A stretch of DNA of 64,000 bases, taken from a virus. The translations under genes and the position numbers were made by a program. Below are positions 1-64,000 of the stretch, in pieces; the first letter of the stretch is position 1, and the number at the start of each line of letters is the position of its first letter. The notes beneath the pieces were generated by a model. The model was not told the DNA's origin. It saw nothing but the letters and a program-made list of their open reading frames with translations, and ran no database searches. Location of the stretch: positions 1 to 64,000 of the IMG/VR virus record IMGVR_UViG_3300045988_119876; one strand, written 5' to 3'.

Positions 1-108
1 AAGGATAGGTTACCAAACGAAGATCACAAGAAGATGGTTTTTGAAATCTTGAATGATACGAAAAAAGAGTACGGAAGATATAATAATTGCGGAACAAAAG
101 TATTGTAA
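1..108 (+). CDS. 3' end of a gene starting upstream of the window (partial)
   Basis: frame-1 ORF open from window edge to TAA 106-108; same strand as following early genes. Confidence 0.3.
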   Translation, partial: KDRLPNEDHKKMVFEILNDTKKEYGRYNNCGTKVL

Positions 109-165
109 TAAAGAGTAGAAAACAATATGTTTATGTAATATTAGTTTTTTCATTTTTATTGAAAG

Positions 166-206
166 GAGCGCCGGCCTGTGAAGGTATGCGCTCTTTGTAT
201 TTGTAT
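166..206 (+). terminator. putative intrinsic terminator
   Basis: stem gagcgc/gcgctc (166-171/188-193) followed by T-rich tttgtatttgtat. Confidence 0.3.
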
Positions 207-227
207 AATGCATAAAACAATAATAAT

Positions 228-482
228 ATGACAGAGAATAGTATAGACGTAAATATCGTACCTGTAAAGAATGGTATGAAACGTGTTGTGGTATCATATT
301 ACCATTATTCACGCAAGGAGAAAGATCGCATGAGTTCCCAAACGGATTACGTTTGGGAAACAAAGAATGAAGAAATGTTTAAATACTTTGAGGCCAGGAG
401 GACAAAAGTATTTTATAGTCAGATTCGTGCCATGTGTAGATTCTATGGCAAGAAAAATGTACGTAAATACAAAAAGTTATGA
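228..482 (+). CDS. hypothetical protein (84 aa)
   Basis: ORF track; stop overlaps next start (ATGA). Confidence 0.5.
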   Translation: MTENSIDVNIVPVKNGMKRVVVSYYHYSRKEKDRMSSQTDYVWETKNEEMFKYFEARRTKVFYSQIRAMCRFYGKKNVRKYKKL

Positions 483-1273
483 TATTAAAAACGACAACCA
501 ACGAGTTTTGTTTCATTAACGTAAGTTTCTACGAAACAATAGCAGATCCTCGTCATTTCTTTGAACAGGATTATGAAGAGATGCCAGAATATGAGGAGGA
601 ATCGGATTTTGATTTTGATTCTTATTACAATAAGTTTATTCCTTTTGTACAGGAATGGGCGAATGAGGTAAGTGAACGCCTTTACGGATATGGCGTGAAT
701 AGTATAAAGGTAACATCGGTCGGATATCCGAAAGAATATAATTATGGTACTGATTGGATGAACGTAGAGGTAGAGTTTTGTGATGAATGGAGGCAAAAGA
801 TGTTATCTAACATTAGTAAGATTGTCAATGATGATAAATGCAAGAAGTATGCGGAGACTAATTACCGGTCGGTATCAGGATACATCTTTTTAGGACCTGA
901 AGATTTAAAGGAATTTGAAAAGGAAATAATAGAAAGAAAGTCGGATTCCGGATATGATGTAACAATATTATTAAATATGTATCTAACTTTGGCTTTTGTA
1001 AAAGAATTTGGATTTAAAGCCGGAGAAGCATGGAGTGAAATAACAGAATATGCTTACGGATGTTTATCGTATTCCGATTTTGCAACAACAGAGATGCTTA
1101 TACCGGAAGGTTCGGAGCATTTATTCAAAGACATTTACACGGCAAAGGCCGACGAATTATATCATCATGTCCTGGATAAATTCGGATGGGCGTGGCGTGA
1201 TCCGAAATATAAGTCAGAAACAGAATTATGCGCGATGCTAAAGTGGGCAAAAGAAAAAAGGCTTGACCATTGA
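479..1273 (+). CDS. hypothetical protein (264 aa)
   Basis: ORF track; long ORF, acidic N-terminal region. Confidence 0.6.
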   Translation: MILKTTTNEFCFINVSFYETIADPRHFFEQDYEEMPEYEEESDFDFDSYYNKFIPFVQEWANEVSERLYGYGVNSIKVTSVGYPKEYNYGTDWMNVEVEFCDEWRQKMLSNISKIVNDDKCKKYAETNYRSVSGYIFLGPEDLKEFEKEIIERKSDSGYDVTILLNMYLTLAFVKEFGFKAGEAWSEITEYAYGCLSYSDFATTEMLIPEGSEHLFKDIYTAKADELYHHVLDKFGWAWRDPKYKSETELCAMLKWAKEKRLDH

Positions 1274-1352
1274 AGAGTTAAGTATTTAATTGTTAAACAT
1301 AAGGCAGTAGTGGTGCGTGAGTATAGGTGCTGCCGTTAAAATATTTTATAAG

Positions 1353-1601
1353 ATGAAAAAAGAAGAGATTCAAACTATTTTATACACAATCAAAGAAGGA
1401 GACAGTATTAAAATCAAAGTACAAGACAAAAGTGAAGAGATAAGACTGCGGGATCATGTAAGAAGAGTACAGAAATACGGATACAGGTTTTGTTTGTCTC
1501 ATTTACATGATGGAATTTTCTATCTGGAGAAGTTGAAAGAAGGGGATAAGGATAAATACTATAGAGTAATAAACAGAGGAAATGGAAAGACCGGAATATA
1601 A
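1353..1601 (+). CDS. hypothetical protein (ATG at 1353 inside track ORF 1317..1601)
   Basis: ORF track; first ATG in frame (MKKEEIQ). Confidence 0.5.
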   Translation: MKKEEIQTILYTIKEGDSIKIKVQDKSEEIRLRDHVRRVQKYGYRFCLSHLHDGIFYLEKLKEGDKDKYYRVINRGNGKTGI

Positions 1602-1875
1602 TAAGCTACGCAAAATGGCTAAGACTACTCCAGGTCTGATAGTGGACGAGGTGCAAAACATGATGCGTGTATCGCTATACGATAATGGGGAACTTAAGAA
1701 GGTGGTAGTAGTAATGAAATGCGATTCTTTTTTACAGTCAAAAAGTAACATAGAAAAGATAATGTTATTATCATCTTCTATAGAAGATAGAAAAAACAAG
1801 GAAAAAAATAAAACAAAATCAGAAAATGAACAGAATAACAAAAATAAGAGAAGAAATAGGAGGAAAACAGGTTGA
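1582..1875 (+). CDS. hypothetical protein with K/N-rich basic tail
   Basis: ORF track; overlaps next gene by 50 nt, start uncertain. Confidence 0.4.
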   Translation: MERPEYNKLRKMAKTTPGLIVDEVQNMMRVSLYDNGELKKVVVVMKCDSFLQSKSNIEKIMLLSSSIEDRKNKEKNKTKSENEQNNKNKRRNRRKTG

Positions 1876-2209
1876 TTTGACCTTTTACGGGCGCTTTTGC
1901 AGCCTTATCGAAGGTGATAGAAAGATAATACTAAGGGCGATAAAAAACGGTCGTAAAAAAGGCGTAATCGGAGCTATTCAGCCTGGGAGACATGATAGAA
2001 TTTGGACCACATGGTCTATTGCTTTTGATGATCTGAAGGTGGGGAATACGGTAGAGTTCAGTACATCTGGAAAATACAATCCAGGTTTTCATTCTACAGA
2101 AAAGTATGTAGGATGTGTAGAATGGATAAAAGGATCGGAATGTGCGATAAAAACCGGCAATGGAATGGCGGTAGTATTAATTAAACACATAGAAAGGGTA
2201 GTAAAATGA
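1826..2209 (+). CDS. hypothetical protein (127 aa)
   Basis: ORF track; AGGAGG-like RBS upstream. Confidence 0.5.
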   Translation: MNRITKIREEIGGKQVDLTFYGRFCSLIEGDRKIILRAIKNGRKKGVIGAIQPGRHDRIWTTWSIAFDDLKVGNTVEFSTSGKYNPGFHSTEKYVGCVEWIKGSECAIKTGNGMAVVLIKHIERVVK

Positions 2210-2490
2210 TGGATTTAAGGATGTTTATAGACCTATTTCAGGAGATTGAGGTAGAAAACTTGTTTAAAGCGTTAGATTTATGTATGGAATATGTAAGATT
2301 AGATTTACATGTGTTTAATGTAGGAGCTCATGTAACGTGTTCATACAGCAATGATCTTGAATCTCTTTCACAGGCAGAAGGTTGTAATGTGAATATGATA
2401 ATAGAGGTACCCTACTTATTCGAAGCATTCATGGAATATGCTTCACCGGAAATGAAGTTGTATTATGAAAAACTAACAGAGATAGTATAA
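2206..2490 (+). CDS. hypothetical protein (94 aa)
   Basis: ORF track; ATGA overlap with previous gene. Confidence 0.5.
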   Translation: MMDLRMFIDLFQEIEVENLFKALDLCMEYVRLDLHVFNVGAHVTCSYSNDLESLSQAEGCNVNMIIEVPYLFEAFMEYASPEMKLYYEKLTEIV

Positions 2491-2491
2491 T

Positions 2492-2965
2492 ATGAAAGAA
2501 GAAGTAGAACGGATAAAGAAGTTGGTAGGCATAGATCATAACAGATGGGAGCAACCTTGTACATGTGATAAATGTAAAAACATGTGTAAAGTTCCTTGTA
2601 TTGGTACGCCAAAAGACATAGAGGCTATCATAGATGCCGGATACGCTGACAGGTTAAAAGAAACAATGTGGATGGTAGGGTATCTTGCAGTGAAAGAAAA
2701 ACCAATAGCGATGATCCAGCCAACAGAGAAAGACGGGTGGTGCGCATTCCGCCAGCCGGGCGGTCTCTGCGAGCTGCATGACCTCGGACTAAAGCCGACT
2801 GAAGGAGTTCTGGCTTCTTGTAAGGTGGTTGAAGAAGACGATATTCCGACATACGAAACATCCGTACTTAGAGCAGTAGCTCACGAGTGGGTTAAGGTGG
2901 AGAACTTTGGAAATGTAATGAAGGTCGTTTTTAAATTTTTGCATGAAAATGAACGTAGAAAATAA
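2492..2965 (+). CDS. hypothetical Cys-rich protein (CTCDKCKNMCKVPC)
   Basis: ORF track; clustered cysteines suggest metal binding. Confidence 0.55.
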   Translation: MKEEVERIKKLVGIDHNRWEQPCTCDKCKNMCKVPCIGTPKDIEAIIDAGYADRLKETMWMVGYLAVKEKPIAMIQPTEKDGWCAFRQPGGLCELHDLGLKPTEGVLASCKVVEEDDIPTYETSVLRAVAHEWVKVENFGNVMKVVFKFLHENERRK

Positions 2966-3353
2966 ATTAAATAAAGTGGTTAAGATCCTAAAAGAAAAAG
3001 GATTCGTAGTATATAGAAAGGGCGGGAAGGAGCCAGGTGTATTTTATGCCAAAGAAGGTGACAGCCGGATAGGATTCGTTTATCCAAACAACGGATATAT
3101 ATACGACAGGATAAAAATGTGGTCTTTTTCAAGGGTGTATAAACCACATAAGAAAACCGGATCTTCGTGTTTAATGTGTGTCAGCGACGAATTTACTATA
3201 GAAAATGCGATTAAGAACATAGAGGATAGACTGTGGGTGAATTACATAAAAGACGGTAACAGAAAACGACCAGAAGAATATAAAAATATAAGAGAATTTG
3301 TTGGTAGCTTCACTAAATTCTACAACTCTGTAGAATTAGTTGAGGTTAAGTAG
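2943..3353 (+). CDS. hypothetical protein (136 aa)
   Basis: ORF track. Confidence 0.5.
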   Translation: MKMNVENKLNKVVKILKEKGFVVYRKGGKEPGVFYAKEGDSRIGFVYPNNGYIYDRIKMWSFSRVYKPHKKTGSSCLMCVSDEFTIENAIKNIEDRLWVNYIKDGNRKRPEEYKNIREFVGSFTKFYNSVELVEVK

Positions 3354-3373
3354 TTTTCCATGTAAGTTAGTTA

Positions 3374-3411
3374 CCGGCACTGGTCTGCGAAGATAGGTGC
3401 CGTTTTTTTTA
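3374..3411 (+). terminator. rho-independent terminator
   Basis: stem ccggcac/gtgccg with 16-nt loop followed by T8 (3403-3410), directly after stop of 2943..3353. Confidence 0.6.
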
Positions 3412-3431
3412 TTCAAGAAAGGAGGACAAAG

Positions 3432-3683
3432 ATGGAGAAAAGAGACAAGAAGATGCCTTACGAGGTAGTCATACAGGAAAGAAAAAGAGTGGATTTATAC
3501 GGTAACGTAGTGTATTATATCTATTGGTTTGATAAATATGGGTACAATATCACAAAAGAATGGAAATTCTGGAGCAAGGGCCCGAAAAAGAAATACGATA
3601 GAGTTAATCGTTATCTAACGGATAGTTGGCTGAAGGAATACTGTGGGAATAACGATTTAAAGATAAGGAGAATAAAGGAATGA
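3432..3683 (+). CDS. hypothetical protein (83 aa)
   Basis: ORF track; strong RBS aaggagg 8 nt upstream. Confidence 0.55.
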   Translation: MEKRDKKMPYEVVIQERKRVDLYGNVVYYIYWFDKYGYNITKEWKFWSKGPKKKYDRVNRYLTDSWLKEYCGNNDLKIRRIKE

Positions 3684-4195
3684 AAAAGATAAAAGTAGAC
3701 AAAGTGATATTATATTACATGGATCGGGTAGACCCTGACGGGAACCTATACCGGTTCTATGTATATAAAGGCATGGCATCTGAAATAGAATACTTTTGCA
3801 CGGAAAAGGCAGGCAATATGACTATACCAATCGGAGAAGGAGAGTATGTCAAGATTGTACCAAAAGAAATAGAGAAAATACCAGTAAGGGGATATAGGAA
3901 GCTTACTGGAATATGGAATCGTGAAACATGTAACGGGAAGGGATGGTATAGGCTTTTTAATTATTTCAAATACAAGCCGACCCTATGTTATTTTAAAAAA
4001 GCGGGACATGGTGAAAATGGGAACACAAGATACGAAATATCATTATTTAACAACATTATAAATGTGACAAGATATTTTAATCTGTGGAGAATGAAGCCAG
4101 GAAAGTATGCTATGGTAACAAACGAGTGTGGCGCCTTGGATGTTATAAAAGAAAAATTTGACAACATAAATATAGTGGAATATGGATCTGAATGA
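3680..4195 (+). CDS. hypothetical protein (171 aa)
   Basis: ORF track; aaggag RBS; ATGA overlap. Confidence 0.55.
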   Translation: MKKIKVDKVILYYMDRVDPDGNLYRFYVYKGMASEIEYFCTEKAGNMTIPIGEGEYVKIVPKEIEKIPVRGYRKLTGIWNRETCNGKGWYRLFNYFKYKPTLCYFKKAGHGENGNTRYEISLFNNIINVTRYFNLWRMKPGKYAMVTNECGALDVIKEKFDNINIVEYGSE

Positions 4196-4550
4196 ATTGT
4201 ACAAAGAAATAGAAAAAGCAGAGGTTGATCTGAATGCAAAAAGATTAAAGTACATCAAAGAGGCATTAGTGGAGAACGGTGGAAGTATAAAGCTAAAATT
4301 CAAAGAATTTAAAGAGTTTAAAGAAACTAATGATGTGTTTGACTTCGATGATCAGTTTCCGGTGATAATAGAAATTGCTGGGATTCCTATGTATTTAACG
4401 GAAGTGTATGTCAAAAAAAACGATTTTCGTATAGTTCTGCTGGATTATGATGATATGACTTTAGGTGATTATGATAATACAGGGGAAAATGAACAGGTTG
4501 CTTATTTTATTAACTATTGTTTAAATCAAGACAAAGATGGGAAAGAGTAG
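4182..4550 (+). CDS. hypothetical acidic protein (122 aa)
   Basis: ORF track. Confidence 0.5.
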   Translation: MDLNELYKEIEKAEVDLNAKRLKYIKEALVENGGSIKLKFKEFKEFKETNDVFDFDDQFPVIIEIAGIPMYLTEVYVKKNDFRIVLLDYDDMTLGDYDNTGENEQVAYFINYCLNQDKDGKE

Positions 4551-4725
4551 AAAAGATTATGAGAAGTTTCTTAACTCCATATCTCCAGATAGAGACGATG
4601 AAGCATGGGTTATTGGAGGAAAGAACAGGTATTGCGGTAGAGAGAATTATGGCACTATGATCAAAAGGTATGATCCTATTGGTTTTAATGTAGGGTACAG
4701 GGAGTGGGTAGAACAGCCAGGGTAA
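4537..4725 (+). CDS. hypothetical protein (62 aa)
   Basis: ORF track; overlaps previous stop. Confidence 0.4.
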   Translation: MGKSRKDYEKFLNSISPDRDDEAWVIGGKNRYCGRENYGTMIKRYDPIGFNVGYREWVEQPG

Positions 4726-4808
4726 GGCGACGCCTGCCCTGCCATGAGGTCGGCCTGGCTGTTCGTGACCAGGACCGTACATTAGTCAGATAGTGAACAG
4801 CGAAAACA

Positions 4809-5099
4809 ATGCATAAAATGGGAAACGAATTAAAACTTAACAGCGCAGAAGAAGCAGAAGTAGTCTTAATAAGATTAACTCCAGAAGAGTATCCTATTGC
4901 GTACGCAAATAAGGTGAAATGTTTAATGCTTTCAGGTCTTAGCAAGAAAGAAGCTGAGAGGATGGCGATGGAGCCAATAGATCTTGAACTGTATTATGAA
5001 GTAGGTGTAGGACTGATGGCGGTAGAACCTGGAGCGGTGGAAGCCGGAACAATATACAGTCCATATTCAGGGGAATTATATGACAATTCAAAAATTTAA
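4809..5099 (+). CDS. hypothetical protein (96 aa)
   Basis: ORF track. Confidence 0.5.
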   Translation: MHKMGNELKLNSAEEAEVVLIRLTPEEYPIAYANKVKCLMLSGLSKKEAERMAMEPIDLELYYEVGVGLMAVEPGAVEAGTIYSPYSGELYDNSKI

Positions 5100-5130
5100 T
5101 GAGGTAATTATATACCTAAAATAATAGCTT

Positions 5131-5445
5131 ATGACATTCAAAGAATTTATGAAAGAAGTGGGCTATAACCTAATGACTACCTTTTGGGAAGATTTCAGCA
5201 TAGCCGACAAGTATGGTATAGCAGGTGTCAAGGATACCTACAGACGTGCGTTTAATGAATGGAAAGATGATTATAAGTTTTTCACGGAATTAACGCTTGT
5301 ATTGAATCATAAAATCTGGCAGCATTATGAAGGTGATCGCGAACTGGCTGCATTGTATGACCGGTTGTGGCGGGAAGCTGACGAGTATGCCATGAACAAC
5401 TTTAAGGGAGAAGAACTTGATTATTATTACAGAATAACAGATTAG
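5131..5445 (+). CDS. hypothetical protein (104 aa)
   Basis: ORF track. Confidence 0.5.
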   Translation: MTFKEFMKEVGYNLMTTFWEDFSIADKYGIAGVKDTYRRAFNEWKDDYKFFTELTLVLNHKIWQHYEGDRELAALYDRLWREADEYAMNNFKGEELDYYYRITD

Positions 5446-5447
5446 CT

Positions 5448-5627
5448 ATGTTATATCCGTTTTCATTGACGCTTGATTTATATATACAAGCCGAATCGTT
5501 TGAAGAAGCCAAGAAATTAGCGGAAGCATACGTTCAAGATGCTTCGTTAGATACGACTGACTATCCGGAAATAGTGCAGGATGTGTTGGAAGTAGCAGAG
5601 TATGGGATTATTGATGTAGAACAATAA
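5448..5627 (+). CDS. small hypothetical protein (59 aa, below ORF-track cutoff)
   Basis: ATG 5448 to TAA 5625-5627 fills an otherwise empty 188-nt gap in a densely packed operon. Confidence 0.3.
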   Translation: MLYPFSLTLDLYIQAESFEEAKKLAEAYVQDASLDTTDYPEIVQDVLEVAEYGIIDVEQ

Positions 5628-5633
5628 ACAATC

Positions 5634-5954
5634 ATGGAAGCGAAAATCAAAATAGCCGTATTATGTTTTGATGTCTCAGATATTGATATTATCACGGTAA
5701 ACAACAGATTAATGGAAACACTAAAACAGAATATAGATCTTCCAGAAAAAGAAAAGTTGAGAAGATTGAAGGAAGCCAAGGGAGGGACATGGTATGACGG
5801 ATGGCGACCATACTGTATGATGTGCAACAGAAGTGACAGGATGGTTAGTGAACCTTATGGTTTTAAGTGTCCACAGTGTGGGAATATGATAGGATTTAAT
5901 CTAAAGAGATTGAAGGAATCACCATTAAATAATGCTTCCAAGGAGGTTATTTGA
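5634..5954 (+). CDS. hypothetical zinc-ribbon protein (CMMC...CPQC)
   Basis: ORF track; two CxxC pairs. Confidence 0.5.
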   Translation: MEAKIKIAVLCFDVSDIDIITVNNRLMETLKQNIDLPEKEKLRRLKEAKGGTWYDGWRPYCMMCNRSDRMVSEPYGFKCPQCGNMIGFNLKRLKESPLNNASKEVI

Positions 5955-5994
5955 TACAAGATGTGAAATATAATAAACAAAAAAAAATAGCGAA

Positions 5995-6279
5995 ATGAAA
6001 GAATTTATATTTGAAGTAGAAAGAAGGGTTTATGGATGGATGAAAGATAGATTATCCATTGAAGCAGAAACACCAGAAGAGGCTTTGGAAAAGCTTAAAG
6101 AAATGGCAGAGGATGGAACCAAAAATGGATGGGATGAAGATAGGGTCAGATTAGAGAGCTCTGAATTTGACTATTATGAGGTAGAGTATCCTACTGTGGA
6201 AGAAAATAAGGGAGCTACAATTTTTATTTCACATTTAGATTCTTGTTTAGGATGGGATAATGAGGAGGAAGAAAAATGA
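5995..6279 (+). CDS. hypothetical protein (94 aa)
   Basis: ORF track; preceded by AAAAAAAATAGCGAA motif. Confidence 0.5.
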   Translation: MKEFIFEVERRVYGWMKDRLSIEAETPEEALEKLKEMAEDGTKNGWDEDRVRLESSEFDYYEVEYPTVEENKGATIFISHLDSCLGWDNEEEEK

Positions 6280-6728
6280 AAGGAACGATAGTAACAGGTA
6301 GCCTGATTGTATTCAGCGACGGATTTGTTTGGAAAAGATTGTCCAACGAAAAAGCCTACAAGATATGGGTGTCGGCAGAAAATGAAGATTTTGAGTTATA
6401 CAAGGTGAGGGTAGATGATGAGTCTGAGTCATTGATAGAGAGTCTTGAAGACTTGCAGGACGCCTTTAAACAAGATCATCATGTATGTATAGAAGTAGGT
6501 AAGCTACCATATAGCATTGGTTTAAATTACTTACGAAATCTGCAAGAGTTATCGGTGGAAGCTGTGGAGTATCTAACAGGACCAAAAGAATATAGCAGGG
6601 AACAGGCATTTAACATCATTCGAGAGTGGGCTAAAGAGTTTACAGAGAAATATGGGAATTATGATTTCGATGGATCATACTATGATGAAATAGATGAATT
6701 TATTGATAAAAAGTTAGGAACTATTTAA
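6276..6728 (+). CDS. hypothetical protein (150 aa)
   Basis: ORF track; ggagga RBS; ATGA overlap. Confidence 0.55.
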   Translation: MKGTIVTGSLIVFSDGFVWKRLSNEKAYKIWVSAENEDFELYKVRVDDESESLIESLEDLQDAFKQDHHVCIEVGKLPYSIGLNYLRNLQELSVEAVEYLTGPKEYSREQAFNIIREWAKEFTEKYGNYDFDGSYYDEIDEFIDKKLGTI

Positions 6729-6739
6729 AATATAAAGAC

Positions 6740-7549
6740 ATGGAAGACGATCTTATTACAACAAAAGAAGTAGGCGATTATCGCATTAAAGTGTATTATT
6801 GTCATGATTCAGAATGCCCTATAACTAATTGGGGTTTGTTTGGGTCATTCTTTTTTGAATACTCTGATACGCATCGATTGCATGATGAATGCAATTGGAA
6901 AACTTTCTTCTACGATAACAAGCATGATCTTAGAGATGTTATTGATGCTATTGTAATGAAGCATATAAAACAGAAAGACATTGTAAAATATTTAAAGAAA
7001 GGGGAAGCGAATGAGATCTCATTTACATACAACAGAGGTGACAATGTATGGGAGTTGAAGCATAAGACAAGTCCATATATAGGTCAAGAGTTTTTTCCAA
7101 GTGATTTGACGGACTTTGATTACAGAGGAGAATTAATAGAGGATCTGGATGACGAAGATTTGTTAGATATCATATCCAAATACGGAAAAGATGTGGTGGC
7201 TATAGAGTGGTCAACAAGGGGTTATAGTCAAGGTGATTATATAAAAGGGATAGCATACGTTACAAAAGAAAAATATGATAATGAAGTCTGCGACAAAGAA
7301 GGAGACTGGAAAGAAGATTGTGCCAAGATTATAGATGATGAAGTAAAGTCCATAGGTATGTGGATGTGGGGAGATGTAAAAGGGTACGTTCTTGAAAAGA
7401 AGGTAGCATTTACCAAGAAATACGAAGATGAATCCAGGGAGAATGAAGAGGGAGAAGAATGGGAAGAGGTTGATTCCTGTTGGGATTGTTATATGGAAAC
7501 AGACGAATTGATAGAAGAAATAATGGAAGAACATAACTTGAAAGAATAA
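6740..7549 (+). CDS. hypothetical protein with acidic C-terminus (269 aa)
   Basis: ORF track. Confidence 0.55.
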   Translation: MEDDLITTKEVGDYRIKVYYCHDSECPITNWGLFGSFFFEYSDTHRLHDECNWKTFFYDNKHDLRDVIDAIVMKHIKQKDIVKYLKKGEANEISFTYNRGDNVWELKHKTSPYIGQEFFPSDLTDFDYRGELIEDLDDEDLLDIISKYGKDVVAIEWSTRGYSQGDYIKGIAYVTKEKYDNEVCDKEGDWKEDCAKIIDDEVKSIGMWMWGDVKGYVLEKKVAFTKKYEDESRENEEGEEWEEVDSCWDCYMETDELIEEIMEEHNLKE

Positions 7550-7553
7550 GGAG

Positions 7554-7946
7554 ATGGGGAGATCACGAGGGTGTATTATCAGAAAGAACACCAAAGAATT
7601 AAGAGAAAGCCTCATGTCATTAAGATATCGTTGGTTGGTGAAAGAAAAAGGAGCTAATTGCATAGTCACAAATCCAGAAATATTAAAATACATGGAATTG
7701 CGAGAAAAATCAGTAGAAGCATGGAAGGATGAAGGATGGATAGATTGTGGAGCCAATGATGATATGTTTCTGGCTATAGCAGCATTAGCAAATAATACTG
7801 ACTTAGGTCAATGGCTGATAGTGACAGACGCCACAGGAGACAGGTGGGTAGAATGCGAAGAGCCCAGGTTCAGGGGAGACGCGGGCTGCATTACATGGCG
7901 TAAGGCTACAGTAGATGAAATTATTGAACATTTTAAAAACAGATAA
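7554..7946 (+). CDS. hypothetical protein (130 aa)
   Basis: ORF track; aaggag RBS. Confidence 0.5.
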   Translation: MGRSRGCIIRKNTKELRESLMSLRYRWLVKEKGANCIVTNPEILKYMELREKSVEAWKDEGWIDCGANDDMFLAIAALANNTDLGQWLIVTDATGDRWVECEEPRFRGDAGCITWRKATVDEIIEHFKNR

Positions 7947-7948
7947 TT

Positions 7949-8365
7949 ATGGGATATATATGTACAAGATGTGGTGGAACAAATGTTACCTGTGAAGCTA
8001 TAGTAGATCCGAATACCGGAAAAATAATAGATTATTTTGATGGATCTTTCATGCATGCTATTTGCGCGGGTTGTGAAAATGAGGTAATAATATCTAACGT
8101 TGAAGGAGTCAAACATGAAATTGATTTAAGGTTTCATGAATTTGTAGAAAGAACAGGGAAAGAGCCTGAATACGTAGAATGTCAGATTGTATGGAAAGAG
8201 ACAGGAAATGAACAAAGAGAGACAATAAAACTATCATTGAGCATCAACGATGATGATAATGATGATGATGTTTTTTATTATTGCAATGGGATAGAATCGT
8301 TTAAGCAACTTGCTGAATACGGAATGGGAGAATTTATCGTAACATTTTGTTGGAGTTTCTTTTAA
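7949..8365 (+). CDS. hypothetical zinc-ribbon protein (CTRCGG...CAGC)
   Basis: ORF track. Confidence 0.5.
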   Translation: MGYICTRCGGTNVTCEAIVDPNTGKIIDYFDGSFMHAICAGCENEVIISNVEGVKHEIDLRFHEFVERTGKEPEYVECQIVWKETGNEQRETIKLSLSINDDDNDDDVFYYCNGIESFKQLAEYGMGEFIVTFCWSFF

Positions 8366-8402
8366 GAAACATATATAGTTATCATTTTTAATAACATATC
8401 TT

Positions 8403-8795
8403 ATGAAAACACAAGAAGAATACGCATTTGAAATTGACGAAATTGTTCGTCGGGATGTGGAGAGCTGCCAGAGCGACTGGTTTAGAATCGACAAGGAAAT
8501 ATTTATGCAACCGGAAAACAGGAATAAGATATTTATTCTTGGAACCCGGAAGACCGGATGTGATTTAATAATACTGGGTGGCACTAATTGTGATGAAGGT
8601 AGTATGGATTGGCTTTTTGGGAGTCTTGGCAATGAAAACTTCTATGTATGTCAACCGGTATCTTTCTATAAATCACAGCGAGAAATTAAGAAAGTGAATC
8701 CTTTGTATGCTTTCAAGGTGGCTACCGCTTATTTTAGAGAACAAGGGATGATTCCGGTATTTGAAGATGCAAATTGTAAACTAATAAAGCCATGA
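8403..8795 (+). CDS. hypothetical protein (130 aa)
   Basis: ORF track. Confidence 0.5.
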   Translation: MKTQEEYAFEIDEIVRRDVESCQSDWFRIDKEIFMQPENRNKIFILGTRKTGCDLIILGGTNCDEGSMDWLFGSLGNENFYVCQPVSFYKSQREIKKVNPLYAFKVATAYFREQGMIPVFEDANCKLIKP

Positions 8796-9025
8796 TAGAA
8801 ATAATAAGATACAGACTACCTTCTTATTGGGCTTGCCCGTTAATCAACGATGATTACACTGGATTAACGGATGAAGAATGCGAGAAAATAAAACGCTTCT
8901 TGGAAGCAGCAGAAGGTTATCCGGTAGATGTAGACTGGGGAACACAAGGGTTTTACCGTTGTAATGACGCAGGAACACTTCCTGGAGAATGTGCAGATTT
9001 TATTTTTCATAAGTGTAATGATTAA
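8792..9025 (+). CDS. hypothetical protein (77 aa)
   Basis: ORF track; ATGA overlap. Confidence 0.45.
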   Translation: MIEIIRYRLPSYWACPLINDDYTGLTDEECEKIKRFLEAAEGYPVDVDWGTQGFYRCNDAGTLPGECADFIFHKCND

Positions 9026-9036
9026 ATTGAAACAAT

Positions 9037-9933
9037 ATGGAAACTACAAACAAACTAACTTATTTAAGTACAAAATTCTTTACAGAAAACGAAGAAGAAT
9101 ACAGAATAACAGTCACGGTATCTTTAAATGATGATTGTCATAACAATATGTGTGACTGGAGCATAACAGCCGACGTTGACTGGAAAAACAAGCATGGAAA
9201 ATATGAGGATTACTTAGGAGGCTGCTGCCACGATGAAGTCGCAAAACATTTTCCGGAATTAGCGAAATTCATATCGTTGCATCTTTGTAACCATTATGGT
9301 GCTCCTATGCATCCGGTAGAAAATGGCATATATCACGTTAGAAGAAGCGGTATGTCTGTGGCAATGGAGTATTTGCGTATATCAGAGCAAGAATGCGCAG
9401 AATTATATAAAGCCTCTGAGGATGAGTTGTATTTCAAGTATATGCTTTTCAATCTGGGGATTGTGAATAGATGGAAACGTGAATCAGAAGAGCTTATTGC
9501 GGAACTTGAAAAAATGTGTGGAAAAAAGTGGGTTAATCCATATAAGCCGGAAGAAGAAAGATTTGTTTTAACACTAACAGACGAGGAACGATCTCTTATT
9601 GAAGAGCGTATTAAAGCCGGGTATTACTCCTCAGAAAATATCGAAAAGCATATGGAAGAGGCTCATAAAGCAAAGATGGCGGCAAAGCGTGCTGAAATTT
9701 GTGAGCGATACGATAAGAAAATCAGACGAGCAGAAGCAGAAAAGAAGATAATGCTCTGTGTGTTTGATTATGGGTTGTCTACCGATAACATCATATATTA
9801 TCCTCATACGAACACTTTATCTTTCAACTGGAACGATTATGGAAGAAAAATCACACAGGAAGAGTTTGTTGATTTTGTGAATAACGTAGATCGCTCTCAG
9901 TTGCCGGAAGGTATTAAGTTTGAACTTAAATAA
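9037..9933 (+). CDS. hypothetical protein (298 aa)
   Basis: ORF track. Confidence 0.55.
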   Translation: METTNKLTYLSTKFFTENEEEYRITVTVSLNDDCHNNMCDWSITADVDWKNKHGKYEDYLGGCCHDEVAKHFPELAKFISLHLCNHYGAPMHPVENGIYHVRRSGMSVAMEYLRISEQECAELYKASEDELYFKYMLFNLGIVNRWKRESEELIAELEKMCGKKWVNPYKPEEERFVLTLTDEERSLIEERIKAGYYSSENIEKHMEEAHKAKMAAKRAEICERYDKKIRRAEAEKKIMLCVFDYGLSTDNIIYYPHTNTLSFNWNDYGRKITQEEFVDFVNNVDRSQLPEGIKFELK

Positions 9934-10234
9934 AATACAGGATATGGAAAGATTGAATTTTGAAACATTGTTTCGTATCGTAAGATGGGATTACAACCGT
10001 TGTTTCAAGGATGAGTCGTTAGACAAGGATTTGTTTATGGGAAAATACGGGAAAGTTATGGGTGAACATTATTATAACAAGTTTATCCATGAATTTGACG
10101 GGAATATCCTGAAGATGGTTGGTTACTTCAGAGGTTCCGAAAAAGAGGGGCAAGTCTTCTGCGATATGATAACCGAACGTATTGAAAAATACGAAAAGAG
10201 AATGTCATATGATAAAGGTAAGTTAAACAATTAA
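9920..10234 (+). CDS. hypothetical protein (104 aa)
   Basis: ORF track. Confidence 0.5.
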   Translation: MNLNKIQDMERLNFETLFRIVRWDYNRCFKDESLDKDLFMGKYGKVMGEHYYNKFIHEFDGNILKMVGYFRGSEKEGQVFCDMITERIEKYEKRMSYDKGKLNN

Positions 10235-10246
10235 AAAGATACTTAT

Positions 10247-11311
10247 ATGAACAATTCAATGGTCGCTCACTTGTGGGCAAACGAAAAGCAAGAATCAGCG
10301 AATGGTAGTAACTTCTATTTTGAAGGAGAAAGTATTTACTCCTATGGAAGACATTTTGAGGTCGGAAGAATCGTGCGAAACAAGCGTGGGGAAAAGGCGT
10401 ATTTGATTAATGACATATATTATTCTTCTTCTACAAGCAAACATCAATGTCGTGTTCGTGAAGCAATACCAACTGGCTCAAAGGTGTTCTATGTTGAATG
10501 TAATATATCATATTGTATCGGTAACATGCTCTTTGTTACCAATATGTTGGAATATATTAAAGATGCTATTGAAAAATACAAGAAAGCCAGAACCGAATTG
10601 TCTTATCGGGATGTTTGGGGAGCTTTTAAAAATATGATGGATTACATTGAGTTCTTCGATATGGGGACTTCCCAGCGTCTTCTTAAAAAGAGCGCAAACG
10701 AATGGCTTGGAACTAACCATGAATTATCACAGAAATCAGATAAGATTAAACGTGAACATGTCCGTGAGTTGAAACGTATTTTCCAGATATTGTTGAATCA
10801 TAAAGCACTGGAAGTCCTTGGAACCGTTAATGTGATTGTAGATGAAGTTTGTGGTGAAGGAACTTATTTGAAATATCGGGAAAGAGTTGAAAAATATAGA
10901 ATAAATATAGAAACAAAACAGGAAAAAAAACGAAGGGCAAGGGAAGAAGAATTAGATAAATTTCGTAAGGATTTTTATGAAAGATTAGAAAAATGGAAGT
11001 CGGGAGAACTTAATTTCTTGCATTCATATTATTTTATTGATTGTGCTGACGTAAATGCTTGGATGCGTATAAAAGGAGGAATTATTGAAACGAGCAAACA
11101 AATAAAAATCGGGATAGAAGAAGCCAGAAGGATGTGGCAGGTGGTGTCGCTGTTGCACCGGGGAGGCCAGTTCCGGCATGGCCTGGTAGAGGACGTGGAT
11201 GGCAATAAGTGGAGCATAAACCGGTATGAAAACGATATACTGACAGCCGGATGTCATCGTATTGCGTATAGTGAGATGGAAAGTATTGCAAAGCAACTGG
11301 GATGGGCGTAA
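10247..11311 (+). CDS. hypothetical protein (354 aa)
   Basis: ORF track; long ORF. Confidence 0.55.
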   Translation: MNNSMVAHLWANEKQESANGSNFYFEGESIYSYGRHFEVGRIVRNKRGEKAYLINDIYYSSSTSKHQCRVREAIPTGSKVFYVECNISYCIGNMLFVTNMLEYIKDAIEKYKKARTELSYRDVWGAFKNMMDYIEFFDMGTSQRLLKKSANEWLGTNHELSQKSDKIKREHVRELKRIFQILLNHKALEVLGTVNVIVDEVCGEGTYLKYRERVEKYRINIETKQEKKRRAREEELDKFRKDFYERLEKWKSGELNFLHSYYFIDCADVNAWMRIKGGIIETSKQIKIGIEEARRMWQVVSLLHRGGQFRHGLVEDVDGNKWSINRYENDILTAGCHRIAYSEMESIAKQLGWA

Positions 11312-11352
11312 GTAACCCATCTTATTTTATAACAACTAAAAACAAGAAAAAT

Positions 11353-12093
11353 ATGGAAAATGCAATTATTGTTCCGTTTGATTTAAATACGGCGAGAAAA
11401 ATTAAAAGCGGAGAAATAGAAGGTTCGGTATTAATTGATAATATTGAAATAGAATTTGTATATGAGTCGAAAGACTGTGCAGGTCCTTATAATTTGCTTT
11501 TTGTAAAAAAAGATGGATATGGGATAAGTGCTATATATGCCAACACGGAAGGTTGTATTATTGGCGGCACCACTCTGGAATTGAGGGTAGAGGCTGGAGC
11601 GTATTTTAAGAAAGGAGATGTATTAACAAGCACTAAAGGATGTCAATTTATATATGATGGACTTATTACCAAAGGGGTAATGGGAAGTATATGTGGAATG
11701 GTAACATCTGGAGATATTGAGTTTGATCATAGCGGATTATGGACTGATGTGTATGATGAAGATAAAAAACGGCATGTAAGAAAGGCTATAGAAGAAGAGA
11801 AGAAATTTTTAGCAGAAAAGATTATAAAAGCCGAAGACAGTAGAAAAATAGATATAATAAAACGATATTTAAGTGAATATGAGTATCTATTAGATGAGAT
11901 GCCGAAACGTGACTTCAAACCATTTGAACGAGTGCTGGTGAGAAGAACTAACCAAGAGAGGTGGAAATTGCATTTATTTTCCAGAGAATCAGGAGAAGAT
12001 AATAAATACGAATGCTTAGGAGGGGTAGGATTTAGTCAGTGTATCCCATACGAAGGAAACGAACATCTTTTAGGAACCAATAAAAACAAATAA
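11353..12093 (+). CDS. hypothetical protein, paralog 1 of tandem pair (246 aa from ATG 11353)
   Basis: shares motifs with 12098..12835 (PFDLxTAxKI, KPFxxVLVR..W, ECxxG...EGNExLLGT). Confidence 0.6.
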   Translation: MENAIIVPFDLNTARKIKSGEIEGSVLIDNIEIEFVYESKDCAGPYNLLFVKKDGYGISAIYANTEGCIIGGTTLELRVEAGAYFKKGDVLTSTKGCQFIYDGLITKGVMGSICGMVTSGDIEFDHSGLWTDVYDEDKKRHVRKAIEEEKKFLAEKIIKAEDSRKIDIIKRYLSEYEYLLDEMPKRDFKPFERVLVRRTNQERWKLHLFSRESGEDNKYECLGGVGFSQCIPYEGNEHLLGTNKNK

Positions 12094-12097
12094 GATT

Positions 12098-12835
12098 ATG
12101 GAATATAAAATGGTAACAATCCCGTTTGATTTAGAAACGGCGAAAAAAATAAACATAGGGGAAAGAGTAGGTCAGATTGTGACAGAGAAAGGACGAAATA
12201 GAGCAGAAATAGTATATGAAGACAATTCGTCAATTTGTCCGTTATTGGTTGTAATTCATTCTATTTCTGTATCGGCAGATTGGTTTTCTGCTACAGGAAA
12301 AGCATTTAGCAGCGAAAATCGCCTCCTTCTTGAAGTCCCGGAATATACTACATTTAAAGATGGAGATGTGTTAAGCAACAAAGATGGAAGTTATATTTTT
12401 ATTTTAAATATGCATGGGAAATATTTAACATCTTTGTATGCGAGTCTTACAATAAGAAGAGGTCTTACTATATCGGATAATTTGGCTGCACACGAAAACC
12501 ACATAGAATGTTATAGACTTGCAACAGATTCGGAAAAACAGAAGATGATTAAAGCGTTAAAGAAAAGCGAAAATCCTAAAGCAAAAGAATATCTGAAACG
12601 CTTCTTCGAGATTAAAGAAGAGCCGAAATATGAGTTTAAGCCGTTTGACAAAGTGCTGGTAAGAAAAGAAGGAAATAAAAAATGGAATATCAGTTTGTTT
12701 GCAAGGGAAATTGTGGACGATTATAATGGATTGCCTTATAAGTACGAATGTTCCAATGGAACATTATGGGATTATTGTATTCATTTTGAGGGTAATGAAT
12801 GTCTTTTAGGAACTACTGAAAATCCAGAAAAATGA
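12098..12835 (+). CDS. hypothetical protein, paralog 2 of tandem pair (245 aa)
   Basis: colinear similarity to 11353..12093. Confidence 0.6.
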   Translation: MEYKMVTIPFDLETAKKINIGERVGQIVTEKGRNRAEIVYEDNSSICPLLVVIHSISVSADWFSATGKAFSSENRLLLEVPEYTTFKDGDVLSNKDGSYIFILNMHGKYLTSLYASLTIRRGLTISDNLAAHENHIECYRLATDSEKQKMIKALKKSENPKAKEYLKRFFEIKEEPKYEFKPFDKVLVRKEGNKKWNISLFAREIVDDYNGLPYKYECSNGTLWDYCIHFEGNECLLGTTENPEK

Positions 12836-13278
12836 AAATGGTAAAATTATCTGATTTTTATCCTTATGACAGAAACAAAGGAGGAATACAGGAATTGCAT
12901 CATAAAATTGAGTCCAAAACACTTCAGTATTGGGGTGAAGATAGTGGTATTCTGATCGGCATCACTCCGATATATAAGAGACGTTTGTGGAGCGAAGAAG
13001 TGAAAGTTGTAAATGATAAAATGACAAATATGAAAACAAGAACATACGAAGGGGTGCAGCACGGAGACTGGGTAAGATGTGTCTTATGTGGAGCACAAAT
13101 GCTTCTTCCATGTGGAGCTGACAAATGCCCAGAATGTAGCAGTAAAGATACTTTAATGTGGGTAGATGAGAATAGGCAAGAAATGGACGCTAAACATCTG
13201 GATTGTCTTGTCCCAATACGCAAATTGGAGTTACAAGAATATCTATCCCCAGAAATTTTGAAAATGGAACATATATGA
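12832..13278 (+). CDS. hypothetical zinc-ribbon protein (148 aa)
   Basis: ORF track; CVLCG...CPEC. Confidence 0.5.
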   Translation: MKMVKLSDFYPYDRNKGGIQELHHKIESKTLQYWGEDSGILIGITPIYKRRLWSEEVKVVNDKMTNMKTRTYEGVQHGDWVRCVLCGAQMLLPCGADKCPECSSKDTLMWVDENRQEMDAKHLDCLVPIRKLELQEYLSPEILKMEHI

Positions 13279-13403
13279 AAATAGAATACATACAAAAATG
13301 TAAATGCGGCGCAGTCACTATCAGCTTTGATAATAGTGCTTCGAATAGCATGTTTTGGGAAACATTTGAAAAATTGGATTTGGATACTGGTGATGCCACA
13401 TGA
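13275..13403 (+). CDS. small Cys-containing protein (42 aa), ending at an in-frame TGA
   Basis: ATG 13275 overlaps previous stop (ATGA); KCKCG motif. Confidence 0.4.
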   Translation: MKIEYIQKCKCGAVTISFDNSASNSMFWETFEKLDLDTGDAT

Positions 13404-13574
13404 CTTCACCAGTCCTACTGCTGCGACCACTGTATCAACCATTGGGGAATAGGCTTATGCGGGTGTGGATCAGGACAGAAGGTAGGAAAATGTGAATGTG
13501 GATCCCAAAAGGCACATGATATATTAGGGGTTAAATATGATTCGTTTGGAGCAATATTAAAAAACTTTGGATAA
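13404..13574 (+). other. 56 open codons in the same frame after the TGA, Cys-rich (YCCDHC...CGCG...CEC), no in-frame ATG/GTG/TTG
   Basis: ends with TAA that abuts the next ATG (TAATG), like genuine gene junctions here. Confidence 0.35.
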
Positions 13575-14050
13575 TGGATATAGTAAGTAAATACACCGCC
13601 TTGTTAGGACAACAGAAGCTAAAAGAATCATTTGTGAAAGATTTGGAGCTTGTATTATCAAGAAAAAATCCTAATATAGAAAAAGGGAAACTTAATTTCA
13701 TTCGTTATTCAGAAATGAAAAATTGGAGTGTAAGAGAGTTGTTTGGTGAAGACTTGGAACAAGCTGATAGGGCTTTAATAAACAAGGTGTATCATATGCT
13801 ATTTGATATAGGTTCGGATTTTGAATCGGTTATAAGAATGCTATATAGCTTTCGTAACGGACCTAAATCGGGGATAAAAGTGGCGGATCCAGAGGATAAT
13901 TACGAATGGACTAACAAGGACGGAAATGAAAAATATTCTACTAAAAATCTCCCAAAAGCGCATTTTAGATGGGATTGGAGAAGATATACCTTATCAAAAG
14001 AATCCGTTGATAAAATAACGGAGTTTGTAGACACCATATTAGAATCATAG
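13574..14050 (+). CDS. hypothetical protein (158 aa)
   Basis: ORF track. Confidence 0.55.
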   Translation: MDIVSKYTALLGQQKLKESFVKDLELVLSRKNPNIEKGKLNFIRYSEMKNWSVRELFGEDLEQADRALINKVYHMLFDIGSDFESVIRMLYSFRNGPKSGIKVADPEDNYEWTNKDGNEKYSTKNLPKAHFRWDWRRYTLSKESVDKITEFVDTILES

Positions 14051-14057
14051 AGAAATT

Positions 14058-14312
14058 ATGAACGAAGTAATTTTAAGCAACATGTTAGGATGTCAGACAT
14101 ATTGTATATCAGACAGTCCTTCGAATAGATACTGTCTTATTGGACCTATTGAGTGCAATGAGAAGTTAATAGAAGTGTTTAAGAAGGGGATAACAGTAAA
14201 ACTCAAATACGTGGAAAAACGGGTCCTGGATGCATTTACGGACAACGGAATCGACCTGAGTAATTACACTCATTGTATTATTGTGAAGCGGAATTTTTAT
14301 CTCGCTTGGTAA
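14058..14312 (+). CDS. hypothetical protein (84 aa)
   Basis: ORF track. Confidence 0.45.
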   Translation: MNEVILSNMLGCQTYCISDSPSNRYCLIGPIECNEKLIEVFKKGITVKLKYVEKRVLDAFTDNGIDLSNYTHCIIVKRNFYLAW

Positions 14313-14330
14313 CGGCAAAACATAAACAAT

Positions 14331-14993
14331 ATGAATAATTTTGTAATAGATACTCCAGATAATTTCTGGCAAATAAGATGGCTTGACAAGTATATGGAAG
14401 GCCACAAAGGATTCATAGCTGGTGGATGTTTTAAAAATATCCTTTCCGGAGAAAGAGTAAAAGACATTGATATTTTCTTTGAAAGTGAAAGCGATTTTCA
14501 GGAGGCTATTGATTCGTTCAATGATGAAAAACATCAGAAAGAAGGATGGAAATTTAAGTACAGAAATGAGAAGGTATGTGCGTTCCAGAAAGAGGGAGAA
14601 AAGGTATGGATAGAGTTCATAGAGTCAGAGTTTGGAAAGCCGAAAGAGATTCTTAGGAGCTTCGATTTTACTGTGACAAAAATGGCTTACTATAAGGAGC
14701 CCAAATACGAAGAAAAAGAAGATGATTATTTTCCATTCTCATCTGCAAGTATAGTAGCATACGAGTACAAACTACTCTATCATGAGAAATTCTTCGAACA
14801 TCTTCATATGAAGAGGCTGGTCATTGACGAAAATATTCCTTTTCCAGTAAGTACATGGGAGCGCTCATATCGGTATAAAGGATATGGTTACAATATGTGC
14901 CGGGAGACAAAGAAAAAACTTCTACAGGCTATTAAAGGTGTAAACGTAGAGGAGGAAGATGTATCTTTGTACACTACTGGAGGATGGGATTAA
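14331..14993 (+). CDS. putative polymerase-beta-fold nucleotidyltransferase (220 aa)
   Basis: FIAGGCFKNILSGERVKDIDIFF fits hGG-x13-DhDh NTase active-site pattern. Confidence 0.45.
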   Translation: MNNFVIDTPDNFWQIRWLDKYMEGHKGFIAGGCFKNILSGERVKDIDIFFESESDFQEAIDSFNDEKHQKEGWKFKYRNEKVCAFQKEGEKVWIEFIESEFGKPKEILRSFDFTVTKMAYYKEPKYEEKEDDYFPFSSASIVAYEYKLLYHEKFFEHLHMKRLVIDENIPFPVSTWERSYRYKGYGYNMCRETKKKLLQAIKGVNVEEEDVSLYTTGGWD

Positions 14994-15451
14994 CCTATAA
15001 AACAAAATTGCTTATGAAAACATTAGAACAACTTAAAGAATTAACATCAAAATGTTTAGACGGTAGAGATTTTAACAGACTGGCTAAATTTATCCCATAT
15101 AACATGATAAAGGATTTCGGTATGGAGCCGAAAGAAGAATACAATAACGAAGAAAGGTGGAACAGTACTGTAGTTGAATTTACCAGGGAGAATGTTTTGA
15201 AACAGCTTGAAGAAGATGTAAGATTCGGTTTTGAAAAGGCATTAAATCAGAGAGGAATATCAGCCAGTTTAATGTTTGAATGTGTAATGATGTGGAACTA
15301 CATCCTGGAAGAAGGCCTTGAAGACTGGGATGAGGATGATTATGCATTTTATGGACTCCCTCTATTTAAAGCTACGGCTGTAAAATATGGATGGGACAAT
15401 CCGATAGGGGAAGACAGCGGGAGAGAAAGAAAATATGATTCACAGTATTAA
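14984..15451 (+). CDS. hypothetical acidic protein (155 aa)
   Basis: ORF track. Confidence 0.5.
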   Translation: MGLTYKTKLLMKTLEQLKELTSKCLDGRDFNRLAKFIPYNMIKDFGMEPKEEYNNEERWNSTVVEFTRENVLKQLEEDVRFGFEKALNQRGISASLMFECVMMWNYILEEGLEDWDEDDYAFYGLPLFKATAVKYGWDNPIGEDSGRERKYDSQY

Positions 15452-15462
15452 ATGGGCATATC

Positions 15463-16317
15463 ATGAGCACAAGTAAAGAATACAGGGCAGTAAGGAACTG
15501 TATATTAAATGAACTTCACCTTACCAAAGAAGATATAATCAAAAACATAGAGCCGTTATTGGAGAAACACGTAAAACGGTACATGGTTAATACATATGGA
15601 GGTGACAACCAGATAGAAAACTGGATCAGATGCATGGTGAATGATGAACTCAAACAAAGAGATCATGATTTTGTAAGAAGAGCGTGCGAGAATGTCATCA
15701 GGAATCATGTATTAAATGAGTTGAATATAATCGTAAGATCCAAAAGTGAGAAATGTACATGTGAAAACAGAGTACCATCCGAAGAGGATAAGAAAGAGTC
15801 AACTGACGGACTGTATATAATCTACAAAGATGGACATGCAGAGCCGTTTACCGGCGATAACTCCAAAGATTGTGTACAATACATTGGGTTGAAGCACAGA
15901 TACATGTCATTTGCAATCTCACTGACGGAACATGATATCGTACAATTGCTTGACGATGATAGCCGTGAAGAATCCGGAAGTGGGACATATTACGAACGTG
16001 AATGTGATGCGCTGTTTGACATTGACGGACGCGGCAATACGGAACGCCTTGTAGCCAGAAATCCAAAATTGAGAAATCTGCTGGAAGATGGCGAGTATAT
16101 ACCATCTCTTGGTCAATTAAATTTAATGGCCCATTATATGGACGAACTAAACAAAGCATTCACTTATGTTTCGGCATCTCCCCTCTCCTCGACGTGGTAT
16201 TGGTCCAGCACTGAGAGCAGCCAGGCCGTCGCGTGGTACGTGGTCTTCTCCAGTGGCCTCACGGGCACCGGCAACAAGCACATCGGAGACATGGTTCGGA
16301 CGGTAATTGATTTTTAA
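15463..16317 (+). CDS. hypothetical protein with C-terminal DUF1566 (Lcl-C/Fib_succ_major-like) domain
   Basis: C-terminus IPSLGQLNLM...YWSSTESSQAVAWYVVFSSG...VRTV matches the remembered WrLPt..EL/YWSST/vRcV signature; last 150 nt markedly GC-rich. Confidence 0.55.
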   Translation: MSTSKEYRAVRNCILNELHLTKEDIIKNIEPLLEKHVKRYMVNTYGGDNQIENWIRCMVNDELKQRDHDFVRRACENVIRNHVLNELNIIVRSKSEKCTCENRVPSEEDKKESTDGLYIIYKDGHAEPFTGDNSKDCVQYIGLKHRYMSFAISLTEHDIVQLLDDDSREESGSGTYYERECDALFDIDGRGNTERLVARNPKLRNLLEDGEYIPSLGQLNLMAHYMDELNKAFTYVSASPLSSTWYWSSTESSQAVAWYVVFSSGLTGTGNKHIGDMVRTVIDF

Positions 16318-16328
16318 AAAGGATTACA

Positions 16329-17126
16329 ATGATAACATCAGTAAAAATAAAAGACAATACAAAAACTCCATTTGAATATGTTTCGGATATAGAAGCATTT
16401 GAAAATGGCAGAGAATTTATTTTCAAGTCAGGAGTGAATGTAATTATAGGTAAAAACGGTAGTGGAAAGTCAACTTTGCTTAACATCATATCAATGTATA
16501 TGTTATGCGAGAAATCCATGTGCTCTGAAATGCCGACCGAGGCACTGGATTTTCCACCTATATTTGATGACGATGATAAGGTTTTTGATGGGATTGACAT
16601 ATCATCCGATTATGCAGGGAAAGTATTCCGTTTATTGCCATCGGCGGAGATGAATCGAGATAGCGTATTGAAAAACATCAGCAATCTCGATTTGTATGTG
16701 AATAATATTCGAAAATCTTATGGAGAGAAAGTGGTGTTATCATTGGAATCGCTTTTCAATTTAATGTTCAGTCAGAAGGATTATACGTTTCCAATACAAG
16801 ATCTTGTAGAATACAAGAAAAAATCAAATGCGTTTTGGATTAAAAGAATTGATAACCTGTTGAAGTATTATAAAAGAAACCGCATAGCATTAACAAAAAG
16901 CAGTTTTGAATACACGGTTCTCATGGATGAGCCAGATAGGAATCTTGACATTGACAACATAATGCAAATTTATAATGTATTGTCATTCCATAAACCACAA
17001 ACACAAATTATAGCCATAGTACACAATCCGGCATTGATTTACAAGTTAAGCAAATTAGATTGTGTGAATTTCATAGAGATGACAGAAGGATATCTTAGTA
17101 AAACTTGTATATTTATGTCTAATTAA
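16329..17126 (+). CDS. ABC-type ATPase (265 aa; Walker A GKNGSGKST, signature SYGEK, Walker B VLMDEPDRNLD, H-loop AIVHN)
   Basis: motif order typical of AAA_21/AAA_15-style ABC ATPases. Confidence 0.7.
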   Translation: MITSVKIKDNTKTPFEYVSDIEAFENGREFIFKSGVNVIIGKNGSGKSTLLNIISMYMLCEKSMCSEMPTEALDFPPIFDDDDKVFDGIDISSDYAGKVFRLLPSAEMNRDSVLKNISNLDLYVNNIRKSYGEKVVLSLESLFNLMFSQKDYTFPIQDLVEYKKKSNAFWIKRIDNLLKYYKRNRIALTKSSFEYTVLMDEPDRNLDIDNIMQIYNVLSFHKPQTQIIAIVHNPALIYKLSKLDCVNFIEMTEGYLSKTCIFMSN

Positions 17127-17138
17127 ATATTTTCAACA

Positions 17139-17522
17139 ATGAGCTATTTTATATTAATGGGAAGAAGAATCCCAAAACAAGCCGTAACAGGCTTCAAGTT
17201 TCAAAATGAAACAGATAACATTCGTCCTTTCCTGTCAATCAGGATAAGAGGGAAGGAGGAAATTATACCCCTTAAAGATAAAAGAGAAATACTGTCCGTG
17301 AAAGCACATCTGTGCTCTGTCTTCTCCGGGTTTGTGAAAATAGGCGACTGGTATCTCAAGATGTCGGAAGTTAAGGAATATAAGCCGGTGACTGCCGAAG
17401 ATATGAATCCTTACATCTTATTCAAGACATCTAAGTTTGGAAATATAAAAGTTCGTTTTCTGAAAGATGAAGATATGGATGCCGAATTGTTGGTGTTAGA
17501 TCAACTTTTTGATGTAGAATAA
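17139..17522 (+). CDS. hypothetical protein (127 aa) immediately downstream of the ATPase
   Basis: ORF track. Confidence 0.5.
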   Translation: MSYFILMGRRIPKQAVTGFKFQNETDNIRPFLSIRIRGKEEIIPLKDKREILSVKAHLCSVFSGFVKIGDWYLKMSEVKEYKPVTAEDMNPYILFKTSKFGNIKVRFLKDEDMDAELLVLDQLFDVE

Positions 17523-17546
17523 ACTATTAATCATATTTTAAAAATC

Positions 17547-17798
17547 ATGACCTGGAAAGAATTGAAAGACAAAATATCTCTTATGACAGAAGAAGAGCAA
17601 CAGCAGGAAGTTGCAGTTTGGGGAGAATATCTGAATTTGATGAAAGATTGCTCCTTGGAGAAAACAAATGAGAATATGTACTACAACTCTGAATGGGATT
17701 ATACTCTTGAAGAGAGTGAATTGGAACCGGAAGACAAGAATAACCCTGATGTACATAGGGTATATGAAGCAGGAATGTATTATATTTATTCGAATTGA
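17547..17798 (+). CDS. hypothetical acidic protein (83 aa)
   Basis: ORF track. Confidence 0.45.
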   Translation: MTWKELKDKISLMTEEEQQQEVAVWGEYLNLMKDCSLEKTNENMYYNSEWDYTLEESELEPEDKNNPDVHRVYEAGMYYIYSN

Positions 17799-18088
17799 TT
17801 TTAAAACAAACTAAAGATATGAAACCGATATTAAACATCGAAGACGTCAATAAATTGAAGATGGATGAAAAGTTAATTGAATGTATAGCAGGGAAGGTGA
17901 ATTATTACAGATTCCTGTGTTTTCATCCGAGAAATTCCAATTTTGTGATTTTACTAGATCATGGTGAAGAACCTGTACGATTTTATTGTAAGAACCTGAT
18001 AGATCGATTTTTTACGGATTATACGCAATATGATATTATCACCTATTGTAAGGAATATGCCTTAAAGAAAATAAAGGAATTTGAATAA
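17795..18088 (+). CDS. hypothetical protein (97 aa)
   Basis: ORF track; ATGA overlap. Confidence 0.45.
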   Translation: MILKQTKDMKPILNIEDVNKLKMDEKLIECIAGKVNYYRFLCFHPRNSNFVILLDHGEEPVRFYCKNLIDRFFTDYTQYDIITYCKEYALKKIKEFE

Positions 18089-18154
18089 GCATTATCTGAA
18101 TTAGAGGGTAAGGGCAATTTAGAAGATTAAATAACAACTAAAAATAATTGAGTC

Positions 18155-18370
18155 ATGAAAGCTATAAAGAATTTGACTGTAACGGTTACTTACACAGTAG
18201 GATTAGAGGATATAGAAGTTCCAGAAGAAGTATATGATGATCTAATAGAAAACTACGATAACGGAGTGTGGGAAGCTCCTGAAGATTCTATTGCGGCTGA
18301 ATGGCTTGCTAATAACATCGTAGAAAAAGATGCGATGAATTGGAGTTATGAAATTGATGATTTAGAATAA
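18155..18370 (+). CDS. small highly acidic protein (71 aa)
   Basis: ORF track; D/E-rich. Confidence 0.45.
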   Translation: MKAIKNLTVTVTYTVGLEDIEVPEEVYDDLIENYDNGVWEAPEDSIAAEWLANNIVEKDAMNWSYEIDDLE

Positions 18371-18381
18371 CATAAAAAGAT

Positions 18382-18642
18382 ATGAGCAAATACAGAACAG
18401 AAGCCGGAATAGAATGTACTCCAGAAGAATGTAAGTTGATTGACTCTCTGAAACGACTTGCAAAAAAGTGGGAAAAGTATGGTAAGCGTCTTTGGCTTTA
18501 TAGTGCAAGTGGAACGCTACATGTAATGATGCATGGAGATACAGAAGATAATCCTGAACCGGAATTTGAAAAATTTGGTGGCAGTAATTACAACAATTCT
18601 ATAGATACTATAAATATTCCAAATGATGGCGGAGATTGGTAA
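18382..18642 (+). CDS. hypothetical protein (86 aa)
   Basis: ORF track. Confidence 0.45.
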   Translation: MSKYRTEAGIECTPEECKLIDSLKRLAKKWEKYGKRLWLYSASGTLHVMMHGDTEDNPEPEFEKFGGSNYNNSIDTINIPNDGGDW

Positions 18643-18665
18643 TAATATAAAAAAAATAGCGAATC

Positions 18666-19086
18666 ATGATAACGAAAGAACAAGTTAAAGAAATATTGAC
18701 AAAAAAATCCGGCAGGAATTACAAAAGAAGAGTTGAAATTTGTTTTTGGCATATTCTGCTTATCAATCAAAGAATATGAAAAATCAGAACATAATCTTTG
18801 GTTTGAAGTACATTTCGAACGCATATACATCGCTCAAATTCGATATGGTATAAAAGGTGGGATGTTTTTTAGTAACGAATATGTAAATATGGGAGATGGA
18901 TGTCATGGAGTAACAATGGGAACAGCGAATAATACAGTCGATCTATTAAAAATATTCATCAATATGTTTTACGACAATTTATTGAAACAAGCCAACTATG
19001 CTCCTTTATATAACGAAGAGACATCTCAATTCGAATCCCCTGAACAAGCTCAAGAATATTTGGAATATGTTCAATCTATGCTGTAA
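18666..19086 (+). CDS. hypothetical protein, probably one gene interrupted by a +1 frameshift at A7 run 18701-18707
   Basis: ATG 18666 frame-0 ORF stops after 37 codons; frame +1 continues from the A-run as the 117-aa ORF 18733..19086 (PAGITKEELKFVFG echoes N-terminal ITKEQVKEIL). Confidence 0.4.
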
Positions 19087-19099
19087 AATTTAAAAAGAA

Positions 19100-19429
19100 A
19101 TGAAACGAGAAGATATTGAAAAAGCAGCAAAAGATTATACCATAGGTAAAACACATTTTAGGCGAAACGTTCTCAAAGAAGTGGATGCAGACGATTATGT
19201 TTTACGCAAGGATAATTGCTGTGAAGACTTCATGGCGGGTGCAGAATGGCGCATTAACAGCGTGTGGTACGATGCAAGAGAAAAGCCAGACAAAGGGAAG
19301 CTGCTCATTGTGGAGGATATTGACGGTGCTTATGATTTGGTCTATTCAACCAAGAGCAAGCCATGGGAAGAACTTTCGGAAAAGAATCATTATATGCGCT
19401 GGGCATATGTTGAAGATTTGATACCTTAA
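19100..19429 (+). CDS. hypothetical protein (109 aa)
   Basis: ORF track. Confidence 0.5.
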   Translation: MKREDIEKAAKDYTIGKTHFRRNVLKEVDADDYVLRKDNCCEDFMAGAEWRINSVWYDAREKPDKGKLLIVEDIDGAYDLVYSTKSKPWEELSEKNHYMRWAYVEDLIP

Positions 19430-19445
19430 AAACAAGATAAACAAT

Positions 19446-19850
19446 ATGGAAAGCGAAAAGAAGAAAATATGTCCCAAATGCGGCTGCGAAGATGGGTCGG
19501 GGCAAAATAATATACATAGCATGAATCCCGAACATTTTTGCAAATGTCCTATACGGTCTATTATGGAACGAGATGGAGTTTGCTACTCTTGTGCGTTTTG
19601 GATCAGGCTATATGAAGAGAATAAGAATAATCCCAATTGGTTGATTATAGATGGAGAATCATGGATAGCTAATCCGTTTGTTCCCAATACAAACAACAAA
19701 ACGCGAAGATTCATGGGTATGGGAGGAAGAATGTTAGAAGCTATTTCAAATGATGGGAGAAAAATCATTTCCAATGATTGGTGGCATCAAGGGAAAATCC
19801 CAGAAGAATTTAAGGATTTAATACCTGATAATGCCAAATGGGTAAAATGA
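19446..19850 (+). CDS. Cys-rich zinc-binding protein, dispersed paralog A (134 aa)
   Basis: colinear similarity to 39691..40179 (CPKCG...MExxGxCYxCxFW...DGESW...DLxPDNAxW). Confidence 0.55.
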   Translation: MESEKKKICPKCGCEDGSGQNNIHSMNPEHFCKCPIRSIMERDGVCYSCAFWIRLYEENKNNPNWLIIDGESWIANPFVPNTNNKTRRFMGMGGRMLEAISNDGRKIISNDWWHQGKIPEEFKDLIPDNAKWVK

Positions 19851-19874
19851 GTTAAGAAGAAAATATGAAAGGTT

Positions 19875-20090
19875 ATGACCGACAGAGAACTTCTCGAAGA
19901 AAACAATAAGATGTTAAAGGAAATTCTAAGTTTTGTGAGAAAAGTTGATTCTGTTGAATACAGGGATCATCAAGACTTTATGGAATTTCTGAGGAATGTG
20001 GCAGCCGATATATGGGTGGAATATACGGAGCCTAAACAAAGAAGTAAGTTGTTTAATTTAATGAATAAAAAAAATGAAAACAGTTTTTGA
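19875..20090 (+). CDS. hypothetical protein (71 aa)
   Basis: ORF track. Confidence 0.45.
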   Translation: MTDRELLEENNKMLKEILSFVRKVDSVEYRDHQDFMEFLRNVAADIWVEYTEPKQRSKLFNLMNKKNENSF

Positions 20091-20742
20091 TTTAAGCAGA
20101 GATGAGATTGTGTCATTGACATGCAAAGAGATATATCTGTATATAGACAAAGAGCTTGCTGGTAAAGGTATTCCAATTGAAGCTAAAAACTGGAATATAA
20201 AGAACAAAAAAGAAGTTGTGTATCCAAGAACGGGAGTTCCAGTATTTATGTTAAAAGATATCGGCATCGGTTTTAGAACCATAGAAGGTGCAACTGAGGT
20301 GGCTAATTTGCTTGTTAAATATAATGCATTTAAAATAGAATCAAGGTTTCTGACAGGCTCGTATGAACAATTTTGGATCATAGAGGAAAGTGTTTGCCCA
20401 GCTATTAAAGGGGAAGCGGGGTATAGCAAGGAAGAGTTTGATAAAGTAAACAAGGGAAACAAAGATCCAGAATTGGAAAGTGCAAATTCCTTCAATGATA
20501 CTGTGAAAAAAGCCAATGAAATTAAAGACAGGGTATTGAAATACGTGTACAACATAAAACAAGAACGTTCATACAACAATGACCTGGTTGGTATCTTTGA
20601 AAGGTATAAAGATATAGCAGACGGTGACATGGAAGTAGCTATGAATTTTATTAAGGAAGCCTATCCATTCAATGAAGAAACAGAGTCGTTTATCAGAAAA
20701 AAGTTTGACATGCCTATACCGGACGAATCAAAAGAGCCGTAA
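20074..20742 (+). CDS. hypothetical protein (222 aa)
   Basis: ORF track. Confidence 0.5.
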   Translation: MKTVFDLSRDEIVSLTCKEIYLYIDKELAGKGIPIEAKNWNIKNKKEVVYPRTGVPVFMLKDIGIGFRTIEGATEVANLLVKYNAFKIESRFLTGSYEQFWIIEESVCPAIKGEAGYSKEEFDKVNKGNKDPELESANSFNDTVKKANEIKDRVLKYVYNIKQERSYNNDLVGIFERYKDIADGDMEVAMNFIKEAYPFNEETESFIRKKFDMPIPDESKEP

Positions 20743-20817
20743 TTAAGCTAAATTAAATCATTTTGAATCTTTTTTATTATCAAAAGACATATCTTTGTCC
20801 AAAAAAAAACAAACAGA

Positions 20818-21072
20818 ATGGAAGAAAAAGAGATAAAAGAAGCTATGATTGAAGCCCTGACGCACTTAGAGGGGTGTAAGTATTTCGTAGCCACGATAGT
20901 AAATGAAGAGGAAAGAAGATTTGATATGAGCCTAAGAATGTCACAGCATCAATTGGCGTTAATTATAAAAGGTATCTTATCTAATAATGAGATGATGATG
21001 ATGGATGTTTTGCAGTGGTGTTCTGAAAGATTTAAAAACAGTATAGAAAAAGGAAAGAAATCAACTAATTAA
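20818..21072 (+). CDS. hypothetical protein (84 aa)
   Basis: ORF track; follows 75-nt AT-rich gap. Confidence 0.45.
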   Translation: MEEKEIKEAMIEALTHLEGCKYFVATIVNEEERRFDMSLRMSQHQLALIIKGILSNNEMMMMDVLQWCSERFKNSIEKGKKSTN

Positions 21073-21083
21073 ATATTAATACA

Positions 21084-21542
21084 ATGAATCGCTGGTTTGA
21101 AATTACGGTAAAAGCCGAGATTGATAATATCGAGAACGGCAAAAAAAAGAAAGTAACTGAAAAGTATTTAGTGGATGCCTTGTCTTATACAGAGGCAGAA
21201 TCAAGATCGTTGGAAATCTTCAAGGATTTGTACAAATCTTTCGAGGTTGTAAAAATTAATCCTATTAAAGTGTCGGAAATCTTCTTCAACGGAGAAGCTG
21301 AGTACTGGTATAAGTGTAAGGTGAATTACATTACACTGAATGAAAAGAAAGGTAAAGAAAAGAAAACGCCATGCTATATGTATGTCCAGGCCGGCAATCC
21401 GAAAGACGCTGAGGCTGTGTTGACTAAAGGTATGCAGGGCACGTTAGGAGACTGGAATTGTGAGTCTATTGCAGAAACGAAAATCATTGAAGTGTTTAAA
21501 TACGATCTGCAAAAAGGCGTAGAAAAGAAAACTGATGAGTGA
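21084..21542 (+). CDS. hypothetical protein (152 aa)
   Basis: ORF track. Confidence 0.5.
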   Translation: MNRWFEITVKAEIDNIENGKKKKVTEKYLVDALSYTEAESRSLEIFKDLYKSFEVVKINPIKVSEIFFNGEAEYWYKCKVNYITLNEKKGKEKKTPCYMYVQAGNPKDAEAVLTKGMQGTLGDWNCESIAETKIIEVFKYDLQKGVEKKTDE

Positions 21543-21765
21543 TGTTGTTTCCCGTGTAGCACTTGCGACGGCAATTGTATTATTGGTAGTAGCAGGTGCT
21601 ATTTTGCTGATAGTGATTAAGACAGAAGAGGTACCGAGATGGTTAATGAACTTACCATATACGTTATCTTTAACGGCAGTATCCTTTTCAATTATATCAC
21701 TTGTATTGAAATATAGAGAGTGGAAAAGAAATTGTACGTCTGCGAAAGATGCGGACGAAAAGTGA
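21535..21765 (+). CDS. small membrane protein, two predicted TM helices (76 aa)
   Basis: hydrophobic segments VALATAIVLLVVAGAILLIVI and LSLTAVSFSIISLVL, charged C-terminus. Confidence 0.45.
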   Translation: MSDVVSRVALATAIVLLVVAGAILLIVIKTEEVPRWLMNLPYTLSLTAVSFSIISLVLKYREWKRNCTSAKDADEK

Positions 21766-22238
21766 TGATAAGAAGTCATGGCTTATGCCAGGCTTGCAGG
21801 AGTAAAGAGTTGACTCCGAAGAAAAAAGACAGAATTACATCCATTAAAAACAGCAGCAAGAAGAAAAAGTTAGAGAACCCGGATTTATCCGGGTTTTTTC
21901 GTCTTATGCTGGAAGAGTTAAATAATAGTCGGATGTCTATGACCGGTAAGGCTATTCATTTTCCTACAGTATGTAACGTCTGTCACATACTTCCGAAAAG
22001 GATATATAAGTCGGTTGCTACTTGCAGGGATAATATAGTTTTCCTTCATGAATCGGAGCATACGGTATTCGACATGTATCTTGACCGGATGGAATTTGAT
22101 AAACTTGAAACAGAATTTCCTTTTGTGTGGAAGTATGCGGTAAAGAAGGTACTGGATATGGAAAGCAGAGGAATGATCAAGGAAAGAGGTAGGTTGATTA
22201 TTGAAATAATTGATAGGTATGATAGAAGAAAAGATTAA
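21720..22238 (+). CDS. zinc-ribbon protein with possible HNH-like motif (172 aa)
   Basis: CERCG...CQAC at N-terminus; CNVCH...DNIVFLHESEH further in. Confidence 0.45.
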   Translation: MEKKLYVCERCGRKVMIRSHGLCQACRSKELTPKKKDRITSIKNSSKKKKLENPDLSGFFRLMLEELNNSRMSMTGKAIHFPTVCNVCHILPKRIYKSVATCRDNIVFLHESEHTVFDMYLDRMEFDKLETEFPFVWKYAVKKVLDMESRGMIKERGRLIIEIIDRYDRRKD

Positions 22239-23538
22239 AATATTAACAGATTTAGGGTTTGTCCCTATGGTGGAAGGAGTAGAAAATACGTTGTTTAGAA
22301 TGAACGATGTTGTGATGTCGGTGTCAGATCCTAATCAAACACCGGAGCAATTGAGAAAGGAAGTTATGTCTTTAATAAAAAACAAAGACATAGCAGAAAG
22401 AGGCGGACAGGTTCCAGTAGTTAAAGAGCCGGCGCCTGAGCCAGAGCAGGCCCAGAAGGAGGAACCGGAAGCTCCGGCGGAGGAAGCAGATCCTAACCCT
22501 GGAGAGGAAGATTCGAATCCGTTTACAGAAAATCAGGAAACATTAGAGCCGTTTTATATCTGTGATGAGTTAAAGAAGATTGAGACTCCCAAATTCGTAA
22601 GATTGACATTAGACGATAATCGTTTTTATGTAAGGAAGATGGATGATGGGACGGCCAAGATATATGCTTCAGTAACAACTTTAATCAAAGATGGGTATGT
22701 AGATGATAAGACCGCACTTCAGGAATGGAAGCAAGAGATGAAGATGCTTGGTCGCAATCCGGAAGAGGTGGCGCAGTATGAAGCTGATAAGGGAACGATC
22801 ATGCACTACTTATACGGATTGTACCTAACAGGTAGAGATATGGTCTTAAATCGAAGTTTTATAGTTAAGACCGTACAAGAAGGTAAGCTGAAGATATCGA
22901 AGAAAAATCTTGACCGATTCTTTAACAGCATAGATGATCTTGACGATATGATTGTCAGAGTTATGAAGTTTGCCAAATTTTGTTCGGAGTATAAGGTTAA
23001 GCCGATGATGATTGAAAGAATATTGTCATTAGAGGACTATTTGGTAGCTACGCCGATAGATGCGATGGTTAAAATGACATTCAAATACAAAGAAGAAGGT
23101 TATTTTGGAGCCGTGTATCAAAGGGCCACAGGGCAGTTCAAAAAAGGTGATCCGAAGAAGGAGGTAAGAGACGTGGAGAAGGAAGAAGTGGTTATTCTCG
23201 ACTTTAAATCAGGGGGAATATGGGAATCATACGCATTTCAATTAGAAGCTGAAAGAAGAATGGTTAAAGCATGGTATGGGATTGATGCACGTATTATGAA
23301 CTTTTCTCCAAAAAGCACGAGCAGCAAAGGATATACGTTGAAAGAATGGACAGAAGACAGTATAGCACTTGAAAAGGCGGACTGCGTGTTCCAACAAGGT
23401 ATGTTGAATCACCTTAGAAAAGATAAGAAGTTCAAAGTGAGAAAAGGAGTGCTGAATATCAATAAGCCGTACAATGAAGAGGATCATACGGTCGTGTATG
23501 ATATTGCAGAGGAAATGTCTAAAAGATTTATAATATGA
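22210..23538 (+). CDS. PD-(D/E)XK family nuclease (RecB/Cas4-like), with Pro/Glu-rich linker
   Basis: GTIMHYLYG, ATPIDAMV, EVVILDFKSGG, YAFQLEAERR in the order of PDDEXK motifs. Confidence 0.55.
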   Translation: MIGMIEEKIKILTDLGFVPMVEGVENTLFRMNDVVMSVSDPNQTPEQLRKEVMSLIKNKDIAERGGQVPVVKEPAPEPEQAQKEEPEAPAEEADPNPGEEDSNPFTENQETLEPFYICDELKKIETPKFVRLTLDDNRFYVRKMDDGTAKIYASVTTLIKDGYVDDKTALQEWKQEMKMLGRNPEEVAQYEADKGTIMHYLYGLYLTGRDMVLNRSFIVKTVQEGKLKISKKNLDRFFNSIDDLDDMIVRVMKFAKFCSEYKVKPMMIERILSLEDYLVATPIDAMVKMTFKYKEEGYFGAVYQRATGQFKKGDPKKEVRDVEKEEVVILDFKSGGIWESYAFQLEAERRMVKAWYGIDARIMNFSPKSTSSKGYTLKEWTEDSIALEKADCVFQQGMLNHLRKDKKFKVRKGVLNINKPYNEEDHTVVYDIAEEMSKRFII

Positions 23539-23548
23539 GGAATTAAAA

Positions 23549-24562
23549 ATGCTTGATTTCAGAAGATACGAAAACGTACCCCGGTTTCAACTTGACCGCA
23601 GACCTGGCAGGAGCCGACTGAAGCTAACCTGCCCGGCTTGCGGGAAAAGCCGGTGCCTTACCCCTTATATTGATGTGGCGACCGGTCAGGTCGTTGGCAA
23701 TGAGTTTGGAAGATGCGACCATGAACGAACTTGCGGTTATGATAAACGACCTACCGGCAAGGATGTAGGTGACAAAGATCTTTGGATTTCGGGAAATAAG
23801 TGCATAAGAGCTTATCGTCCTCCTGTAAATCCTGACGTTGTAAATTACATACCTTTTAGCGAGTTTGAGAGGACTGTAGTTCCAGACGATAGAAACACCG
23901 TATTTAGATTTTTATCGTCTCTATGGGGAAAAGAAAGGGTATCTGACGTATTTAGAAGGTATCATGTTGGAACAATGGACTTATGGGGATGGAAAGGGTG
24001 TTGTATATTCTGGCAGATAGATAAGGACTTTGTATGCAGAACCGGCAAGATTATGGATTTTTATATAAAGACCGACAGCCAGGGGAATGAGATTGATGTA
24101 AAAAGAGTGAAGGAAAAAGACGGTGACAATGAGCGACCTCATGTCATGTTTTATCACTCGTTGCATGCAAGAGACTTCTTGTTTAGACAATGCCTGTTCG
24201 GAGAGCATCTTCTAAGCCAGTATCCGGATAAGGTGGTTAATCTGGTGGAATCAGAAAAGACGGCTATTATATGCGCTGTGAATAAACCAGATGAGTTATT
24301 TGTAGCTACCGGTGGGTTGCAGAATCTAAGACCGGAAGTGATAGATGTTTTAAAAGATAGAAAGACCGTAGCTTTTCCGGACAAAGGACAAGCATTTGAG
24401 ACATGGAGTAAAAAGATAGATGGGATGATGATGAAGTCAAGGATAAAAGTATCGGACTATCTTCAAAATGTTGAAAATGTAGGAGACGGAGATGATGTGG
24501 CAGATTTGATAATCAATAACAAGGTAAAAGAAAAATATTATGAGCCTGGACGTTTATATTAA
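23549..24562 (+). CDS. putative DNA primase (N-terminal zinc ribbon CPACG...CDHERTCGY plus TOPRIM-like ESEKTAI...ATGG...PDKG)
   Basis: motif arrangement resembling DnaG-type primases; sits next to the DnaB-like helicase. Confidence 0.55.
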   Translation: MLDFRRYENVPRFQLDRRPGRSRLKLTCPACGKSRCLTPYIDVATGQVVGNEFGRCDHERTCGYDKRPTGKDVGDKDLWISGNKCIRAYRPPVNPDVVNYIPFSEFERTVVPDDRNTVFRFLSSLWGKERVSDVFRRYHVGTMDLWGWKGCCIFWQIDKDFVCRTGKIMDFYIKTDSQGNEIDVKRVKEKDGDNERPHVMFYHSLHARDFLFRQCLFGEHLLSQYPDKVVNLVESEKTAIICAVNKPDELFVATGGLQNLRPEVIDVLKDRKTVAFPDKGQAFETWSKKIDGMMMKSRIKVSDYLQNVENVGDGDDVADLIINNKVKEKYYEPGRLY

Positions 24563-24893
24563 AAGTAAGAAGAAAGAAGAGGATCGTGAATGGGTTGCAA
24601 ACATCACCCACAACATGAACAAGATGGCACAAAGGATATTCGTATCGGAAAATAAAGAAACGCTGTACGATTATGTTTGGAGACCAGAAGAATTGTATAA
24701 AGAAATATATACCAATGAGATGAAGAATGTACTTACAAAAGGTATATGTATTATGATCTCTAAGAGAAAAAGTCTTTTGAGATACGAGCCGGAAAACGGA
24801 TGGGGGTCTTATGATTCATTTCTTAAGTTTCTTATCGAATACAAAGAGGCGTGTGAAGATCATCCGGGTTATATAATTGAAGCAAGTAGATAA
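24540..24893 (+). CDS. hypothetical protein (117 aa)
   Basis: ORF track. Confidence 0.45.
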   Translation: MSLDVYIKSKKKEEDREWVANITHNMNKMAQRIFVSENKETLYDYVWRPEELYKEIYTNEMKNVLTKGICIMISKRKSLLRYEPENGWGSYDSFLKFLIEYKEACEDHPGYIIEASR

Positions 24894-25155
24894 TAATATG
24901 GAAAATTATAAAAACACTTTAAATGAGGTAGTGGTGATCGAATCGTCACCAGAAACGTATTTTGTTTACGCTATTCGTAATGCTATTCGTATCTCTAAAT
25001 GTGCGTATCCGACAGCCAAGAAAGTAATTTTCAAAAGAGAGGACGTAGAGGTAGAGATCTCAGAAATGGAAACTGAAAGCAGTTTGTATGAAAAGTTTAA
25101 AGAAAAACAAAAGAATAGGGTATGGAACTTAATGAGCGCCAACAACGGGTTTTAA
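24877..25155 (+). CDS. hypothetical protein (92 aa)
   Basis: ORF track. Confidence 0.45.
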   Translation: MKQVDNNMENYKNTLNEVVVIESSPETYFVYAIRNAIRISKCAYPTAKKVIFKREDVEVEISEMETESSLYEKFKEKQKNRVWNLMSANNGF

Positions 25156-25688
25156 GAGGCGAAATTTGTCCTTATTGCGGAAGAGAAACCGAGTTGATCA
25201 ATGCCGATAAAATATATAGCAGAAAAGGCTTAGGGATGGTTATGATGTGCAAACCATGCAACGCTTATGTCGGTGTTCATGAATCAGGGCCGAATAAGGG
25301 AAAAGCTAAAGGCCGGCTTGCGGGGCCATCACTGAGGTCTCTTAAGATAAGAGTCCATGCCGAACTTGACAGACTATGGTCTACGCCGGAGGAACGGGAA
25401 AGGATGTATAAAGATTTATCTGAATTTCTCGCTATACCAGAAGAGTACACACATATAGGTATGTTCGGCGAGAAGACGATGGGAAAAGTCTTTCAGTTCT
25501 GTCATGTAAACAAAGAACGATCAGGTTCGAGAATAGAATGGCATAAACCTGGAGATAAGTGCCCTAATAAGAACAATCAAATAGTGTCAGGCAGTAGCGC
25601 ATGCAGAGGATGCCCTGAGTATCTCCATGATGAGAAAGATGGGTATGTCTGGTGTGATCCCGATATGAGCTACGGCAGGTTGAAATAG
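25122..25688 (+). CDS. zinc-ribbon protein (CPYCG...CKPC; 188 aa)
   Basis: ORF track; CxxC pairs. Confidence 0.5.
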   Translation: MELNERQQRVLRGEICPYCGRETELINADKIYSRKGLGMVMMCKPCNAYVGVHESGPNKGKAKGRLAGPSLRSLKIRVHAELDRLWSTPEERERMYKDLSEFLAIPEEYTHIGMFGEKTMGKVFQFCHVNKERSGSRIEWHKPGDKCPNKNNQIVSGSSACRGCPEYLHDEKDGYVWCDPDMSYGRLK

Positions 25689-25741
25689 GACGCGAATTAC
25701 CTATCTTTGTGCTATTATTCATCAAAAAAAAATATAAGCAC

Positions 25742-26020
25742 ATGGGTAGATCGACAGAGTACTACAGGACTCATCCTGAAGCCAGGAAGAAAAAGGCTAA
25801 AAAGGACAAGGAGATAAATGCCAGACCGGAACAGAAAGCCAAACGCCGGGAGCTTGGTCGTAAAAACTACGAAACGGACAAGAAGAAAGGCAAAAGCTGG
25901 AGGAAAGGCAAAGATTGTTCTCATACCAAAAACGGTCTTAGGTATAAATCAGTAAAAGCTAATAGGGGATCCAAATCGGATACAAAAGGTGACAAAAATG
26001 CACGAGGAGATAGCAAATAG
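25742..26020 (+). CDS. small highly basic Lys/Arg-rich protein (92 aa from ATG 25742)
   Basis: MGRSTEYYRTHPEARKKKAKKDKE...; very high pI suggests nucleic-acid binding. Confidence 0.45.
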   Translation: MGRSTEYYRTHPEARKKKAKKDKEINARPEQKAKRRELGRKNYETDKKKGKSWRKGKDCSHTKNGLRYKSVKANRGSKSDTKGDKNARGDSK

Positions 26021-27116
26021 GATAGATATAAGAAGGATATTCAAAACCTCTAAACAGGTTATGGAAGAGGCGTATGAGAATATCTTAAAATACAGGCGGG
26101 GAGAGCTTATCCCCGCTAAAACCGGATACGATTATATTGATGAGGCTTTGCTTGGAGGTATTTTCCCTCAGCATGCTATTGCCATAGGAGCCCGCCCGTC
26201 TGTAGGTAAATCGTATGTGGCCCAAAAGATATTGGAAAATGTGATGAATCCGATGATCAACCCGCAAGCAGAAGATTATTTTCTTGTCAATTGCGAGTTC
26301 GAAATGAATCCTCAAGATCTTCTTCTTCGCAGAATGAGCCAGGATATGAAAAAACGGGCTCCTGAAATATTAAGAAGGCAAGATTCTAATACAGTAGAAG
26401 AGATGAGGATGTTTGAAATCCTTCAAGGTGAAATCAGAAATAATATAATATACATCGACGCTCCGTGTACGGTAAAAGAGTTTGAGGCGGCTGTATATCA
26501 TATAGCTACTAAGCATAAAGACAAACGTCTTATAATATTTAAAGTCGATCATATTGCTTTGATAAAAAGAATGGGATTGGATCCTAAGTCGGCTATAGAT
26601 GATTTGGTGGCGGTTATGAACGAGGCTAAATTAGTATATAAAAACATATTTTTCCTCATCATATCCCAATTCAACAGAGAGATAGAAGGAAGGATAAAAA
26701 GCCCTCAAGAGCAGCCTCCCCGTCTTTCTGACTTTTATCAGTCTGATACGCTGGGGCAACTATGTACGTTAATGATAGGTTTGCATAATCCTCGCAGATA
26801 CGGGCTGGACAAGTATATGATATTTGGGAAAGACTGGTATCAGACTCTTGACCGGTTTAAAACTGAAAACAAAACATCATTCAGGACAGCCGGACTGGTG
26901 TTTCATCATATACTGAAGGTAAGGCAAGTTAGTATGGAAGAGCTTACTAATACAATCCACCCAGAGATCCTGCCGGGGCATGGATGGATGTACGGGGAGG
27001 GAGGGACGAAGTTCGTGAACCCCAACCAGCCGCCGACGCCGCCTAAGCTCTATACTGTGGAAGACGTTACGGACAATCAGGAACAAGAGACAAAAGAAGA
27101 ACAGTCATTGTATTAA
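25989..27116 (+). CDS. DnaB-family replicative helicase (RecA-like core; Walker A GARPSVGKS, Walker B IIFKVDHIALI)
   Basis: motif pattern and size typical of the DnaB C-terminal domain. Confidence 0.7.
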   Translation: MTKMHEEIANRIDIRRIFKTSKQVMEEAYENILKYRRGELIPAKTGYDYIDEALLGGIFPQHAIAIGARPSVGKSYVAQKILENVMNPMINPQAEDYFLVNCEFEMNPQDLLLRRMSQDMKKRAPEILRRQDSNTVEEMRMFEILQGEIRNNIIYIDAPCTVKEFEAAVYHIATKHKDKRLIIFKVDHIALIKRMGLDPKSAIDDLVAVMNEAKLVYKNIFFLIISQFNREIEGRIKSPQEQPPRLSDFYQSDTLGQLCTLMIGLHNPRRYGLDKYMIFGKDWYQTLDRFKTENKTSFRTAGLVFHHILKVRQVSMEELTNTIHPEILPGHGWMYGEGGTKFVNPNQPPTPPKLYTVEDVTDNQEQETKEEQSLY

Positions 27117-27131
27117 AAAAAAATAAGAACC

Positions 27132-27734
27132 ATGAGACTAACAGTAGAAGAAAACGAATACCTGATAAGTAAGTTCCTTTTGGTTCTTACTGAGTTTGCA
27201 GGGGATGAAAGAGAGATGTTTTTAATCAACTCCATACATGATAAGGCGGTGGCGGATATGAATTATCGTCTTCCGTCTTTAATAAGCAGAGAACGTAAAA
27301 GACGAGTTATTGAGCTCCTTAAAGAAGGAACCAGAATAATCAAGGACTTTTCTGGCTATGCTGGCGATATGGGTATGATTAACGAATACGATCGTCTAAA
27401 GAAAGAAATAGGAACCGTCCAAGATCAGCTTGGCGACGTAGAAGGTCAACTTCGGGCAGCCGGCGAAGTAATCAAGAAAGAGCTTGATATGATTGCTGAC
27501 CGAATCAAAGAAGACCTCCTCGACCGAGAGCTGGCTAAAAGTAATGCCGAGGCTGAAAGAAAAGCCAAAGTGGATCCGAGATACGAAGTAGCTTTAGGTG
27601 ACTACAAGGAGATGCTGGAAGTGATTTTTACAACCAGAAACAAGTATTCTACGGTAGATTCTGTACATGATGATCTTCGTCAGTCGGTATCTACCGGTAG
27701 AAATTCGATTATCAAAGAAGGATACAATAGTTAA
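27132..27734 (+). CDS. hypothetical coiled-coil protein (200 aa)
   Basis: ORF track. Confidence 0.5.
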   Translation: MRLTVEENEYLISKFLLVLTEFAGDEREMFLINSIHDKAVADMNYRLPSLISRERKRRVIELLKEGTRIIKDFSGYAGDMGMINEYDRLKKEIGTVQDQLGDVEGQLRAAGEVIKKELDMIADRIKEDLLDRELAKSNAEAERKAKVDPRYEVALGDYKEMLEVIFTTRNKYSTVDSVHDDLRQSVSTGRNSIIKEGYNS

Positions 27735-27749
27735 AAAAAAGGAGGAAAT

Positions 27750-27959
27750 ATGGAAAAGAAGGAATTTAAAGTAGGAGAAGTGTTTGATGCCGGACTTGTA
27801 AGATTAAAATGTGTGGATGCTCCAGAGCCAGACTTAGGATGTGAAGGATGTATATTTAATGACTACATTACATGCGGGTCGGTAGATGTAGTCGCAGGCC
27901 CGTGTAATCACGTAGAGAGGGAGGATGGTAAGGATGTTATTTTTATTAAAGCTGATTAG
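27750..27959 (+). CDS. hypothetical protein (69 aa)
   Basis: ORF track; strong RBS aaggagg. Confidence 0.5.
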   Translation: MEKKEFKVGEVFDAGLVRLKCVDAPEPDLGCEGCIFNDYITCGSVDVVAGPCNHVEREDGKDVIFIKAD

Positions 27960-27961
27960 GC

Positions 27962-28675
27962 ATGTACATCAATTTCAGACAACTTGCAGCATCAGACATG
28001 ACTCCTAATGATCTGGCTAATCTTCTTGCTATAAGACAGAAGGATACGGTTATGATCGAAGCCATGCTGGAAAAAGATGCTGGGAGGTATATAGAGCTTG
28101 GCCTGGTTGAGAAATTAAAATCAGGCGTGATGAGATTGACCAACAAAGGAACGTCTTTTGTGAATTATATAGAGACACCGGAAATGACAGACGAGGTTCT
28201 GGAAACGTTGAAGATTATGATAGGAATGTACGAATCGTATTCAAAAGACATAGGTGTCAGCAGAAAAGAAGCGGAATCCAGATTGTGTTGGTTTATGGGT
28301 AACACCTCATTCAAGAAAGAGGTCATACTTCAGGTAACGGAATCTTATATAGCAGAGTCAGGAGATTATACAATGAGCTTATGTAACTTCATATGGAAAC
28401 CGCCTTCTCAGGCTTTTTCAGTTCATATGAACCTTAAAAATTCAAAGCTCTTTGACTTAATAGCTGAAAAATTTAAGATCGCTACCGAGCCTTATTTGGA
28501 GTCTAAGAAGAATAAGGAAATGGATTGGTTGTTTGCCGTATCTAAATTGCCTACGCCGCCAGCTAAAGGCAATCCGGATTATTTGTTTACCGGAAGTTCT
28601 GAAACAGACAAAGAGCGATTGAAAAACATAAAAACGTATTTATTTAACAAAATTAGAAAGCAATGGAAAAAGTAG
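27962..28675 (+). CDS. hypothetical protein (237 aa), first gene of ACP/NfeD/flotillin cluster
   Basis: ORF track; stop overlaps ACP start. Confidence 0.5.
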   Translation: MYINFRQLAASDMTPNDLANLLAIRQKDTVMIEAMLEKDAGRYIELGLVEKLKSGVMRLTNKGTSFVNYIETPEMTDEVLETLKIMIGMYESYSKDIGVSRKEAESRLCWFMGNTSFKKEVILQVTESYIAESGDYTMSLCNFIWKPPSQAFSVHMNLKNSKLFDLIAEKFKIATEPYLESKKNKEMDWLFAVSKLPTPPAKGNPDYLFTGSSETDKERLKNIKTYLFNKIRKQWKK

Positions 28676-28914
28676 AAATCAGAAAGATTATAGAGGATAT
28701 AATTATTACTCAGTTTCTTAATTCAGAAATGGATATAGTTCACGAAGAAGATGTGACGTTTAAAGAACTTGGATTAGATTCTCTTGATCAAATTGAACTT
28801 GAAATGATGGTGGAACAAAAATTCAATATTGTTATTATTGATTATGATATGGAGACCATCAAAGATATGACTGATCTTGTTTACAAAATAATAACAGAAG
28901 GATATGGGAAGTGA
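28663..28914 (+). CDS. acyl carrier protein-like (83 aa)
   Basis: LGLDSLDQIELEMMVEQKFNI matches ACP phosphopantetheine-attachment motif LGxDSLDxVELVM; four-helix-sized acidic protein. Confidence 0.75.
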   Translation: MEKVEIRKIIEDIIITQFLNSEMDIVHEEDVTFKELGLDSLDQIELEMMVEQKFNIVIIDYDMETIKDMTDLVYKIITEGYGK

Positions 28915-29398
28915 TATAATTTTATGCATGGCTTTAATAGCGTCATTTGCTTTTGTTATACAGTTTTTGTTGTCGATATTAGGATCTGATCTGGATACGG
29001 ATATTGACATTGACAGTGCTTCTGATTTAAGCATGTCTTTGTCGGACATCATATCATTCAAGGGCATAACACATTTCATTCTTGGATATAGCTGGACTAC
29101 TTACTTTTCGGGTTCCCATTTAGTAGGGGTTGTGATAGGGTCGTTTTTCTTTATCGTTTTGTTTTACGTATATAAGTTACTTCTTAAGTTAAAGCAAGAA
29201 ATGGTGTACGAATGTCCGGAAGATTTAAACGGAAGAGAAGTTGAGATAGTATTTAGATCAGGGAAGAATCATTATATGGTAAATATTTCTAAAAATGGAA
29301 GACAAGAGCAAATGAGAGTAAGATGCTTGTCTGGAAAAACCTACAAAAACGGCGACAAGGCGAATATAAAATATGAAGAAGGAGAATTAAGTATCTAA
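28904..29398 (+). CDS. NfeD-like membrane protein (short YuaF/YqiJ type; two TM helices plus C-terminal beta-barrel)
   Basis: N-terminal hydrophobic helices, C-terminal GREVEIVFRSGKNHYMVNI...KYEEGELSI; sits immediately upstream of an SPFH gene as in bacterial NfeD-flotillin operons. Confidence 0.7.
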   Translation: MGSDIILCMALIASFAFVIQFLLSILGSDLDTDIDIDSASDLSMSLSDIISFKGITHFILGYSWTTYFSGSHLVGVVIGSFFFIVLFYVYKLLLKLKQEMVYECPEDLNGREVEIVFRSGKNHYMVNISKNGRQEQMRVRCLSGKTYKNGDKANIKYEEGELSI

Positions 29399-29429
29399 TT
29401 TTTTTATCAACAATTAAATTTTAAAAGTT

Positions 29430-31130
29430 ATGACAACAATCATGTACGTGTCAGCTATCTTAGCTGTAGTGATTATTTTGACAATCATCGGAGTCTTATC
29501 AAGGTATCGTAGATGTAAGCCTAATCAGGTCTTGGTCGTTTACGGTAAGACAGGTGGGGAAAAGAAGTCGGCAAAATTATATCATGGTGGAGCGGCATTT
29601 GTCTTGCCTATTATTCAAAGCTATGATGTTTTGTCAATGGAGCCTATGCAAATAGATTGCAAGCTTACCGGTGCTTTGTCATCTCAGAATATTAGAGTAG
29701 ATGTACCTACGACCATTACAGTAGCTATCAGTACAAATCCCGAAATCATGCAAAATGCGGCAGAAAGACTTTTGGGGATGAATACCGAATCTACTGAAAA
29801 TCTTATTACGGACATCGTTTACGGTCAGATGCGTTTGATTATTGCTGAAATGACAATCGAAAAACTTAATTCTGACAGGGATGAGTTTTTGGATAAGGCG
29901 AGAAAGAACATTGATAACGAGCTTAACAAGTTAGGTCTTTACCTCCTGAACATCAACATCAGTGACATCAGAGACGAAGCCGGTTATATTATGAACCTTG
30001 GTAAGGAAGCTGAAAGTAGGGCTCTGAACGAGGCACAGGCTAATATCGAAGAACAGGAGAAGCTGGGTGCTATTAAAATTGCTGTACAGCAGAAGGAAAA
30101 AGAAACGGCTGTGGCTAATACCAAAAAAGAACAAGAGATTCAAATTGCTTGTACTGAAAAAGAAAAGGAGACAATAGTAGCTGAAACGAAGAAAGAAAAA
30201 GAAATAGCTTTAGCTTTAACCGATAAAGAGAAACAGATCGGTGTAGCTCAAGCAGATAGAGACAGGGCTGCGGTTATCGCAAAAACTTTAACCGACAAGG
30301 AATCGGCGATCGTAAGATCTAAGGCAGAACTTGAAGTAAATAAAGCCGAGGCTGAAAGAATGGAAGAAGTCGGAAAGAATAAGGCTGAAGCTGACAAGGA
30401 AGCAGCTATAGCAATACAAGACTCTGAAGCTCAGATTAAGAAGGCTGAGGCTGAGAAAAATGCGTCTATAGGATACAACAATGCCCAGAAGGAGGTTGCT
30501 GTATCAGTATCAGAACTACAGATCATCAAAGCTCAATCAGAGAAGAAGGCCGGAGAAGAAAAAGTTAAATCGGAAGCGGCTGTAAAAACAGCAAAAGAGC
30601 TTGCCGACAAAGAAGTGGAAGAAGCTAAGGCTAAGAAAGTTCAGGCTGCGCTTAAGGCTGAAAAGATTGTGCCGGCTGAAACCCAGAAGGAAGAGGCTAT
30701 CTTGCAAGCTGATGCTGAGGCAGAGAAGATCAAACGCCGGGCTGAGGCAGAAGCAGCAGCACATTTGGCAAAAGCTGAGGCGGAGGCAAAAGCTATTCAA
30801 ATGAAGCTGGAGGCAGAAGCCGAAGGTAAGAAAAAATCGTTGATGGCAGAAGCCGACGGATTTAAGGCTATGGTGGAAGCAGCAGAATCCAATCCTCAGA
30901 TCGCCATCCAGTACAAGATGGTTAATCAGTGGAAAGAAATTGCCGGAGAACAGGTTAAGGCATTTGAGCACATTAACCTCGGAAATATCACGGTATTTGA
31001 CGGCGGTCAGAACAGTACCGGTAATTTCCTTAACAATGTTGTCAAGACCGTCGCTCCGGCATTGGGAGTCATTGATCAGCTTCCGATTGCAGATACTTTA
31101 AAGAAGTTAAAAGGAGATGACAAAAAATAA
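29430..31130 (+). CDS. flotillin-like SPFH/band-7 protein (566 aa)
   Basis: N-terminal TM, SPFH core, long Ala/Glu-rich coiled-coil (AEAEK repeats) as in FloT/YqiK. Confidence 0.8.
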   Translation: MTTIMYVSAILAVVIILTIIGVLSRYRRCKPNQVLVVYGKTGGEKKSAKLYHGGAAFVLPIIQSYDVLSMEPMQIDCKLTGALSSQNIRVDVPTTITVAISTNPEIMQNAAERLLGMNTESTENLITDIVYGQMRLIIAEMTIEKLNSDRDEFLDKARKNIDNELNKLGLYLLNINISDIRDEAGYIMNLGKEAESRALNEAQANIEEQEKLGAIKIAVQQKEKETAVANTKKEQEIQIACTEKEKETIVAETKKEKEIALALTDKEKQIGVAQADRDRAAVIAKTLTDKESAIVRSKAELEVNKAEAERMEEVGKNKAEADKEAAIAIQDSEAQIKKAEAEKNASIGYNNAQKEVAVSVSELQIIKAQSEKKAGEEKVKSEAAVKTAKELADKEVEEAKAKKVQAALKAEKIVPAETQKEEAILQADAEAEKIKRRAEAEAAAHLAKAEAEAKAIQMKLEAEAEGKKKSLMAEADGFKAMVEAAESNPQIAIQYKMVNQWKEIAGEQVKAFEHINLGNITVFDGGQNSTGNFLNNVVKTVAPALGVIDQLPIADTLKKLKGDDKK

Positions 31131-31137
31131 ATACAAT

Positions 31138-31159
31138 GGCCCAAGGTTACACTTGGGCC
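31138..31159 (+). other. perfect 8-bp hairpin ggcccaag-gttaca-cttgggcc just after the flotillin stop
   Basis: seen in sequence; no T-run follows, so not a canonical terminator. Confidence 0.35.
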
Positions 31160-31293
31160 TAATTGAAGAAGCAAAAGCAGCATTCATAGATTTCCTGCCG
31201 GCAGGGACAGTGATTTTAAGTGCTTTACTAATTACGATATTTTTAACATGGATTTTGGACAAGATTTAGAACCAGAAGAACTGACCAAGCATT

Positions 31294-31653
31294 ATGATCA
31301 GTATTATGGAATTGATTTTGAAACAGAAGAAGAGGAGGATGAAGAGTATGACTGACGAGGAATTTGTATTGGATAATAAGAAAAGGGTTGTTGTAAGAAA
31401 AAGAATATCTTATTTAAGCAAAGGGGATAAAGTGTGGATTGTGTCTTCCGACGGGTATCTGCTACACACGGACGTGGTTAGAGCCGACCGCGGCCGATCT
31501 TATGTGGATATAGACGGTATCCTGTATTGGAAACGAGGATTGGATGGCAAGCATCGTAATCGTAATAACTACATGCAGTTTGCCATGACACCAGAAGACG
31601 GTAAGAAGTATGTCGTATATTACCCAGAAGGATTTAAAGACAATGACTTATGA
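31294..31653 (+). CDS. hypothetical protein (likely ATG at 31339 or 31348)
   Basis: ORF track; ATGA overlap with next gene. Confidence 0.5.
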   Translation: MISIMELILKQKKRRMKSMTDEEFVLDNKKRVVVRKRISYLSKGDKVWIVSSDGYLLHTDVVRADRGRSYVDIDGILYWKRGLDGKHRNRNNYMQFAMTPEDGKKYVVYYPEGFKDNDL

Positions 31654-32669
31654 TGGTCCCGGAAACGCATTTGCTATATAAGGAGTTTAATGGTGTGAAA
31701 CGTCTTGCCATATCTTATTCCCAGATAGATACGTTTCTTACCTGTCCAATGAAATGGTATAAAACTTACGTAGAGGGCAAAAGGTCTACAGAAAAACAAG
31801 AAGCTACATCTTATGGTACGGTTATCCATAAGACACTGGAATACTTCTTTAAGAACGGAAGACAGCCTTCTGGTAAAGACCTTGGAGAAGCAATAAGTTA
31901 CTATGCTTACCAAGAAGACATACCTTGGCTATCACCGGAAAATATGATGATAGCCATGAAACAATCTGGGGAGCTTCTTGCTTGGATTGTGGATCTGTTT
32001 AAAAAAGACGGGAATAGGTTTATGATAGCTGATAGTGATCTTAATCCCTGTGAGAAACTTATCAGACACGGCGCTATAGTTGGAGTCGAAGAAGATTTTG
32101 TGCTGCCGTACCGTCTTCCTAAGCCTGTTGATATAAATGGAGTAATTCATACTCATGTGTACATAGTAGGATCGGTAGACCTTCATCTGGCTATAAAGAG
32201 CAAGAACGTAGTTCACCATTATGTCATAGATTGGAAATCAGGGAATAAGATTTTTGATTCTAAGAAGTTGGAAACGAATTTACAGCATCCTATATATTCA
32301 TTTTACATCTATAGAAAATATGGTGGAGTTCTGCCAGATATGAACATCTATTTCTTTACCAGAACCAGGCAGTACCAAAAGGTTAAGATAGATGAAGAGC
32401 GTAAAACAAAATCTATAGAAATGCTAAATGACACTTTGTCTAAAATGTATGATTTTGAAGATAATAGTGTAAAAACATTTCAAGCGTACATCCAGGGAGC
32501 AGAAGAAGCCAGGTATAGCAAGCGGCGCGCCACCCTAAGCCAGCCTGTTTCGCAAAACAAGCTACCCTGCCCGTCGGCGCTGTGTTATTATTGTGACTTT
32601 GGATTACATAACAAAAACGAATGCCCTTTCTCTTCAGATTGGGATCCGTCTAAAAAGATAAAACGATGA
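31650..32669 (+). CDS. Cas4/RecB-like PD-(D/E)XK exonuclease with C-terminal Cys cluster
   Basis: YSQIDTFLTCPMKWY N-terminal motif, VDLHLA...VIDWKSG (D...D/ExK), C-terminal CPSALCYYC...ECPF. Confidence 0.65.
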   Translation: MMVPETHLLYKEFNGVKRLAISYSQIDTFLTCPMKWYKTYVEGKRSTEKQEATSYGTVIHKTLEYFFKNGRQPSGKDLGEAISYYAYQEDIPWLSPENMMIAMKQSGELLAWIVDLFKKDGNRFMIADSDLNPCEKLIRHGAIVGVEEDFVLPYRLPKPVDINGVIHTHVYIVGSVDLHLAIKSKNVVHHYVIDWKSGNKIFDSKKLETNLQHPIYSFYIYRKYGGVLPDMNIYFFTRTRQYQKVKIDEERKTKSIEMLNDTLSKMYDFEDNSVKTFQAYIQGAEEARYSKRRATLSQPVSQNKLPCPSALCYYCDFGLHNKNECPFSSDWDPSKKIKR

Positions 32670-32836
32670 AATACGAGGATGTTCAAAAGTTAAGAACGAA
32701 ATACCGGCAAGATCCGGAAGTTATAAACGTAGAATACATGAGAGACGTTGCTGTAAGATGCGGGAATTTCAAGAAAGCGTTTGAGCTTCAGGAGAAGCTG
32801 GAGGATATATGGTTCAACTATTTAAAAGGAGTGTAA
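32666..32836 (+). CDS. small hypothetical protein (56 aa, below ORF-track cutoff)
   Basis: ATG 32666 overlaps previous stop (ATGA) and its stop 32834-32836 overlaps next ATG; fills a gap. Confidence 0.35.
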   Translation: MKYEDVQKLRTKYRQDPEVINVEYMRDVAVRCGNFKKAFELQEKLEDIWFNYLKGV

Positions 32837-33159
32837 TGAAAGAAGATCTAATATGTGGAGTAGCGATCCTTTTGTATTTAGTTTTATTATACTTACTCAC
32901 GACAGCTTTCATAAAAACAGGTAGAGCAGTAGAGCGTTATAAGATGAAGAAGAAAACTGACAAAATCAAAGTAGGTCAAAGATACGAACATAAGAGCTAC
33001 TTTGAGGATCCATTTGAAAGAGGCAAGCATGTGATTAAGATATTAGACATAAAAGAAGGGTACGCTCTATATGAGTACGAAGAAAAACTATATATACGTT
33101 CTTCTGTGAGTCTTGAAGATATTGCTAAAATATATGTTTTAATTACTGATATAAAATAA
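32836..33159 (+). CDS. single-pass membrane protein (107 aa from ATG 32836)
   Basis: ICGVAILLYLVLLYLLTTAFI hydrophobic helix. Confidence 0.5.
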   Translation: MKEDLICGVAILLYLVLLYLLTTAFIKTGRAVERYKMKKKTDKIKVGQRYEHKSYFEDPFERGKHVIKILDIKEGYALYEYEEKLYIRSSVSLEDIAKIYVLITDIK

Positions 33160-33165
33160 GGGATT

Positions 33166-33552
33166 ATGGAAAAGAAAGTCACAATCAAAGAAGGAATGGA
33201 TATTTTTTACAAAAATGCAGGGAAAGATATATGGGTCTATATTGGACTTTTTGGAAATAAAGTGCTATCCATTTTAAAAAACAAAGGTGTTATTGCATGC
33301 GAAAACGATGCTGAATATTGCGTGTTGATGGATGGAGAAGATCATTTTATAAGTATAGCAAAAGACATGAGTCACGACTATTGTTGTGAGTACGTTGTAG
33401 AAAGAGCAGAAGCCTACAGAGACTACCCCTCCAAAGGTGCTACATGCAGTGTATGCCTGTTTGAAGATAATGAGAATAAAGCAAGGGAGATGTTGAAAGA
33501 GGCGATAATAGAACTTTCAAAAAATAATATAATAGATTGCGATGGGCTTTGA
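33166..33552 (+). CDS. hypothetical protein (128 aa)
   Basis: ORF track. Confidence 0.5.
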   Translation: MEKKVTIKEGMDIFYKNAGKDIWVYIGLFGNKVLSILKNKGVIACENDAEYCVLMDGEDHFISIAKDMSHDYCCEYVVERAEAYRDYPSKGATCSVCLFEDNENKAREMLKEAIIELSKNNIIDCDGL

Positions 33553-34963
33553 ACTTAGACCTTACCAAAAAGAAGCAGTAGATGCCGGGCTTAAGTTTCT
33601 TACAGGAAGATCTAAGAAGCCTGGCATAATCGTAGCCCCATGCGGATGTGGAAAGAGCCTTCTGATATCCAAGATAGCACATGAAATAAATAGACCGACA
33701 TTAGTATTACAGCCCTCAAAAGAGATTCTGGAGCAGAATTATGCAAAGGCCGTATCATTCGGTTCTAAACCTACTATATATTCTGCTTCATGTGGTATAA
33801 AGGAGCTGTCGGCTATGACTTATGCTACACTTAAAAGCATAAAGAAAGACGTAGCAAGGTTGAAAGATATAGGGATAGATACCTTATTGATAGACGAATG
33901 TCATTCAGGATATTCTCCTGAAGAAGGTTCTGAATTTATGGAGTTTATGAACGGGTTCCCAGAGGCGAAGGTGCTGGGCTTCACCGCCACTCCCTGCCGC
34001 CTCCGAACCTACAGTTCCATGCTGGAAGGAAACTATAGCAAGCTCAATATGCTGACGAAAGACGAGCATAACTTCTTCAAGAAAATAGTTCATGTGACTC
34101 AAATACAAGAACTAACTTCTCAAGGGTTTTGGTGTCCACTTAAGTACGAACGATGGTCGTTTGATGAATCAGCTCTGATGTTAAACAGCACCGGGGCTGA
34201 ATACACCAACGAATCTATTAAAGAAAGTATTGTACGAAACGGCTTAAACAACTCTATCTACAAGCGCCTTCTTCAACTTATGAACGAACGTAAAGCCATT
34301 TTGGTTTGCATGGATTCTATCGAATCATGTAATAGAATATCAGAGTTCATGAATGCCAGGATGGGAACCATAACCGGTGTCGTGACATCGCTAACAACCA
34401 AAAAGAAAAGAGAACAAATCATATCCGATTTCAAAGAAGGTAAGTTGAAGGTGGTTTTTAATTATTCAACGCTTGCTACCGGATTTGACTTTCCTGAACT
34501 TGATTGTGTGATGTTTGGGCGTCCAACATTCTCATATTCAGTATTCTATCAAATTGTAGGCCGTGCCGTCCGCATCCATCCTGACAAGAAAGAGGCGCTG
34601 ATAGTTGATTGCTGCGACAACATGAGGCGTTTCGGTCGGATAGAAGACCTGACAATCGAGCAATTCCCTTCTAAGGGCTGGTGTATGTTTGCCGGCAATC
34701 AACTTCTGTCTAATATAAGGATGGGTGATATTATTACCAAAGACGAGATCCTTCGTCGGGCAGCCTCGCTTAAATCTGTGAATGGAGATGGTAGGAGAGA
34801 AGACGATCTTGACAGTATAATAATGTGGTTTGGAAAATATGAAGGAATTAGATTCAAGGACATACCGGTGTCGTATTTTAGGTTCTTGGCTGAGAATATG
34901 GCAGTAAAACCAGGAGACAGAAAAGAAAAGATTATCGAATATTATAATAGGATAAAAGCATGA
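33542..34963 (+). CDS. SF2 DEAD/DEAH-box DNA helicase (473 aa)
   Basis: RPYQ, Walker A APCGCGKS, motif II LLIDECH, helicase C-terminal motifs ATGFDFPELD...QIVGRAVR. Confidence 0.75.
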   Translation: MGFELRPYQKEAVDAGLKFLTGRSKKPGIIVAPCGCGKSLLISKIAHEINRPTLVLQPSKEILEQNYAKAVSFGSKPTIYSASCGIKELSAMTYATLKSIKKDVARLKDIGIDTLLIDECHSGYSPEEGSEFMEFMNGFPEAKVLGFTATPCRLRTYSSMLEGNYSKLNMLTKDEHNFFKKIVHVTQIQELTSQGFWCPLKYERWSFDESALMLNSTGAEYTNESIKESIVRNGLNNSIYKRLLQLMNERKAILVCMDSIESCNRISEFMNARMGTITGVVTSLTTKKKREQIISDFKEGKLKVVFNYSTLATGFDFPELDCVMFGRPTFSYSVFYQIVGRAVRIHPDKKEALIVDCCDNMRRFGRIEDLTIEQFPSKGWCMFAGNQLLSNIRMGDIITKDEILRRAASLKSVNGDGRREDDLDSIIMWFGKYEGIRFKDIPVSYFRFLAENMAVKPGDRKEKIIEYYNRIKA

Positions 34964-35316
34964 ACAACAAGAGAAGAAAAAAAATATCAGATGTTATTAA
35001 CAACGTAAATAAGTATAAAACAGATTTTGAATACATCAAATCAAAGTTGTCGGAGTTGAAGCACAACATAAATTCAGCCAAAGATGATGTTGATATGATT
35101 TTAGACGAAGAGACTGAGGCGAGAGATAATATACCAGAATCGTTACAAGACTCAGAAAGATATTGGGAATCAGATCAGGCTGTAACTGATATGGAGGAGG
35201 TGGTTGATGATATGGAAGGTATTATAAATGATTTAGATGATGTGATTTCAACCATAGATGGGAGCATTAAAACCATAAATGGTTCTATAAAAGTAAATTT
35301 AGTAGGAATAATATAA
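34960..35316 (+). CDS. hypothetical protein with strongly acidic C-terminal half (118 aa)
   Basis: ORF track; ATGA overlap. Confidence 0.5.
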   Translation: MNNKRRKKISDVINNVNKYKTDFEYIKSKLSELKHNINSAKDDVDMILDEETEARDNIPESLQDSERYWESDQAVTDMEEVVDDMEGIINDLDDVISTIDGSIKTINGSIKVNLVGII

Positions 35317-35604
35317 ATGGAAACAAATGAATTAAGGGAAATACTTAAATTGTATGGTCTTCAACATGATGTTGTTATCAACAAAAGTTCAAGAAGGTAT
35401 TCCATTATATTGGATAACAATATAATAGGAACCAACCACGCCGAAGAGAGGGTGGTTGTGTTCCGTCCTATACCGGAAGGAAAAAACACATTCTGCATGG
35501 AGCGAGATAGGTTCTACACGGAGTTTGAAGAAGCTTTTGATGATGATAAAGCCATAGAAGCCGTAAGACAATATTTTGAAAACAACAAAAACAGAAAGTC
35601 ATGA
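35317..35604 (+). CDS. hypothetical protein (95 aa)
   Basis: ORF track. Confidence 0.5.
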   Translation: METNELREILKLYGLQHDVVINKSSRRYSIILDNNIIGTNHAEERVVVFRPIPEGKNTFCMERDRFYTEFEEAFDDDKAIEAVRQYFENNKNRKS

Positions 35605-35954
35605 AAGAAAACGAAATATTTAGGTTGAAGGGCAGAATCGCTATATCCAATCTATCACGTGAGGACAAGGATATGATAAATAGCATCCTTGATGGTATTA
35701 ACAAAAAGGATGAAGATGAAAAAGGGTATGTCTATACCGTAAGAATAAAACAAAACAACGGAAGGGTTGTGCATGCTACTTTATTTTTTAAAGACAAGAA
35801 AGGCCCTACATTTGAAGATTTAAAGAAGGAGCTTGATGACATGGGAGTTAAAAATGATAGTTATAGCAATAACGGCATAATTATCATTAACCGCATTGTT
35901 ATGAGCGGAGAAGAATTTGATCGCTTTGTAGGAGATGATGGACGATATTATTAG
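35601..35954 (+). CDS. hypothetical protein (117 aa)
   Basis: ORF track; ATGA overlap. Confidence 0.5.
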   Translation: MKENEIFRLKGRIAISNLSREDKDMINSILDGINKKDEDEKGYVYTVRIKQNNGRVVHATLFFKDKKGPTFEDLKKELDDMGVKNDSYSNNGIIIINRIVMSGEEFDRFVGDDGRYY

Positions 35955-35990
35955 ACAGTTAATTAAAATAACGATAAAACAAAATAAAAG

Positions 35991-36536
35991 ATGGACGATA
36001 TTATTATTAAAAAAGGAACCGATGTAGTTCTTAACAGAGATCTTAATGTTCGTGAAGTAACAGTAGCCAGAAAAGGACTTAAGGTTGCATGTGAAAAGGA
36101 TATCAAAAAAGGAGATACAGAAGTTACACTGTCATACGAAGGTCGTATGGAGTTCGATGTACCAGTTGAATATATATCTAAGAGTGATAATACTCTTTTT
36201 GAAAATAAAGAAAGTAAGTCGGTAAAGAATGACATCATTGACGATAAACTACGATGGGATTTGCTTCCAATGGAAGAGATTGAGGATATTGTAAGAGTCT
36301 ATCATGCTGGTGCAAAGAAGTACGGACCCAATAAATGGCAGAACCTTGACAACGGGTTTGAACGGTATCGTGCTGCGGCTGCCAGACACCTAATGGAATA
36401 CATGAAAGGGGAAAGAATAGACTCAGATACAGGAGCTTTTCATCTTGCACAATGTGCATGGAATTGTATAGCTATGCTGTGGTATGATAAGCACGGGAAA
36501 GGATTAATACCATTAAATAAGGAGGAAAAGAAATGA
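35991..36536 (+). CDS. DUF5664 / dATP-dGTP-diphosphohydrolase-N-terminal-like domain protein (181 aa)
   Basis: KLRWDLLP...AGAKKYGPNKW...AAARHL...DSDTGAFHLAQCAWN resembles the conserved core of that phage family. Confidence 0.45.
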   Translation: MDDIIIKKGTDVVLNRDLNVREVTVARKGLKVACEKDIKKGDTEVTLSYEGRMEFDVPVEYISKSDNTLFENKESKSVKNDIIDDKLRWDLLPMEEIEDIVRVYHAGAKKYGPNKWQNLDNGFERYRAAAARHLMEYMKGERIDSDTGAFHLAQCAWNCIAMLWYDKHGKGLIPLNKEEKK

Positions 36537-36841
36537 CAATAGAACAACTAAATTATTTATTAAGAAAAGAGCTTTATGCTATAAAAAACCATAAAGACAA
36601 TATTGATAGAATCAAAAAAGAATATTTTGATTCCAATTATGGGTTAAAAGAAGGAGATAAGATCCGTATTTTACACGAAGCAGGAGATGAAATGATAGGC
36701 TTCTTGAAAAAAGTTGAAGTATGTGAAGACGGAGATCTGTACTTGACAATACAAAAACAAAACGAAAAAGGTGACAGAGGCAGAGGAAAATGGAATATGT
36801 ATCTATCATCAAAATTAATTAAAATTGAAAAATGTGTATAA
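36533..36841 (+). CDS. hypothetical protein (102 aa)
   Basis: ORF track; RBS taaggagg. Confidence 0.5.
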   Translation: MTIEQLNYLLRKELYAIKNHKDNIDRIKKEYFDSNYGLKEGDKIRILHEAGDEMIGFLKKVEVCEDGDLYLTIQKQNEKGDRGRGKWNMYLSSKLIKIEKCV

Positions 36842-36845
36842 TACC

Positions 36846-38012
36846 ATGAGAGTGTTAAGTTTATTTGACGGAATGTCATGTGGTCAAATAGCGCTAAAAG
36901 AAATAGGGATCACACCTGAAGTATATTATGCATCAGAAATAGATAAGTTTGCTATTAAACAAACGCAATTAAATTTCCCTAATACGATACAAGTAGGAGA
37001 TGTAAGGGATTTGAATGTAGAAGATCTTGGACACATAGATCTTATTTTAGCCGGCAGCCCATGTACGGATATGTCCTTTTCTGGAAAAAGAAAAGGGTTG
37101 TCTACCGTAGAAGGAATAGAAATCAAATCACTTAATGAGTATCTTGAACTAAAAAAACAAGGATTTGAGTTTGCCGGTCAGTCTTACTTATTCTGGGAGT
37201 TTATTCGTATTTTGAATGATGTAAGAAAAACTAATCCTGATGTATTATTTCTTCTTGAGAACGTTAAGATGGGAAAGAAATGGGAGCCAGTATTTGATGA
37301 TGCTATAGGGTGTAAAGGCAATCATATTAATTCAGCACTTGTTTCCGCTCAAACCAGGAAACGTATTTATTGGACTAATATTCAAGGCGGCATTATCCCT
37401 CAACCTAAAGACGAAGGTTTGACTATAAGTGATATAGCGGAATATGAAGTAGATGAAAAATATTACTTATCTGAAAAAGTTTTAAACAATTTAGCTTTTC
37501 ACTTGAAAATAAATCACGACAGGGGAAATCATTATGGAGCTAATATTAAAACAAAAGATGAGAAATCCATAAAGGGTAAATACATGTACGATCTTATTTG
37601 TGTAGCAATGAGAGGCAGGAATCCAGAAAAACCTACATGTGGAGAATCTGGTCTTAAAACAGTTCAGATGATTGAATTTAAAAACGATGGAAAAACCAAT
37701 TGTCTCACAACAGTTCAGAAAGATAATCTTATTTTCCAAATACCAAGAGGATTTAACAAAGGTGGATTTCATGAAGATAAGGCTCCAACATTATCTTGTA
37801 ATTCATATGATAGAAACAATTTTATCATACAGAGAACATTACATGGCGATTTCAGAATAAGAAGATTAACCCCTACAGAGTGCTCCAGGTTACAGACTGT
37901 ACCAGATTGGTATAAATGGGAATGCAGCGAAACCCAACAGTACAAGATGTTGGGAAACGGGTGGACTATTAAAGTGATTGAACATATACTTAAAAGAATA
38001 AAAGAATCATGA
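36846..38012 (+). CDS. DNA (cytosine-5)-methyltransferase (388 aa from ATG 36846)
   Basis: motif I LSLFDGMSCG, motif IV GSPCTDMS, motif VI LLENV, C-terminal QTVPDWY...LGNGWT. Confidence 0.85.
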   Translation: MRVLSLFDGMSCGQIALKEIGITPEVYYASEIDKFAIKQTQLNFPNTIQVGDVRDLNVEDLGHIDLILAGSPCTDMSFSGKRKGLSTVEGIEIKSLNEYLELKKQGFEFAGQSYLFWEFIRILNDVRKTNPDVLFLLENVKMGKKWEPVFDDAIGCKGNHINSALVSAQTRKRIYWTNIQGGIIPQPKDEGLTISDIAEYEVDEKYYLSEKVLNNLAFHLKINHDRGNHYGANIKTKDEKSIKGKYMYDLICVAMRGRNPEKPTCGESGLKTVQMIEFKNDGKTNCLTTVQKDNLIFQIPRGFNKGGFHEDKAPTLSCNSYDRNNFIIQRTLHGDFRIRRLTPTECSRLQTVPDWYKWECSETQQYKMLGNGWTIKVIEHILKRIKES

Positions 38013-38551
38013 TTAGAACAAGATTTTACATTAAAAAATCCGACTGCGATAACGACTACCGTCCAGTCAAATGGCCTATAAAATATCCATATTGGTGTAG
38101 TGGTGAATCCGATGATTCATTCATACTTGTAGCGTATGCCGAAGACGAAGACAGCATAAAAGAGCTGTGGCCGGAAGCATACGATATTAATGTCTTAGAA
38201 AAAGATACTGAGGTTAAATTCACATTAAGATTTCCTAAGCCTAAATGGTATGAATTGCAAGAAGAGAGATTAGAAGAGTATGATAAATTATATGGTAAAT
38301 TCGTATGGGTTACGGACATGTGTCTAAAAGATGGGAAAATAAGAAAGGTAAAAGCCAGAATAGAAGATTGTGGTGGTCTTTTATTAGCCGACACTCCTGG
38401 TCGTTACACCCCTTATCAGATAGGGGATTGTGCTTTTGAAAGCAAGGAAGAGGCTTTAAAACATGCAGAGGAACAGAGAACGGATTTAATTAAGTCTCTT
38501 AGGTTACAAATACTCGAACTTGAAAATCTAAAATTTGAATGCGATGATTAA
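38009..38551 (+). CDS. hypothetical protein (180 aa)
   Basis: ORF track; ATGA overlap with MTase. Confidence 0.5.
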   Translation: MIRTRFYIKKSDCDNDYRPVKWPIKYPYWCSGESDDSFILVAYAEDEDSIKELWPEAYDINVLEKDTEVKFTLRFPKPKWYELQEERLEEYDKLYGKFVWVTDMCLKDGKIRKVKARIEDCGGLLLADTPGRYTPYQIGDCAFESKEEALKHAEEQRTDLIKSLRLQILELENLKFECDD

Positions 38552-39257
38552 TTACGCGGCAAAAGCCAGAAAAGCTTATTTGATAAACAATTTCGATAAG
38601 ATTCTTAACAGCCTCAACACGCTTCATTCGACGGTTGAAACCATGACGTTGTTCGTAAACGACCAGGCTTATAATTACATTCTTAAGCTGAAGGAAGTGA
38701 TTAAGGGTGGTCCTATGTACAAACATAATGTCAAACGATTTTTGAATGATATGGACAAAGAGATAAAGAGGTACAATGCTTCTATCTACTACATAAATAA
38801 AGAGCGTAGTGAGGTTATAGCTGATATAACACAAGCGATGGAAGATTGCCTCATGCCATACATAGACGACCTGGCCGGCGCTATAAGGGCAGCCGTGTGG
38901 TCGAGGGGTGTGTCCGAGGAGCGGACGGAGGTGGCGGTACTGTCCCTAATCGTATCCTCCTTGGCCACGACATCAGGCAGACTTATTTCAGGTGGATATC
39001 AGATCATGAAAGAAATGGGTGGAGGTCAAGGTGGTAATCCATTTACGTTTATGAGCATTGATAAGATAAGACACTTATCTACATCATTATCTGATGCTAT
39101 TACCGGTGGAGAAATAGCTCTTGAAGAAAAAGAAGCCAATGACATAACTAAGGCAATGGATGTTTTTATTGAGAAAATGTCTGATTCGGATATTGTTGAT
39201 AAGGTGATTAGCATACTCGAAGAATCAGAATCTAAAAATAAGGAGGAGCGATCATGA
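38535..39257 (+). CDS. hypothetical protein (240 aa)
   Basis: ORF track. Confidence 0.5.
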   Translation: MNAMINYAAKARKAYLINNFDKILNSLNTLHSTVETMTLFVNDQAYNYILKLKEVIKGGPMYKHNVKRFLNDMDKEIKRYNASIYYINKERSEVIADITQAMEDCLMPYIDDLAGAIRAAVWSRGVSEERTEVAVLSLIVSSLATTSGRLISGGYQIMKEMGGGQGGNPFTFMSIDKIRHLSTSLSDAITGGEIALEEKEANDITKAMDVFIEKMSDSDIVDKVISILEESESKNKEERS

Positions 39258-39445
39258 ATTATTTGGATGGGTATGTAGAAGAAGTTCTTTCTGAGCCGTA
39301 CTATGATGATTATGGCTCTGGGATTTTTAGGTGGTGGGTGGAAGTATCTTACATTTGTGAAGGTACAGAATCAACTACTACATTAATGTTTGATACGAGA
39401 GAAGAAGCAGAGGCAGTAAAACCAGGTTATAAATTTTTATGTTGA
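39254..39445 (+). CDS. hypothetical protein (63 aa)
   Basis: ORF track; RBS aaggagg. Confidence 0.45.
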   Translation: MNYLDGYVEEVLSEPYYDDYGSGIFRWWVEVSYICEGTESTTTLMFDTREEAEAVKPGYKFLC

Positions 39446-39452
39446 AAATAAC

Positions 39453-39689
39453 ATGAGGTATTTTGTTTTATTGATGGCACTTGTGTTATCATCATGTTCG
39501 CATGATGATAGTCAGGTTAATAACGGATGGGTTATATATGATTTACGTCCTTTAGAAGATGGATGTATAATGTATTATGGTGAAGACGAAAGAATTTCAA
39601 TATTTTATAATAATAGGCTTATAAAATTCGTTGGATACCAAGGGGAATACAATATAGGAGATTCTATTAAAATCGTAAAAGTGAAATAA
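39453..39689 (+). CDS. small lipoprotein (78 aa; signal peptide with lipobox LSSC)
   Basis: MRYFVLLMALVLSSCSHDD: positive N-terminus, hydrophobic core, L-S-S-C lipobox. Confidence 0.6.
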   Translation: MRYFVLLMALVLSSCSHDDSQVNNGWVIYDLRPLEDGCIMYYGEDERISIFYNNRLIKFVGYQGEYNIGDSIKIVKVK

Positions 39690-39690
39690 T

Positions 39691-40179
39691 ATGAAAAATA
39701 ATTTGAAACTCGTATGTCCAAAATGTGGCACCCCTCACCAGCCTCATTCTCCGCACACGATGGATGCAGATGGATTTGAAAGGTGTGAGATAAGAACGGT
39801 CATGGAAGACAGGGGATGGTGCTACGAATGCTCTTTTTGGCAAAATATGTACGACAAGCACAAAGACGATCCTGGATGGGTTAGGATAGACGGTGAAAGC
39901 TGGGTGCTTAAGCCTATGGTGAAAAACGTACCGAGCGGATGGAACAGCCTTGGATGCGGTGGAAGAAAGATGTATATCAATATCGAAGGGAAAGGCATTG
40001 TTGTATCAAATAACTGCTGGTGCCAAGGTGATGTTTCGGACGCATTTAAGGATCTGATGCCTGATAATGCTACCTGGGCTACGAAGGAGGAATTTGACAA
40101 AGCTCCTGTAGTAGGATATATTATAGAAGGTATTGGTTTAGTTTTCACAGATAGGGAAGGTCATAAAGCTAATGCTTAG
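39691..40179 (+). CDS. Cys-rich zinc-binding protein, dispersed paralog B (162 aa)
   Basis: colinear similarity to 19446..19850. Confidence 0.55.
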   Translation: MKNNLKLVCPKCGTPHQPHSPHTMDADGFERCEIRTVMEDRGWCYECSFWQNMYDKHKDDPGWVRIDGESWVLKPMVKNVPSGWNSLGCGGRKMYINIEGKGIVVSNNCWCQGDVSDAFKDLMPDNATWATKEEFDKAPVVGYIIEGIGLVFTDREGHKANA

Positions 40180-40420
40180 GAATCTATTTCATGTTCCTAT
40201 TAGAATATTTGAAAGGAAATTAACTAATGGGGAAATAGAATATTGGTGCCAATATCAAAACATTTTTGGGAAATGGAAAAACAGAATAAAATATAATATG
40301 TTTGGCGTGTCGTATTATGCTGTTTTTTATTCATTCGAAGATGCGTATGAATTTAATTATGGTGAGAAAGAAGAAGGAAAGGTAAAGGTAGTGGACTCTT
40401 GTTACAAGAGAAGATGGTAA
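40172..40420 (+). CDS. hypothetical protein (82 aa), last gene of + block
   Basis: ORF track. Confidence 0.45.
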   Translation: MLRNLFHVPIRIFERKLTNGEIEYWCQYQNIFGKWKNRIKYNMFGVSYYAVFYSFEDAYEFNYGEKEEGKVKVVDSCYKRRW

Positions 40421-40424
40421 CTAC

Positions 40425-40467
40425 AATAATCCCCGGCCATACAATAGGTGTACGGTTGGGGATTATT
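40425..40467. other. 10-bp perfect inverted repeat aataatcccc...ggggattatt at the convergence point of the two gene blocks
   Basis: seen in sequence; candidate bidirectional transcription stop. Confidence 0.4.
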
Positions 40468-40534
40468 GTAATATATGATTAATAACCGTCTTATCTTATA
40501 CTAATACATTTTAGTACTATTTTTATATCTTTTA

Positions 40535-40984
40535 TTATAATTCCACATAGGTATCAATAGGGACAAAGCTGCCAATTGTACTTATCTTATATATTGAATG
40601 AATAAGGTGAGTACTTGGACTTAATTTCAGTTGAGGTACTTGATTGGATCCTTCTGTAATAAAGAAATAATAAAAAACGTCTCCAATCGTAAACTGTAAT
40701 ATAATATCACCTGTTACCTGTCCTTCATTAAAGTAAGCCTGGATATATTGTCCAGAATTTGATATCGTACAACTTATAGGATTACCGCCCATCGTACATA
40801 CCTTGCTATTATTAATTTCATCTAAAACATAGGAAGCCGCCATAGTTGCTCCATTAGATCGGTATCTACAACCAAGAATAGGTACAGGATTTCGCCATGT
40901 GGTTGTAGGGGCCGAAATCGAACAAGCAAAAACAGGGATCTTGACGCCGGCAACTGTCTTAATATTTTCAAATCTTCTTCTCAT
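40535..40984 (-). CDS. hypothetical protein starting MRRRF (149 aa)
   Basis: ORF track; ATG verified at 40984. Confidence 0.5.
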   Translation of the reverse strand: MRRRFENIKTVAGVKIPVFACSISAPTTTWRNPVPILGCRYRSNGATMAASYVLDEINNSKVCTMGGNPISCTISNSGQYIQAYFNEGQVTGDIILQFTIGDVFYYFFITEGSNQVPQLKLSPSTHLIHSIYKISTIGSFVPIDTYVEL

Positions 40985-41175
40985 AATTTCATAAAATTAA
41001 TTCAGTAAAAGGGCGGACATAATGTGAACTACCCCTTGAACCTGTATCCAAATGATCTCCTTGGATGTTTATATCATAATACCACGAATAGGTAAATTTT
41101 GTATTTCGAGTGGATGTCCACATTCTATTACTCATTATCGTACCTCCTACCATTAAAAGGCATTCGTTTATTTCA

Positions 41176-41607
41176 TTAGCATACAATGATATCAAAAAAA
41201 AACTCTCCGGCGCCACCTACATATCCATTTTGACCATTTTTAAATAAATAGCTATTAGCTTTATTAAAAGCGTAATCTGTATTACTGGTATCATATTCAA
41301 GATACGCATTCTGATTTTCACGCCCCCAATAATCCTTTTTAATAGTTCCAATATGAGAACTATCTTGTGCAAATATATTGTCTATTTCTCCATCCTTACC
41401 CCAACGAAATGTGCCAATATATTCGGTGGCTATAACAAAACACACTTTATCTACAAGAGCTATTCCATTGCATAGATCATTGGAATATCCTTTATTAGAC
41501 CAATTTTCTTTTGTATATAATCCTCCATCTACATGTTGGATGTATATGCCTTTATTGATTATAAGCGAGGGATTTACCCCCATCCCTATTTGAAATCTTC
41601 GTCTCAT
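41176..41607 (-). CDS. hypothetical protein starting MRRRF (144 aa from ATG 41607)
   Basis: ORF track ORF trimmed to internal ATG; an intrinsic terminator lies upstream of it. Confidence 0.5.
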   Translation of the reverse strand: MRRRFQIGMGVNPSLIINKGIYIQHVDGGLYTKENWSNKGYSNDLCNGIALVDKVCFVIATEYIGTFRWGKDGEIDNIFAQDSSHIGTIKKDYWGRENQNAYLEYDTSNTDYAFNKANSYLFKNGQNGYVGGAGEFFFDIIVC

Positions 41608-41640
41608 GATTTTTTGTTTGCAAGATAGCAATAATTGACA

Positions 41641-41685
41641 ACATAAAAGAAACCGGTTCCCTATCATCTCTGACTGAGAACCGGT
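41641..41685 (-). terminator. rho-independent terminator after the 2140-aa gene
   Basis: stem accggttc/gaaccggt followed on the - strand by TTCTTTTATG. Confidence 0.5.
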
Positions 41686-41822
41686 AAGAAAACAATTTCA
41701 GAAAAAATTAAACCTACATAATCTTTCAAGTAAGAACAAAAAAACGTACAATCTACTCTTTGACGATGCTAATATAGCATATTGGAATCATACAAAAACA
41801 ATGCAAGTCCGATATTCTTCGT

Positions 41823-44800
41823 CTATTTGTAACTAACATCATCGTCTCCTTCCGAATCAGGAGTGGCGCCGATGAAGAACATCATTGACTTGTTGTTCGT
41901 CTGCTGCCACCAATTATAGGCGCGCGCTACGTCTTCCGGCGTCTTGATATTATACCATTGTTTGATAAACGTCTGTTTGGCGAGTTGCCTAAATAACTTA
42001 GACTCTCCTTTGTATGTACCGGACGTCACCTTATCAAGTGAATAATTCCTAAGATCGGTAAGATCCTTAAGTTTCCGTCCCATAACAAACGGGTCGTTAA
42101 TGATATCTACCACATTAAGCTCCATAATAAACGGCATCTGTGAAGCTATTTCATTTATGGTTCTGAATCCAACGTAAGATCCAAATTGAGTAAGCCAACT
42201 TTCTTCGTTTTCATCATCATCACGCCATCCGGCAAGAAGCATGGATACGGCTTGCATGATAAGGAACGTGCCTGCATAGACACTGAGGCGTTTGAGATTA
42301 GTTTTTTCTACCTCATTCATATTGTCTTTATTTTCGTTCCAGGCATCTATGATGTTTTTCATACCAGACTCGGAAGCCAGGCTAAATGTTTTGGCTATCA
42401 TATTCTTTAACGTAATTGACAACCCTTCCTCTTCTTGCATTGTTTGGAAATTGAAGCCACGTCTTTTCCACAGACGTTGAGCCGCCAGCACCAACCATCC
42501 TCGGTGGGCGGTCATGAACCTGGCTATCCAGTTGCGCGATGCGGCAGTTCGGTTTTCTTCATTCAAAGATCCGTTACATATCTGCGACAAGCTACGGACT
42601 TGATTCCTGGTTATAGCCATCTGGGTTTCAACTTCCTCAACAGTAACACCCGATCCTGGCTTTACAACCACCTTCCCATCCACGACGTCTACCATACTCC
42701 ATAAAGTACGATCTTTTAATGCATTCCATTCTCTTTTTATGGTACTCTGTTCTTTATTGCGTTCTTTTTCCATCTTGAAATCTTGGAACGTGTAGAACCG
42801 ACCTTTGTAATAACGAACATTGTCCATAGTAGCAATCATAACCTGCGGATCAAGAGGGTAGTTCAGGATTTCCATAAAAGCATACATAGGTGAACGCATT
42901 AAGGTCCTGGCCACTCTATTGTATCCGGCACCATACATACGATTTCGGATATTGAATATCCCCATTCTCTCACCTATGACATATAATTTGCTTTTCCTAT
43001 CTATGTCTCCGGTTTCTGCTATACAAGATGGAGCAAGGCGTGAAAATTCAGCCGATGCGTATTTAAGGGAATCTTTACTTATATACTGTCCTACGGCAGA
43101 TTCCATGATGAGGTTGATATGACCTGTTAAGGCGCCGGTAGCTGCCACAAACGGGGACAGTGCCAAGTTCATGACCGACATAAATCTTTCAACAGCCATC
43201 ATAATTCTTGTAAGGTCTACCGTATATCCTCCGATGTTCACCGTAAGTTTTTTGGTGTTCATCCTAATGCCATAATAATGATCGTTGAAGAAGTCCCTGA
43301 ACATCTGATATGCTTGGGTTGCTTCAGCCTTTTTACCACCTTCAAATTGTTTATTCAGTAACATCTGCTCCAGTCCTTGAGCGAGCTCTATAGACTTCTG
43401 CTTTTCGTTGTATAACGATGACTGCATCATAAGCATCGAATAAGAGTAGCCAAAATCGTGAGATACATCATCTTGGTTCTCCAATTCATATATGTAGTAT
43501 TTAGGTATAGACCTAAGTCTGTCTTCCGGATCATACACTTCTCCTTGCCTGGTTTTACCGTATAGAGAATCGTCTACTCTGTCCAGGCACAGATCTGATA
43601 CAAAATTACGAACCGTATTTTTGAAGTTAATACCCAATCCTTCCATACGTTCTATGTCTTGTTTTGATATCTGTGGAATAGCATACAGGTTCGGGCTCTG
43701 CTCTTTGTATAGATCAAGGGATTGTCTTTTTATTTCCTTGAGTTTTTGAATCATATTCCACTGCTCTACGTTTTTAGTAGCAACTTCATTACCGTCAGCA
43801 TCATACTTGATACCAAAGTCATTGAAATACGATTCATCACGATATAGGCTTTTCTTAGGCATTCGATGACCATACCCATGATCTTTTACATAATCAGGAT
43901 TACGGCCGCTATTTTCGGCTTCAGATTCAGCCACCCATGCCCTTGCAGGGTCGAAAGACAGGTACGATATGTCCATGCCATAATCTTGGGTGGATGTACC
44001 GTTTTGTACGTCCTTAACCATCTGCGCCACATCTATCTCACCTCGACCTATTTTGTCGATCATAGCCGCATATCCGGTAGGCGCCATGCGTTTATAGTAC
44101 GAAAAGACCTGGCTCCTGGCAAATTCATTAACAATAGCATTAGCTTCTTCTATGCCCTCTTCTCTTGTATTATTTAAAAACAAGCTGGCCATCTTAGCAT
44201 TAACAGCATTCCTAAAATCTCTACCGTCTAATTCTTTGCTTATACCAAGCTTTTCTGACAGGTAGTTGGTTTCAGATACGGTAAACAAATATCGGTTATC
44301 AGCAGCCTTAAACAGCTTATCCCTTAAAGCCTGAATCCTTTTTGCTTTCTTCGCCGTAGTATGACGTTGTACGAACTTCCATTCCACTTCCTTGGAGTCA
44401 GCAAGAGCATTTAAATAAGACTGATTTACTTCGTTTTCAGCCTTACTGCTTTTAGTAAGGTACTTATCAATATCTTCAAGACCCACCATCTTAGCATAAT
44501 CTATCAAAATAGCGTAATCGGCTTCAATAGCTTCAGATGCGGCCCTAAAAGCATCTCTTTCAGATGAGGTAAATGTCGCTTCGTTAATCTCTCCGATATC
44601 AGCCACATCGCGATTGTTTCCGATTATTTCCTTGATAATAGCCTTATTTTTTTCTATATCTTTCACAATAGAATCCACGTCAGTCGCATCTCTATCGCTT
44701 GTCGTAGAACTAATGATATCATGCGCCATTTTGAGATACGAAGCCTTGTTGTTTGATTCGGTGCGCGCTGACTGTTCCGATTCTATATCATTCCAAAACC

Positions 44801-47800
44801 GATCGTTGAATGACAGGTGACCTCCCAACATAAGTGTCTTCAGCGCAGCTTCTCCTCCTGACTCGTTCTGAATCGTTCTCAATTTTTGCAAAAACGATTC
44901 TGATACGACATTAGTGACATTATTTGATTCCTTTCTCCAAACTTCATTTATAGCTTGTATTTCTTTGGCCATCTTAAGTTGGTCGCCGGTTTTTTCCACT
45001 CTCCTGGTTCCTACATATATGTATTCTGAAGCTGCTTCTTTACGTTGTTTACGAAGCAGTCCTTCTTCTTCGTAATTGCTGCTTTTAAAATAGGCAACTT
45101 CATCAAAATTACCACCGCTATCAATAAAAGGCTGCCTCAATATCCGCTTCTGCCGAGAAAGAGCATTAAGGTATTCTTTGGTTGTTTGAGAAACCGGATG
45201 CCCTAATTCTTCTTCAGCCTTTTTGTATATGGATTCCATTCTTGTGGCATAACTTTCGCTAAATTCCAGTTCCGAATTTTCAGCATCCCACTTTTCCATC
45301 TGCTCTGTATAGATCTTTTCCTGCTCGATGGTAAAAATATCGGTATTAACTCTATCAGACGATGGTTTGAATTTAGCGTTTTCAGTAACCGTATTTCCAT
45401 CCTTGTCAACTACTTCTCTTTTAAATACGTAATTACGGTTATTGTCAACCACATCACCAATTTCTTCTTCTGATATCTCTATGTTCATGGCAGTCGCAAA
45501 CGCTCGCATCTGCGCCAGCTTCTTATTACGATCGTATTTAGCCATATCAAGGGCACTACGAAGGTAATTAGAAGTTTTGCCGTCTACTTTCTGAAGCAGT
45601 TTTTCAAATTCAGATTTGTTAAAACCATGCTTTTTCGCATATGCCAGGAAATCGGATATGGCGGGCTGGGCATTCACCATCGCATTGTAATTGTCTTTGG
45701 CAATCATAGCTCCAAGAGCGTTATTGAACGGGCTGGAAGAATGCTCTAATATACCGAACCACCTACTTATCCAAGAAACATCGTGTTGAACCTTATCAAA
45801 GAACTCTTTTACTCTCTTTACCTTATCTGCCGGCACATGAAGTTCGTTCATTAACTTGTCAAGCAACGTACTTTCATCAAGATCTTGTACTGATTTAATA
45901 TCAGACTGAATACCATTGATGTCGGCAATGACGGTATTGATCCTATTTGTATAATCCTGCTTTTCATGTTCATCAAATTCGGTACTTCTGTTACGGATAT
46001 ATCCTCGAAGATCGTTCATGATCGGAAGAACCTGATTGTTGATAATATCTACGTTCTTTCGATCATTGGTATTGAAGTGAAGCTTACCGTCTTTGGTATC
46101 ACCATGAAGGATGGTGTTTACCACATTACTTAAGTATCTGACCTGAGCTTCGGCTGTGGAGATCATGCTGTTCATGGCAGCCGCCATCTCATTCTTGTCT
46201 ATTTCGGTCTCTACCTTATTTATCTTATCTTCTATGGTCTTAAGCTGAGCAAGAGTCATAGACGTAGTTACAGCCCTATCAGAGCTTATCTGACGTAAGT
46301 CTCTTAAGGTTTTTCTTAGTGATCTGATCTTAGACTCAAGAAACTTGTTCTTGTTCATAGAAGAAAGAGAGTATAATGTAAAATCATTATCCTTTAACAG
46401 AGAGGTGTCAAATCCTTTATCTATGTCGGTAATAGCAAGATCGCGAATGTTTTTAATAACATTATTCAAATCTTGTCTTTGGGTAGATAAAGCTGATTTA
46501 AGCCAGCTTACTATTCCAGAGAGAAGCTGCCGGACGCGCCCCAGGAAGGAGGTGGGCTCTACCGGCGCCTGTGCTGTGCCGGTCTGCATCTCCCTGGCAA
46601 GGATCTTTCCAAGAATTTCTCTCCTAACAGCATTATCAAGCTCGGATCCTTCATATACCTTACCGTATGTATTATAATACTGACCTGCATACTGGTTCCA
46701 CTCTTCCGTACCTTCTACATCTTGCAGAACAGCCTCAACAGCATTCTGATCTCTGTATGCCTCTACAAGGAAGTGGGATGTTTCTTCTACTAAATCAGAT
46801 AAAGTAGCATCTTCACCAACTGCTATTACGTTATTGGCAATATCCGCCAATGCCTTAGCAGAAGGTTCATGCCCGTATTTGGTTTGGTACTTCTCTATAT
46901 AATCGGTCATACCTATGACACTAACGCCAAGAGTTTTCAGTATCTCGACAATAGAATTTCGTTGATCACGTTCCTCTTGGCTATAATCTGATACGATCTT
47001 AGCTTTAGTATCAGCGTAAAGATCGTTGTCTTCTAATATGAATGAAACTACAAGCGCATCAAAGTGATCGTATTTAGCATCCAATTCATTGTATCTTCCA
47101 GACTTAAGATCGCTCTTTATCTGCTCCTTGCTAACTCTTTCTGTTCCTCCGGTGGCGAGCCTCATAGTTACCTTACTATTATCCAACGAGCTTATGGTTA
47201 TCATACCTTGGTCGTTCATGGAAACATCTGAACCAAAATGATTACGGAGCTCGGTGTAGGATAAGGCTGAATTGAAAAGTCTAATTTGTCCTGTATGACC
47301 TTCTCCTGTAAGATAATAGCTTCTTGTTTCAGGATCGAATATCTTAGATCCGGACAAAAGACCTTTCTTTATAAGGTAGTTAATTATACCACCTTTTGTT
47401 GATAAAGAAGTAGAAGCAGAAGCGGTCATGACCGGTATAAAAGATTTGGGATTATTAAGAACATACTTTCCAGCCTTGTAAGTAATGTCTGCCACGCCAT
47501 CCACGGTAGATTCTTGAACGGTGCCTGATAAGAATCCTATTCTAATATCATTTCCGCCAGAGCGAAGAGCTTCTCCGTAATCTTCAAATAATTGACTACG
47601 ATCGTTCATGAAAAACAAACGAGGCTCTCCGGTCTGATACGTTACACCCACAGGATTAGAATCTGTCTGTGGTAGCTCTTCTGGGCTAAATATCTTAAGA
47701 CCGTCTTTTATAACCATATAATTAACACCCTTATCCTGTACCATAGATACGGGAGTGAAGTCCGAAGATATAGCATCTTGTAGATACTGCCCTGCGTCTA

Positions 47801-48245
47801 TTCCCGGTCCTTCCGGTACGGAAATACTTGACGGGACCATAGCATCTACCAACATAATATTATCACCCAGATCTTGGCTGTAAAATCCAAAGCCCGATTC
47901 TCGGATTTCATAAGGTGCATCTGATTTTGACACAAGAACAGGGTTACTCATCTTAGAAGCCTTATCCAGCACCCTTTCCCTGTAGGCTTCTGGGATAAGA
48001 TCGATGTTGGATTTTACCTTATTATAAGCCTGTTTGTTGATAGGCACTCTCTTTCTCCAGTCGCCAAAAGCCTTTAAGAACTTGTTGGAAAATACGGTTT
48101 TAAAAACAGTAGTAGCCCGTTCCCTGTTCTCCATAAGGGGAATAGATGCTATTTTATCAAACAACATAGACCTGTCCCCTGATCTGGTAGAGACAGAAAC
48201 AACTTTCTTTTTATTATCTCTTTTAATAATACACGTTGATGTCAT
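41823..48245 (-). CDS. giant hypothetical protein (2140 aa), probable virion or ejection protein
   Basis: uninterrupted 6.4 kb ORF; location in leftward structural block; no catalytic motif recognised. Confidence 0.7.
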   Translation of the reverse strand: MTSTCIIKRDNKKKVVSVSTRSGDRSMLFDKIASIPLMENRERATTVFKTVFSNKFLKAFGDWRKRVPINKQAYNKVKSNIDLIPEAYRERVLDKASKMSNPVLVSKSDAPYEIRESGFGFYSQDLGDNIMLVDAMVPSSISVPEGPGIDAGQYLQDAISSDFTPVSMVQDKGVNYMVIKDGLKIFSPEELPQTDSNPVGVTYQTGEPRLFFMNDRSQLFEDYGEALRSGGNDIRIGFLSGTVQESTVDGVADITYKAGKYVLNNPKSFIPVMTASASTSLSTKGGIINYLIKKGLLSGSKIFDPETRSYYLTGEGHTGQIRLFNSALSYTELRNHFGSDVSMNDQGMITISSLDNSKVTMRLATGGTERVSKEQIKSDLKSGRYNELDAKYDHFDALVVSFILEDNDLYADTKAKIVSDYSQEERDQRNSIVEILKTLGVSVIGMTDYIEKYQTKYGHEPSAKALADIANNVIAVGEDATLSDLVEETSHFLVEAYRDQNAVEAVLQDVEGTEEWNQYAGQYYNTYGKVYEGSELDNAVRREILGKILAREMQTGTAQAPVEPTSFLGRVRQLLSGIVSWLKSALSTQRQDLNNVIKNIRDLAITDIDKGFDTSLLKDNDFTLYSLSSMNKNKFLESKIRSLRKTLRDLRQISSDRAVTTSMTLAQLKTIEDKINKVETEIDKNEMAAAMNSMISTAEAQVRYLSNVVNTILHGDTKDGKLHFNTNDRKNVDIINNQVLPIMNDLRGYIRNRSTEFDEHEKQDYTNRINTVIADINGIQSDIKSVQDLDESTLLDKLMNELHVPADKVKRVKEFFDKVQHDVSWISRWFGILEHSSSPFNNALGAMIAKDNYNAMVNAQPAISDFLAYAKKHGFNKSEFEKLLQKVDGKTSNYLRSALDMAKYDRNKKLAQMRAFATAMNIEISEEEIGDVVDNNRNYVFKREVVDKDGNTVTENAKFKPSSDRVNTDIFTIEQEKIYTEQMEKWDAENSELEFSESYATRMESIYKKAEEELGHPVSQTTKEYLNALSRQKRILRQPFIDSGGNFDEVAYFKSSNYEEEGLLRKQRKEAASEYIYVGTRRVEKTGDQLKMAKEIQAINEVWRKESNNVTNVVSESFLQKLRTIQNESGGEAALKTLMLGGHLSFNDRFWNDIESEQSARTESNNKASYLKMAHDIISSTTSDRDATDVDSIVKDIEKNKAIIKEIIGNNRDVADIGEINEATFTSSERDAFRAASEAIEADYAILIDYAKMVGLEDIDKYLTKSSKAENEVNQSYLNALADSKEVEWKFVQRHTTAKKAKRIQALRDKLFKAADNRYLFTVSETNYLSEKLGISKELDGRDFRNAVNAKMASLFLNNTREEGIEEANAIVNEFARSQVFSYYKRMAPTGYAAMIDKIGRGEIDVAQMVKDVQNGTSTQDYGMDISYLSFDPARAWVAESEAENSGRNPDYVKDHGYGHRMPKKSLYRDESYFNDFGIKYDADGNEVATKNVEQWNMIQKLKEIKRQSLDLYKEQSPNLYAIPQISKQDIERMEGLGINFKNTVRNFVSDLCLDRVDDSLYGKTRQGEVYDPEDRLRSIPKYYIYELENQDDVSHDFGYSYSMLMMQSSLYNEKQKSIELAQGLEQMLLNKQFEGGKKAEATQAYQMFRDFFNDHYYGIRMNTKKLTVNIGGYTVDLTRIMMAVERFMSVMNLALSPFVAATGALTGHINLIMESAVGQYISKDSLKYASAEFSRLAPSCIAETGDIDRKSKLYVIGERMGIFNIRNRMYGAGYNRVARTLMRSPMYAFMEILNYPLDPQVMIATMDNVRYYKGRFYTFQDFKMEKERNKEQSTIKREWNALKDRTLWSMVDVVDGKVVVKPGSGVTVEEVETQMAITRNQVRSLSQICNGSLNEENRTAASRNWIARFMTAHRGWLVLAAQRLWKRRGFNFQTMQEEEGLSITLKNMIAKTFSLASESGMKNIIDAWNENKDNMNEVEKTNLKRLSVYAGTFLIMQAVSMLLAGWRDDDENEESWLTQFGSYVGFRTINEIASQMPFIMELNVVDIINDPFVMGRKLKDLTDLRNYSLDKVTSGTYKGESKLFRQLAKQTFIKQWYNIKTPEDVARAYNWWQQTNNKSMMFFIGATPDSEGDDDVSYK

Positions 48246-48295
48246 AGTAAAACATTTTTGTTATGAGACAAAGGTAGTTAAAAATCAAGCATATC

Positions 48296-48335
48296 ATAGA
48301 AAATAAAGCCATCTAACTTCTCAGTCTGATGGCTT
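48296..48335 (-). terminator. putative intrinsic terminator upstream of the 2140-aa gene
   Basis: stem aagccatc/gatggctt followed on - strand by TATTTTCTAT. Confidence 0.45.
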
Positions 48336-48387
48336 AAAAATGATATGAAAAAAAATTATAATCTGACGAAAAATCGTCAAGTTCAGC

Positions 48388-48711
48388 TTATATGTAATGC
48401 ATGTACCCATCTCGGTGGATAAACCTTCCCGATTCAAAGCGCTCAATATCTTCAGGGCAAATAGAGCCTGAATCTTCTCTCCTGGCTTCAAACCAAAGCC
48501 CTGGCTTGCGAAGTCGGCAAGTTATGATATAATTGAAGCAATTGTGCGTAAAATGGAAAACAGATCCTACAGGGAAATACCTATCAGCTTGAAATACGAT
48601 TCTTTTTCGTTTAGTATCAAACGTGATATCCCCTACTATCTTAGCCACGTAATAGCTTCTGCCATTTAACGTTTCATCTGTTTGTGGTATCCAATAATAA
48701 CCTCTTGCCAT
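48388..48711 (-). CDS. hypothetical protein (107 aa from ATG 48711)
   Basis: ORF track; upstream in-frame region holds a terminator hairpin, so the internal ATG is preferred. Confidence 0.45.
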   Translation of the reverse strand: MARGYYWIPQTDETLNGRSYYVAKIVGDITFDTKRKRIVFQADRYFPVGSVFHFTHNCFNYIITCRLRKPGLWFEARREDSGSICPEDIERFESGRFIHRDGYMHYI

Positions 48712-48723
48712 GCCACAAATATA

Positions 48724-48757
48724 TAAAAAAAGTCGGACAAGATACATGTCCGACTTT
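48724..48757 (-). terminator. rho-independent terminator (10-bp perfect stem aaagtcggac/gtccgacttt plus T7 on - strand)
   Basis: seen in sequence. Confidence 0.5.
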
Positions 48758-48760
48758 ATA

Positions 48761-48931
48761 TTACTTTGATTCGTTTTCAAACCGCTTTATAAGAGAAGCA
48801 ATATCATCACCACAAACAAACATCATTCGACGTTCTTCTTTTGGTTTATGAGACACTGGGATGGTTTTGTTTATCTTAATCTGATTCGCCAGACCTCTGC
48901 CTAAACGAATATCAACTTTTTTACCTTTCAT
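48761..48931 (-). CDS. small hypothetical protein (56 aa, below ORF-track cutoff)
   Basis: ATG 48931 to TAA 48763-48761 fills the gap; followed by a terminator. Confidence 0.3.
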   Translation of the reverse strand: MKGKKVDIRLGRGLANQIKINKTIPVSHKPKEERRMMFVCGDDIASLIKRFENESK

Positions 48932-49238
48932 GAATTATTTGTTTAAAAAGACCAATTCCATCTATTATAATATGACCGCTTTGCATACGACCATTATTAG
49001 GATTGTGTAGAAAATTGAAACCACTTTCTTTTTCCTGTCTTTCAAAAGAACTGATATCCTTTCCTCTACGGGCTCTTTCAAAAGCTTTCTTGAACAACTT
49101 GCCTCTAAAGGTCTTGACGAGGATCTTGGTAGCGTTATTGCCGGCTTTTACCATTGCTTTCCTTGCCTGGTCCTCCGAGACAAAACTGCTTCGGAAAATA
49201 TACGATGCTGCTGTTTGTATGTCCTGCTTGGTAATCAT
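48921..49238 (-). CDS. hypothetical protein (105 aa)
   Basis: ORF track. Confidence 0.5.
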   Translation of the reverse strand: MITKQDIQTAASYIFRSSFVSEDQARKAMVKAGNNATKILVKTFRGKLFKKAFERARRGKDISSFERQEKESGFNFLHNPNNGRMQSGHIIIDGIGLFKQIIHER

Positions 49239-49585
49239 ATGATAAACATTTCTTTCAGAATACTGATCTTTATTCCGTATATCAATTTCATCTCATCTCT
49301 ATCATATACGTCAAAAAAGGATTCACTGGGGTCCTTTGGATTTACGTTCAATTGAATTATGCAATTACCAGTATAAACCTTAAGCCTATAATTATCGGAG
49401 TATATATCCTGCATGGTTTCAAATGTCTCAATTAAATTTTCAACAAGTGCTCTGTTAAATGAAAAAGATTCTTTACCATCACCTTTAAATGTGATATGAT
49501 CTAAATCCCTGTTGTCAAATTCATACTTTAATTGATTGCCGTCCATCATATCATAAAATATTGACTTTCTGATTATAAATCCCAT
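49235..49585 (-). CDS. hypothetical protein (116 aa)
   Basis: ORF track; overlapping stop/start. Confidence 0.5.
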   Translation of the reverse strand: MGFIIRKSIFYDMMDGNQLKYEFDNRDLDHITFKGDGKESFSFNRALVENLIETFETMQDIYSDNYRLKVYTGNCIIQLNVNPKDPSESFFDVYDRDEMKLIYGIKISILKEMFII

Positions 49586-49602
49586 ATTGTTTTATTTTTT
49601 AG

Positions 49603-49908
49603 TTAATACAAATCTTCTGAATACAATTGTTTTCTAATAGCACTCCTATCTACTACCATTTCCTGATTATTGTTTCTAACAAGTTCAGATGCTTCTTCTC
49701 TTGTTAAAAACCGATTCTTGCTCGTCAAAAATCCTTGAACACTGCGGTTTTTATGAGCAATACCATAAGCTGCAAACTGAGAAATGATAGAACAATGTCT
49801 CAATCCACAAAATACGGTTCCGGATGGTATGTTTACTGGACCGTGAGGCTTGTTCTTGTGATCTTGAACCCATATAGCTGCGCATACAACAATTTCCTTA
49901 TCACACAT
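49603..49908 (-). CDS. hypothetical protein (101 aa)
   Basis: ORF track. Confidence 0.5.
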   Translation of the reverse strand: MCDKEIVVCAAIWVQDHKNKPHGPVNIPSGTVFCGLRHCSIISQFAAYGIAHKNRSVQGFLTSKNRFLTREEASELVRNNNQEMVVDRSAIRKQLYSEDLY

Positions 49909-49911
49909 AAT

Positions 49912-50187
49912 TTACATATTTAAAATACCGTTTTTACCAATATGCTTCTTCTCTTCTTCAGTAGGCCATTCTTTCTTGAACTTACCATGCCACGTTCCAG
50001 GAACTACCACCACTTCGTTTCCCTTACTATATTCAATAGCGGCACATTCAGAACAAAGAGGCTTGCCTTCATATCCCTTTAGCGACTTATCGTAAATACG
50101 ATTCTTACAAGGTCTTATAAGAGCCCAATAACAGGATGTGGCTGTATTATCTATACAGCCACATTTTGAACAAACAAACAAACTCAT
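49912..50187 (-). CDS. zinc-ribbon protein (CSKCGC...CSEC; 91 aa)
   Basis: ORF track. Confidence 0.5.
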   Translation of the reverse strand: MSLFVCSKCGCIDNTATSCYWALIRPCKNRIYDKSLKGYEGKPLCSECAAIEYSKGNEVVVVPGTWHGKFKKEWPTEEEKKHIGKNGILNM

Positions 50188-51047
50188 CCCGCAATCTCCC
50201 AGTCATTAGACATAATATCATGTTCGGTTGGATTCCAATTTGATGCTACTTTTTGACCTGTATCTATCATCAATATATTTACGTCAAACATACAGATATA
50301 CTTTTTACCCCAATCGATTCTTTTTATCTTACGACCTAATTTAAGCCGTTCTAAAGCCTGTTCGAATGTCATGCCATGACGAGGCAGTTTGAGATACTTT
50401 TCAAGTCTGTCGGAGGCTTCATTTGGTGTATGGCCATCGTATTCGAAAGCGGTTTCTCTTTCAGGAACATCAAACAAATCCCAGTATTTGCTTTCATAGT
50501 GATTAGATACCTGACCGGTAGGTAGGATCGCCATCACAATAAACCAATCATCAGAACCGAAGCATTTTTCTCCGTCGCTGTGTCTCCTTGATTTGCAAAC
50601 TTCAACCTGTCCGCTTCTGGCTAATAGATTAAAGAAGGCAGCGTTATACAACATGCGATACCGATACAATTCATTGAAAGTGTGGTATCCGTCAGAGACT
50701 TCTCCCACGTCTACAGGCTTCTTGTTTTGAATACTACCCAAAATATTCTCTATATAGAGCTGTATTTTATACATACCCATTTCGGTGTGGCCGTATTTGT
50801 TCAAGATATTATTGACATCGTATTGTATATTAAAATCTTTTTCAAATTCTACTTCAGGATGATTAGGATAGTAGTAATCTACTGATGCTTCTAACACAGA
50901 CTTGATATGCTCTACTATCCTCGTGGCATCATCATGTTTTAAGAAATTCTTGAATCCCTCAACGAATTTAATATCTTCTTCGATTGTTGATTCGAACTCT
51001 TCTTTTGTCATTACTCTAACCACATCTTTAAAATCTTTTAATTCCAT
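50184..51047 (-). CDS. hypothetical protein with C-terminal DUF2829 (Tad2-like) domain
   Basis: last ~62 aa MTFEQALERLKLGRKIKRIDWGKKYI...SNDWEI fits the remembered DUF2829 consensus (F.eAl.alk.Gkkv.R..W ... DWei). Confidence 0.5.
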   Translation of the reverse strand: MELKDFKDVVRVMTKEEFESTIEEDIKFVEGFKNFLKHDDATRIVEHIKSVLEASVDYYYPNHPEVEFEKDFNIQYDVNNILNKYGHTEMGMYKIQLYIENILGSIQNKKPVDVGEVSDGYHTFNELYRYRMLYNAAFFNLLARSGQVEVCKSRRHSDGEKCFGSDDWFIVMAILPTGQVSNHYESKYWDLFDVPERETAFEYDGHTPNEASDRLEKYLKLPRHGMTFEQALERLKLGRKIKRIDWGKKYICMFDVNILMIDTGQKVASNWNPTEHDIMSNDWEIAG

Positions 51048-51070
51048 GATTTGTTTTAAATTAATTGTTA

Positions 51071-51706
51071 CTATACTTTCTTTATCCTACAATACAAACC
51101 CCACAAAAACTCAGCGGAGAAACTATCCCATACATTATTCTTCTGCCAAAGTTCTACTTTGTTAACAAACCAAGACCATGTGGGACCCTCATATGAAGAA
51201 TCAGATGATGATCCCAATCCGATTTTCTCCATTTCATTCGCCACATCAGAATAAGGATCTAAATCGACTCCCCTAATCATGTTAATAATATCATCCTTGT
51301 CTAACGTAAATTGAAACCGCTCCTTGTTAGTAGGCGGATCTTGATTCAATTTACCAGTCGCAAGCCATTCTCCATCATGATACAATTCGGCAAGTTTCTT
51401 TACCTTATTTTTAAGAAAAGAATACTCTTGTGTGACTTCTATAAAATCAGCTTCGTTAGCTTCACCCTCTATGAAGATAACGGTTTTGCTTCCAGGTCTA
51501 TGATCGTCTAAGCTTGCCGGGATTCCCAATATCGTCCATCCTTTAAACTCAGCTATCTTAAAACGCATGACATCAAACACCTTATAGAAATCATCACAAT
51601 CTACAGATTCTATTACCTTAATATCCTCTTCTGTGAATTTACCTCGTATTGGAATAACGTGATGACCGGGGCAGCCATCGGTTCCGAAATATGCGATTCT
51701 AACCAC
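51071..51706 (-). CDS. hypothetical protein (211 aa)
   Basis: ORF track. Confidence 0.5.
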   Translation of the reverse strand: MVRIAYFGTDGCPGHHVIPIRGKFTEEDIKVIESVDCDDFYKVFDVMRFKIAEFKGWTILGIPASLDDHRPGSKTVIFIEGEANEADFIEVTQEYSFLKNKVKKLAELYHDGEWLATGKLNQDPPTNKERFQFTLDKDDIINMIRGVDLDPYSDVANEMEKIGLGSSSDSSYEGPTWSWFVNKVELWQKNNVWDSFSAEFLWGLYCRIKKV

Positions 51707-51726
51707 GATATTTACAATATTTTAAT

Positions 51727-51942
51727 TTATTTTGCTAAAACATTCATATAACATGGCACATCTACCACATCTCTTCTACGAAGTCCCTTATCAAAATAAG
51801 AAACTATATAAGTGTTTTTACCTTCATGATCAGGTCTTGGATCAAAGCATTCAAAAACGAATCTTGTTCTACCTTCAAGATGACCAAACATGAAAACAAA
51901 TTCGCCACCGTATCTTTTATTAGCCAATTCTTCTACGGTCAT
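51727..51942 (-). CDS. hypothetical protein (71 aa)
   Basis: ORF track. Confidence 0.45.
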   Translation of the reverse strand: MTVEELANKRYGGEFVFMFGHLEGRTRFVFECFDPRPDHEGKNTYIVSYFDKGLRRRDVVDVPCYMNVLAK

Positions 51943-52166
51943 AATCTGTCCCCTCCTAATCCTGAATTGATGCTAACATACTTGACACGGACATCATTTC
52001 CACGTCCAAGCTGACCCCAGCCGGGCGATGGCGTTCCCTTAGCCGGAGCAGGGACAGCCCTAAGCCGAGACCAGTCCTGCTTTTGCCTCATGGCTTCAGC
52101 CTCTTTGTAATACCGGTTACACAGTTCTTGATCTTCGTAACCAACGTAATCTTCCTTATTTTCCAT
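51939..52166 (-). CDS. hypothetical protein (75 aa)
   Basis: ORF track; ATGA overlap. Confidence 0.45.
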   Translation of the reverse strand: MENKEDYVGYEDQELCNRYYKEAEAMRQKQDWSRLRAVPAPAKGTPSPGWGQLGRGNDVRVKYVSINSGLGGDRL

Positions 52167-52236
52167 AAAAAATACTTTTTCAACAAAAGTACGACATTCA
52201 CGAATTAATTAGATTTAAAATAAAACAATATGAATT

Positions 52237-52271
52237 AAAATAAAAACCCGATACGTTAAAATCGCATCGGG
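52237..52271 (-). terminator. putative intrinsic terminator
   Basis: stem cccgatacg/cgcatcggg (one mismatch) followed on - strand by TTTTTATTTT. Confidence 0.45.
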
Positions 52272-52293
52272 CCTGGTATTGAAAAAAATAGGT

Positions 52294-52476
52294 TCAGATC
52301 TTGGGTAAAGATTCGAGCCAATTTTTAACATCTTTATATTTAGGGTCTTTGTCTATTCTATCTTTCAGTTCATGCAATGCTGAGTCCATAACCGTATTCG
52401 GTACGCCAATCAACTCTCCTATTAAATACAATGGGGTTTTATTCGATTTAGATTCGTGTGCTATATTCATATCCAA
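52294..52476 (-). CDS. hypothetical protein (60 aa)
   Basis: ORF track. Confidence 0.4.
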   Translation of the reverse strand: MDMNIAHESKSNKTPLYLIGELIGVPNTVMDSALHELKDRIDKDPKYKDVKNWLESLPKI

Positions 52477-52613
52477 AAAAAGTTATGTGAAACAAACCGG
52501 CCACGGGTATTCTATTGCCCGCCGACCGGTATAATATTTTTATTCCTTTTTTTTCCAAACGGGAAAAACGGGAATGCGGGAATCATATTTTTTACTATGG
52601 CTCCCGCACCACC

Positions 52614-52664
52614 GGAAGGACCTGGATCTGGATCTCAGGTCAGATCCTTCCAGTTTATTTTTTC
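52614..52664 (+). terminator. terminator-like hairpin plus T7 on + strand
   Basis: ggaagga...gatccttcc stem then agtttattttttcg; lies at the 3' end of - strand gene 52635..52928, possibly bidirectional. Confidence 0.3.
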
Positions 52665-52928
52665 GCCGAGGTAATCTTGCACGGCAAGCCATCTTATAAA
52701 GGCTACTCCTTCGGGAGCATCCGGATCATCCAAATACATTAACGTAGCTTTCACCAACTCGTTCTCACATTTGAAGACCTTAGGAAAACCATCCGAATAG
52801 TACATTGCAAAGACATATTGGACATCGCCCCATGTCGCTTTATCCGGCTTCTTCGCTCCGCACTTTTCAAAAATATCTTTTATTTCCGGCTGCTTCCAGA
52901 TCCTCTTGGATCCATCGACGTTGACCAT
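52635..52928 (-). CDS. hypothetical protein (97 aa)
   Basis: ORF track. Confidence 0.5.
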   Translation of the reverse strand: MVNVDGSKRIWKQPEIKDIFEKCGAKKPDKATWGDVQYVFAMYYSDGFPKVFKCENELVKATLMYLDDPDAPEGVAFIRWLAVQDYLGEKINWKDLT

Positions 52929-53021
52929 CTTCTTTACCGCCTCATCAGCAAGAGCATTAGAAAAATGGTAGCCGTAAGTATCTACATATTTCTGATAAGC
53001 TGGATCCTCTGCGTCTGCTCC

Positions 53022-53399
53022 TCAATAAGAACGACCTCTGCCACGTCCGCGACCTCTACGCATCTGAGGTCCGTCACCGTAGTATCTGTCGTCTCCATAG
53101 TAATCGGTCGGGTAGGATTCGTAACCCATCCTCCGGTATTCCCGGTCCTCCATTTCATGACGACGTTCGCGCTCTTCGAGCCTTCTTTCCCTTTCTTCCA
53201 GCTCGTTTTCGCGTTCTTCCATTTCCTTCATCTTCTCATGCATACCGTAATGATCATAAGGAGGAAGGAACCCATGTCCGTACTCCATGTACGTCCCATC
53301 AGAACGACGGCTTCTGCCTCTGCCTCCACCTCGCCTGTCTTCTATCTCATCATATCCAGGATATTCTCTGTGTCCTGAATTTAAATCATATACTATCAT
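53022..53399 (-). CDS. low-complexity RG/RGG- and Glu/Arg-rich protein (125 aa)
   Basis: RRGGGRGRSRR at N-terminus, ERENELEERERRLEERERRHE core, RRGRGRGRGRSY at C-terminus. Confidence 0.55.
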   Translation of the reverse strand: MIVYDLNSGHREYPGYDEIEDRRGGGRGRSRRSDGTYMEYGHGFLPPYDHYGMHEKMKEMEERENELEERERRLEERERRHEMEDREYRRMGYESYPTDYYGDDRYYGDGPQMRRGRGRGRGRSY

Positions 53400-53406
53400 A
53401 TTATAC

Positions 53407-53901
53407 TTATTTCAAACGTTCTACAATTAACTTCTTTAAATCTTCGAATGAATCAGTAAGGTCATTCACCTTATTTTCTATACCAGCTATTTTACGATCC
53501 TGCTCTCTCGTTTGTTTGAATGCCGGATTGATGTCTTCTAATATAGATTCACAAGCCTCTATCTTGGCACGATGGGTATCTACGCTGTCTATTATGTCTT
53601 GACTGGTGCTTTTTATAGCATTCAGTTCGTTCATAATCGGATCTATGCTGGTAGATAATGTTATACCCATAGCCTTAGCCACATTCTGGGATTCCGGGAC
53701 CGTATAGGTCTTGGTTTCGCCAGTGAGCTCTACCGTCAGATCCACCACGCGGGTCTGCATCGCCTGATACTGACCCGGCTGAGGAGGAAGATACCTGGGT
53801 TCGGATACGGCTACTACCTTTCCCAATTCGTATTTAGGTACTGTATTAGTATCAAGGGTATGTACCTGAAACCCCTTCTTCAAATCTGAAAACATGATCA
53901 A
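53407..53901 (-). CDS. hypothetical protein (164 aa)
   Basis: ORF track. Confidence 0.55.
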   Translation of the reverse strand: MIMFSDLKKGFQVHTLDTNTVPKYELGKVVAVSEPRYLPPQPGQYQAMQTRVVDLTVELTGETKTYTVPESQNVAKAMGITLSTSIDPIMNELNAIKSTSQDIIDSVDTHRAKIEACESILEDINPAFKQTREQDRKIAGIENKVNDLTDSFEDLKKLIVERLK

Positions 53902-53951
53902 AATATTATTTAGGTGAAAATAGGGTGATGATCTCCATCACCCTACTGAAA

Positions 53952-54365
53952 TCATTTACCTGCTTTAACTTCAGACGCCTGGGCTGCCGCTACTGGAACA
54001 CAGCAATCCATTAATCTTAACACGCCACGAACTTTATTGAAGTACAGAAGGCGTTCTGTGCCATTTACCATAGCAGCACCCGTTACAGCTACGTTAATAG
54101 GGTTCACGACATTCACTCCCGTAACCGAGCAACAGGTGTCGGCTCCTACTGTTGAAACTGTGCTGTTTGCCGGGACCGCAATCTGTACCGGTAGAGCACT
54201 TCCGGCTGTGGGGACTACTTGCCTTATCTTAAGAAGGATAAGACCCTCACACGGAAGGGCGATCCAAGCCCGTGGGTTAATACCGAAGATTGTATTTGTC
54301 GTACTGACAATAACATTCTTCGTAACCATCTCATACAACGATCCTATTTTAGAAACACAAGCCAT
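53952..54365 (-). CDS. hypothetical Val/Thr/Ala-rich beta-type protein (137 aa)
   Basis: ORF track. Confidence 0.5.
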   Translation of the reverse strand: MACVSKIGSLYEMVTKNVIVSTTNTIFGINPRAWIALPCEGLILLKIRQVVPTAGSALPVQIAVPANSTVSTVGADTCCSVTGVNVVNPINVAVTGAAMVNGTERLLYFNKVRGVLRLMDCCVPVAAAQASEVKAGK

Positions 54366-54388
54366 ATTAGCCTCCTCTCTTAATAAAA

Positions 54389-55396
54389 TCAGACAGCAGC
54401 GTTGTTATTGCAACATCCGTTGTTACATCCACATCCGTTATTGCAGTAACCTCCTCCGAATACCTGTCCCCAAGAATAAGCCTGGTAAGGAGAACAAGAG
54501 GGGTAGGCTGGGACGGCCGTCGGGCGTAATTGACCAACGATATTCTGGGTTTGTTGCTGAGATAATGCCGAAGCTGTCAAAGCCGCTTTTTCTTCACGAA
54601 GTTGAGCAATAGTGTTCTGCATCTCCCTCATTTCCAACTGACAGAATTTGTCGTTGATCATAACGGTTTGAGCGTCAAGTTTCGCAGACAAGATATTGAA
54701 TTGGCTTGTAGCTTGCTCACGATTGTTAGCCAGACCTTGGTTGAGACCGTTCTGCAAGATATTGGTTTGTTCCAACGTGCGAAGCTGGTTATCAAAACCT
54801 TGCTGAGTAATCATTCCCTGAGTCTGGCAAGTGCTTTGATTGATCAACGAACTCAGATTGCAGCAGCAAGAGCTGATTTGATTTCCTATTTCACAACCTT
54901 GTTGTTGAACTGCGTTGATAACAGCCTGAGAAGTCATACCTACCTGACCAGCTACTTTATCAATAGCACCCTGTACGTTGCAGATAGCGTTCTGAAGTTG
55001 AGTAGTAGAACAGTTCAAAGCAGAAGCGATCTGATCTATAGCGCTACGATTACCTTGAATTGCCTGCATCAGAAGCTCACGACCGTAATCGTTATTCAAC
55101 TGAGCGGGTAAACCATTGGCGCAACAATCACCACCATTTCCAAAACCGTTACCGAAGCCGCGTCCACCCCACAGCCAGAACAAAACAATTATCCAGAGCC
55201 ACCAACCGTTAGCCCCACCGAAACCGTCCTGGTTATTACGACCGTTCATCAAAGCCGCCACCAGATTCGGATCCATTTTATTACCACCTATCAAATTAGC
55301 AAACATGCCGGGAATCATTGAAAGAAGACCGTTAGTGGCTGCACCACCACCGTTAGCCCCGGCTCCATCTAAAAGGACGATTTTATCACCACCCAT
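54389..55396 (-). CDS. Gly/Gln/Asn/Cys-rich membrane protein (335 aa from ATG 55396)
   Basis: Gly-rich N-terminus, TM segment GWWLWIIVLFWLWGG, Q/N-rich helical region with many Cys, C-terminal CNNGCGCNNGCCNNN. Confidence 0.55.
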   Translation of the reverse strand: MGGDKIVLLDGAGANGGGAATNGLLSMIPGMFANLIGGNKMDPNLVAALMNGRNNQDGFGGANGWWLWIIVLFWLWGGRGFGNGFGNGGDCCANGLPAQLNNDYGRELLMQAIQGNRSAIDQIASALNCSTTQLQNAICNVQGAIDKVAGQVGMTSQAVINAVQQQGCEIGNQISSCCCNLSSLINQSTCQTQGMITQQGFDNQLRTLEQTNILQNGLNQGLANNREQATSQFNILSAKLDAQTVMINDKFCQLEMREMQNTIAQLREEKAALTASALSQQQTQNIVGQLRPTAVPAYPSCSPYQAYSWGQVFGGGYCNNGCGCNNGCCNNNAAV

Positions 55397-55540
55397 AATT
55401 TTATAGTATTTAATTGTTAAACATACGTGCATGAAGCACGTAACAAAGATCATGATTGCAGGGTGGAATACAGGTGTGTTTGTTTCCTATAGAAGAGAAG
55501 TATTTTCAGCAAAAACGGAAGTATAATACACAATAATTAA

Positions 55541-55563
55541 TTTTCCCCCATTTAAGGGGAAAA
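55541..55563. other. hairpin ttttcccc-(7 nt)-ggggaaaa in the long noncoding region
   Basis: seen in sequence. Confidence 0.4.
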
Positions 55564-55729
55564 CCTGATAATCATAAACTTTTGCCTTTCCCATTTTGGG
55601 TAAAGCACTGTAAAACAAACCAGGGCCCGCATCACTGCGAACCCTGATCTACACTAATCTAAACTAATACCATGAAAAACTTAAATCTAAAAACTAAAGA
55701 ACACACAAATGTATGAAAATGTATGGTTT

Positions 55730-55927
55730 TCACAAAGAATCTGTATCCTGTTCTTTCGTGTGATTCAAGACATGGGATATAGTTCTGATACTTAATCCGG
55801 TTTGATTTCGTATCAGATTATAAATATAGGATTTTGAAACTACAGTTCTTAATTGACCTAAATCATTCATAATGTTTTTATACATAAGATGAATGCTGTT
55901 ATTACGTTTGATGGTACTGATTCTCAT
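55730..55927 (-). CDS. small putative helix-turn-helix DNA-binding protein (65 aa)
   Basis: IYNLIRNQTGLSIRTISHVLNH resembles LacI/Xre-type HTH; lies alone in a ~700-nt noncoding region. Confidence 0.35.
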   Translation of the reverse strand: MRISTIKRNNSIHLMYKNIMNDLGQLRTVVSKSYIYNLIRNQTGLSIRTISHVLNHTKEQDTDSL

Positions 55928-56150
55928 TTCCTACCGTTATTAGTTACGTTCTGTTCTTACCTTCCTTTTTTTCTATAATCCCTTCCTGAAACTAATATTG
56001 CAAACTTAATAAAAATAATCCAAAAACAACGAAAGTCTGACTTTTCTTGTATGTTGCTGATATATGTGCATATATAAGAAAAGTGAGACTTTCACAAGCC
56101 TCACTCCCCAAATTATAACTATGAAAAAACTATATATATGTACACAAAAA

Positions 56151-58409
56151 TTACCTACATTCCAATTTATTAAGATCATCCAATTCAGGCTTGCTTACGG
56201 TCATGTCTTGCGTCAAGCCAGATCTGTTTTGGTATGGAGCGTAATCGGTTTCTACCGTCTTAGCCTTCTGAGTAGAATCGTATTTCACCTCTGATTCGGT
56301 TCCTGTCAGATTTTGGTAGATAGAGCCGGAACTACTCTCGCTTACTTTAGACCATATCTTATTACCTACTCTTATAAAATTATCATAAATACCTTCGGCT
56401 GTTATAACACCATCTTGCTCTACGATATTAGGGCCCGATTTTTCTTTTAACAGATACGGGTGCCTGGTGTAAAAATAGTGTTCAAAATCATTCTCGGCAT
56501 ACGAAGGGTCATACCTATCCAAATAAAACAATTTTGATAAAAAAGGGTCGGTGCTGGTCATGCTATAATCAAACAACATCAACCTGTCTTTTCCAGATAA
56601 AGATAATTCTATTGATTTCAAAATATCAGGATCATCAGAAATAAGACCCAAAGATGGACCAGATTTGAAGTCAAGATACTTATAGGCATTATCATATAAT
56701 TTTGTTTTATGGAGTTTGTTGTCAAGGTAATATTGGTATAAATCGAATAAGGATAATGGGTTTTCGCTATCTTGTTTTTTGTTCATGTACCGACTAAATT
56801 CCCGATCCACATCCGCGTAAGAAACATCAAGTACCGCCGGGTGCCCAAACGCCATCCTGGTCATTATCATGTCCTCCGTGTTCTGAGAATCCATGAACGA
56901 TCTGACGTATTTTTTAATGGAATCCATGAGCGTATTATTATCTACGTTCCGTACTTTCTCTTTATCCAAAACGCCGTTCTTAAAACAAGATTCAGGATAT
57001 ATTTTAGCAGGAAAGTGAGTTAGGTTGTGCTTGGCTAACACTGTTGATATTTGATACATCTCGTTAAGATCATCTTTGCTGATCCTTTGATATAGATTAT
57101 CTCCTACCTTAAGCAATGAATGTTTCTCAAATGCTTCTACTGGGTCTATATTTGATTCAGAATAAACGATATTCAAATTATCCATATATTCCGGCAATAA
57201 TCCAAAATAATAGTCTGTACTATCACCAAGAACATCATCTATAGAAGATGCCAGCGTTGGAGCATAATTTGCATCATTATGCCTGGCCACATAAATATCA
57301 AGATCCAGCATCAAATTATCTATCTTATTCAAAGATTCTTCTGTGCCATCATAAGTTTCTGACGCCCCTATTATATCTATGCCAAACCACGTACAAGCCT
57401 CTTCTATATCCCATATCATGCTTCTTAAATCAGATTCGGTGTCGGCATTAGCCCTATTTAAATAAGCTGATATACGAGCTCTTAGGAACTCTATTTTGCC
57501 AGGATTGTAATAAGACAGATCTTGTAGCTTAGACAAGGATCTTCTCTTGCCTTCTACCACATCATCCCCTTCTATGTTTATTACCGGAATCTTATTCGTA
57601 GATAAAAACTCATCAAACATAGATTCGGCAAATTCTTTATCAGAAACAAATTTCTCAACCAGTTCAGGATATGAGTTTCTCAACGATTCAAAAGCAGATG
57701 AAAATTCAGAAAATTTTTTTATGCCGGCTACTGTTTTACGCATAGCATAATAAAGCTCAGAAGGATTATATGGTACTTTTTTACCAAATTGGTTAAACAC
57801 TCCCTCCTTGTAAACAATAGGACCATACTGATAGTCAACAGACATAAAATAATTATCTTTTTCCCTATCATGTTCGTTATTGGAATAATCCAATAACTTC
57901 CTCATGGATGTCGAAACTTCATTAAGAACAGAAGGATCAGATAAGATTCTACTTATCTCTGTTTCATTATACAAGCCTGATCTTCTTAAATTCTGCTCAT
58001 TCAGTATCAAACTACCATCTACATAAAAATAATGAAGAATGATGTTGGATAATGATGGTGCCGTATAAACACCATAGGTAGATAAAAGAAAATCTCTTAC
58101 ATCCTTAACATCCTGATCCGTTAGAGGATCGGCAAAATAAGTTTGACGCTTCATATACGACAGCACGTCTTCTAAAAGAGGTTCACCATTGGAATCGGTA
58201 TTAAACATCTCCCCTGGAGCCGGGTTATTCCAATGACCGTAATACGACAAAAAACCAAGAGTGTAAGCCTTAGCCCATACCTGAAGAGCCCGCTCGCTGT
58301 TTCCTAATACTTTTAAAGCACTTTCGTAAAGAACGGAAGGCTCCCCGTTAGGAGCCTTAACCCGTTTTATTTCATTTTCCTTTTTTTCTATCTGACATTT
58401 GACACCCAT
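56151..58409 (-). CDS. large hypothetical protein (752 aa), probable structural protein
   Basis: ORF track; ATG verified at 58409. Confidence 0.7.
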   Translation of the reverse strand: MGVKCQIEKKENEIKRVKAPNGEPSVLYESALKVLGNSERALQVWAKAYTLGFLSYYGHWNNPAPGEMFNTDSNGEPLLEDVLSYMKRQTYFADPLTDQDVKDVRDFLLSTYGVYTAPSLSNIILHYFYVDGSLILNEQNLRRSGLYNETEISRILSDPSVLNEVSTSMRKLLDYSNNEHDREKDNYFMSVDYQYGPIVYKEGVFNQFGKKVPYNPSELYYAMRKTVAGIKKFSEFSSAFESLRNSYPELVEKFVSDKEFAESMFDEFLSTNKIPVINIEGDDVVEGKRRSLSKLQDLSYYNPGKIEFLRARISAYLNRANADTESDLRSMIWDIEEACTWFGIDIIGASETYDGTEESLNKIDNLMLDLDIYVARHNDANYAPTLASSIDDVLGDSTDYYFGLLPEYMDNLNIVYSESNIDPVEAFEKHSLLKVGDNLYQRISKDDLNEMYQISTVLAKHNLTHFPAKIYPESCFKNGVLDKEKVRNVDNNTLMDSIKKYVRSFMDSQNTEDMIMTRMAFGHPAVLDVSYADVDREFSRYMNKKQDSENPLSLFDLYQYYLDNKLHKTKLYDNAYKYLDFKSGPSLGLISDDPDILKSIELSLSGKDRLMLFDYSMTSTDPFLSKLFYLDRYDPSYAENDFEHYFYTRHPYLLKEKSGPNIVEQDGVITAEGIYDNFIRVGNKIWSKVSESSSGSIYQNLTGTESEVKYDSTQKAKTVETDYAPYQNRSGLTQDMTVSKPELDDLNKLECR

Positions 58410-58410
58410 A
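58383..58410. repeat. 28-nt exact repeat copy 1 (tttttctatctgacatttgacacccata), covers the start of the 752-aa gene
   Basis: identical to 59033..59060. Confidence 0.8.
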
Positions 58411-58435
58411 ATGATTAACTTTTTTGCAAAGTTAA

Positions 58436-58966
58436 TTATAAAACCGACTTATACAATAACGGATCCCAAACTCCTTCTATATAAATCTCTGGAAAACTTA
58501 AACCGCCATCACGAAGAGTAGTAACTTTCAAACTGGGAATATTAAAAACAGTGCAAACATCACCAAACTCACGGCTCAACTTAATAGCATTTCCGCTGTT
58601 ATCAGCTTCATAATAACAATAACAATAATTTTCATTAATGTTTGGATCATATTCGTACCAATATGTTAGATCCTGTATATGATCTTCTATATTACCAATT
58701 TTATTTTCACCTAATATAAAAATACCATTATTACTATGGTGATAAACTATAGATTCATAACCACCATGATTCCAATCACTATTAAACATTATATAACTTT
58801 CTTCGGAATCATTATCTTTTAATACAGGTCCTATATGTATATGAATTTTATTAAACTGACATACATAAGATCTTTTTCCTCCAAGCCTTTTTATATCCTC
58901 ATTAGATAACTTATTATAACATCCTCCCACGAAATTATCCGCAGCATTAAAAAATCTCCTTCTCAT
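58436..58966 (-). CDS. cassette gene B, hypothetical protein starting MRRRF (177 aa from ATG 58966)
   Basis: ORF track; preceded by an ~80-nt copy of the 3' end of the giant gene. Confidence 0.55.
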   Translation of the reverse strand: MRRRFFNAADNFVGGCYNKLSNEDIKRLGGKRSYVCQFNKIHIHIGPVLKDNDSEESYIMFNSDWNHGGYESIVYHHSNNGIFILGENKIGNIEDHIQDLTYWYEYDPNINENYCYCYYEADNSGNAIKLSREFGDVCTVFNIPSLKVTTLRDGGLSFPEIYIEGVWDPLLYKSVL

Positions 58967-59035
58967 ACTCAACACTCCTTGTTTAACTTATTTATCGAAT
59001 CCGAATTATCAGAACCTTCTACGAGATTCTTATTT
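58954..59035. repeat. ~82-nt repeat copy 2 (about 95% identical to 59666..59747), including a pseudo C-terminus ...NLVEGSDNSDSINKLNKEC* and the ATGAGAAGGAGA start
   Basis: direct alignment of the two stretches shows 4 mismatches. Confidence 0.8.
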
Positions 59036-59060
59036 TTCTATCTGACATTTGACACCCATA
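59033..59060. repeat. 28-nt exact repeat copy 2, encodes a 9-codon remnant MGVKCQIEK* of the 752-aa gene start
   Basis: identical to 58383..58410; similarity continues weakly for ~15 nt more. Confidence 0.8.
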
Positions 59061-59099
59061 GTGATAAATATTTTAGACAAAATACTATAAAAATAGAAA

Positions 59100-59678
59100 T
59101 TATGAAACTTCTATTTCATAATGCGAAGCCTTTGTTTCAACTATTAATCTTCCCTCTCCTTCAAACTCAACGCTATTATCTCCTGGACCAGTAACAAAAG
59201 GGAAATCAGATACGGATGTTACATAATCTTTATCACCACCAGAAAAAGACTGACTTTTACTTTGTTTGTAATTGATAGTCAATTGTGTTTTACCTATCTG
59301 AAGAGTTCCAGATAAATTTTTAGTATAAGTGGTGGTAGTTGTAATATCCCCATTTTTATAACAATACATTATAAAGGTGGTAACCGGACTCTTTTTTATA
59401 TTACTATCCGGACCTTCATGATAAGATTCATTTCCTCCAAATATGCTATAAATGTGACAATAGGGACCGACTCTTTTACTTGAAGTTTTAGCCTTATTCT
59501 CGACTCCTTTCAAAGATATAGTAACCTTACTCTTGTATTCAACATCCTTCCAATTACAGACTCCTTCACTTACGTTTCCAACAAACCCGTCATCAACATA
59601 AACCTCTATATTCCCCTGCTGATTGGTCTTCAACTGATACTGAACAAGACCTGAAACATCTTCATATCTCCTTCTCAT
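59100..59678 (-). CDS. cassette gene A, hypothetical protein starting MRRRY (193 aa from ATG 59678)
   Basis: ORF track; ATG overlaps the giant-gene stop (TGAGTATG). Confidence 0.55.
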   Translation of the reverse strand: MRRRYEDVSGLVQYQLKTNQQGNIEVYVDDGFVGNVSEGVCNWKDVEYKSKVTISLKGVENKAKTSSKRVGPYCHIYSIFGGNESYHEGPDSNIKKSPVTTFIMYCYKNGDITTTTTYTKNLSGTLQIGKTQLTINYKQSKSQSFSGGDKDYVTSVSDFPFVTGPGDNSVEFEGEGRLIVETKASHYEIEVS

Positions 59679-59747
59679 ACTCAACACTCTTTATTTAACT
59701 CATTTATCGAATCCGAATTATCAGAACCTTCTACAAGATTCTTATTC
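59666..59747. repeat. ~82-nt repeat copy 1 = authentic 3' end of the giant gene plus start of gene A
   Basis: see 58954..59035. Confidence 0.8.
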
Positions 59748-62700
59748 CTATCTATCTCTTCCTGGCTCATGTTGCTCATCATATTTTGTATTTTTCTACC
59801 AGATTGAGATAAAGAGCGGATGAATGCGCTGGAGCTTATCTTAACTCCAAGATCCGGTTTCGCCCTAAACGCTTCACCGGTACTGATATTATACAAATCA
59901 TACACACCTGAGTTCATATAGAATTTATATATCCAGTTTCCACCAGCTTTTTTGTACCCTAATTTGGTTAGCTCAGTTACACTCATACCAAATTTAATAC
60001 CATTACGACCCATTATCTTCTCCGGTATAGGCTCTACCTTAGCCGGAACAGATGTATATGCTTCATCACCGCCGTACAGGAAATAAGGGGTTGTTACCCT
60101 TGATATGTGAGTAAGCGGCTCTTCGGATATACGAGGTTCGTCTTTCGCAGCCTTAGATCCTTTCCTTAGATTGGATATTCTAATAAAAGGATCGTATGTC
60201 AAAAAGGTTAAGCCGTATTCTACTTTATAACCTGATACGCCGTTAAGGTCCCTTATAGCCTTAGTCGTATGCGAGTGATTGATGGTGTCTATACCATACC
60301 TTGATTCCATATCGGTCATAATGCTATTAACCTCATCTCCCTCTACATAAACCTCTTCTCCTTCCGGAATAGAGGTTATGCCGGAAGCCCTTCTAAGTAG
60401 CCATAAAGTAACTTCAGCAATGTCAGAGAACTTATCTCCGTTCTTTCTATAGTTATCTACTCTTCCTTCTTGAGATCCAGGTAATTCGACATTTCTTTCA
60501 ACTTCGACATTTGTTCTGGATTGTCCTTTGCCTTCTCCATCTCCCTTTTTATCGCCATCTTCCTCAGTGCGTACTGCACCGCCTTCTGCACTTCCTTCTT
60601 TTCCATTATTTAAAATATTATCTGATTCTGACTCTATAGACTCCACAACAGCATCATACTCTGGAATGCCACTAAGGAAATCTGCTACGTTATTCAAAAA
60701 CTCTATTTTTTCCTCGTTTGTCATATCAAGGCTTTCCATAGGCTCCCATATGGCAGGCAAGTTATTTGATTCTATTGCAGTAGAAACATCTTCTACAGTT
60801 TGATTATCTACCGTAGGCAAAACTTCAGAAACCAAACTATTGATGTCAGATTCCATTTTTTCTACTTCCTCTTTTGTGCCATATTCTTTTAGGGTATCCA
60901 TACCATTGACTCTAAGAGAATAATTCAAAGCCTTGCTTGGAACAAAATTAATATATTTCAAAAAGTTTTTCAACTCTGATATAATTTGTTCGTCAGATCT
61001 TGGCCCAACATAATCCGCTACTACCTGATCCGTTTGAGAACGAAGCCAAGAAACGTATTCATCTAAGGTCTTACCTCCCTTTTTAGAAGGAGTGGATATT
61101 TTATCACCTACTGTTCCTTTAGGTTCTAATCCCATTTCCTCCTTAAGACTTTTTGGATTACCTCTATCACGAAGAAACCTCAAATCGCCTCCTACAATCT
61201 TCCTTGCTATAAAATCAAAAATATTAGCATAAGGCGGCAATCCTTCTTTTTCTATATGAGATTCTATTTCGTTTAACATAAGAGAGAAGTTTTTCCTGGA
61301 GGTACGCTTCTTGCCAGGTAAAGACTGCGCAGCTTGTGCCGCAGGAGCCGGCTGAGTTGATGGCGTCGGCTGAGTCGCCTGGACAGGCTCTTCCTCTGGC
61401 ATTTCCTCTTCGTAAATATCCACATCTTCCTTGGAAGTAACGGTCTTACCCTCATCAGAGAAAGGAAGATCATCCTCTATAAGCGACTTAGGGCTGGAAG
61501 ATGATTTACCAAACTGAATCCTGATCTTAGGAGCGACAAACATCTCACCTTCGAAATCTATTCCAGATTCTACTTCAGACGTCACAATGTCTTTCACGCT
61601 CCTACTTCCATCTTCTACCCACTTAACAACATCAGGAACTGTAGATAATTTTTCTATAGCCTCACGAGCTTTTCTAAGCCCTGAAATAGGATTCAAATAC
61701 GATACTTGATACGAAGCCGGATCAAGACCTAACTTGGTTAGATACGCATTAAGATCTTGTATATCATCTTGACCCATCTGTAGCAATTCAGAATCACCGG
61801 ATTCAAGCAGCATATCTATAAAAGACATCCATTTCTGCCCTTCCTCTGATTCCACAGAACGTAGGCTAACTGGGAAAAGATAATTAAGACCGTTTTTACC
61901 TTTGATGACAACTACCGGAACTCTTACATTTTTGTAATTATTCCCCTTGTCATTTAATATAGAATAAGCAAATGGGAAGCCTGTGTATTTAGATCCGTTC
62001 TTAAGCACGACTTTACCATTTAATACATATCCGACATCAGATACTTTTTCAGCACCTTTTTCGGTAATAGGGAGATTTTCTACCTGGCCATATCCTTGAC
62101 CGTTCACCTTCATGTTAAACACCGGTCTTCCGGGAAGGGTCTGGGCAACAACATGCGTGCCGACGCCGATGGTAGCCGACCGGCCGGCGTCCTTCTTCCA
62201 CTTGTTAAAAGCCGTTCTTCTTATTTTACTTATACCATCTATGCCTCCTGTATCAGCTTTTACAACAGAAACGAATCTGTTCCCACTCATGACCTTGATA
62301 ACCATATTGGATACCAGTTTATTCTCAGCAGATTCTATTCTTTTTTTATCGCCGGACTGAACAGCGTCATTGTATTCGGCAAAAAGAGACTGATTATAGG
62401 TATCATTTACATCTATTTCGAGATTAACCTTATCTCCTTTTTTCAAAGAAGATAATGCTTCCTGATCTATTTTATCTACCTCATTCTCTCCGAATCCGAC
62501 ACCTGTTCTGTACGGAACCAATTCATCTGAATCAAGACGCTTATAAACCAAAGAATAGGAATTACCCACGTCCTGAATAGACACGTCTGTGTAACGGTTA
62601 AGAACACGAGCCGATTCTTTGTCTATAGACCATCTCGCATGATAAGGCAATTCAATTATAGTAGCCGTTTCTCCACCTATATTAAGAGAATACCTTTTAG

Positions 62701-64000
62701 TGCCATTAGCGTTCGTTTCAGAGCTTATTTGAATAGGAACCAATGATTTTATAGAAGATATAAATTTATCGGCTCTAAGACCTGCAATTTCATACCTTTC
62801 GTTGCCATCGTTGGATATTCTTCTAACCATCAACGTCTCTGGATTCTGGGCGCTATCTATGTTAGCTCCAGGCGTATTATCGGATTCATCTAACTCATTT
62901 ACAAGAGAATCTATATTGGTATCATCCTCCCCAAAATTACTTAACGTAGATTCGGAAATACGACCTTTATCAATAATCCTGTTTTGTTCGATATAAGGAA
63001 GGAGATCTGTGATGTTTCCAACCTGGCCAAGATCTTCTATGGTAAATACCGAATCGGCAAGCTTATCTTCGTCAACCTTCTCCCCTTTATCCCGTCTGTT
63101 CATTATATCAACATACGAAGAAATAGCATCATCAAGTTCCTTCCTTTGATCTGGTTCTAAATTGGATTTAGCCATATCAATAATAGCTTTATTATCCTCA
63201 TACACAGATCTCGGACTTGTAAGCCTATCAGCCTTCTCAGATAATGATTTTATGAGATTAACAGGACTGTCACCCAAAGATGATACATAATCATCAAAAT
63301 CTTGTTTGTATTTATCATACACATCTTTTTCTCTCGCAGTAAGAAGATCGGCATTGCCTGTATATAGTTTATCAATTATAGACTGCCTTACGGCCGGAAC
63401 CATAATAGGATTATCCATAGCAGCCTCATAATCTTCATCCGATACAGACTCCGTAAGCGGTGACTCTTTTATATCATCTTCTGCTTCCCTCATCCTATCT
63501 TCCCTTACTTTATCAAGAGCATGCATAAAAGCCTTGATAGTCCAAGCTTCGTCTTCCGAAATCTTACCTTCTGACACAGCTTGATCTACTACCTCATCAG
63601 TATCATATTCACCAACTTTATTAGGCTCTGCAAAATCAGGAACCTTATCATCCCCCTTATAAGGAGTAGACCATAGAGAAGACAGCGCTTTTGAAAATCC
63701 CCTGTTTTCCTCAGCTAAGAATCTTTTATCAAGCATCTTGGACAAGAAGTTATTCATATTCCTATAGCCCATCAAACTCCTTCGGTATTCATTTACCAAG
63801 GATCTCATGGCTTTGTCTTTGGCTGTAAACTTCTTTTCCTGTCTTGATTTTACATTAAAATAATCATCAAAAGCCACAAGCGTATCATAGGCTTCTATTA
63901 CATCTTGTGAACTTATGGGAGAAAGAGGAGATGATAAAACAGATTCGGTTTTACTTACCAACTCTTCTATCGAAAACTCTTTTCCTATTAACGTTGATAA
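59681..64000 (-). CDS. giant hypothetical protein, at least 1439 aa, 5' end beyond the window
   Basis: track start 63961 is a TTG; the 13 codons upstream to the window edge are open and read LSTLIGKEFSIEE, so the gene probably continues. Confidence 0.7.
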   Translation of the reverse strand, partial: LSTLIGKEFSIEELVSKTESVLSSPLSPISSQDVIEAYDTLVAFDDYFNVKSRQEKKFTAKDKAMRSLVNEYRRSLMGYRNMNNFLSKMLDKRFLAEENRGFSKALSSLWSTPYKGDDKVPDFAEPNKVGEYDTDEVVDQAVSEGKISEDEAWTIKAFMHALDKVREDRMREAEDDIKESPLTESVSDEDYEAAMDNPIMVPAVRQSIIDKLYTGNADLLTAREKDVYDKYKQDFDDYVSSLGDSPVNLIKSLSEKADRLTSPRSVYEDNKAIIDMAKSNLEPDQRKELDDAISSYVDIMNRRDKGEKVDEDKLADSVFTIEDLGQVGNITDLLPYIEQNRIIDKGRISESTLSNFGEDDTNIDSLVNELDESDNTPGANIDSAQNPETLMVRRISNDGNERYEIAGLRADKFISSIKSLVPIQISSETNANGTKRYSLNIGGETATIIELPYHARWSIDKESARVLNRYTDVSIQDVGNSYSLVYKRLDSDELVPYRTGVGFGENEVDKIDQEALSSLKKGDKVNLEIDVNDTYNQSLFAEYNDAVQSGDKKRIESAENKLVSNMVIKVMSGNRFVSVVKADTGGIDGISKIRRTAFNKWKKDAGRSATIGVGTHVVAQTLPGRPVFNMKVNGQGYGQVENLPITEKGAEKVSDVGYVLNGKVVLKNGSKYTGFPFAYSILNDKGNNYKNVRVPVVVIKGKNGLNYLFPVSLRSVESEEGQKWMSFIDMLLESGDSELLQMGQDDIQDLNAYLTKLGLDPASYQVSYLNPISGLRKAREAIEKLSTVPDVVKWVEDGSRSVKDIVTSEVESGIDFEGEMFVAPKIRIQFGKSSSSPKSLIEDDLPFSDEGKTVTSKEDVDIYEEEMPEEEPVQATQPTPSTQPAPAAQAAQSLPGKKRTSRKNFSLMLNEIESHIEKEGLPPYANIFDFIARKIVGGDLRFLRDRGNPKSLKEEMGLEPKGTVGDKISTPSKKGGKTLDEYVSWLRSQTDQVVADYVGPRSDEQIISELKNFLKYINFVPSKALNYSLRVNGMDTLKEYGTKEEVEKMESDINSLVSEVLPTVDNQTVEDVSTAIESNNLPAIWEPMESLDMTNEEKIEFLNNVADFLSGIPEYDAVVESIESESDNILNNGKEGSAEGGAVRTEEDGDKKGDGEGKGQSRTNVEVERNVELPGSQEGRVDNYRKNGDKFSDIAEVTLWLLRRASGITSIPEGEEVYVEGDEVNSIMTDMESRYGIDTINHSHTTKAIRDLNGVSGYKVEYGLTFLTYDPFIRISNLRKGSKAAKDEPRISEEPLTHISRVTTPYFLYGGDEAYTSVPAKVEPIPEKIMGRNGIKFGMSVTELTKLGYKKAGGNWIYKFYMNSGVYDLYNISTGEAFRAKPDLGVKISSSAFIRSLSQSGRKIQNMMSNMSQEEIDRNKNLVEGSDNSDSINELNKEC

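Follow-up and report, generated by a model that had tools for sequence, protein, structure and literature searches.

What does a bacteriophage gain from carrying genes for an acyl carrier protein (ACP), a small membrane protein and a flotillin side by side, and do these genes act as a single module? The question arises from a 64,000-nucleotide stretch of viral DNA (positions 1 to 64,000 of IMG/VR record IMGVR_UViG_3300045988_119876; hereafter, the window), for which an original prediction had proposed a phage-borne unit of ACP, NfeD-type protein and SPFH protein building a membrane platform. Three co-directional open reading frames (ORFs) are indeed found there on the + strand: ACP (83 aa; 28663..28914), MID, the NfeD-like flotillin partner (164 aa; 28904..29398), whose ORF overlaps that of ACP by 11 nt, and flotillin (566 aa; 29430..31130), which follows MID after a 31-nt gap. 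The best explanation, to which we assign a probability of roughly 0.6, is that MID and flotillin constitute a two-gene operon from Bacteroidales hosts, carried as an auxiliary gene set in the early/replication block of an epsilon crAss-like phage, with ACP a separate gene.

The window derives from an epsilon crAss-like gut phage and is 98% identical to CrAssE-Sib (OR575929); over the 3.8 kb region, the match to this complete phage genome reached 98.1% identity with 99% coverage. The locus is flanked by a DnaB-like helicase on one side and a PD-(D/E)XK exonuclease on the other, and MID and flotillin are co-directional with the surrounding early and replication genes, in keeping with the predicted location. 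The complete 151-kb genome shows the arrangement with the same two flanking genes, as do 80 IMG/VR contigs that come from many samples and reach 158 kb. The region belongs to the phage and not to a host. GenBank already labels the three genes of OR575929 as acyl carrier protein, transmembrane protein and flotillin family protein, and the paper on CrAssE-Sib contains no discussion of them; none of the papers in the literature searched describes the combination, as had been suspected. A small ORF (50 aa, with a hydrophobic C-terminal half; 31117..31269, + strand) shares 14 nt with the end of the flotillin gene, reading-frame overlap being the norm across this gene block. No homologue of it was detected beside bacterial or other-phage flotillins, and at the matching position the sister lineage has a called ORF of about this size; the small ORF is lineage-specific, and its membership of the module is uncertain. 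Scanning the locus for promoters and terminators with a sigma-70 consensus, which is not appropriate for Bacteroides, returned nothing above chance.

The flotillin matches both family models above their cut-offs: Band_7 over aa 30-211 (9.4e-26, 91.4 bits, cut-off 23.6) and Flot over aa 450-559 (2.1e-9, 38 bits, cut-off 27). An N-terminal hydrophobic membrane anchor (aa 1-28) and a long A/E/K-rich coiled coil (A+E+K+Q = 62% of residues 200-450) complete the architecture anticipated for it. A juxtamembrane SRY[RK][RK]C motif is shared without exception by 160/160 homologues. Alignment with E. coli YqiK extends over the full length at 24% identity (E 7e-21), and at 144.6 bits the protein stays below the 700 required by the B. 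subtilis FloT equivalog (NCBIfam NF058507). Judged by these profiles, the protein is a flotillin and not a FloT orthologue.

The middle protein had been described as NfeD-type, a designation that stands for its membrane-anchored, OB-fold, flotillin-partner character and falls at the profile match by which it was to be checked. MID has three TM helices and an acidic loop, DTDxDxD, and ends in an OB-fold (aa 105-164; 29216..29395, + strand); like NfeD proteins, it thus combines a membrane anchor at the N-terminus with a five/six-stranded OB-fold beta-barrel at the C-terminus, and its gene lies next to a co-directional SPFH-family gene. Pfam NfeD (PF01957) matched neither MID at E <= 0.1 nor its bacterial homologues at E <= 1, and recognised just 1/80 members of the family, at 6e-5. 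Pfam, NCBIfam, PHROGs and PADLOC yielded no usable match for MID or for these homologues, and the family of 414 relatives is uncurated, with no Pfam or NCBIfam model of its own, one viral relative (35% identical) being named 'NfeD-like C-terminal domain-containing protein' in UniProt. Aligned with hhalign, the MID family showed weak-to-moderate remote similarity to YbbJ over the linker and OB domain (E 8.3e-5, probability 61%) and weak similarity to YqiJ (E 0.041, probability 1%), and the comparison with the YuaF 2k14 profile was likewise weak (E 0.044). PDB sequence searches with the single MID protein and with a 4-sequence profile retrieved nothing relevant, and in structure searches generic OB-folds (S17, eIF1A) outranked NfeD domains. 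That MID is NfeD-like is suggested by its architecture and its fold, by weak similarity between profiles and by the conserved order of the genes; because it misses the Pfam NfeD model and generic OB-folds rank above NfeD domains, convergence is an alternative to homology.

The distribution of these genes separates the pair from ACP. The best 80 genome matches to the phage flotillin were all Bacteroidales chromosomes, with flotillin identities of 62-67%, and a MID-family gene lay about 20 nt upstream in 79/80 of these loci (HMM E 1e-50 to 1e-63), the remaining one being cut off by a contig end. Examples include B. xylanisolvens XB1A, B. thetaiotaomicron and Phocaeicola vulgatus (loci L189, L181 and L217). 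MID followed by flotillin, 4-40 nt apart, was also found in 80/80 divergent IMG/VR loci from large uncultured phages, where the pairs form 15 flotillin clusters with unrelated neighbours and cassette-like placement; for these large phages, GenBank holds no annotated counterpart. The complete pair had been thought very unusual in phages; this is true of deposited genomes, among which flotillin occurs in 11 of 50,697 records, and not of uncultured gut phages, where the pair is common (>200 IMG/VR contigs, at least 15 flotillin clusters). ACP was absent from the 79 bacterial and 80 other-phage pairs (160 non-epsilon loci inspected) and joins the pair in two epsilon-crAss lineages only, which does not support the view of an ACP fused into the operon. 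The sister lineage keeps the order ACP-MID-flotillin with overlapping reading frames, at identities to the window of 38%, 61% and 83%, respectively.

Since MID and flotillin are ubiquitously paired without ACP in hosts and other phages, the pair appears to be a captured host operon; on these sequence relationships, we count its origin from a Bacteroidales host chromosome as established. In a neighbour-joining tree, biased by the sampling of bacterial loci through their similarity to the phage flotillin, the window and sister-lineage flotillins joined the bacterial clade to the exclusion of other phage copies, with a moderate 70/100 bootstraps. The capture is old, because identity to any sampled host is 62-67% at most. 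The pair also displays the features of host-derived auxiliary (moron-type) genes, namely a true phage genome, closest homologues on host-group chromosomes and variable presence.

In the genomes that have it, the pair shows strong purifying selection, with dN/dS values of 0.059 for MID and 0.035 for flotillin, as low as those of replication genes. Among 80 near-identical genomes of the same lineage, flotillin has been lost in 18, by deletion in 14 and by frameshift in four (alleles L037, L070, L071 and L080). The deletions have at least four distinct endpoints. The commonest, removing 29401..31242 (no strand assigned) from 11/80 genomes, bears ATTTTT(A) microhomology at its junction and truncates the small ORF downstream, and independent deletions span 29508-31305 (L003), 29566-31151 (L047) and 30119-31135 (L077). 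Several in-frame MID::flotillin chimeras were also seen, and the pair is intact in about three quarters of the genomes examined. Because it is repeatedly lost in natural phage populations, flotillin is an optional accessory, and the pair is a conditionally useful, non-essential auxiliary gene set.

The predicted identity of ACP, including its DSL motif, was borne out. The protein scores 27.7 bits against Pfam PP-binding (PF00550), above the curated gathering cut-off of 20.8, and matches phrog_5934 'acyl carrier protein' (5.8e-11). Its LGLDSLD is in register with LGADSLD of E. coli AcpP, to which it is 41% identical across 46 aa, and DSL lies at the start of helix II. The best scores against the housekeeping AcpP equivalogs (NCBIfam TIGR00517, PRK00982) were 34.5-37.2 bits, below all of their cut-offs (70-106). 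Codon 40 (TCT; 28780..28782, + strand), which encodes the predicted phosphopantetheine-attachment serine, is a replacement hot spot in natural populations: S40P/F/Y changes (TCT to CCT, TTT or TAT) occur in 20/150 distinct ACP variants on several haplotype backgrounds, and the Ser40-replaced alleles are backed by about 79 contigs. Within-lineage dN/dS is 0.42, variation peaks at positions 40-48, corresponding to the attachment site and helix II, and conservation of the attachment serine and helix II among relatives fails; two nonsense alleles were also seen. DGR mutagenesis was rejected as the source of this variation, the changes not being adenine-specific and the annotated target (VR) lying elsewhere in the genome, within a putative tail-fibre gene. 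No PPTase or acyl-handling enzyme (ligase, acyltransferase) is annotated in the 135 kb inspected of the 151-kb OR575929 genome, and none was found among the 28 window ORFs scanned. ACP is an orphan carrier-protein gene, a lineage-specific neighbour outside the ancestral operon, and has stood beside the pair since before the two epsilon lineages split. Its role is probably independent of flotillin.

These data bear on several other readings of the locus. In one, ACP, the NfeD-like protein and flotillin are a single module, in which a pantetheinylated or acylated ACP would deliver cargo to, or modify, a phage-built membrane platform, the candidate target being the juxtamembrane cysteine of flotillin. 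The 11-nt overlap between the ACP stop and the MID start would fit such a module, but overlapping ORFs are usual in this gene block; the cysteine is invariant beside the membrane anchor, but equally so in the 79 bacterial and 80 other-phage pairs that have no ACP. The gene order is kept in the sister lineage (MID 61%, ACP 38% identical), whereas selection acts in opposite ways on the neighbours (dN/dS of 0.42 for ACP, 0.035-0.06 for the pair). The acylated cargo originally suggested finds no counterpart in acyl enzymes annotated in the inspected parts of the reference genome, and the attachment serine is replaced in many genomes, 19 of which keep an intact flotillin. An early signal did link the two genes, flotillin being intact in 4/13 ACP Ser-less genomes versus 18/18 of the others (p = 3.5e-5). 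When three more alleles and IMG/VR data were pooled, broken flotillin was found in 12/31 Ser-less genomes versus 18/96 (p = 0.03), a weak excess that disappeared once one lineage was dropped (p = 0.40). Because of these last two values, a coupling of ACP serine loss to flotillin loss is not claimed, and the single-module reading appears distinctly unlikely. Similarly doubtful is the proposal that ACP is an unconventional carrier engaged in a conflict with host factors, either as an apo-ACP mimic hitting host lipid/envelope enzymes or as a host-sensing target, and acting with the captured flotillin-NfeD pair as a Bacteroides membrane-remodelling toolkit; the variability of ACP would fit, because it is greatest at the attachment serine, whose codon has changed independently in three ways, and in helix II, which binds partners.

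The pair itself might instead consist of conflict genes, its flotillin scaffold blocking superinfecting phages or blunting membrane-targeting host defence or abortive-infection effectors. Location in the early block would agree with this, as would the varied settings in which the pair sits, like a cassette, in other phages. So would its striking polymorphism, present in some and absent from others of a set of near-identical genomes after many independent losses, which is typical of accessory genes in an arms race. However, PADLOC defence-system models gave no match at E <= 0.1 for ACP, MID or flotillin, no literature was found tying flotillin to exclusion, and strong purifying selection and closeness to a conserved host operon are unlike fast-evolving conflict proteins, so that we consider the idea unlikely, if worth keeping in mind. 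That the module has no function and is a mere passenger, host DNA that was transduced recently and is now decaying, seems very improbable: the frequent deletions and frameshifts of flotillin, the Ser40 substitutions and the two ACP nonsense alleles might suggest it, but the dN/dS of the pair is that of replication genes, about three quarters of genomes retain it intact, as does a sister lineage whose flotillin is 83% identical to that of the window, the capture is old, and at least 15 other phage clusters have kept the pair. Finally, the clearly Bacteroidales type of flotillin and MID could have pointed to host chromosome or a chimeric assembly, a reading counted as refuted by the recurrence of the same flanking arrangement in the complete phage and 80 contigs, and by an identity to host copies that nowhere exceeds 62-67%; its probability is negligible.

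Under the preferred reading of a captured two-gene operon, MID would be an inner-membrane protein whose OB domain lies in the cytoplasm, and would bind the flotillin coiled coil and promote flotillin oligomerisation, by analogy with FloA-NfeD and YuaF-FloT; the flotillin-binding role of the OB domain is predicted from FloA-NfeD (PMC11222466). The resulting scaffold may stabilise membrane proteins and membrane fluidity in an energy-independent way, and could thereby allow the envelope and the membrane machinery of the host to go on functioning in infected cells. Each of these steps is drawn by analogy from Firmicute systems that are at most about 24% identical.

The auxiliary membrane module at this locus is thus real and host-derived, and the idea that ACP and flotillin are integrated lacks support. 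The module extends the known SPFH-NfeD theme and the auxiliary-gene concept and represents no new kind of system. Abundant human-gut phages, namely the epsilon crAss-like ones and large uncultured phages of at least 15 further clusters, carry a complete host-type flotillin-partner operon, so that phages of Bacteroidales may recurrently need to control the membrane of their host. The analysis also defines the 414-relative flotillin partner family, nearly universal beside Bacteroidales flotillins, and alleles with a deletion, with a frameshift or without the serine could serve as natural knock-outs that reveal, through metagenomic time series, when the module pays.

Among known phage proteins, SPFH/Band-7 ORFs have been listed in the T4-like phages 44RR, Aeh1 and RB43 (PMC1524935); these, and the 'flotillin family protein' of Vibrio phage KIT04, are likewise phage-borne, are known by annotation only and are distantly related to the window flotillin (<=29% over the SPFH domain). 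Phage ACPs (phrog_5934; for instance those of the Yersinia jumbo phages fHe-Yen9-03 and -04) are likewise PP-binding proteins of small size and acidic character that contain a DSL motif, whereas the window ACP, with its hypervariable attachment site and helix II, is an orphan in the genome parts inspected. SPFH2 operons with short NfeD partners include yuaF-floT of B. subtilis, yqiJ-yqiK of E. coli and nfeD-floA of S. aureus (PMC2636767, PMC11222466). The operon logic of YuaF/YqiJ-type partners has been described (PMC2636767), and the OB-like domain of NfeD binds the FloA coiled coil and stabilises its oligomers, the complex stabilising unfolded membrane proteins under stress (PMC11222466). 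The phage pair resembles these operons in having the partner directly upstream, with N-terminal TM segments and a C-terminal OB-fold, and a flotillin composed of membrane anchor, SPFH domain and A/E-rich coiled coil, and by analogy it probably works as they do. It differs from them in its low similarity (YqiK 24%; YqiJ, hhalign E 0.04; YuaF profile, E 0.044) and in a MID that fails Pfam NfeD and carries the conserved DTDxDxD acidic loop. The chromosomal flotillin operon of Bacteroidales, encoding a 165-aa membrane protein and a flotillin, has the same genes, order and 20-31 nt gap as the phage pair, with 62-67% identity in flotillin, about 39-41% in the partner and the invariant SRY[RK][RK]C common to both. 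Unlike that operon, the phage pair lies among replication genes, is preceded by ACP and followed by the small lineage-specific TM ORF, and is polymorphic in its presence.

Three co-directional ORFs on the + strand, encoding an acyl carrier protein-like protein of 83 aa (ACP; 28663-28914), a middle protein of 164 aa (MID; 28904-29398) and a flotillin of 566 aa (29430-31130), were called at the predicted positions, with an 11-nt overlap between ACP and MID and a 31-nt gap between MID and flotillin. The region shares 98.1% identity with phage CrAssE-Sib (OR575929; 151 kb; human gut). In the GenBank record of that phage the three are labelled, in order, acyl carrier protein, transmembrane protein and flotillin family protein; the paper describing this phage does not mention them. 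Because the neighbouring genes encode a DnaB-like helicase, a primase/helicase, a PD-(D/E)XK exonuclease, a helicase and a C5-methylase, the region is part of the early/replication block of a genuine phage, as the original prediction had proposed. A protein with a PF18909 dATP/dGTP diphosphohydrolase N-terminal domain (4.6e-26) is encoded at 35991-36536, two genes upstream of the C5 cytosine methyltransferase gene (36846-38012), the two together hinting at nucleotide-pool or DNA-modification functions. At approximately 40 kb (about 40400) the GC skew changes sign, coinciding with a switch in gene orientation from the + strand, with its early/replication genes, to the - strand, where structural proteins of very large size are encoded, among them a 2140-aa ORF (41823-48245, - strand).

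The flotillin exceeded the Pfam cut-offs (Band_7, 9.4e-26; Flot, 2.1e-9) and could be aligned along its whole length with E. coli YqiK. Its hydrophobic N-terminal anchor and 250-residue A/E/K-rich region agree with the predicted transmembrane anchor and coiled coil. The juxtamembrane motif SRY[RK][RK]C (29499-29516, + strand; flotillin aa 24-29), cysteine included, was unchanged in all 160 flotillins examined, 80 bacterial and 80 from phages. In eukaryotic stomatin and flotillin, a cysteine at a comparable position is palmitoylated. Directly 3' of the flotillin stop codon, a G+C-rich hairpin with an 8-bp stem (31138-31159; GGCCCAAG...CTTGGGCC) falls inside a small 50-aa ORF, and the natural deletion in locus L047 terminates within it.

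MID had no match in Pfam, NCBIfam, PHROGs or PADLOC, and neither Pfam nor NCBIfam has a model for its family, bacterial proteins included. An exhaustive HMMER search gathered 414 relatives, usually of 160-180 aa, in which an SFKGxxHF motif is almost invariant. The AlphaFold model, built from an 80-sequence alignment and confident (pLDDT 88.8), predicts three transmembrane helices, a disordered acidic loop that lies between the first and second helices and in which DTDxDxD is conserved, and a C-terminal beta-barrel. Profile searches aligned MID with YuaF over the whole domain (E 0.044), with YqiJ (E 0.04) and with the NfeD protein YbbJ (hhalign E 8.3e-5, probability 61%); Pfam NfeD was matched by one of 80 family members, and a viral relative with 35% identity bears the UniProt name 'NfeD-like C-terminal domain-containing protein'. 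The sequence evidence linking MID to NfeD is weak to moderate. Of the proposed NfeD-type membrane protein, the predicted membrane helices stand and a remote relationship to NfeD is putative, but the window protein itself lacks a Pfam match; MID is NfeD-like, short of a demonstrated NfeD member.

The pair formed by MID and flotillin recurs widely. In all 80 divergent IMG/VR loci compared (35-45% identity; contigs of 9-400 kb, most above 90 kb), a MID homologue was followed by flotillin within 4-40 nt, and these loci comprised 15 flotillin clusters with unrelated neighbours. When one genome per bacterial species was queried with the phage-flotillin alignment, the best 80 genome matches were all Bacteroidales (Bacteroides, Parabacteroides, Phocaeicola, Prevotella and relatives), whose chromosomal flotillins share 62-67% identity with that of the window. 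A MID-family gene (HMM E 1e-50 to 1e-63), located at about 3470-3968 in the bacterial loci L162-L241, lay approximately 20 nt upstream of flotillin in 79 of these 80 loci, the remaining one being cut by a contig end; such genes are almost universal upstream of Bacteroidales flotillins. In a neighbour-joining tree, the window flotillin and that of a second epsilon crAss-like lineage (the sister lineage) joined the bacterial clade (70/100 bootstraps), and the other phage copies formed a separate, long-branched clade (69/100), which suggests at least two captures. Because this gene context is shared by Bacteroidales chromosomes and other phages, and given the tree, the pair appears to be a host operon captured by phages. 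The flotillin of one 25-kb 'viral' contig (L142, IMGVR_UViG_3300045988_141550) nested within the Bacteroides chromosomal clade, which might reflect a prophage, a capture event of very recent date or bacterial DNA wrongly classed as viral. In several other large phages, for which GenBank has no annotated counterpart, the pair (loci L083, L118, L144, L136 and L141) is flanked by sequence whose spurious ORF translations resemble tRNA genes, suggesting that the cassette is located in tRNA-rich or non-coding DNA.

The identity of the ACP was upheld, since it scored above the Pfam PP-binding threshold (27.7 bits; cut-off 20.8), matched the PHROG 'acyl carrier protein' family and has its LGLDSLD in register with the E. 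coli AcpP motif, although it falls far under all NCBIfam AcpP equivalog cut-offs. Its predicted membership of the NfeD-flotillin operon did not hold. An ACP was detected at none of the 160 loci from bacteria and other phages, and no phosphopantetheinyl transferase or acyl-handling enzyme was found among 28 window ORFs scanned or annotated in the approximately 135 kb inspected of the 151-kb OR575929. In the sister lineage an ACP stands beside the pair with identical synteny, but it retains only 38% identity to the window copy, compared with 76-84% for core genes, 83% for flotillin and 61% for MID; its only relatives in deposited phages are the ACPs of two Yersinia jumbo phages. As judged from these comparisons, the ACP lies outside the captured host operon.

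Across 80 near-identical IMG/VR genomes, dN/dS was 0.059 for MID and 0.035 for flotillin, similar to the flanking replication genes (0.02-0.08), and 0.42 for the ACP. The ACP database search recovered 957 distinct clusters. Variation among 150 distinct variants peaked at the predicted phosphopantetheine-attachment serine, Ser40, and in helix II (41-48), corresponding to window positions 28780-28806. Three different point changes convert the TCT codon of Ser40 to Pro, Phe or Tyr, and two IMG/VR alleles contain internal stop codons. Flotillin was deleted in 14 of the 80 genomes and frameshifted in a further 4; the deletions have at least four different endpoints, several of them independent, and show short microhomology at the junctions. 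The commonest deletion (about 29401-31242) has ATTTTT microhomology; others span 29508-31305, 29566-31151 and 30119-31135. Protein-database MID 'homologues' also include several distinct in-frame MID::flotillin fusions and one ACP::MID fusion. Two insertions were also observed, one of 354-361 bp at approximately 31305, directly before a 119-aa ORF, in 14 of the 80 near-identical loci, and, in 5 loci, one of 1289 bp at 27085-27133 that falls between the DnaB-like helicase and the gene after it.

These polymorphisms bear on the proposal that ACP, MID and flotillin form a single machine, a membrane platform with an acylated cargo. Flotillin status was compared between genomes with Ser-less and Ser-bearing ACPs, and the first data set gave a strong signal of coupled loss (p = 3.5e-5). 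With three additional alleles and the IMG/VR data included, flotillin was broken in 12 of 31 Ser-less and 18 of 96 Ser-bearing genomes (p = 0.03), and with one lineage removed p rose to 0.40. Because an intact flotillin occurs alongside a Ser-less ACP in 19 genomes, flotillin does not depend on holo-ACP. A machine in which all three genes serve an acyl cargo is unlikely. On the most economical interpretation, the phage would supply an additional flotillin scaffold, by which the host membrane might stay functional during infection. Both the last MID helix and the flotillin anchor are followed by positively charged stretches, which would place the soluble parts of the two proteins in the cytoplasm. 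The benefit of the pair may be conditional on circumstances, which would account for the frequent natural loss of flotillin. The main rival is a role in conflict, through superinfection exclusion or anti-defence.

SPFH ORFs in phages have been on record since 2006 (PMC1524935), and a Vibrio phage carries an annotated flotillin. The suggestion that the combination was undescribed in phages stands in that the literature searched gave no account of an operon of flotillin and its partner, whether in crAss-like phages or in others, but the window genes were already annotated in GenBank. What is new is that the pair probably stems from a host operon and that it recurs across many gut phages, together with the unnamed MID partner family, the flotillin loss polymorphism and the odd evolution of the ACP. 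The reading of an additional scaffold has a parallel in Staphylococcus aureus, where the OB-like domain of NfeD binds the flotillin coiled coil and makes the oligomers of flotillin more stable, and where the complex has an ATP-independent stabilising effect on unfolded membrane proteins during stress (PMC11222466). The parts of this system and their order recur in the phage pair, which also agrees with the operon logic of YuaF-FloT and YqiJ-YqiK described for SPFH2 proteins (PMC2636767).

Follow-up and report, generated by a model that had tools for sequence, protein, structure and literature searches.

The window analysed here is the whole 64,000-nt stretch of viral DNA (positions 1 to 64,000 of IMG/VR record IMGVR_UViG_3300045988_119876), which is 99.6% identical to the crAss-like phage csAssE-Sib. 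It encodes four small late genes, referred to as A, B, C, and D, all located on the minus strand and all starting with ATG AGA (AGA/CGA/AGG) AGA TTT/TAT. The sequence-only reading had singled out these four ORFs by their common MRRR(F/Y) start (hereafter the tag), and this start was confirmed for each of them. The genes, their tag codons, and the adjacent large late genes are as follows:

40535 to 40984, minus strand: gene A, 149 aa, MRRRFENIKTV..., a tagged small late protein and the final gene of the late block
40970 to 40984, minus strand: tag codons of A, ATG AGA AGA AGA TTT
40989 to 41607, minus strand: gene B, MRRRFQIGMG..., 205 aa when intact, split in the window into 41176 to 41607 (143 aa) and 40989 to 41216
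41194 to 41202, minus strand: T9 homopolymer (A9 on the plus strand) that frameshifts B, T8 in csAssE-Sib
41593 to 41607, minus strand: tag codons of B, ATG AGA CGA AGA TTT
41823 to 48245, minus strand: 2140-aa giant late gene upstream of B, a homolog of crAss001 gp49 (phmmer E 3.6e-15)
56151 to 58409, minus strand: 752-aa late gene, the downstream bound of the C/D slot, no Pfam match
58436 to 58966, minus strand: gene C, 176 aa, MRRRFFNAADN..., cassette absent from csAssE-Sib
58952 to 58966, minus strand: tag codons of C, ATG AGA AGG AGA TTT, then a T6 run (58949 to 58954)
59100 to 59678, minus strand: gene D, 192 aa, MRRRYEDVSG...
59664 to 59678, minus strand: tag codons of D, ATG AGA AGG AGA TAT
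59681 to 64000, minus strand: 3' part of a giant late gene, the upstream bound of the C/D slot, 2208 aa in csAssE-Sib, frame open to the window edge

All four genes had been described as lying directly downstream of giant structural genes. This holds for D, which begins 2 nt past the stop codon of its giant neighbour, and loosely for B (215 nt), whereas A follows B and C follows D. The crAss001 gp49 is an RNA-polymerase-associated virion cargo protein (PMC10172136), and the tagged genes of the window sit in an RNA-polymerase/cargo gene block, apart from the fibre genes. Pfam and PDB sequence searches with the giant neighbouring genes returned no match. The ORF originally listed for B (41176 to 41607) has a real MRRRF start but is truncated by the T9 run; the T8 version in csAssE-Sib gives a protein of 205 aa ending at window position 40989. 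The T9 run is also present at locus L142, and among 22 tagged copies of B sampled, 15 were intact (14 of 205 aa and one of 206 aa) and seven were frameshifted. The C-terminus of B showed a faint DUF1566/Lcl_C-like match (E 0.81), while Pfam and PHROG scans of A to D gave nothing significant.

Exactly four ATG-R-R-R sites occur in the six frames of the window; F or Y comes next in every case, and all four sites begin late-strand ORFs of 143 aa or more. The pattern ATGMGNMGNMGNTWY has four matches in the window versus 0.21 expected, a number reached in none of 100 shuffles, and all four lie at real gene starts, so a chance origin of the MRRR(F/Y) starts was rejected. The ORF finder also listed upstream GTG/ATG extensions, which are not conserved, indicating that the MRRR ATG is the real start. 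A search for the MRRRFEN coding pattern in 596 Gb of bacterial and archaeal genomes gave four matches, which is the chance level, and none of them was related. One unrelated Bacteroidaceae lipoprotein begins MRRRFENI and continues with a classic h-region and a Cys. The literature searched on csAssE-Sib, PF21722, MRRRF, and PF672P1 yielded nothing relevant.

It had also been claimed that the four proteins share nothing else, and this was borne out: only 5-13 N-terminal residues align in pairwise BLASTP, and no similarity was found past the first 6-13 residues. The set of four, correct within the window, is part of a larger one, as csAssE-Sib carries three more tagged genes outside it, starting with MSRRRYFEEQ (153 aa), MRRRFLIKNRE (240 aa), and MRRRFENVNMV (truncated by TnpB). 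With relatives of this gut crAss-like phage counted, there are at least nine unrelated families of small late proteins that have only the tag in common according to hhalign. When the first eight residues were trimmed, profile-profile alignment detected no similarity among the tagged families, the best pairs being C-H (28% probability) and A-I (16%) and all others below 2%. Family F (csAssE-Sib record 63285 to 64007, outside the window, with a G11 tract upstream) matches Pfam PF21722 Gly_rich_2 (E 3.6e-16, 60.3 bits versus a cutoff of 24.3), an annotation also precomputed for its homologs, as well as PHROG 'minor tail protein' families. None of A to D belongs to PF21722, as judged by hhalign against F (probability of at most 1.1%) and by the Pfam and PHROG scans. 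No MRRR start was found among the crAss001 proteins checked. The cultured phage PF672P1 has one tagged protein only, so use of the tag across several families is specific to one lineage.

Homolog searches for A, B, and D returned only the same phage lineage. Gene A has 23 relatives among 1.84 billion representatives, all in the same phage group, and in those at 40-44% identity MRRRF is kept while residues 6-13 are changed. The Arg codons vary between AGA, AGG, CGA, and CGT within and between families, and some members have additional residues separating Met from RRR (MS-, ML-, MG-, and MNE-RRR). Among 82 Gly_rich_2 homologs of about 45-65% identity, the central pair of Arg is conserved in 76 and 72 sequences, RRR is present in 60, and at least two R/K are found within the first 7-8 residues in 81, while residues 5-15 are variable; some homologs, such as those starting with MQNKKK and MGKKNL, have no RRR. 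The variable Arg codons, together with differing upstream DNA, indicate that selection acts on the peptide, and what it keeps is M-(0-2 residues)-R-R-R-(F/Y, sometimes another hydrophobic residue). The proposal of a short functional tag is thus supported at the protein level by codon variation, insertions after Met, and retention of the Arg residues. A tRNA-dependent rare-codon ramp, considered by ourselves, was rejected because the tag codons come from different Arg codon boxes.

Alternatively, the common start could be a nucleotide-level feature, either a translational start context (an AGGAGA Shine-Dalgarno-like sequence or purine-rich early codons) or a junction or microhomology from recombination that travelled with the cassettes. 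What speaks for it is the slot shared by C and D, where the following repeats were found:

58954 to 59034, minus strand: copied 81-nt upstream flank, with a pseudo giant-gene 3' end and ATGAGAAGGAGAT; direct repeat D1 (95% identity to 59666 to 59746)
59666 to 59746, minus strand: 81-nt flank in its original form, with the true giant-gene 3' end and the first 13 nt of D
59027 to 59093, minus strand: downstream-flank pseudo-copy, covering intergenic DNA and the first ~27 nt of the 752-aa gene (ATGGGTGTCAAATGTCAGATAGAAAAA); direct repeat D2 (78% identity to 58377 to 58443)

C and D share the 81-nt flank including ATGAGAAGGAGAT and diverge immediately afterwards, and the tandem C/D arrangement contains pseudo-copies of both flanks. 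In 80 relatives, the two genes interchange in this one slot, where C or D occurs singly, both occur in either order (C+D or D+C), C is accompanied by a TnpB gene, or the copies are frameshifted. Five relatives read MRRRFF*, which would fit one extra T in the T6 run at 58949 to 58954. Apart from a distant homolog at the Mu-like phage locus L087, which starts with MNIRRFM and shows 49-54% identity over residues 3-61, D has homologs only among close relatives, where internal deletions and chimeras are numerous. The tag common to C and D therefore also reflects shared cassette flanks, and the suggested recombination junction stands for this pair, but it leaves A, B, E, F, and G unexplained. The flanks of A, B, E, F, G, and I are unrelated, extra codons occur between ATG and RRR, and the chimeras seen are deletions between adjacent genes rather than tag-mediated swaps. 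The translational-context version fails on codons such as AGG CGT CGT TTC, which contain no AGGAGA, on AGA CGA AGA, and on unrelated upstream DNA. As a general explanation of the tag, a nucleotide-level feature is contradicted by these observations and we consider it very improbable.

A Tat-like or other export signal had been suggested as well, and this is not supported. The RR-x-F string resembles the Tat core, and the Bacteroidaceae lipoprotein mentioned above combines the same start with an h-region and Cys. However, no hydrophobic h-region follows the tag in any family: the maximal Kyte-Doolittle mean over 12 residues within the first 45 ranged from 0.37 to 1.63 (A 1.63, all others at most 1.1), and the absence of a hydrophobic segment speaks against a Tat, Sec, or lipoprotein signal. 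The Tat h-region of about 12-20 residues and the c-region cleavage site were not found in the tagged families; of the S/T-R-R-x-F-L-K consensus, RR-R-F/Y is present, and MRRRFLIK comes near RRxFLK, but it starts at residue 2 and has no n-region. The candidate lipobox, Cys21 of A (VFAC), is preceded by a weak Lys-interrupted segment and is replaced by Val (VFAV) in 44%-identical relatives. The first beta-strand of the folded domain already begins at residue 12-16 in the models of F and A. The tag as the Tat RRxF, Sec, or lipoprotein n-region of an export signal is therefore scarcely credible.

The AlphaFold models place the tag on a disordered arm of 10-12 residues in both F and A. The model of A is a beta-sandwich (pLDDT 64, residues 1-12 disordered) with only weak Ig-like matches in the PDB (E about 1e-2); it is weak because the homolog searches, confined to the same lineage, provided no deep alignments. 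The model of F (pLDDT 89.9) is a stand-alone TNF-like plus glycine-rich domain, consisting of a beta-sandwich and stacked glycine-rich loops; only about 17 residues precede the folded domain, and residues 1-10 form a low-confidence arm. According to Foldseek, it matches the fibre of cyanophage Pam3 (7ypx_A, E 2e-5), the Bxb1 tail tip (9d93_Qb, E 1.4e-4), and ALK/LTK entries (TNF-like/Gly-rich domain). It also has 219 viral protein matches at E up to 0.001; of the 50 that were listed, the majority exceed F in length, and several carry names such as minor tail, tail fibre, or collagen-like protein. In Pam3, gp24 is attached to the baseplate through its N-terminal part and contacts the receptor with its Gly-rich end (PMC9608196).

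In unrelated Bacteroidales phages, namely L222 (a ~48-kb phage contig), Suoliviridae cr1_1, and the Mu-like phage L087, a fibre gene with a homologous C-terminal domain is followed by the RRR-tagged Gly-rich protein and then by a protein of the 342/223-aa family. In the cultured Parabacteroides phage PF672P1, the genes are arranged in this order too, with the tagged 241-aa protein WAX17107.1 (MSRRRF start) beside the 897-aa fibre WAX17108.1, whose C-terminus may be homologous as well. In L087, the D homolog with its RRF start lies in the same module as the Gly-rich protein. Neither the fibre nor the 342/370-aa family proteins could be assigned by Pfam scans. Between csAssE-Sib and L222, F is 95% identical over residues 18-233, while residues 1-17 (6/17 identical) and the last seven residues differ; since both leaders nevertheless contain RRR, the virion-proximal ends seem to be context-dependent while RRR is constant.

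Among the roles offered by the sequence-only reading, virion incorporation fits best, in the form of a docking arm for external fibres or adhesins. We put the probability at about 40% that the tag serves as a minimal arm by which exchangeable accessory adhesins, often inactivated by frameshifts, are docked or assembled. Its carriers are of two kinds: in csAssE-type crAss-like phages, late proteins that are small, modular, and fast-evolving, and in other Bacteroidales phages, stand-alone glycine-rich fibre-tip proteins. At the extreme N-terminus of a flexible arm of about 10 residues, the tag would attach separately encoded binding modules (TNF-like/polyglycine, beta-sandwich, perhaps lectin-like bodies) non-covalently to one virion site, and A to D would accordingly be virion proteins. 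As the socket, the conserved fibre C-terminal domain is the best candidate, with L222 7873 to 9999, the 349-aa protein of csAssE-Sib, and WAX17108.1 as candidate fibres, and the neighbouring 342/370-aa family protein may assist docking. The modules are accessory: they change places as cassettes, undergo fusion and deletion, and are frequently silenced through homopolymer frameshifts. Against docking, the five shared residues are far fewer than in any known fibre anchor, A to D have no family assignment, and they lie in the RNA-polymerase/cargo block and not by fibre genes. Also counting against it are the weak model of A, the Gly_rich_2 homologs that have no RRR, the different starts of the crAss001 proteins, and the single tagged protein of PF672P1.

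Given that location, a basic arm might instead target the proteins to the capsid, the tail cargo zone, or the packaged DNA for delivery into the host, in the manner of the T4 capsid targeting sequence or the crassvirus cargo proteins. A to D lie in a block encoding cargo-type giant proteins, among them the gp49 homolog, and a cationic arm could bind DNA. Several cargo proteins are stored in crAss001 and the epsilon group has no gp45 (PMC10172136), which makes other cargo conceivable. However, the tagged family that is characterised best has the fold of an external fibre tip and is found in tail-fibre modules, and no common cleavage motif follows the tag. The proteins minus the tag have an acidic to neutral character that speaks against bulk DNA-binding proteins, and gene inactivation is very frequent, unlike in essential ejection proteins. 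We regard an internal packaging or ejection tag as improbable.

The arm might also bind anionic capsule, LPS, or mucin glycans itself rather than the virion. RRR plus an aromatic residue would form a plausible polyanion-binding patch on otherwise acidic proteins, and the bodies resemble adhesin-type domains. This is decidedly improbable given that the homologous Pam3 fibre has its N-terminus virion-proximal, opposite the receptor-binding Gly-rich tip, and that the mosaic termini of F co-vary with the genome context while the body is transferred.

The docking reading can be extended further, although we find the extension doubtful: M-RRR-F/Y would be a universal plug of 4-5 residues that, in one crassvirus lineage, mounts at least nine unrelated binding domains on a common socket, with cassette reshuffling and on/off switching by frameshift. 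The adhesins would then be plug-and-play and possibly phase-variable, on an anchor far below the size of those described for phage fibres. Frameshift and deletion variants are frequent, which suggests that the adhesin repertoire varies at the population level. The tag would bear on how the very abundant gut crassviruses recognise their hosts and persist; the epsilon-type crassviruses are not known to have a cultured member. If the tag marks exchangeable accessory virion proteins, it would allow candidate adhesins to be picked out of metagenomes by a simple sequence rule, and would indicate a socket protein and a route to mount foreign binding domains on Bacteroidales phages. The tagged glycine-rich protein of the cultured Parabacteroides phage PF672P1 would make it a testable system.

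Several known systems resemble the tagged proteins in part. Tat signal peptides likewise have RR near the N-terminus with an aromatic or hydrophobic residue behind it, but the tagged proteins have no h- or c-region and a folded domain begins within about 12 residues. The capsid targeting sequence of phage T4 is a peptide of about 10 residues that directs proteins to the capsid interior and has a defined motif at which the prohead protease cleaves it. It is similar in that a short N-terminal peptide on otherwise unrelated proteins directs them to one site of the particle. The tagged proteins differ in that one family has an external fibre-tip fold and no T4-type cleavage motif was found after the tag, where the residues differ between families (FEN, FQI, FFN, YED, YFE, and FLI).

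The separately encoded gp38 of Salmonella phage S16 and T2-type phages and gp24 of Pam3 have the same TNF-like/polyglycine architecture as family F, and the function of such glycine-rich tip adhesins rests on an N-terminal attachment element (PMC9608196). As with these adhesins, the gene of F comes immediately behind a fibre gene, with a further small gene after it. However, the attachment of gp38 is through three short helices forming a folded N-terminal domain, and that of Pam3 gp24 through a long helical bundle, whereas F has ~17 residues in this position and only M-RRR-F/Y is conserved. The tag start is moreover found here on at least eight further unrelated bodies.

Within the same virus order, residues 1-26 of crAss001 gp22 anchor the tail fibre in the THA/THB hub, gp21 and gp29 are held in hexon pockets, and epsilon-group phages are without homologs of the head fibres gp21/gp29 (PMC10172136). 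Searches by phmmer with crAss001 virion proteins against all ORFs of csAssE-Sib and the window detected only homologs of gp20 and gp49, and none of gp21/gp29. The crAss001 fibres are comparable, and favour the docking reading, in using short N-terminal segments as anchors below distal Ig-like or beta-sandwich domains, but they show no sequence homology to the tagged proteins, have no MRRR start, and their anchors are 26-58 residues long.

In phages with multiple receptor-binding proteins, such as CBA120, G7C, and K1-5, tailspikes and receptor-binding proteins exchange their bodies on conserved N-terminal anchor domains. Those anchors are folded and comprise tens to hundreds of residues, whereas the element described here has 4-5 residues on a disordered arm; no folded, alignable N-terminal anchor domain was found among the tagged proteins, given the 5-13 aligned residues and the lack of profile similarity after trimming eight. 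The common principle is that a constant N-terminus mounts and a variable, horizontally exchanged body binds. A constant N-terminus with exchanged bodies is also seen here, as at least nine bodies share one tag and the body of F is nearly the same in a crassvirus and in a ~48-kb phage.

Phage csAssE-Sib (OR575929.1), a crAss-like phage of the human gut with a 151-kb genome in which portal, ring and muzzle proteins are annotated, shares 99.6% identity with the region around the tagged genes. Early and replication genes occupy the plus strand of the window, and a late block ending at about 40,500 occupies the minus strand. Four genes in it (A to D) encode proteins that start with a short tag, M-R-R-R-F/Y.

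Tagged genes and neighbouring features of the window
40535..40984, minus strand, tagged gene A
41176..41607, minus strand, tagged gene B
41823..48245, minus strand, gp49 homolog, 2140 aa (phmmer E 3.6e-15 against crAss001 gp49)
58377..58443 and 59027..59093, 67-nt direct repeat, 78% identical, start of a 752-aa gene
58436..58966, minus strand, tagged gene C
58954..59034 and 59666..59746, 81-nt direct repeat, 95% identical, giant gene 3' end plus ATGAGAAGGAGAT
59100..59678, minus strand, tagged gene D
ending at 59681 and running past the window edge, minus strand, 3' part of the giant late gene (2208 aa in csAssE-Sib)

In crAss001, gp49 is a virion cargo protein associated with RNA polymerase (PMC10172136). 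The gp49-like gene of 2140 aa in the window is annotated with 1885 aa in csAssE-Sib (record 103830..109487), where the adjoining DNA is 99.6% identical; this reflects either length polymorphism or a differing annotated start. Another minus-strand gene of the crassvirus late region (50184..51047), which is a candidate for an anti-Thoeris function, encodes a 287-aa fusion of a WDGH domain (E 5.8e-36) with a Thoeris anti-defence Tad2-like domain (E 7.1e-11).

A to D all lie on the minus strand and, as the sequence-only reading had described, start with ATG-Arg-Arg-Arg-Phe/Tyr. ATG followed by three Arg codons occurs at only four sites in all six frames of the 64 kb; Phe or Tyr comes next in all four, and all four begin ORFs of 143 aa or more. 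Regarding chance frequency, a looser IUPAC pattern was found four times against 0.21 expected, with at least four in none of 100 shuffles, while a relaxed protein pattern (M, up to three residues, [RK]RR) added a single ORF, early and unrelated. The codons in frame upstream of the MRRR ATGs vary among relatives, and an A-run indel shifts the upstream frame and leaves the MRRRF frame intact, which identifies the MRRR ATG as the true start. The bodies are indeed unrelated: BLASTP similarity ends within residues 6-13, and hhalign of the family alignments minus the first 8 residues detected no relatedness (best 28% and 16% probability, others <2%).

In csAssE-Sib, three additional tagged genes were identified outside the window, just upstream of the muzzle-protein gene:
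MSRRRYFEEQ gene, 153 aa
MRRRFLIKNRE gene, 240 aa, of the Gly-rich family F (codons AGG CGT CGT TTC)
MRRRFENVNMV gene (G), cut to 32 aa beside a TnpB gene

A relative with family F at 57% identity carries four tagged genes in a row, among them the intact 169-aa form of G and a member of one further tagged family on the opposite strand. In the motif search in related phages, as suggested earlier, the MRRRFEN coding pattern in IMG/VR gave at least 117 loci with at least 212 tagged ORFs of at least seven families, and with C and D included there are at least nine unrelated tagged families. Genomes of bacteria and archaea (596 Gb) contained only four matches to the same pattern, which is chance level, none of them related.

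The Arg codons differ within and between families (AGA AGA AGA, AGA CGA AGA, AGG CGA AGA, AGG AGG AGA, AGG CGT CGT), the 45 nt upstream are unrelated among tagged genes except C and D, and one or more residues can be inserted between Met and RRR (MS-, ML-, MG-, MNE-). Among 82 homologs of family F at 45-65% identity, one of the two central Arg is retained in 76 and the other in 72, and RRR in 60; at least two R/K occur within the first 7 residues in 81, residues 5-15 are variable, and L, V or T often replaces F/Y after RRR. Family A at 40-44% identity retains MRRRF with residues 6-13 altered. Codon variation, unrelated upstream DNA, the Met-RRR insertions and the kept Arg together show that selection acts on the tag peptide. 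The short functional tag proposed from the sequence is thus upheld at the protein level, and we put the probability that such a tag exists at about 0.85. The SD-like start context offered as an alternative is ruled out by this protein-level conservation, with variable Arg codons and unrelated upstream DNA outside C and D.

A recombination junction had also been suggested, and this holds only for C versus D, which occupy a single slot bounded by the giant gene and the 752-aa gene, and fails for A, B and families E to I. In 80 relatives, the slot contains C alone (commonest), D alone, C-D, D-C, C plus a TnpB gene, or copies carrying frameshifts. The two pseudo-flanks of the slot abut, so that the C/D tandem looks like an unequal crossover of two genomes with alternative cassettes. 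Given the repeats and the shared slot, the tag common to C and D is partly shared flank DNA. A nucleotide-level feature, real for C and D only, is very unlikely to explain the tag in general.

The tagged genes show unusual instability. Internal deletions are frequent among homologs of D and B, as are chimeras that join the N-terminus of C to the C-terminus of D, the N-terminus of B to the C-terminus of A, or an A-like N-terminus to a B-like C-terminus. B in the window is a frameshifted copy with T9 at 41194..41202 (minus strand) against T8 in csAssE-Sib, whose 205-aa B ends at window 40989. Frameshifted copies made up 7 of the 22 sampled, at the T-run or about 10-19 codons into the gene; among the 22, T9 occurs in two, T7 in one and an early frameshift in five. 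The database clusters comprise 3360 intact-length and 1878 truncated member sequences. These changes may reflect contingency-type switching, slippage of transcription along the run, or plain decay. Five sampled copies of C (L007, L054, L057, L068, L073) read MRRRFF*, consistent with the gain of a single T by the T6 run (58949..58954), a change that would turn C off directly after the tag. In csAssE-Sib, G ends at 32 aa with the TnpB gene (L004 14017..15413) just downstream, against an intact 169 aa in locus L086. TnpB (IS605 OrfB / Cas12f-like) adjoins tagged genes in csAssE-Sib, at L009 4702..5934 and in about ten more relatives, in several of which it sits between C and the 752-aa gene. About 19 nt upstream of the F start, in its promoter or leader, a G11 homopolymer (L004 13256..13266; csAssE-Sib record 63256..63266) may vary in length. 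This instability fits dispensable accessory genes of host-interaction type.

An export or Tat-like signal had also been offered as an explanation of the tag. No hydrophobic segment follows the tag within the first 45 residues in any family (maximum Kyte-Doolittle 12-residue mean 1.63 in A, at most 1.1 elsewhere), the Cys of 'VFAC' in A is replaced by Val in relatives, and the first beta-strand of the folded body begins at residue 12-16 in both AlphaFold models (F and A). We therefore reject this explanation as extremely improbable. On a Bacteroidaceae MAG contig (L208 4589..), an unrelated lipoprotein with the start MRRRFENI continues into a classic hydrophobic core and Cys. In the likely host family, these five residues can thus act as a signal-peptide n-region.

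Family F has a match to Pfam Gly_rich_2 (E 3.6e-16) and, in PHROG, to families named 'minor tail protein'. Its AlphaFold model (82-sequence alignment; pLDDT 89.9, pTM 0.89) has low confidence at residues 1-10 only, and Foldseek matched it to the cyanophage Pam3 fibre (7ypx_A), a Bxb1 tail-tip chain and the ALK/LTK TNF-like/glycine-rich domain, together with 219 viral proteins at E <=0.001; the best 50 of these mostly exceed F in length, and their names include several minor tail, tail fibre or collagen-like proteins. Pam3 gp24 docks on the baseplate through its N-terminal helices and contacts the receptor with its glycine-rich end; S16 gp38 is the separately encoded analogue (PMC9608196). F is thus a stand-alone fibre-tip domain preceded by only about 17 residues. 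The A model is a beta-sandwich with a disordered 12-residue arm, at weak confidence (pLDDT 64), with weak matches to Ig-like PDB entries (E ~1e-2) and one weak sequence match to a Big_2-repeat protein; the B C-terminus has a faint DUF1566/Lcl_C-like signal (E 0.81). The tag-less bodies are acidic to neutral (pI 4.8-6.9) except F (8.8).

Three genes recur in a fixed order, encoding first a fibre protein whose C-terminal domain is homologous, next an RRR-tagged Gly-rich protein and last a 342/370/223-aa family protein. This trio lies between a 1533-aa ORF and a putative lysis cassette in a ~48-kb phage contig (L222; tag MLRRRT), corresponds to gp057 to gp059 of Suoliviridae phage cr1_1, and by gene order alone is seen in cultured Parabacteroides phage PF672P1 (897-aa protein, 241-aa MSRRRF protein, 223-aa protein). 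The order also occurs in Mu-like phage L087, where two Gly-rich genes are tagged (MGRRRF, MSRRRF) and a D homolog starts MNIRRFM. In csAssE-Sib, a fibre-like 349-aa gene adjoins the 370-aa gene, and the tagged genes are elsewhere in the late region. Between F of csAssE-Sib (L004 13285..14007) and of L222 (10001..10723), residues 18-233 are 95% identical (DNA 96%), whereas only 6 of the first 17 residues are identical and the last 7 differ, with RRR in both leaders. The sharp breakpoints (17/18 and 233/234) and body identity indicate a recent transfer of the Gly-rich body between phage types (150-kb crassvirus, ~30-60 kb phage contigs). The binding body moves among phages, the termini follow the genome background, and RRR stays constant.

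The tag may be a minimal N-terminal docking or assembly arm of separately encoded accessory binding modules, with the fibre C-terminal domain as leading socket candidate. This specific role is tentative, at somewhat less than even odds: very few residues are shared, the tag is absent from some F homologs, and PF672P1 has one tagged gene only. A to D also lie in the cargo/RNA-polymerase block and their virion location is only putative; an internal packaging tag is nevertheless unlikely. A polyanion-binding arm is also quite unlikely. No description of the MRRR-F/Y motif was found in the literature. Receptor-binding proteins of phages are known to pair a constant N-terminus with exchangeable binding bodies, and Gly-rich adhesins encoded by a gene of their own are known as well. 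What is new is how extremely short the shared element is, that at least nine unrelated bodies carry it within one crassvirus lineage, and that stand-alone Gly-rich tips of unrelated Bacteroidales phages conserve it. Docking of this kind would resemble crAss001, of the same virus order, in which residues 1-26 anchor fibre gp22 and N-terminal parts anchor the small head fibres gp21 and gp29; the authors of that study noted that groups without gp21/gp29 may use uncharacterised analogues (PMC10172136).

Follow-up and report, generated by a model that had tools for sequence, protein, structure and literature searches.

In this phage the giant late gene and the 752-aa gene are very probably separated by a polymorphic accessory-gene slot with two unrelated alleles, A and B, which have been joined by an illegitimate merger in the window, the 64,000-nt stretch of DNA analysed here (IMG/VR record IMGVR_UViG_3300045988_119876). 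The tandem arrangement seen there is a merger of two alleles through illegitimate recombination, and not a duplication. The phage is an Epsilon crAss-like phage of the gut, 94% identical to crAssE-Sib, whose slot holds A only. Compared with crAssE-Sib, the window carries a 650-bp insert at the slot, which consists of a relic of the giant gene, B and a UTR. The features are given below in the order in which the minus strand reads them.

59681..64000, minus strand: giant late gene, 3' part, ORF still open at the window edge
59666..59746, minus strand: left-flank repeat copy 1, functional; final 21 codons of the giant gene with its TGA, 2 nt, and A's first 4 codons (MRRR)
59100..59678, minus strand: cargo gene A, 192 aa, sole cargo of crAssE-Sib
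59027..59093, minus strand: right-flank repeat copy 1; A-linked 3' UTR and 752-aa gene start, cut short after codon 9
59033..59060, minus strand: 28-nt exact repeat copy 1; putative TnpB-1 TAM TAT (59060-59058) and 25 nt of predicted target (59057-59033)
59030..59059, minus strand: dead stub ORF, MGVKCQIEK and stop; codons 1-9 of the 752-aa gene, then TAA
58954..59034, minus strand: left-flank repeat copy 2, non-coding relic of the giant-gene 3' end; native 69 nt 5' of B's ATG and B's first 4 codons kept
58436..58966, minus strand: cargo gene B, 176 aa, sole cargo in 67 related contigs
58377..58443, minus strand: right-flank repeat copy 2; B-linked 3' UTR and start of the intact 752-aa gene
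58383..58410, minus strand: 28-nt exact repeat copy 2, at the true start of the 752-aa gene; TAT (58410-58408) and 25 nt
56151..58409, minus strand: 752-aa gene, conserved right flank; orthologues down to 22% identity hold the same position

The giant-gene 3' end is thus followed by A, the A-linked 3' UTR and the stub, and then by the relic, B, the B-linked 3' UTR and the intact 752-aa gene. The two copies of the direct repeat are identical at 77 of 81 positions (95%). The second repeat pair, 67 nt long with 78% identity, contains an exact 28-nt core that reads TATGGGTGTCAAATGTCAGATAGAAAAA on the minus strand. Alignment reproduced both pairs where the original prediction had placed them and recovered its dead stub at 59030-59059. 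The left repeat, reported as 82 nt, kept its location and its identity of about 95% but measures 81 nt; its content (21 last codons, stop and next start) was also as described, except that the two genes do not overlap, since the giant-gene TGA is followed by a 2-base gap and then by ATGAGAAGGAGA, the opening of A. The length of 1426 aa given for the giant gene was a figure truncated by the window edge, where the ORF runs off; in crAssE-Sib the gene encodes 2208 aa. Its assignment to a structural module agrees with the depositors' annotation in crAssE-Sib ('structural protein'), which is the sole basis for it, and neither the giant gene nor the 752-aa gene is recognised as a member of any PHROGs or Pfam family.

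A census of 142 related IMG/VR contigs was used to compare the same locus across the population. B was the only cargo in 67 contigs and A in 45, and both were present in the order A-B with the window's junction in 8 and in the order B-A with a shorter junction in another 8; a TnpB insertion sequence was also found in the slot in 12. The conserved left flank continues into A-type or B-type sequence only (129 matches), and the population holds just two cargo types and just two junction types. The two genes are alternative alleles of a single position, the case that the original prediction had proposed to check. The earlier view of a unit present twice in tandem holds for the repeated flanks around two cargo genes; what they enclose is not a duplicated unit but a fusion of two alleles, of which both orders exist. 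In farther relatives the slot is empty or is filled with antirepressor-like genes or arrays of other small genes.

Flank trees covered 112 genomes, and r2 was compared at the slot and its flanks. As far in as the cassette edges, flanking SNPs and cargo type are in linkage equilibrium. Towards the 752-aa gene, SNPs in the 3' UTR correlate fully with cargo type (r2 of 1.0); r2 is 0.70 where 4-5 nt remain to the ATG of that gene, 0.08-0.40 at the final two sites, and 0.02 at the first SNP within the gene, 26 nt inside; left-flank SNPs give 0.11 or less. Mean r2 within the 752-aa gene is about 0.65 over 1 kb, and the sharpness of the break is partly owed to two deep haplotypes of this gene. Cargo is therefore unlinked from SNPs 26 nt into the gene while intragenic SNPs stay linked over 1 kb, which supports the predicted cassette-exchange hotspot with conserved flanks and variable cargo. 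At least 21-25 switches of cargo type (Fitch steps) on the flank trees point the same way.

These data suggest that each allele moves together with its own 3' UTR, and that the alleles are often swapped by homologous recombination in the common flanks, namely the giant-gene 3' end plus the MRRR codons to the left of the slot and the beginning of the 752-aa gene to its right. A haplotype with both alleles can revert to A-only or B-only through recombination between its own repeats.

The fusion itself can be read at the junctions. In the window the illegitimate junction lies between about 59033 and 59032, its placing ambiguous by 2-3 nt in an A-run, and the long A-B junction reads ...CAGATAGAAAAA before the join and TAAGAATC after it. 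B-only genomes carry GATAGATAGAAATAAGAATCTCG at the end of the giant gene, which accounts both for the AGATAGAAA microhomology with that end (9 nt, in B-type genomes) and for the C variant of the relic. The relic also has one substitution, GAG to AAG, that is seen in the relic only. The short B-A junction has microhomology of only about 1 nt and shares the end point of the long junction on the side of the 752-aa gene. It is proposed that an A-type genome was broken about 25 nt into the 752-aa gene and joined through AGATAGAAA to the giant-gene 3' end of a B-type genome. Such a join would leave behind the 9-codon stub of the 752-aa gene and the 81-nt giant-gene relic with B's native upstream region. 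Loss of 33 nt from the long junction could have produced the short one, in which case there was only one independent event.

A candidate source for the break is found in the same slot of related phages, which lay outside the view of the original prediction. The TnpB-1 protein has 410 aa and matches Pfam OrfB_IS605 and Cas12f1-like_TNB above cut-off, as do TnpB-2 and TnpB-3. The TnpB-1 element sits exactly at the start codon of the 752-aa gene, where at least 16 related contigs have it, and it occurs there behind A as well as behind B; its boundary is ambiguous over 4 nt (ATGG). Among the matches listed, it has at least 75 copies at about 20 sites, and the left flank ends in TAT at all of the roughly 20 resolvable ones; the right end is always ...CATAACAT. 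The other two families have also invaded the slot (TnpB-2 after TTAT), and insertion sequences of the three families occupy several slot positions, some of them destroying A or B. Each element has one ORF, and no TnpA is annotated in crAssE-Sib, where the annotation has TnpB genes only. The TnpB-1 3' region gave a conserved, stem-rich, multi-stem consensus with about 100% pairing and a few compensatory changes among 32 unique, closely related copies, and it had no Rfam match. Some Epsilonunovirus genomes with two TnpB genes have been described (Babkin et al., 2024), and no earlier report was found that associates TnpB with such allele exchange in crAss-like phages.

The activity of TnpB-1, its TAM and its cut positions, and with them the view that it produced the break and the hotspot, are what we infer from insertion sites. 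In some members of the population a TnpB-only, IS200/IS605-type element lies exactly between TAT and GGG at the start of the 752-aa gene, and its guide RNA, by the known mechanism of the family, would match GGGTGTCAAATGTCAG... A co-infecting TnpB would then cut element-free genomes about 15-25 nt downstream, in the predicted target TAT-GGGTGTCAAATGTCAGATAG. The 28-nt exact repeat corresponds to the putative TAM (TAT) plus 25 nt of this target, and both junction types end there, with the stub ending at target position 22-25. The TnpB of ISDra2 cuts 15-21 bp from its TAM, and the stub end lies 1-4 nt beyond that range. Hybrid A/B 3' UTRs, which come in two crossover types, were found only beside a TnpB element, and 112 element-free genomes had none. 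No TnpB gene or element remnant is present in the 64-kb window, and the best 80 of 89 TnpB-1 loci include none of the 8 A-B contigs, so any cutting would have taken place in trans or in the past. The full explanation that fits best, an allelic slot with an illegitimate merger and a TnpB-made break, is rated as evenly poised between right and wrong. A contribution of TnpB to the hotspot is credited with about an even chance, and its having made the window's own junction with somewhat less than that.

The same allelic slot and merger may also have come about with TnpB uninvolved, the A7 run and AGATAGAAA being the site of replication slippage or of a template switch, and this is a real possibility that we would still not call probable. 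Both junctions lie inside the A7 homopolymer GAAAAAAAGG, which alone could favour template switching, and the 9-nt match to the giant-gene end of B-type genomes offers a ready partner. The lack of TnpB in the window and in the A-B contigs among those best 80 of 89 loci fits such an origin too. TnpB elements would on this account simply accumulate in a dispensable region, and the slot may indeed gather insertion sequences for that reason, given that three families occur at several sites and some wreck A or B, as in a permissive region. This origin does not readily explain why the short junction, with hardly any microhomology, should yet share the end point of the long one in the 752-aa gene, nor why that point falls 22-25 nt from the exact insertion site seen in at least 16 contigs. 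It likewise leaves the confinement of hybrid UTR haplotypes to the neighbourhood of the element without a cause.

Three other explanations of the tandem fare far worse. Duplication of an ancestral cassette, with copies diverging into paralogues A and B, would suit the MRRR start, similar size and repeated flanks of both genes; it is highly improbable, as BLASTP and hhalign find only MRRR alike while the flanks are 95% identical, most genomes have one of the two genes alone at the same position, and the slot is empty in relatives whose 752-aa gene is 69% identical. A chimeric assembly of co-occurring strains is conceivable in that A-type phages circulate alongside B-type ones in human gut samples and repeats could mislead assemblers, but neither parent contains the junction sequence, which spans just 9 nt of microhomology, the relic has its own substitution, and the window's junction is repeated without a base difference in 8 IMG/VR contigs and in 4 metagenome contigs that come from different projects; an artefact, one of the outcomes that would have undone the original prediction, has thus next to no likelihood. 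A dedicated site-specific system (integron-like, shufflon-like or DGR-like) in which the repeats serve as sites of recombination would match cassette-like units with conserved boundaries, and is scarcely credible, since the repeats are mere gene ends, the repeat analysis detected no significant inverted repeats at the slot boundaries, no integrase or recombinase adjoins the slot in crAssE-Sib (its authors found none genome-wide), and in other lineages MRRRF genes lack a conserved upstream sequence.

The allelic slot with its merger resembles the hyperplastic accessory-gene (moron-type) regions, in which unrelated genes occupy one position between conserved genes of close relatives, exchange runs by homologous recombination in the flanks, and content varies across the genus (here empty, A, B, antirepressor-like genes or small-gene arrays). 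It differs in that both alleles are also fused, in either order and with defined scars, and in that the slot edge coincides with a predicted target site of an RNA-guided nuclease. No separate cargo promoter or terminator was detected either: a sigma-70 and terminator scan, with a tool that lacks Bacteroidota-type promoters, gave nothing above shuffled expectation, and A starts 2 nt after the giant-gene stop. TnpB has been presented as a homing nuclease on vacant sites (Meers et al., 2023; PMC10690162, PMC10055086). The slot is like TnpB homing and the marker exchange of T-even homing endonucleases: a nuclease gene in some genomes occupies the exact site that is intact in others, the predicted cut adjoins the insertion point, and the flank beside the element is recombinant, consistent with co-conversion. 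Unlike those systems, the present one has no TnpA annotated in crAssE-Sib, its cut is a predicted one, and the outcome considered is exchange and fusion of neighbouring cargo and not just spread of the element.

Phage genomes are mosaics, and the breaks that begin mosaic joints can rarely be identified. In this abundant, uncultured gut phage, hundreds of natural genomes bring together a two-allele slot, both fusion orders with exact scars, a sharp linkage break and an RNA-guided nuclease element exactly at the slot edge, and the target site of the slot can be read straight from the sequence. If TnpB cutting is true, the slot would offer a natural example in which an RNA-guided nuclease promotes the exchange of genes between viruses. 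If the homing-break reading is true, such a nuclease would shape accessory-gene diversity in one of the most abundant human gut phage groups. A broader scheme, which is speculative and rather unlikely as a whole, is that TnpB-only elements, carried by a subset of the Epsilon crAss-like phages, have guides that would target the gene starts of element-free relatives (between TAT and G). Cuts during co-infection would act as homing breaks that create recombination hotspots and, at this slot, lead to exchange, fusion and decay of MRRR[FY]-tagged variable proteins, maybe virion-delivered effectors.

Both cargo genes are under purifying selection, with a dN/dS of 0.26 for A and 0.19 for B. The prediction that they are unrelated was upheld by BLASTP and profile-profile comparison, which align only the first residues. 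Neither has a family hit, their AlphaFold models have a pLDDT of about 30, and remote homologues of A with 180-210 aa exist; a role as host-range or accessory virion proteins is a guess. The T-even internal proteins are diverse injected proteins whose only common feature is a capsid targeting sequence. A and B are like them, by analogy and not homology, as unrelated small proteins at variable loci that have in common only a short N-terminal motif, which in this case is 5 residues long. This motif, MRRR[FY], is found on A, on B, on two more window genes and on gene arrays in relatives. It is kept at the protein level only, with differing Arg codons, and sets apart, among the variable proteins of Epsilon crAss-like phages, a class that had gone unremarked.

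The slot between the giant late gene and the 752-aa gene is a bi-allelic accessory-gene slot, and the window carries it in a fused state in which both unrelated cargo genes, A and B, are present. The main interpretation of the original prediction is supported and the finding is real. Over positions 56000-64000, the window matches crAssE-Sib at 94% identity; this phage (OR575929, 151 kb) comes from the human gut and belongs to the Epsilon crAss-like phages, in the proposed genus Epsilonunovirus (Babkin et al., 2024). In crAssE-Sib, the giant gene measures 2208 aa and is annotated 'structural protein', and A is the only cargo between it and the 752-aa gene. Pairwise BLAST showed that the window has one additional 650-bp unit, composed of a non-coding relic of the giant-gene end, B and B's UTR. 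The crAssE-Sib neighbourhood runs muzzle protein, tail lysozyme, three large 'structural' genes, slot, then repressor and antirepressor; farther along, past these two, lies another giant virion protein, whose counterpart in the window (41823-48245) matches PHROG 'virion structural protein'. The length of 1426 aa first assigned to the window's giant gene is a truncated figure, since its ORF continues beyond the edge of the window.

Both repeat pairs that had been claimed were recovered by a repeat search of the window. The first spans 81 nt (58954-59034 and 59666-59746, 95% identical) and the second 67 nt (58377-58443 and 59027-59093, 78% identical), with an exact core of 28 nt (58383-58410 and 59033-59060). 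All slot genes lie on the minus strand.

Layout of the slot in the window, in slot order
No separate coordinates, minus strand: giant gene 3' end, last 21 codons and TGA stop
59100-59678, minus strand: A, 192 aa, opening with ATGAGAAGGAGA, 2 nt past the giant-gene TGA
Between A and the stub, minus strand: A-linked 3' UTR
59030-59059, minus strand: dead stub of the 752-aa gene, MGVKCQIEK and stop, TATGGGTGTCAAATGTCAGATAGAAAAA then TAA
Between the stub and B, minus strand: the relic, repeating the last 21 codons of the giant gene
58436-58966, minus strand: B, 176 aa
Between B and the 752-aa gene, minus strand: B-linked 3' UTR
56151-58409, minus strand: 752-aa gene, intact

A and B have MRRR alone in common. 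Both are under purifying selection, with dN/dS of 0.26 (A) and 0.19 (B), and neither matched a family in Pfam, PHROGs or NCBIfam. AlphaFold2 on shallow alignments gave pLDDT values of 32 and 30 for A and B, with no confident model. A word-indexed protein search with A and B returned only close relatives (at least 62% identity), and an exhaustive profile search with A identified remote homologues of 180-210 aa without annotation, with the N-terminus M(S)RRR[YFC]M. Beta-propeller proteins that matched the A profile were set aside as low-complexity matches by appearance. Among public proteins there are many variants of A and of B with in-frame internal deletions, as well as a single B(1-63)::A(140-192) chimera (P0007-P0016, P0036-P0051, P0022); these may be genuine or may be products of assembly. 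In 9 of ~90 B-type matches (L230, L234 and others), the T6 run that follows the fourth codon of B (window 58950-58955) is one base shorter or longer (T5 or T7); these variants would shift the B reading frame, and on/off variation, pseudogenes or sequencing error in the homopolymer could account for them.

IMG/VR searches with A and with B, the B matches being the best 80 of 152, gave 148 loci on 142 different contigs, and slot content was assigned by BLAST against the window's parts. In single-cargo genomes of either type the gene occupies one position, which answers the check proposed in the original prediction: A and B are alternative alleles in related contigs.

Slot content of the 142 classified contigs
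B only: at least 67 contigs
A only: 45 contigs among the matches listed
A-B (both genes, A first), junction as in the window: at least 8 contigs
B-A (both genes, B first): at least 8 contigs
B plus insertion sequence: at least 7 contigs
A plus insertion sequence: at least 5 contigs
Partial slot: 2 contigs among the matches listed

The conserved left flank GTGTTRAGTATGAGAAGGAGA was found in 129 matches in a scan, A-type or B-type sequence following in all of them, and no third cargo type was found behind it in these 129. Only two junction types join the cargo genes among the loci examined and in the metagenome scan. The long junction reads ...CAGATAGAAAAA joined to TAAGAATC and retains 81 nt of the giant-gene end, and the short junction reads ...CAGATAGAAAAA joined to TTCGATAAATG and retains 47 nt; no other type was found in the retrieved loci or the scan. 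Both types occurred again in nine further metagenome contigs from other projects. In one of the nine (L360, ERZ1027087 contig, ~6560), the short junction stands in A-B order, which shows that recombination can place A or B on either flank of a junction module. The recurrence of the same two junctions across IMG/VR and other-project contigs shows that the tandem is real, recurrent and recombining, and not the assembly artefact that the original prediction had allowed for. In one A-B genome (L008 5193-5301, L087; IMGVR_UViG_3300045988_119050), 28 nt (TTCGATAAATGAGTTAAATAAAGAGTGT) are duplicated in tandem at the extreme end of the giant gene, beginning at the TTCGATAAATG breakpoint as the short junction does, and the C-terminus of the giant protein is thereby changed to ...KECFDK*.

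Linkage was analysed in 112 single-allele genomes. Cargo type is fully linked to the SNPs in its own 3' UTR (r2 = 1.0); r2 is 0.70 at 4-5 nt before the 752-aa gene ATG, 0.08-0.40 at the last two sites, and 0.02 at the first SNP inside the gene, 26 nt further on. Across the giant gene's last 100-500 nt it is at most 0.11. The 752-aa gene itself shows strong internal linkage across more than 1 kb (112 loci), with a SNP-SNP mean r2 of ~0.65 over 1 kb. It falls into two deep haplotypes (56151-58409; right-flank alignment, 112 loci), ~8% diverged and found in 85 versus 27 genomes, each paired with both cargo types. In the giant gene's 3' 1.5 kb, linkage decays fast and two segments are highly variable. 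On the flank trees, cargo type requires 21-25 parsimony steps versus 35.6 ± 2.7 with shuffled labels. With cargo unlinked from flank SNPs and changing this often, the reading as cassette exchange is supported; the term 'hotspot' is backed by the linkage break relative to the adjacent gene, and its meaning is limited to that contrast. The slot is of a known kind, a phage plasticity region with allelic cargo, and one new point is the documentation of fusion haplotypes with exact scars.

B-only genomes carry GAGATAGATAGAAATAAGAATCTCG at the giant-gene end, and AGATAGAAA is common to this sequence and to CAGATAGAAAAAAAGG of the 752-aa gene. An A-type genome ending in the A-run of the 752-aa gene, joined to a B-type genome at the AGATAGAAA microhomology, would yield the long junction. 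The relic has the C variant of B-type genomes and, in addition, a single private substitution. It retains 69 nt normally upstream of B's ATG, which may be the reason the haplotype is viable. At the short junction, the microhomology is only ~1 nt, yet the stub of the 752-aa gene ends at the same place as in the long junction. A TAT on the other strand, 17 nt away (15-21 nt sought), was considered as setting the giant-gene-side breakpoint of the short junction and dropped, because in this AT-rich DNA chance alone gives such a coincidence in ~40% of cases and no element is known at the site. If its 81-nt copies, or its 28-nt copies, recombined with each other, the tandem would collapse to B-only or to A-only.

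Twelve contigs among the matches listed have an additional 1.25-1.4 kb inside the slot, and three TnpB element families are inserted there in relatives. TnpB-1 (410 aa, matching OrfB_IS605 and Cas12f1-like_TNB; one example is at L007 6664-7896 in IMGVR_UViG_3300045988_153876) lies at the exact start of the 752-aa gene, behind A or B, as ...CACTAT / GGTGCAAAATAAC...TTTTTCATAACAT / GGGTGTCAAATGTCAG. A search with it gave 75 loci at ~20 different sites among the matches listed, at least 16 of the 75 slot-borne, and all of these sites have TAT at the end of the left flank and ...CATAACAT as the right end. Many insertions fall at TAT/G start codons (L150-L224, e.g. L167, L177, L181, L194, L224), and the terminal AT of the element remakes the ATG of the downstream gene. 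The same left flank, GTAAAATAATAT, recurs at several sites and has the appearance of a gene-start motif widely used in these phages. The element's 3' region has a predicted, conserved multi-stem fold with a few compensatory changes and matched no Rfam family; a PDB sequence search with TnpB gave one weak match only, a designed nuclease. TnpB-2 (379 aa) occupies two further positions within the slot, following TTAT in each case, with the 3' part of A deleted alongside in one contig. TnpB-3 (407 aa) is 94% identical to the crAssE-Sib copy upstream of the muzzle gene; in L346 (2300-4000), a relative with 76% identity in the 752-aa gene, it interrupts B, from which codons 21-92 are missing. Common TnpB-3 boundaries were sought and abandoned, as L346 and the crAssE-Sib copies were not reconcilable. 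Cargo genes decaying beside TnpB elements were also observed at L149 (5936-7555) and L138 (4609-6498): in the former, a 48-nt deletion bounded by GTTGA repeats has removed the start of A, whose 3' part is also gone beside the TnpB-2 right end, and in the latter a degraded TnpB-2 splits A.

Elements of the IS200/IS605 family take their guide from the flank beside the right end, and the motif beside the left end serves as the TAM. By this logic, slot-borne TnpB-1 would target TAT-GGGTGTCAAATGTCAGATAG in element-free genomes. The 28-nt exact repeat is TAT plus 25 nt of this predicted target, and both junction types end at its position 22-25. The ISDra2 TnpB cuts 15-21 bp from its TAM, and two papers describe TnpB as a homing nuclease acting on vacant sites (PMC10690162, PMC10055086). 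Of the 16 slot-borne TnpB-1 loci among the matches listed, 11 have a hybrid UTR, B-type in its 5' part and A-type in its 3' part, with two different crossover points across the set; none of 112 element-free genomes has one. The 11 may trace to only two events; short co-conversion tracts would yield this pattern. We infer the activity, TAM and cut sites of TnpB-1. The chance that TnpB contributes to the hotspot appears about even, and that it made the window's particular junction is somewhat doubtful. Against a TnpB role, no TnpB gene or element remnant was found within the 64-kb window, nor any TnpB in the A-B contigs among the matches listed. The A7 run at the junction end point could by itself promote template switching, or the slot may tolerate insertions and nothing more. 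As regards a TnpB contribution, the coincidence of fusion haplotypes with TnpB insertion and a predicted target site is new for crAss-like phages; the only earlier mention found is that some Epsilonunovirus genomes have two TnpB genes (Babkin et al., 2024).

The genomic contexts of 752-aa gene orthologues show slot variation throughout the genus. In L351, a TnpB lies just 3' of the 752-aa gene.

Slot content by identity of the 752-aa orthologue
80% identical: B-A
76% identical: B split by TnpB-3
69% identical: slot empty, giant-gene stop TAG, 26 nt, ATG (L347, L348, L355, ~3974-4001)
52-54% identical: arrays of two to four unrelated MRRRF genes, including Gly_rich_2 proteins
47% identical: KilA-N/ANT or Bro-N/ANT antirepressor-like genes (L351, L352, 2906-3934)

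Unrelated small genes in Epsilon crAss-like phages share an MRRR[FY] N-terminus (window; L350 1086-3948; L349; L353; L365 4001-5214), and form a new class of variable proteins. The motif is kept at the protein level only; the possibility that its codons act as a DNA-level recombination site or ribosome-binding site was rejected because the Arg codons and upstream DNA vary among lineages. MRRR[FY] may be a targeting or docking tag. The closest analogy for A, B and the other MRRR[FY] genes, and an analogy only, would be the T-even internal proteins, portrayed as a diverse defence protein set with only a capsid targeting sequence in common. Four genes of this class lie in the window (A, B, 41176-41607 and 40535-40984), each right after a giant virion-type gene; for the last two this is the other giant virion gene. 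In relatives, tandem MRRR[FY] arrays of two to four genes were found.
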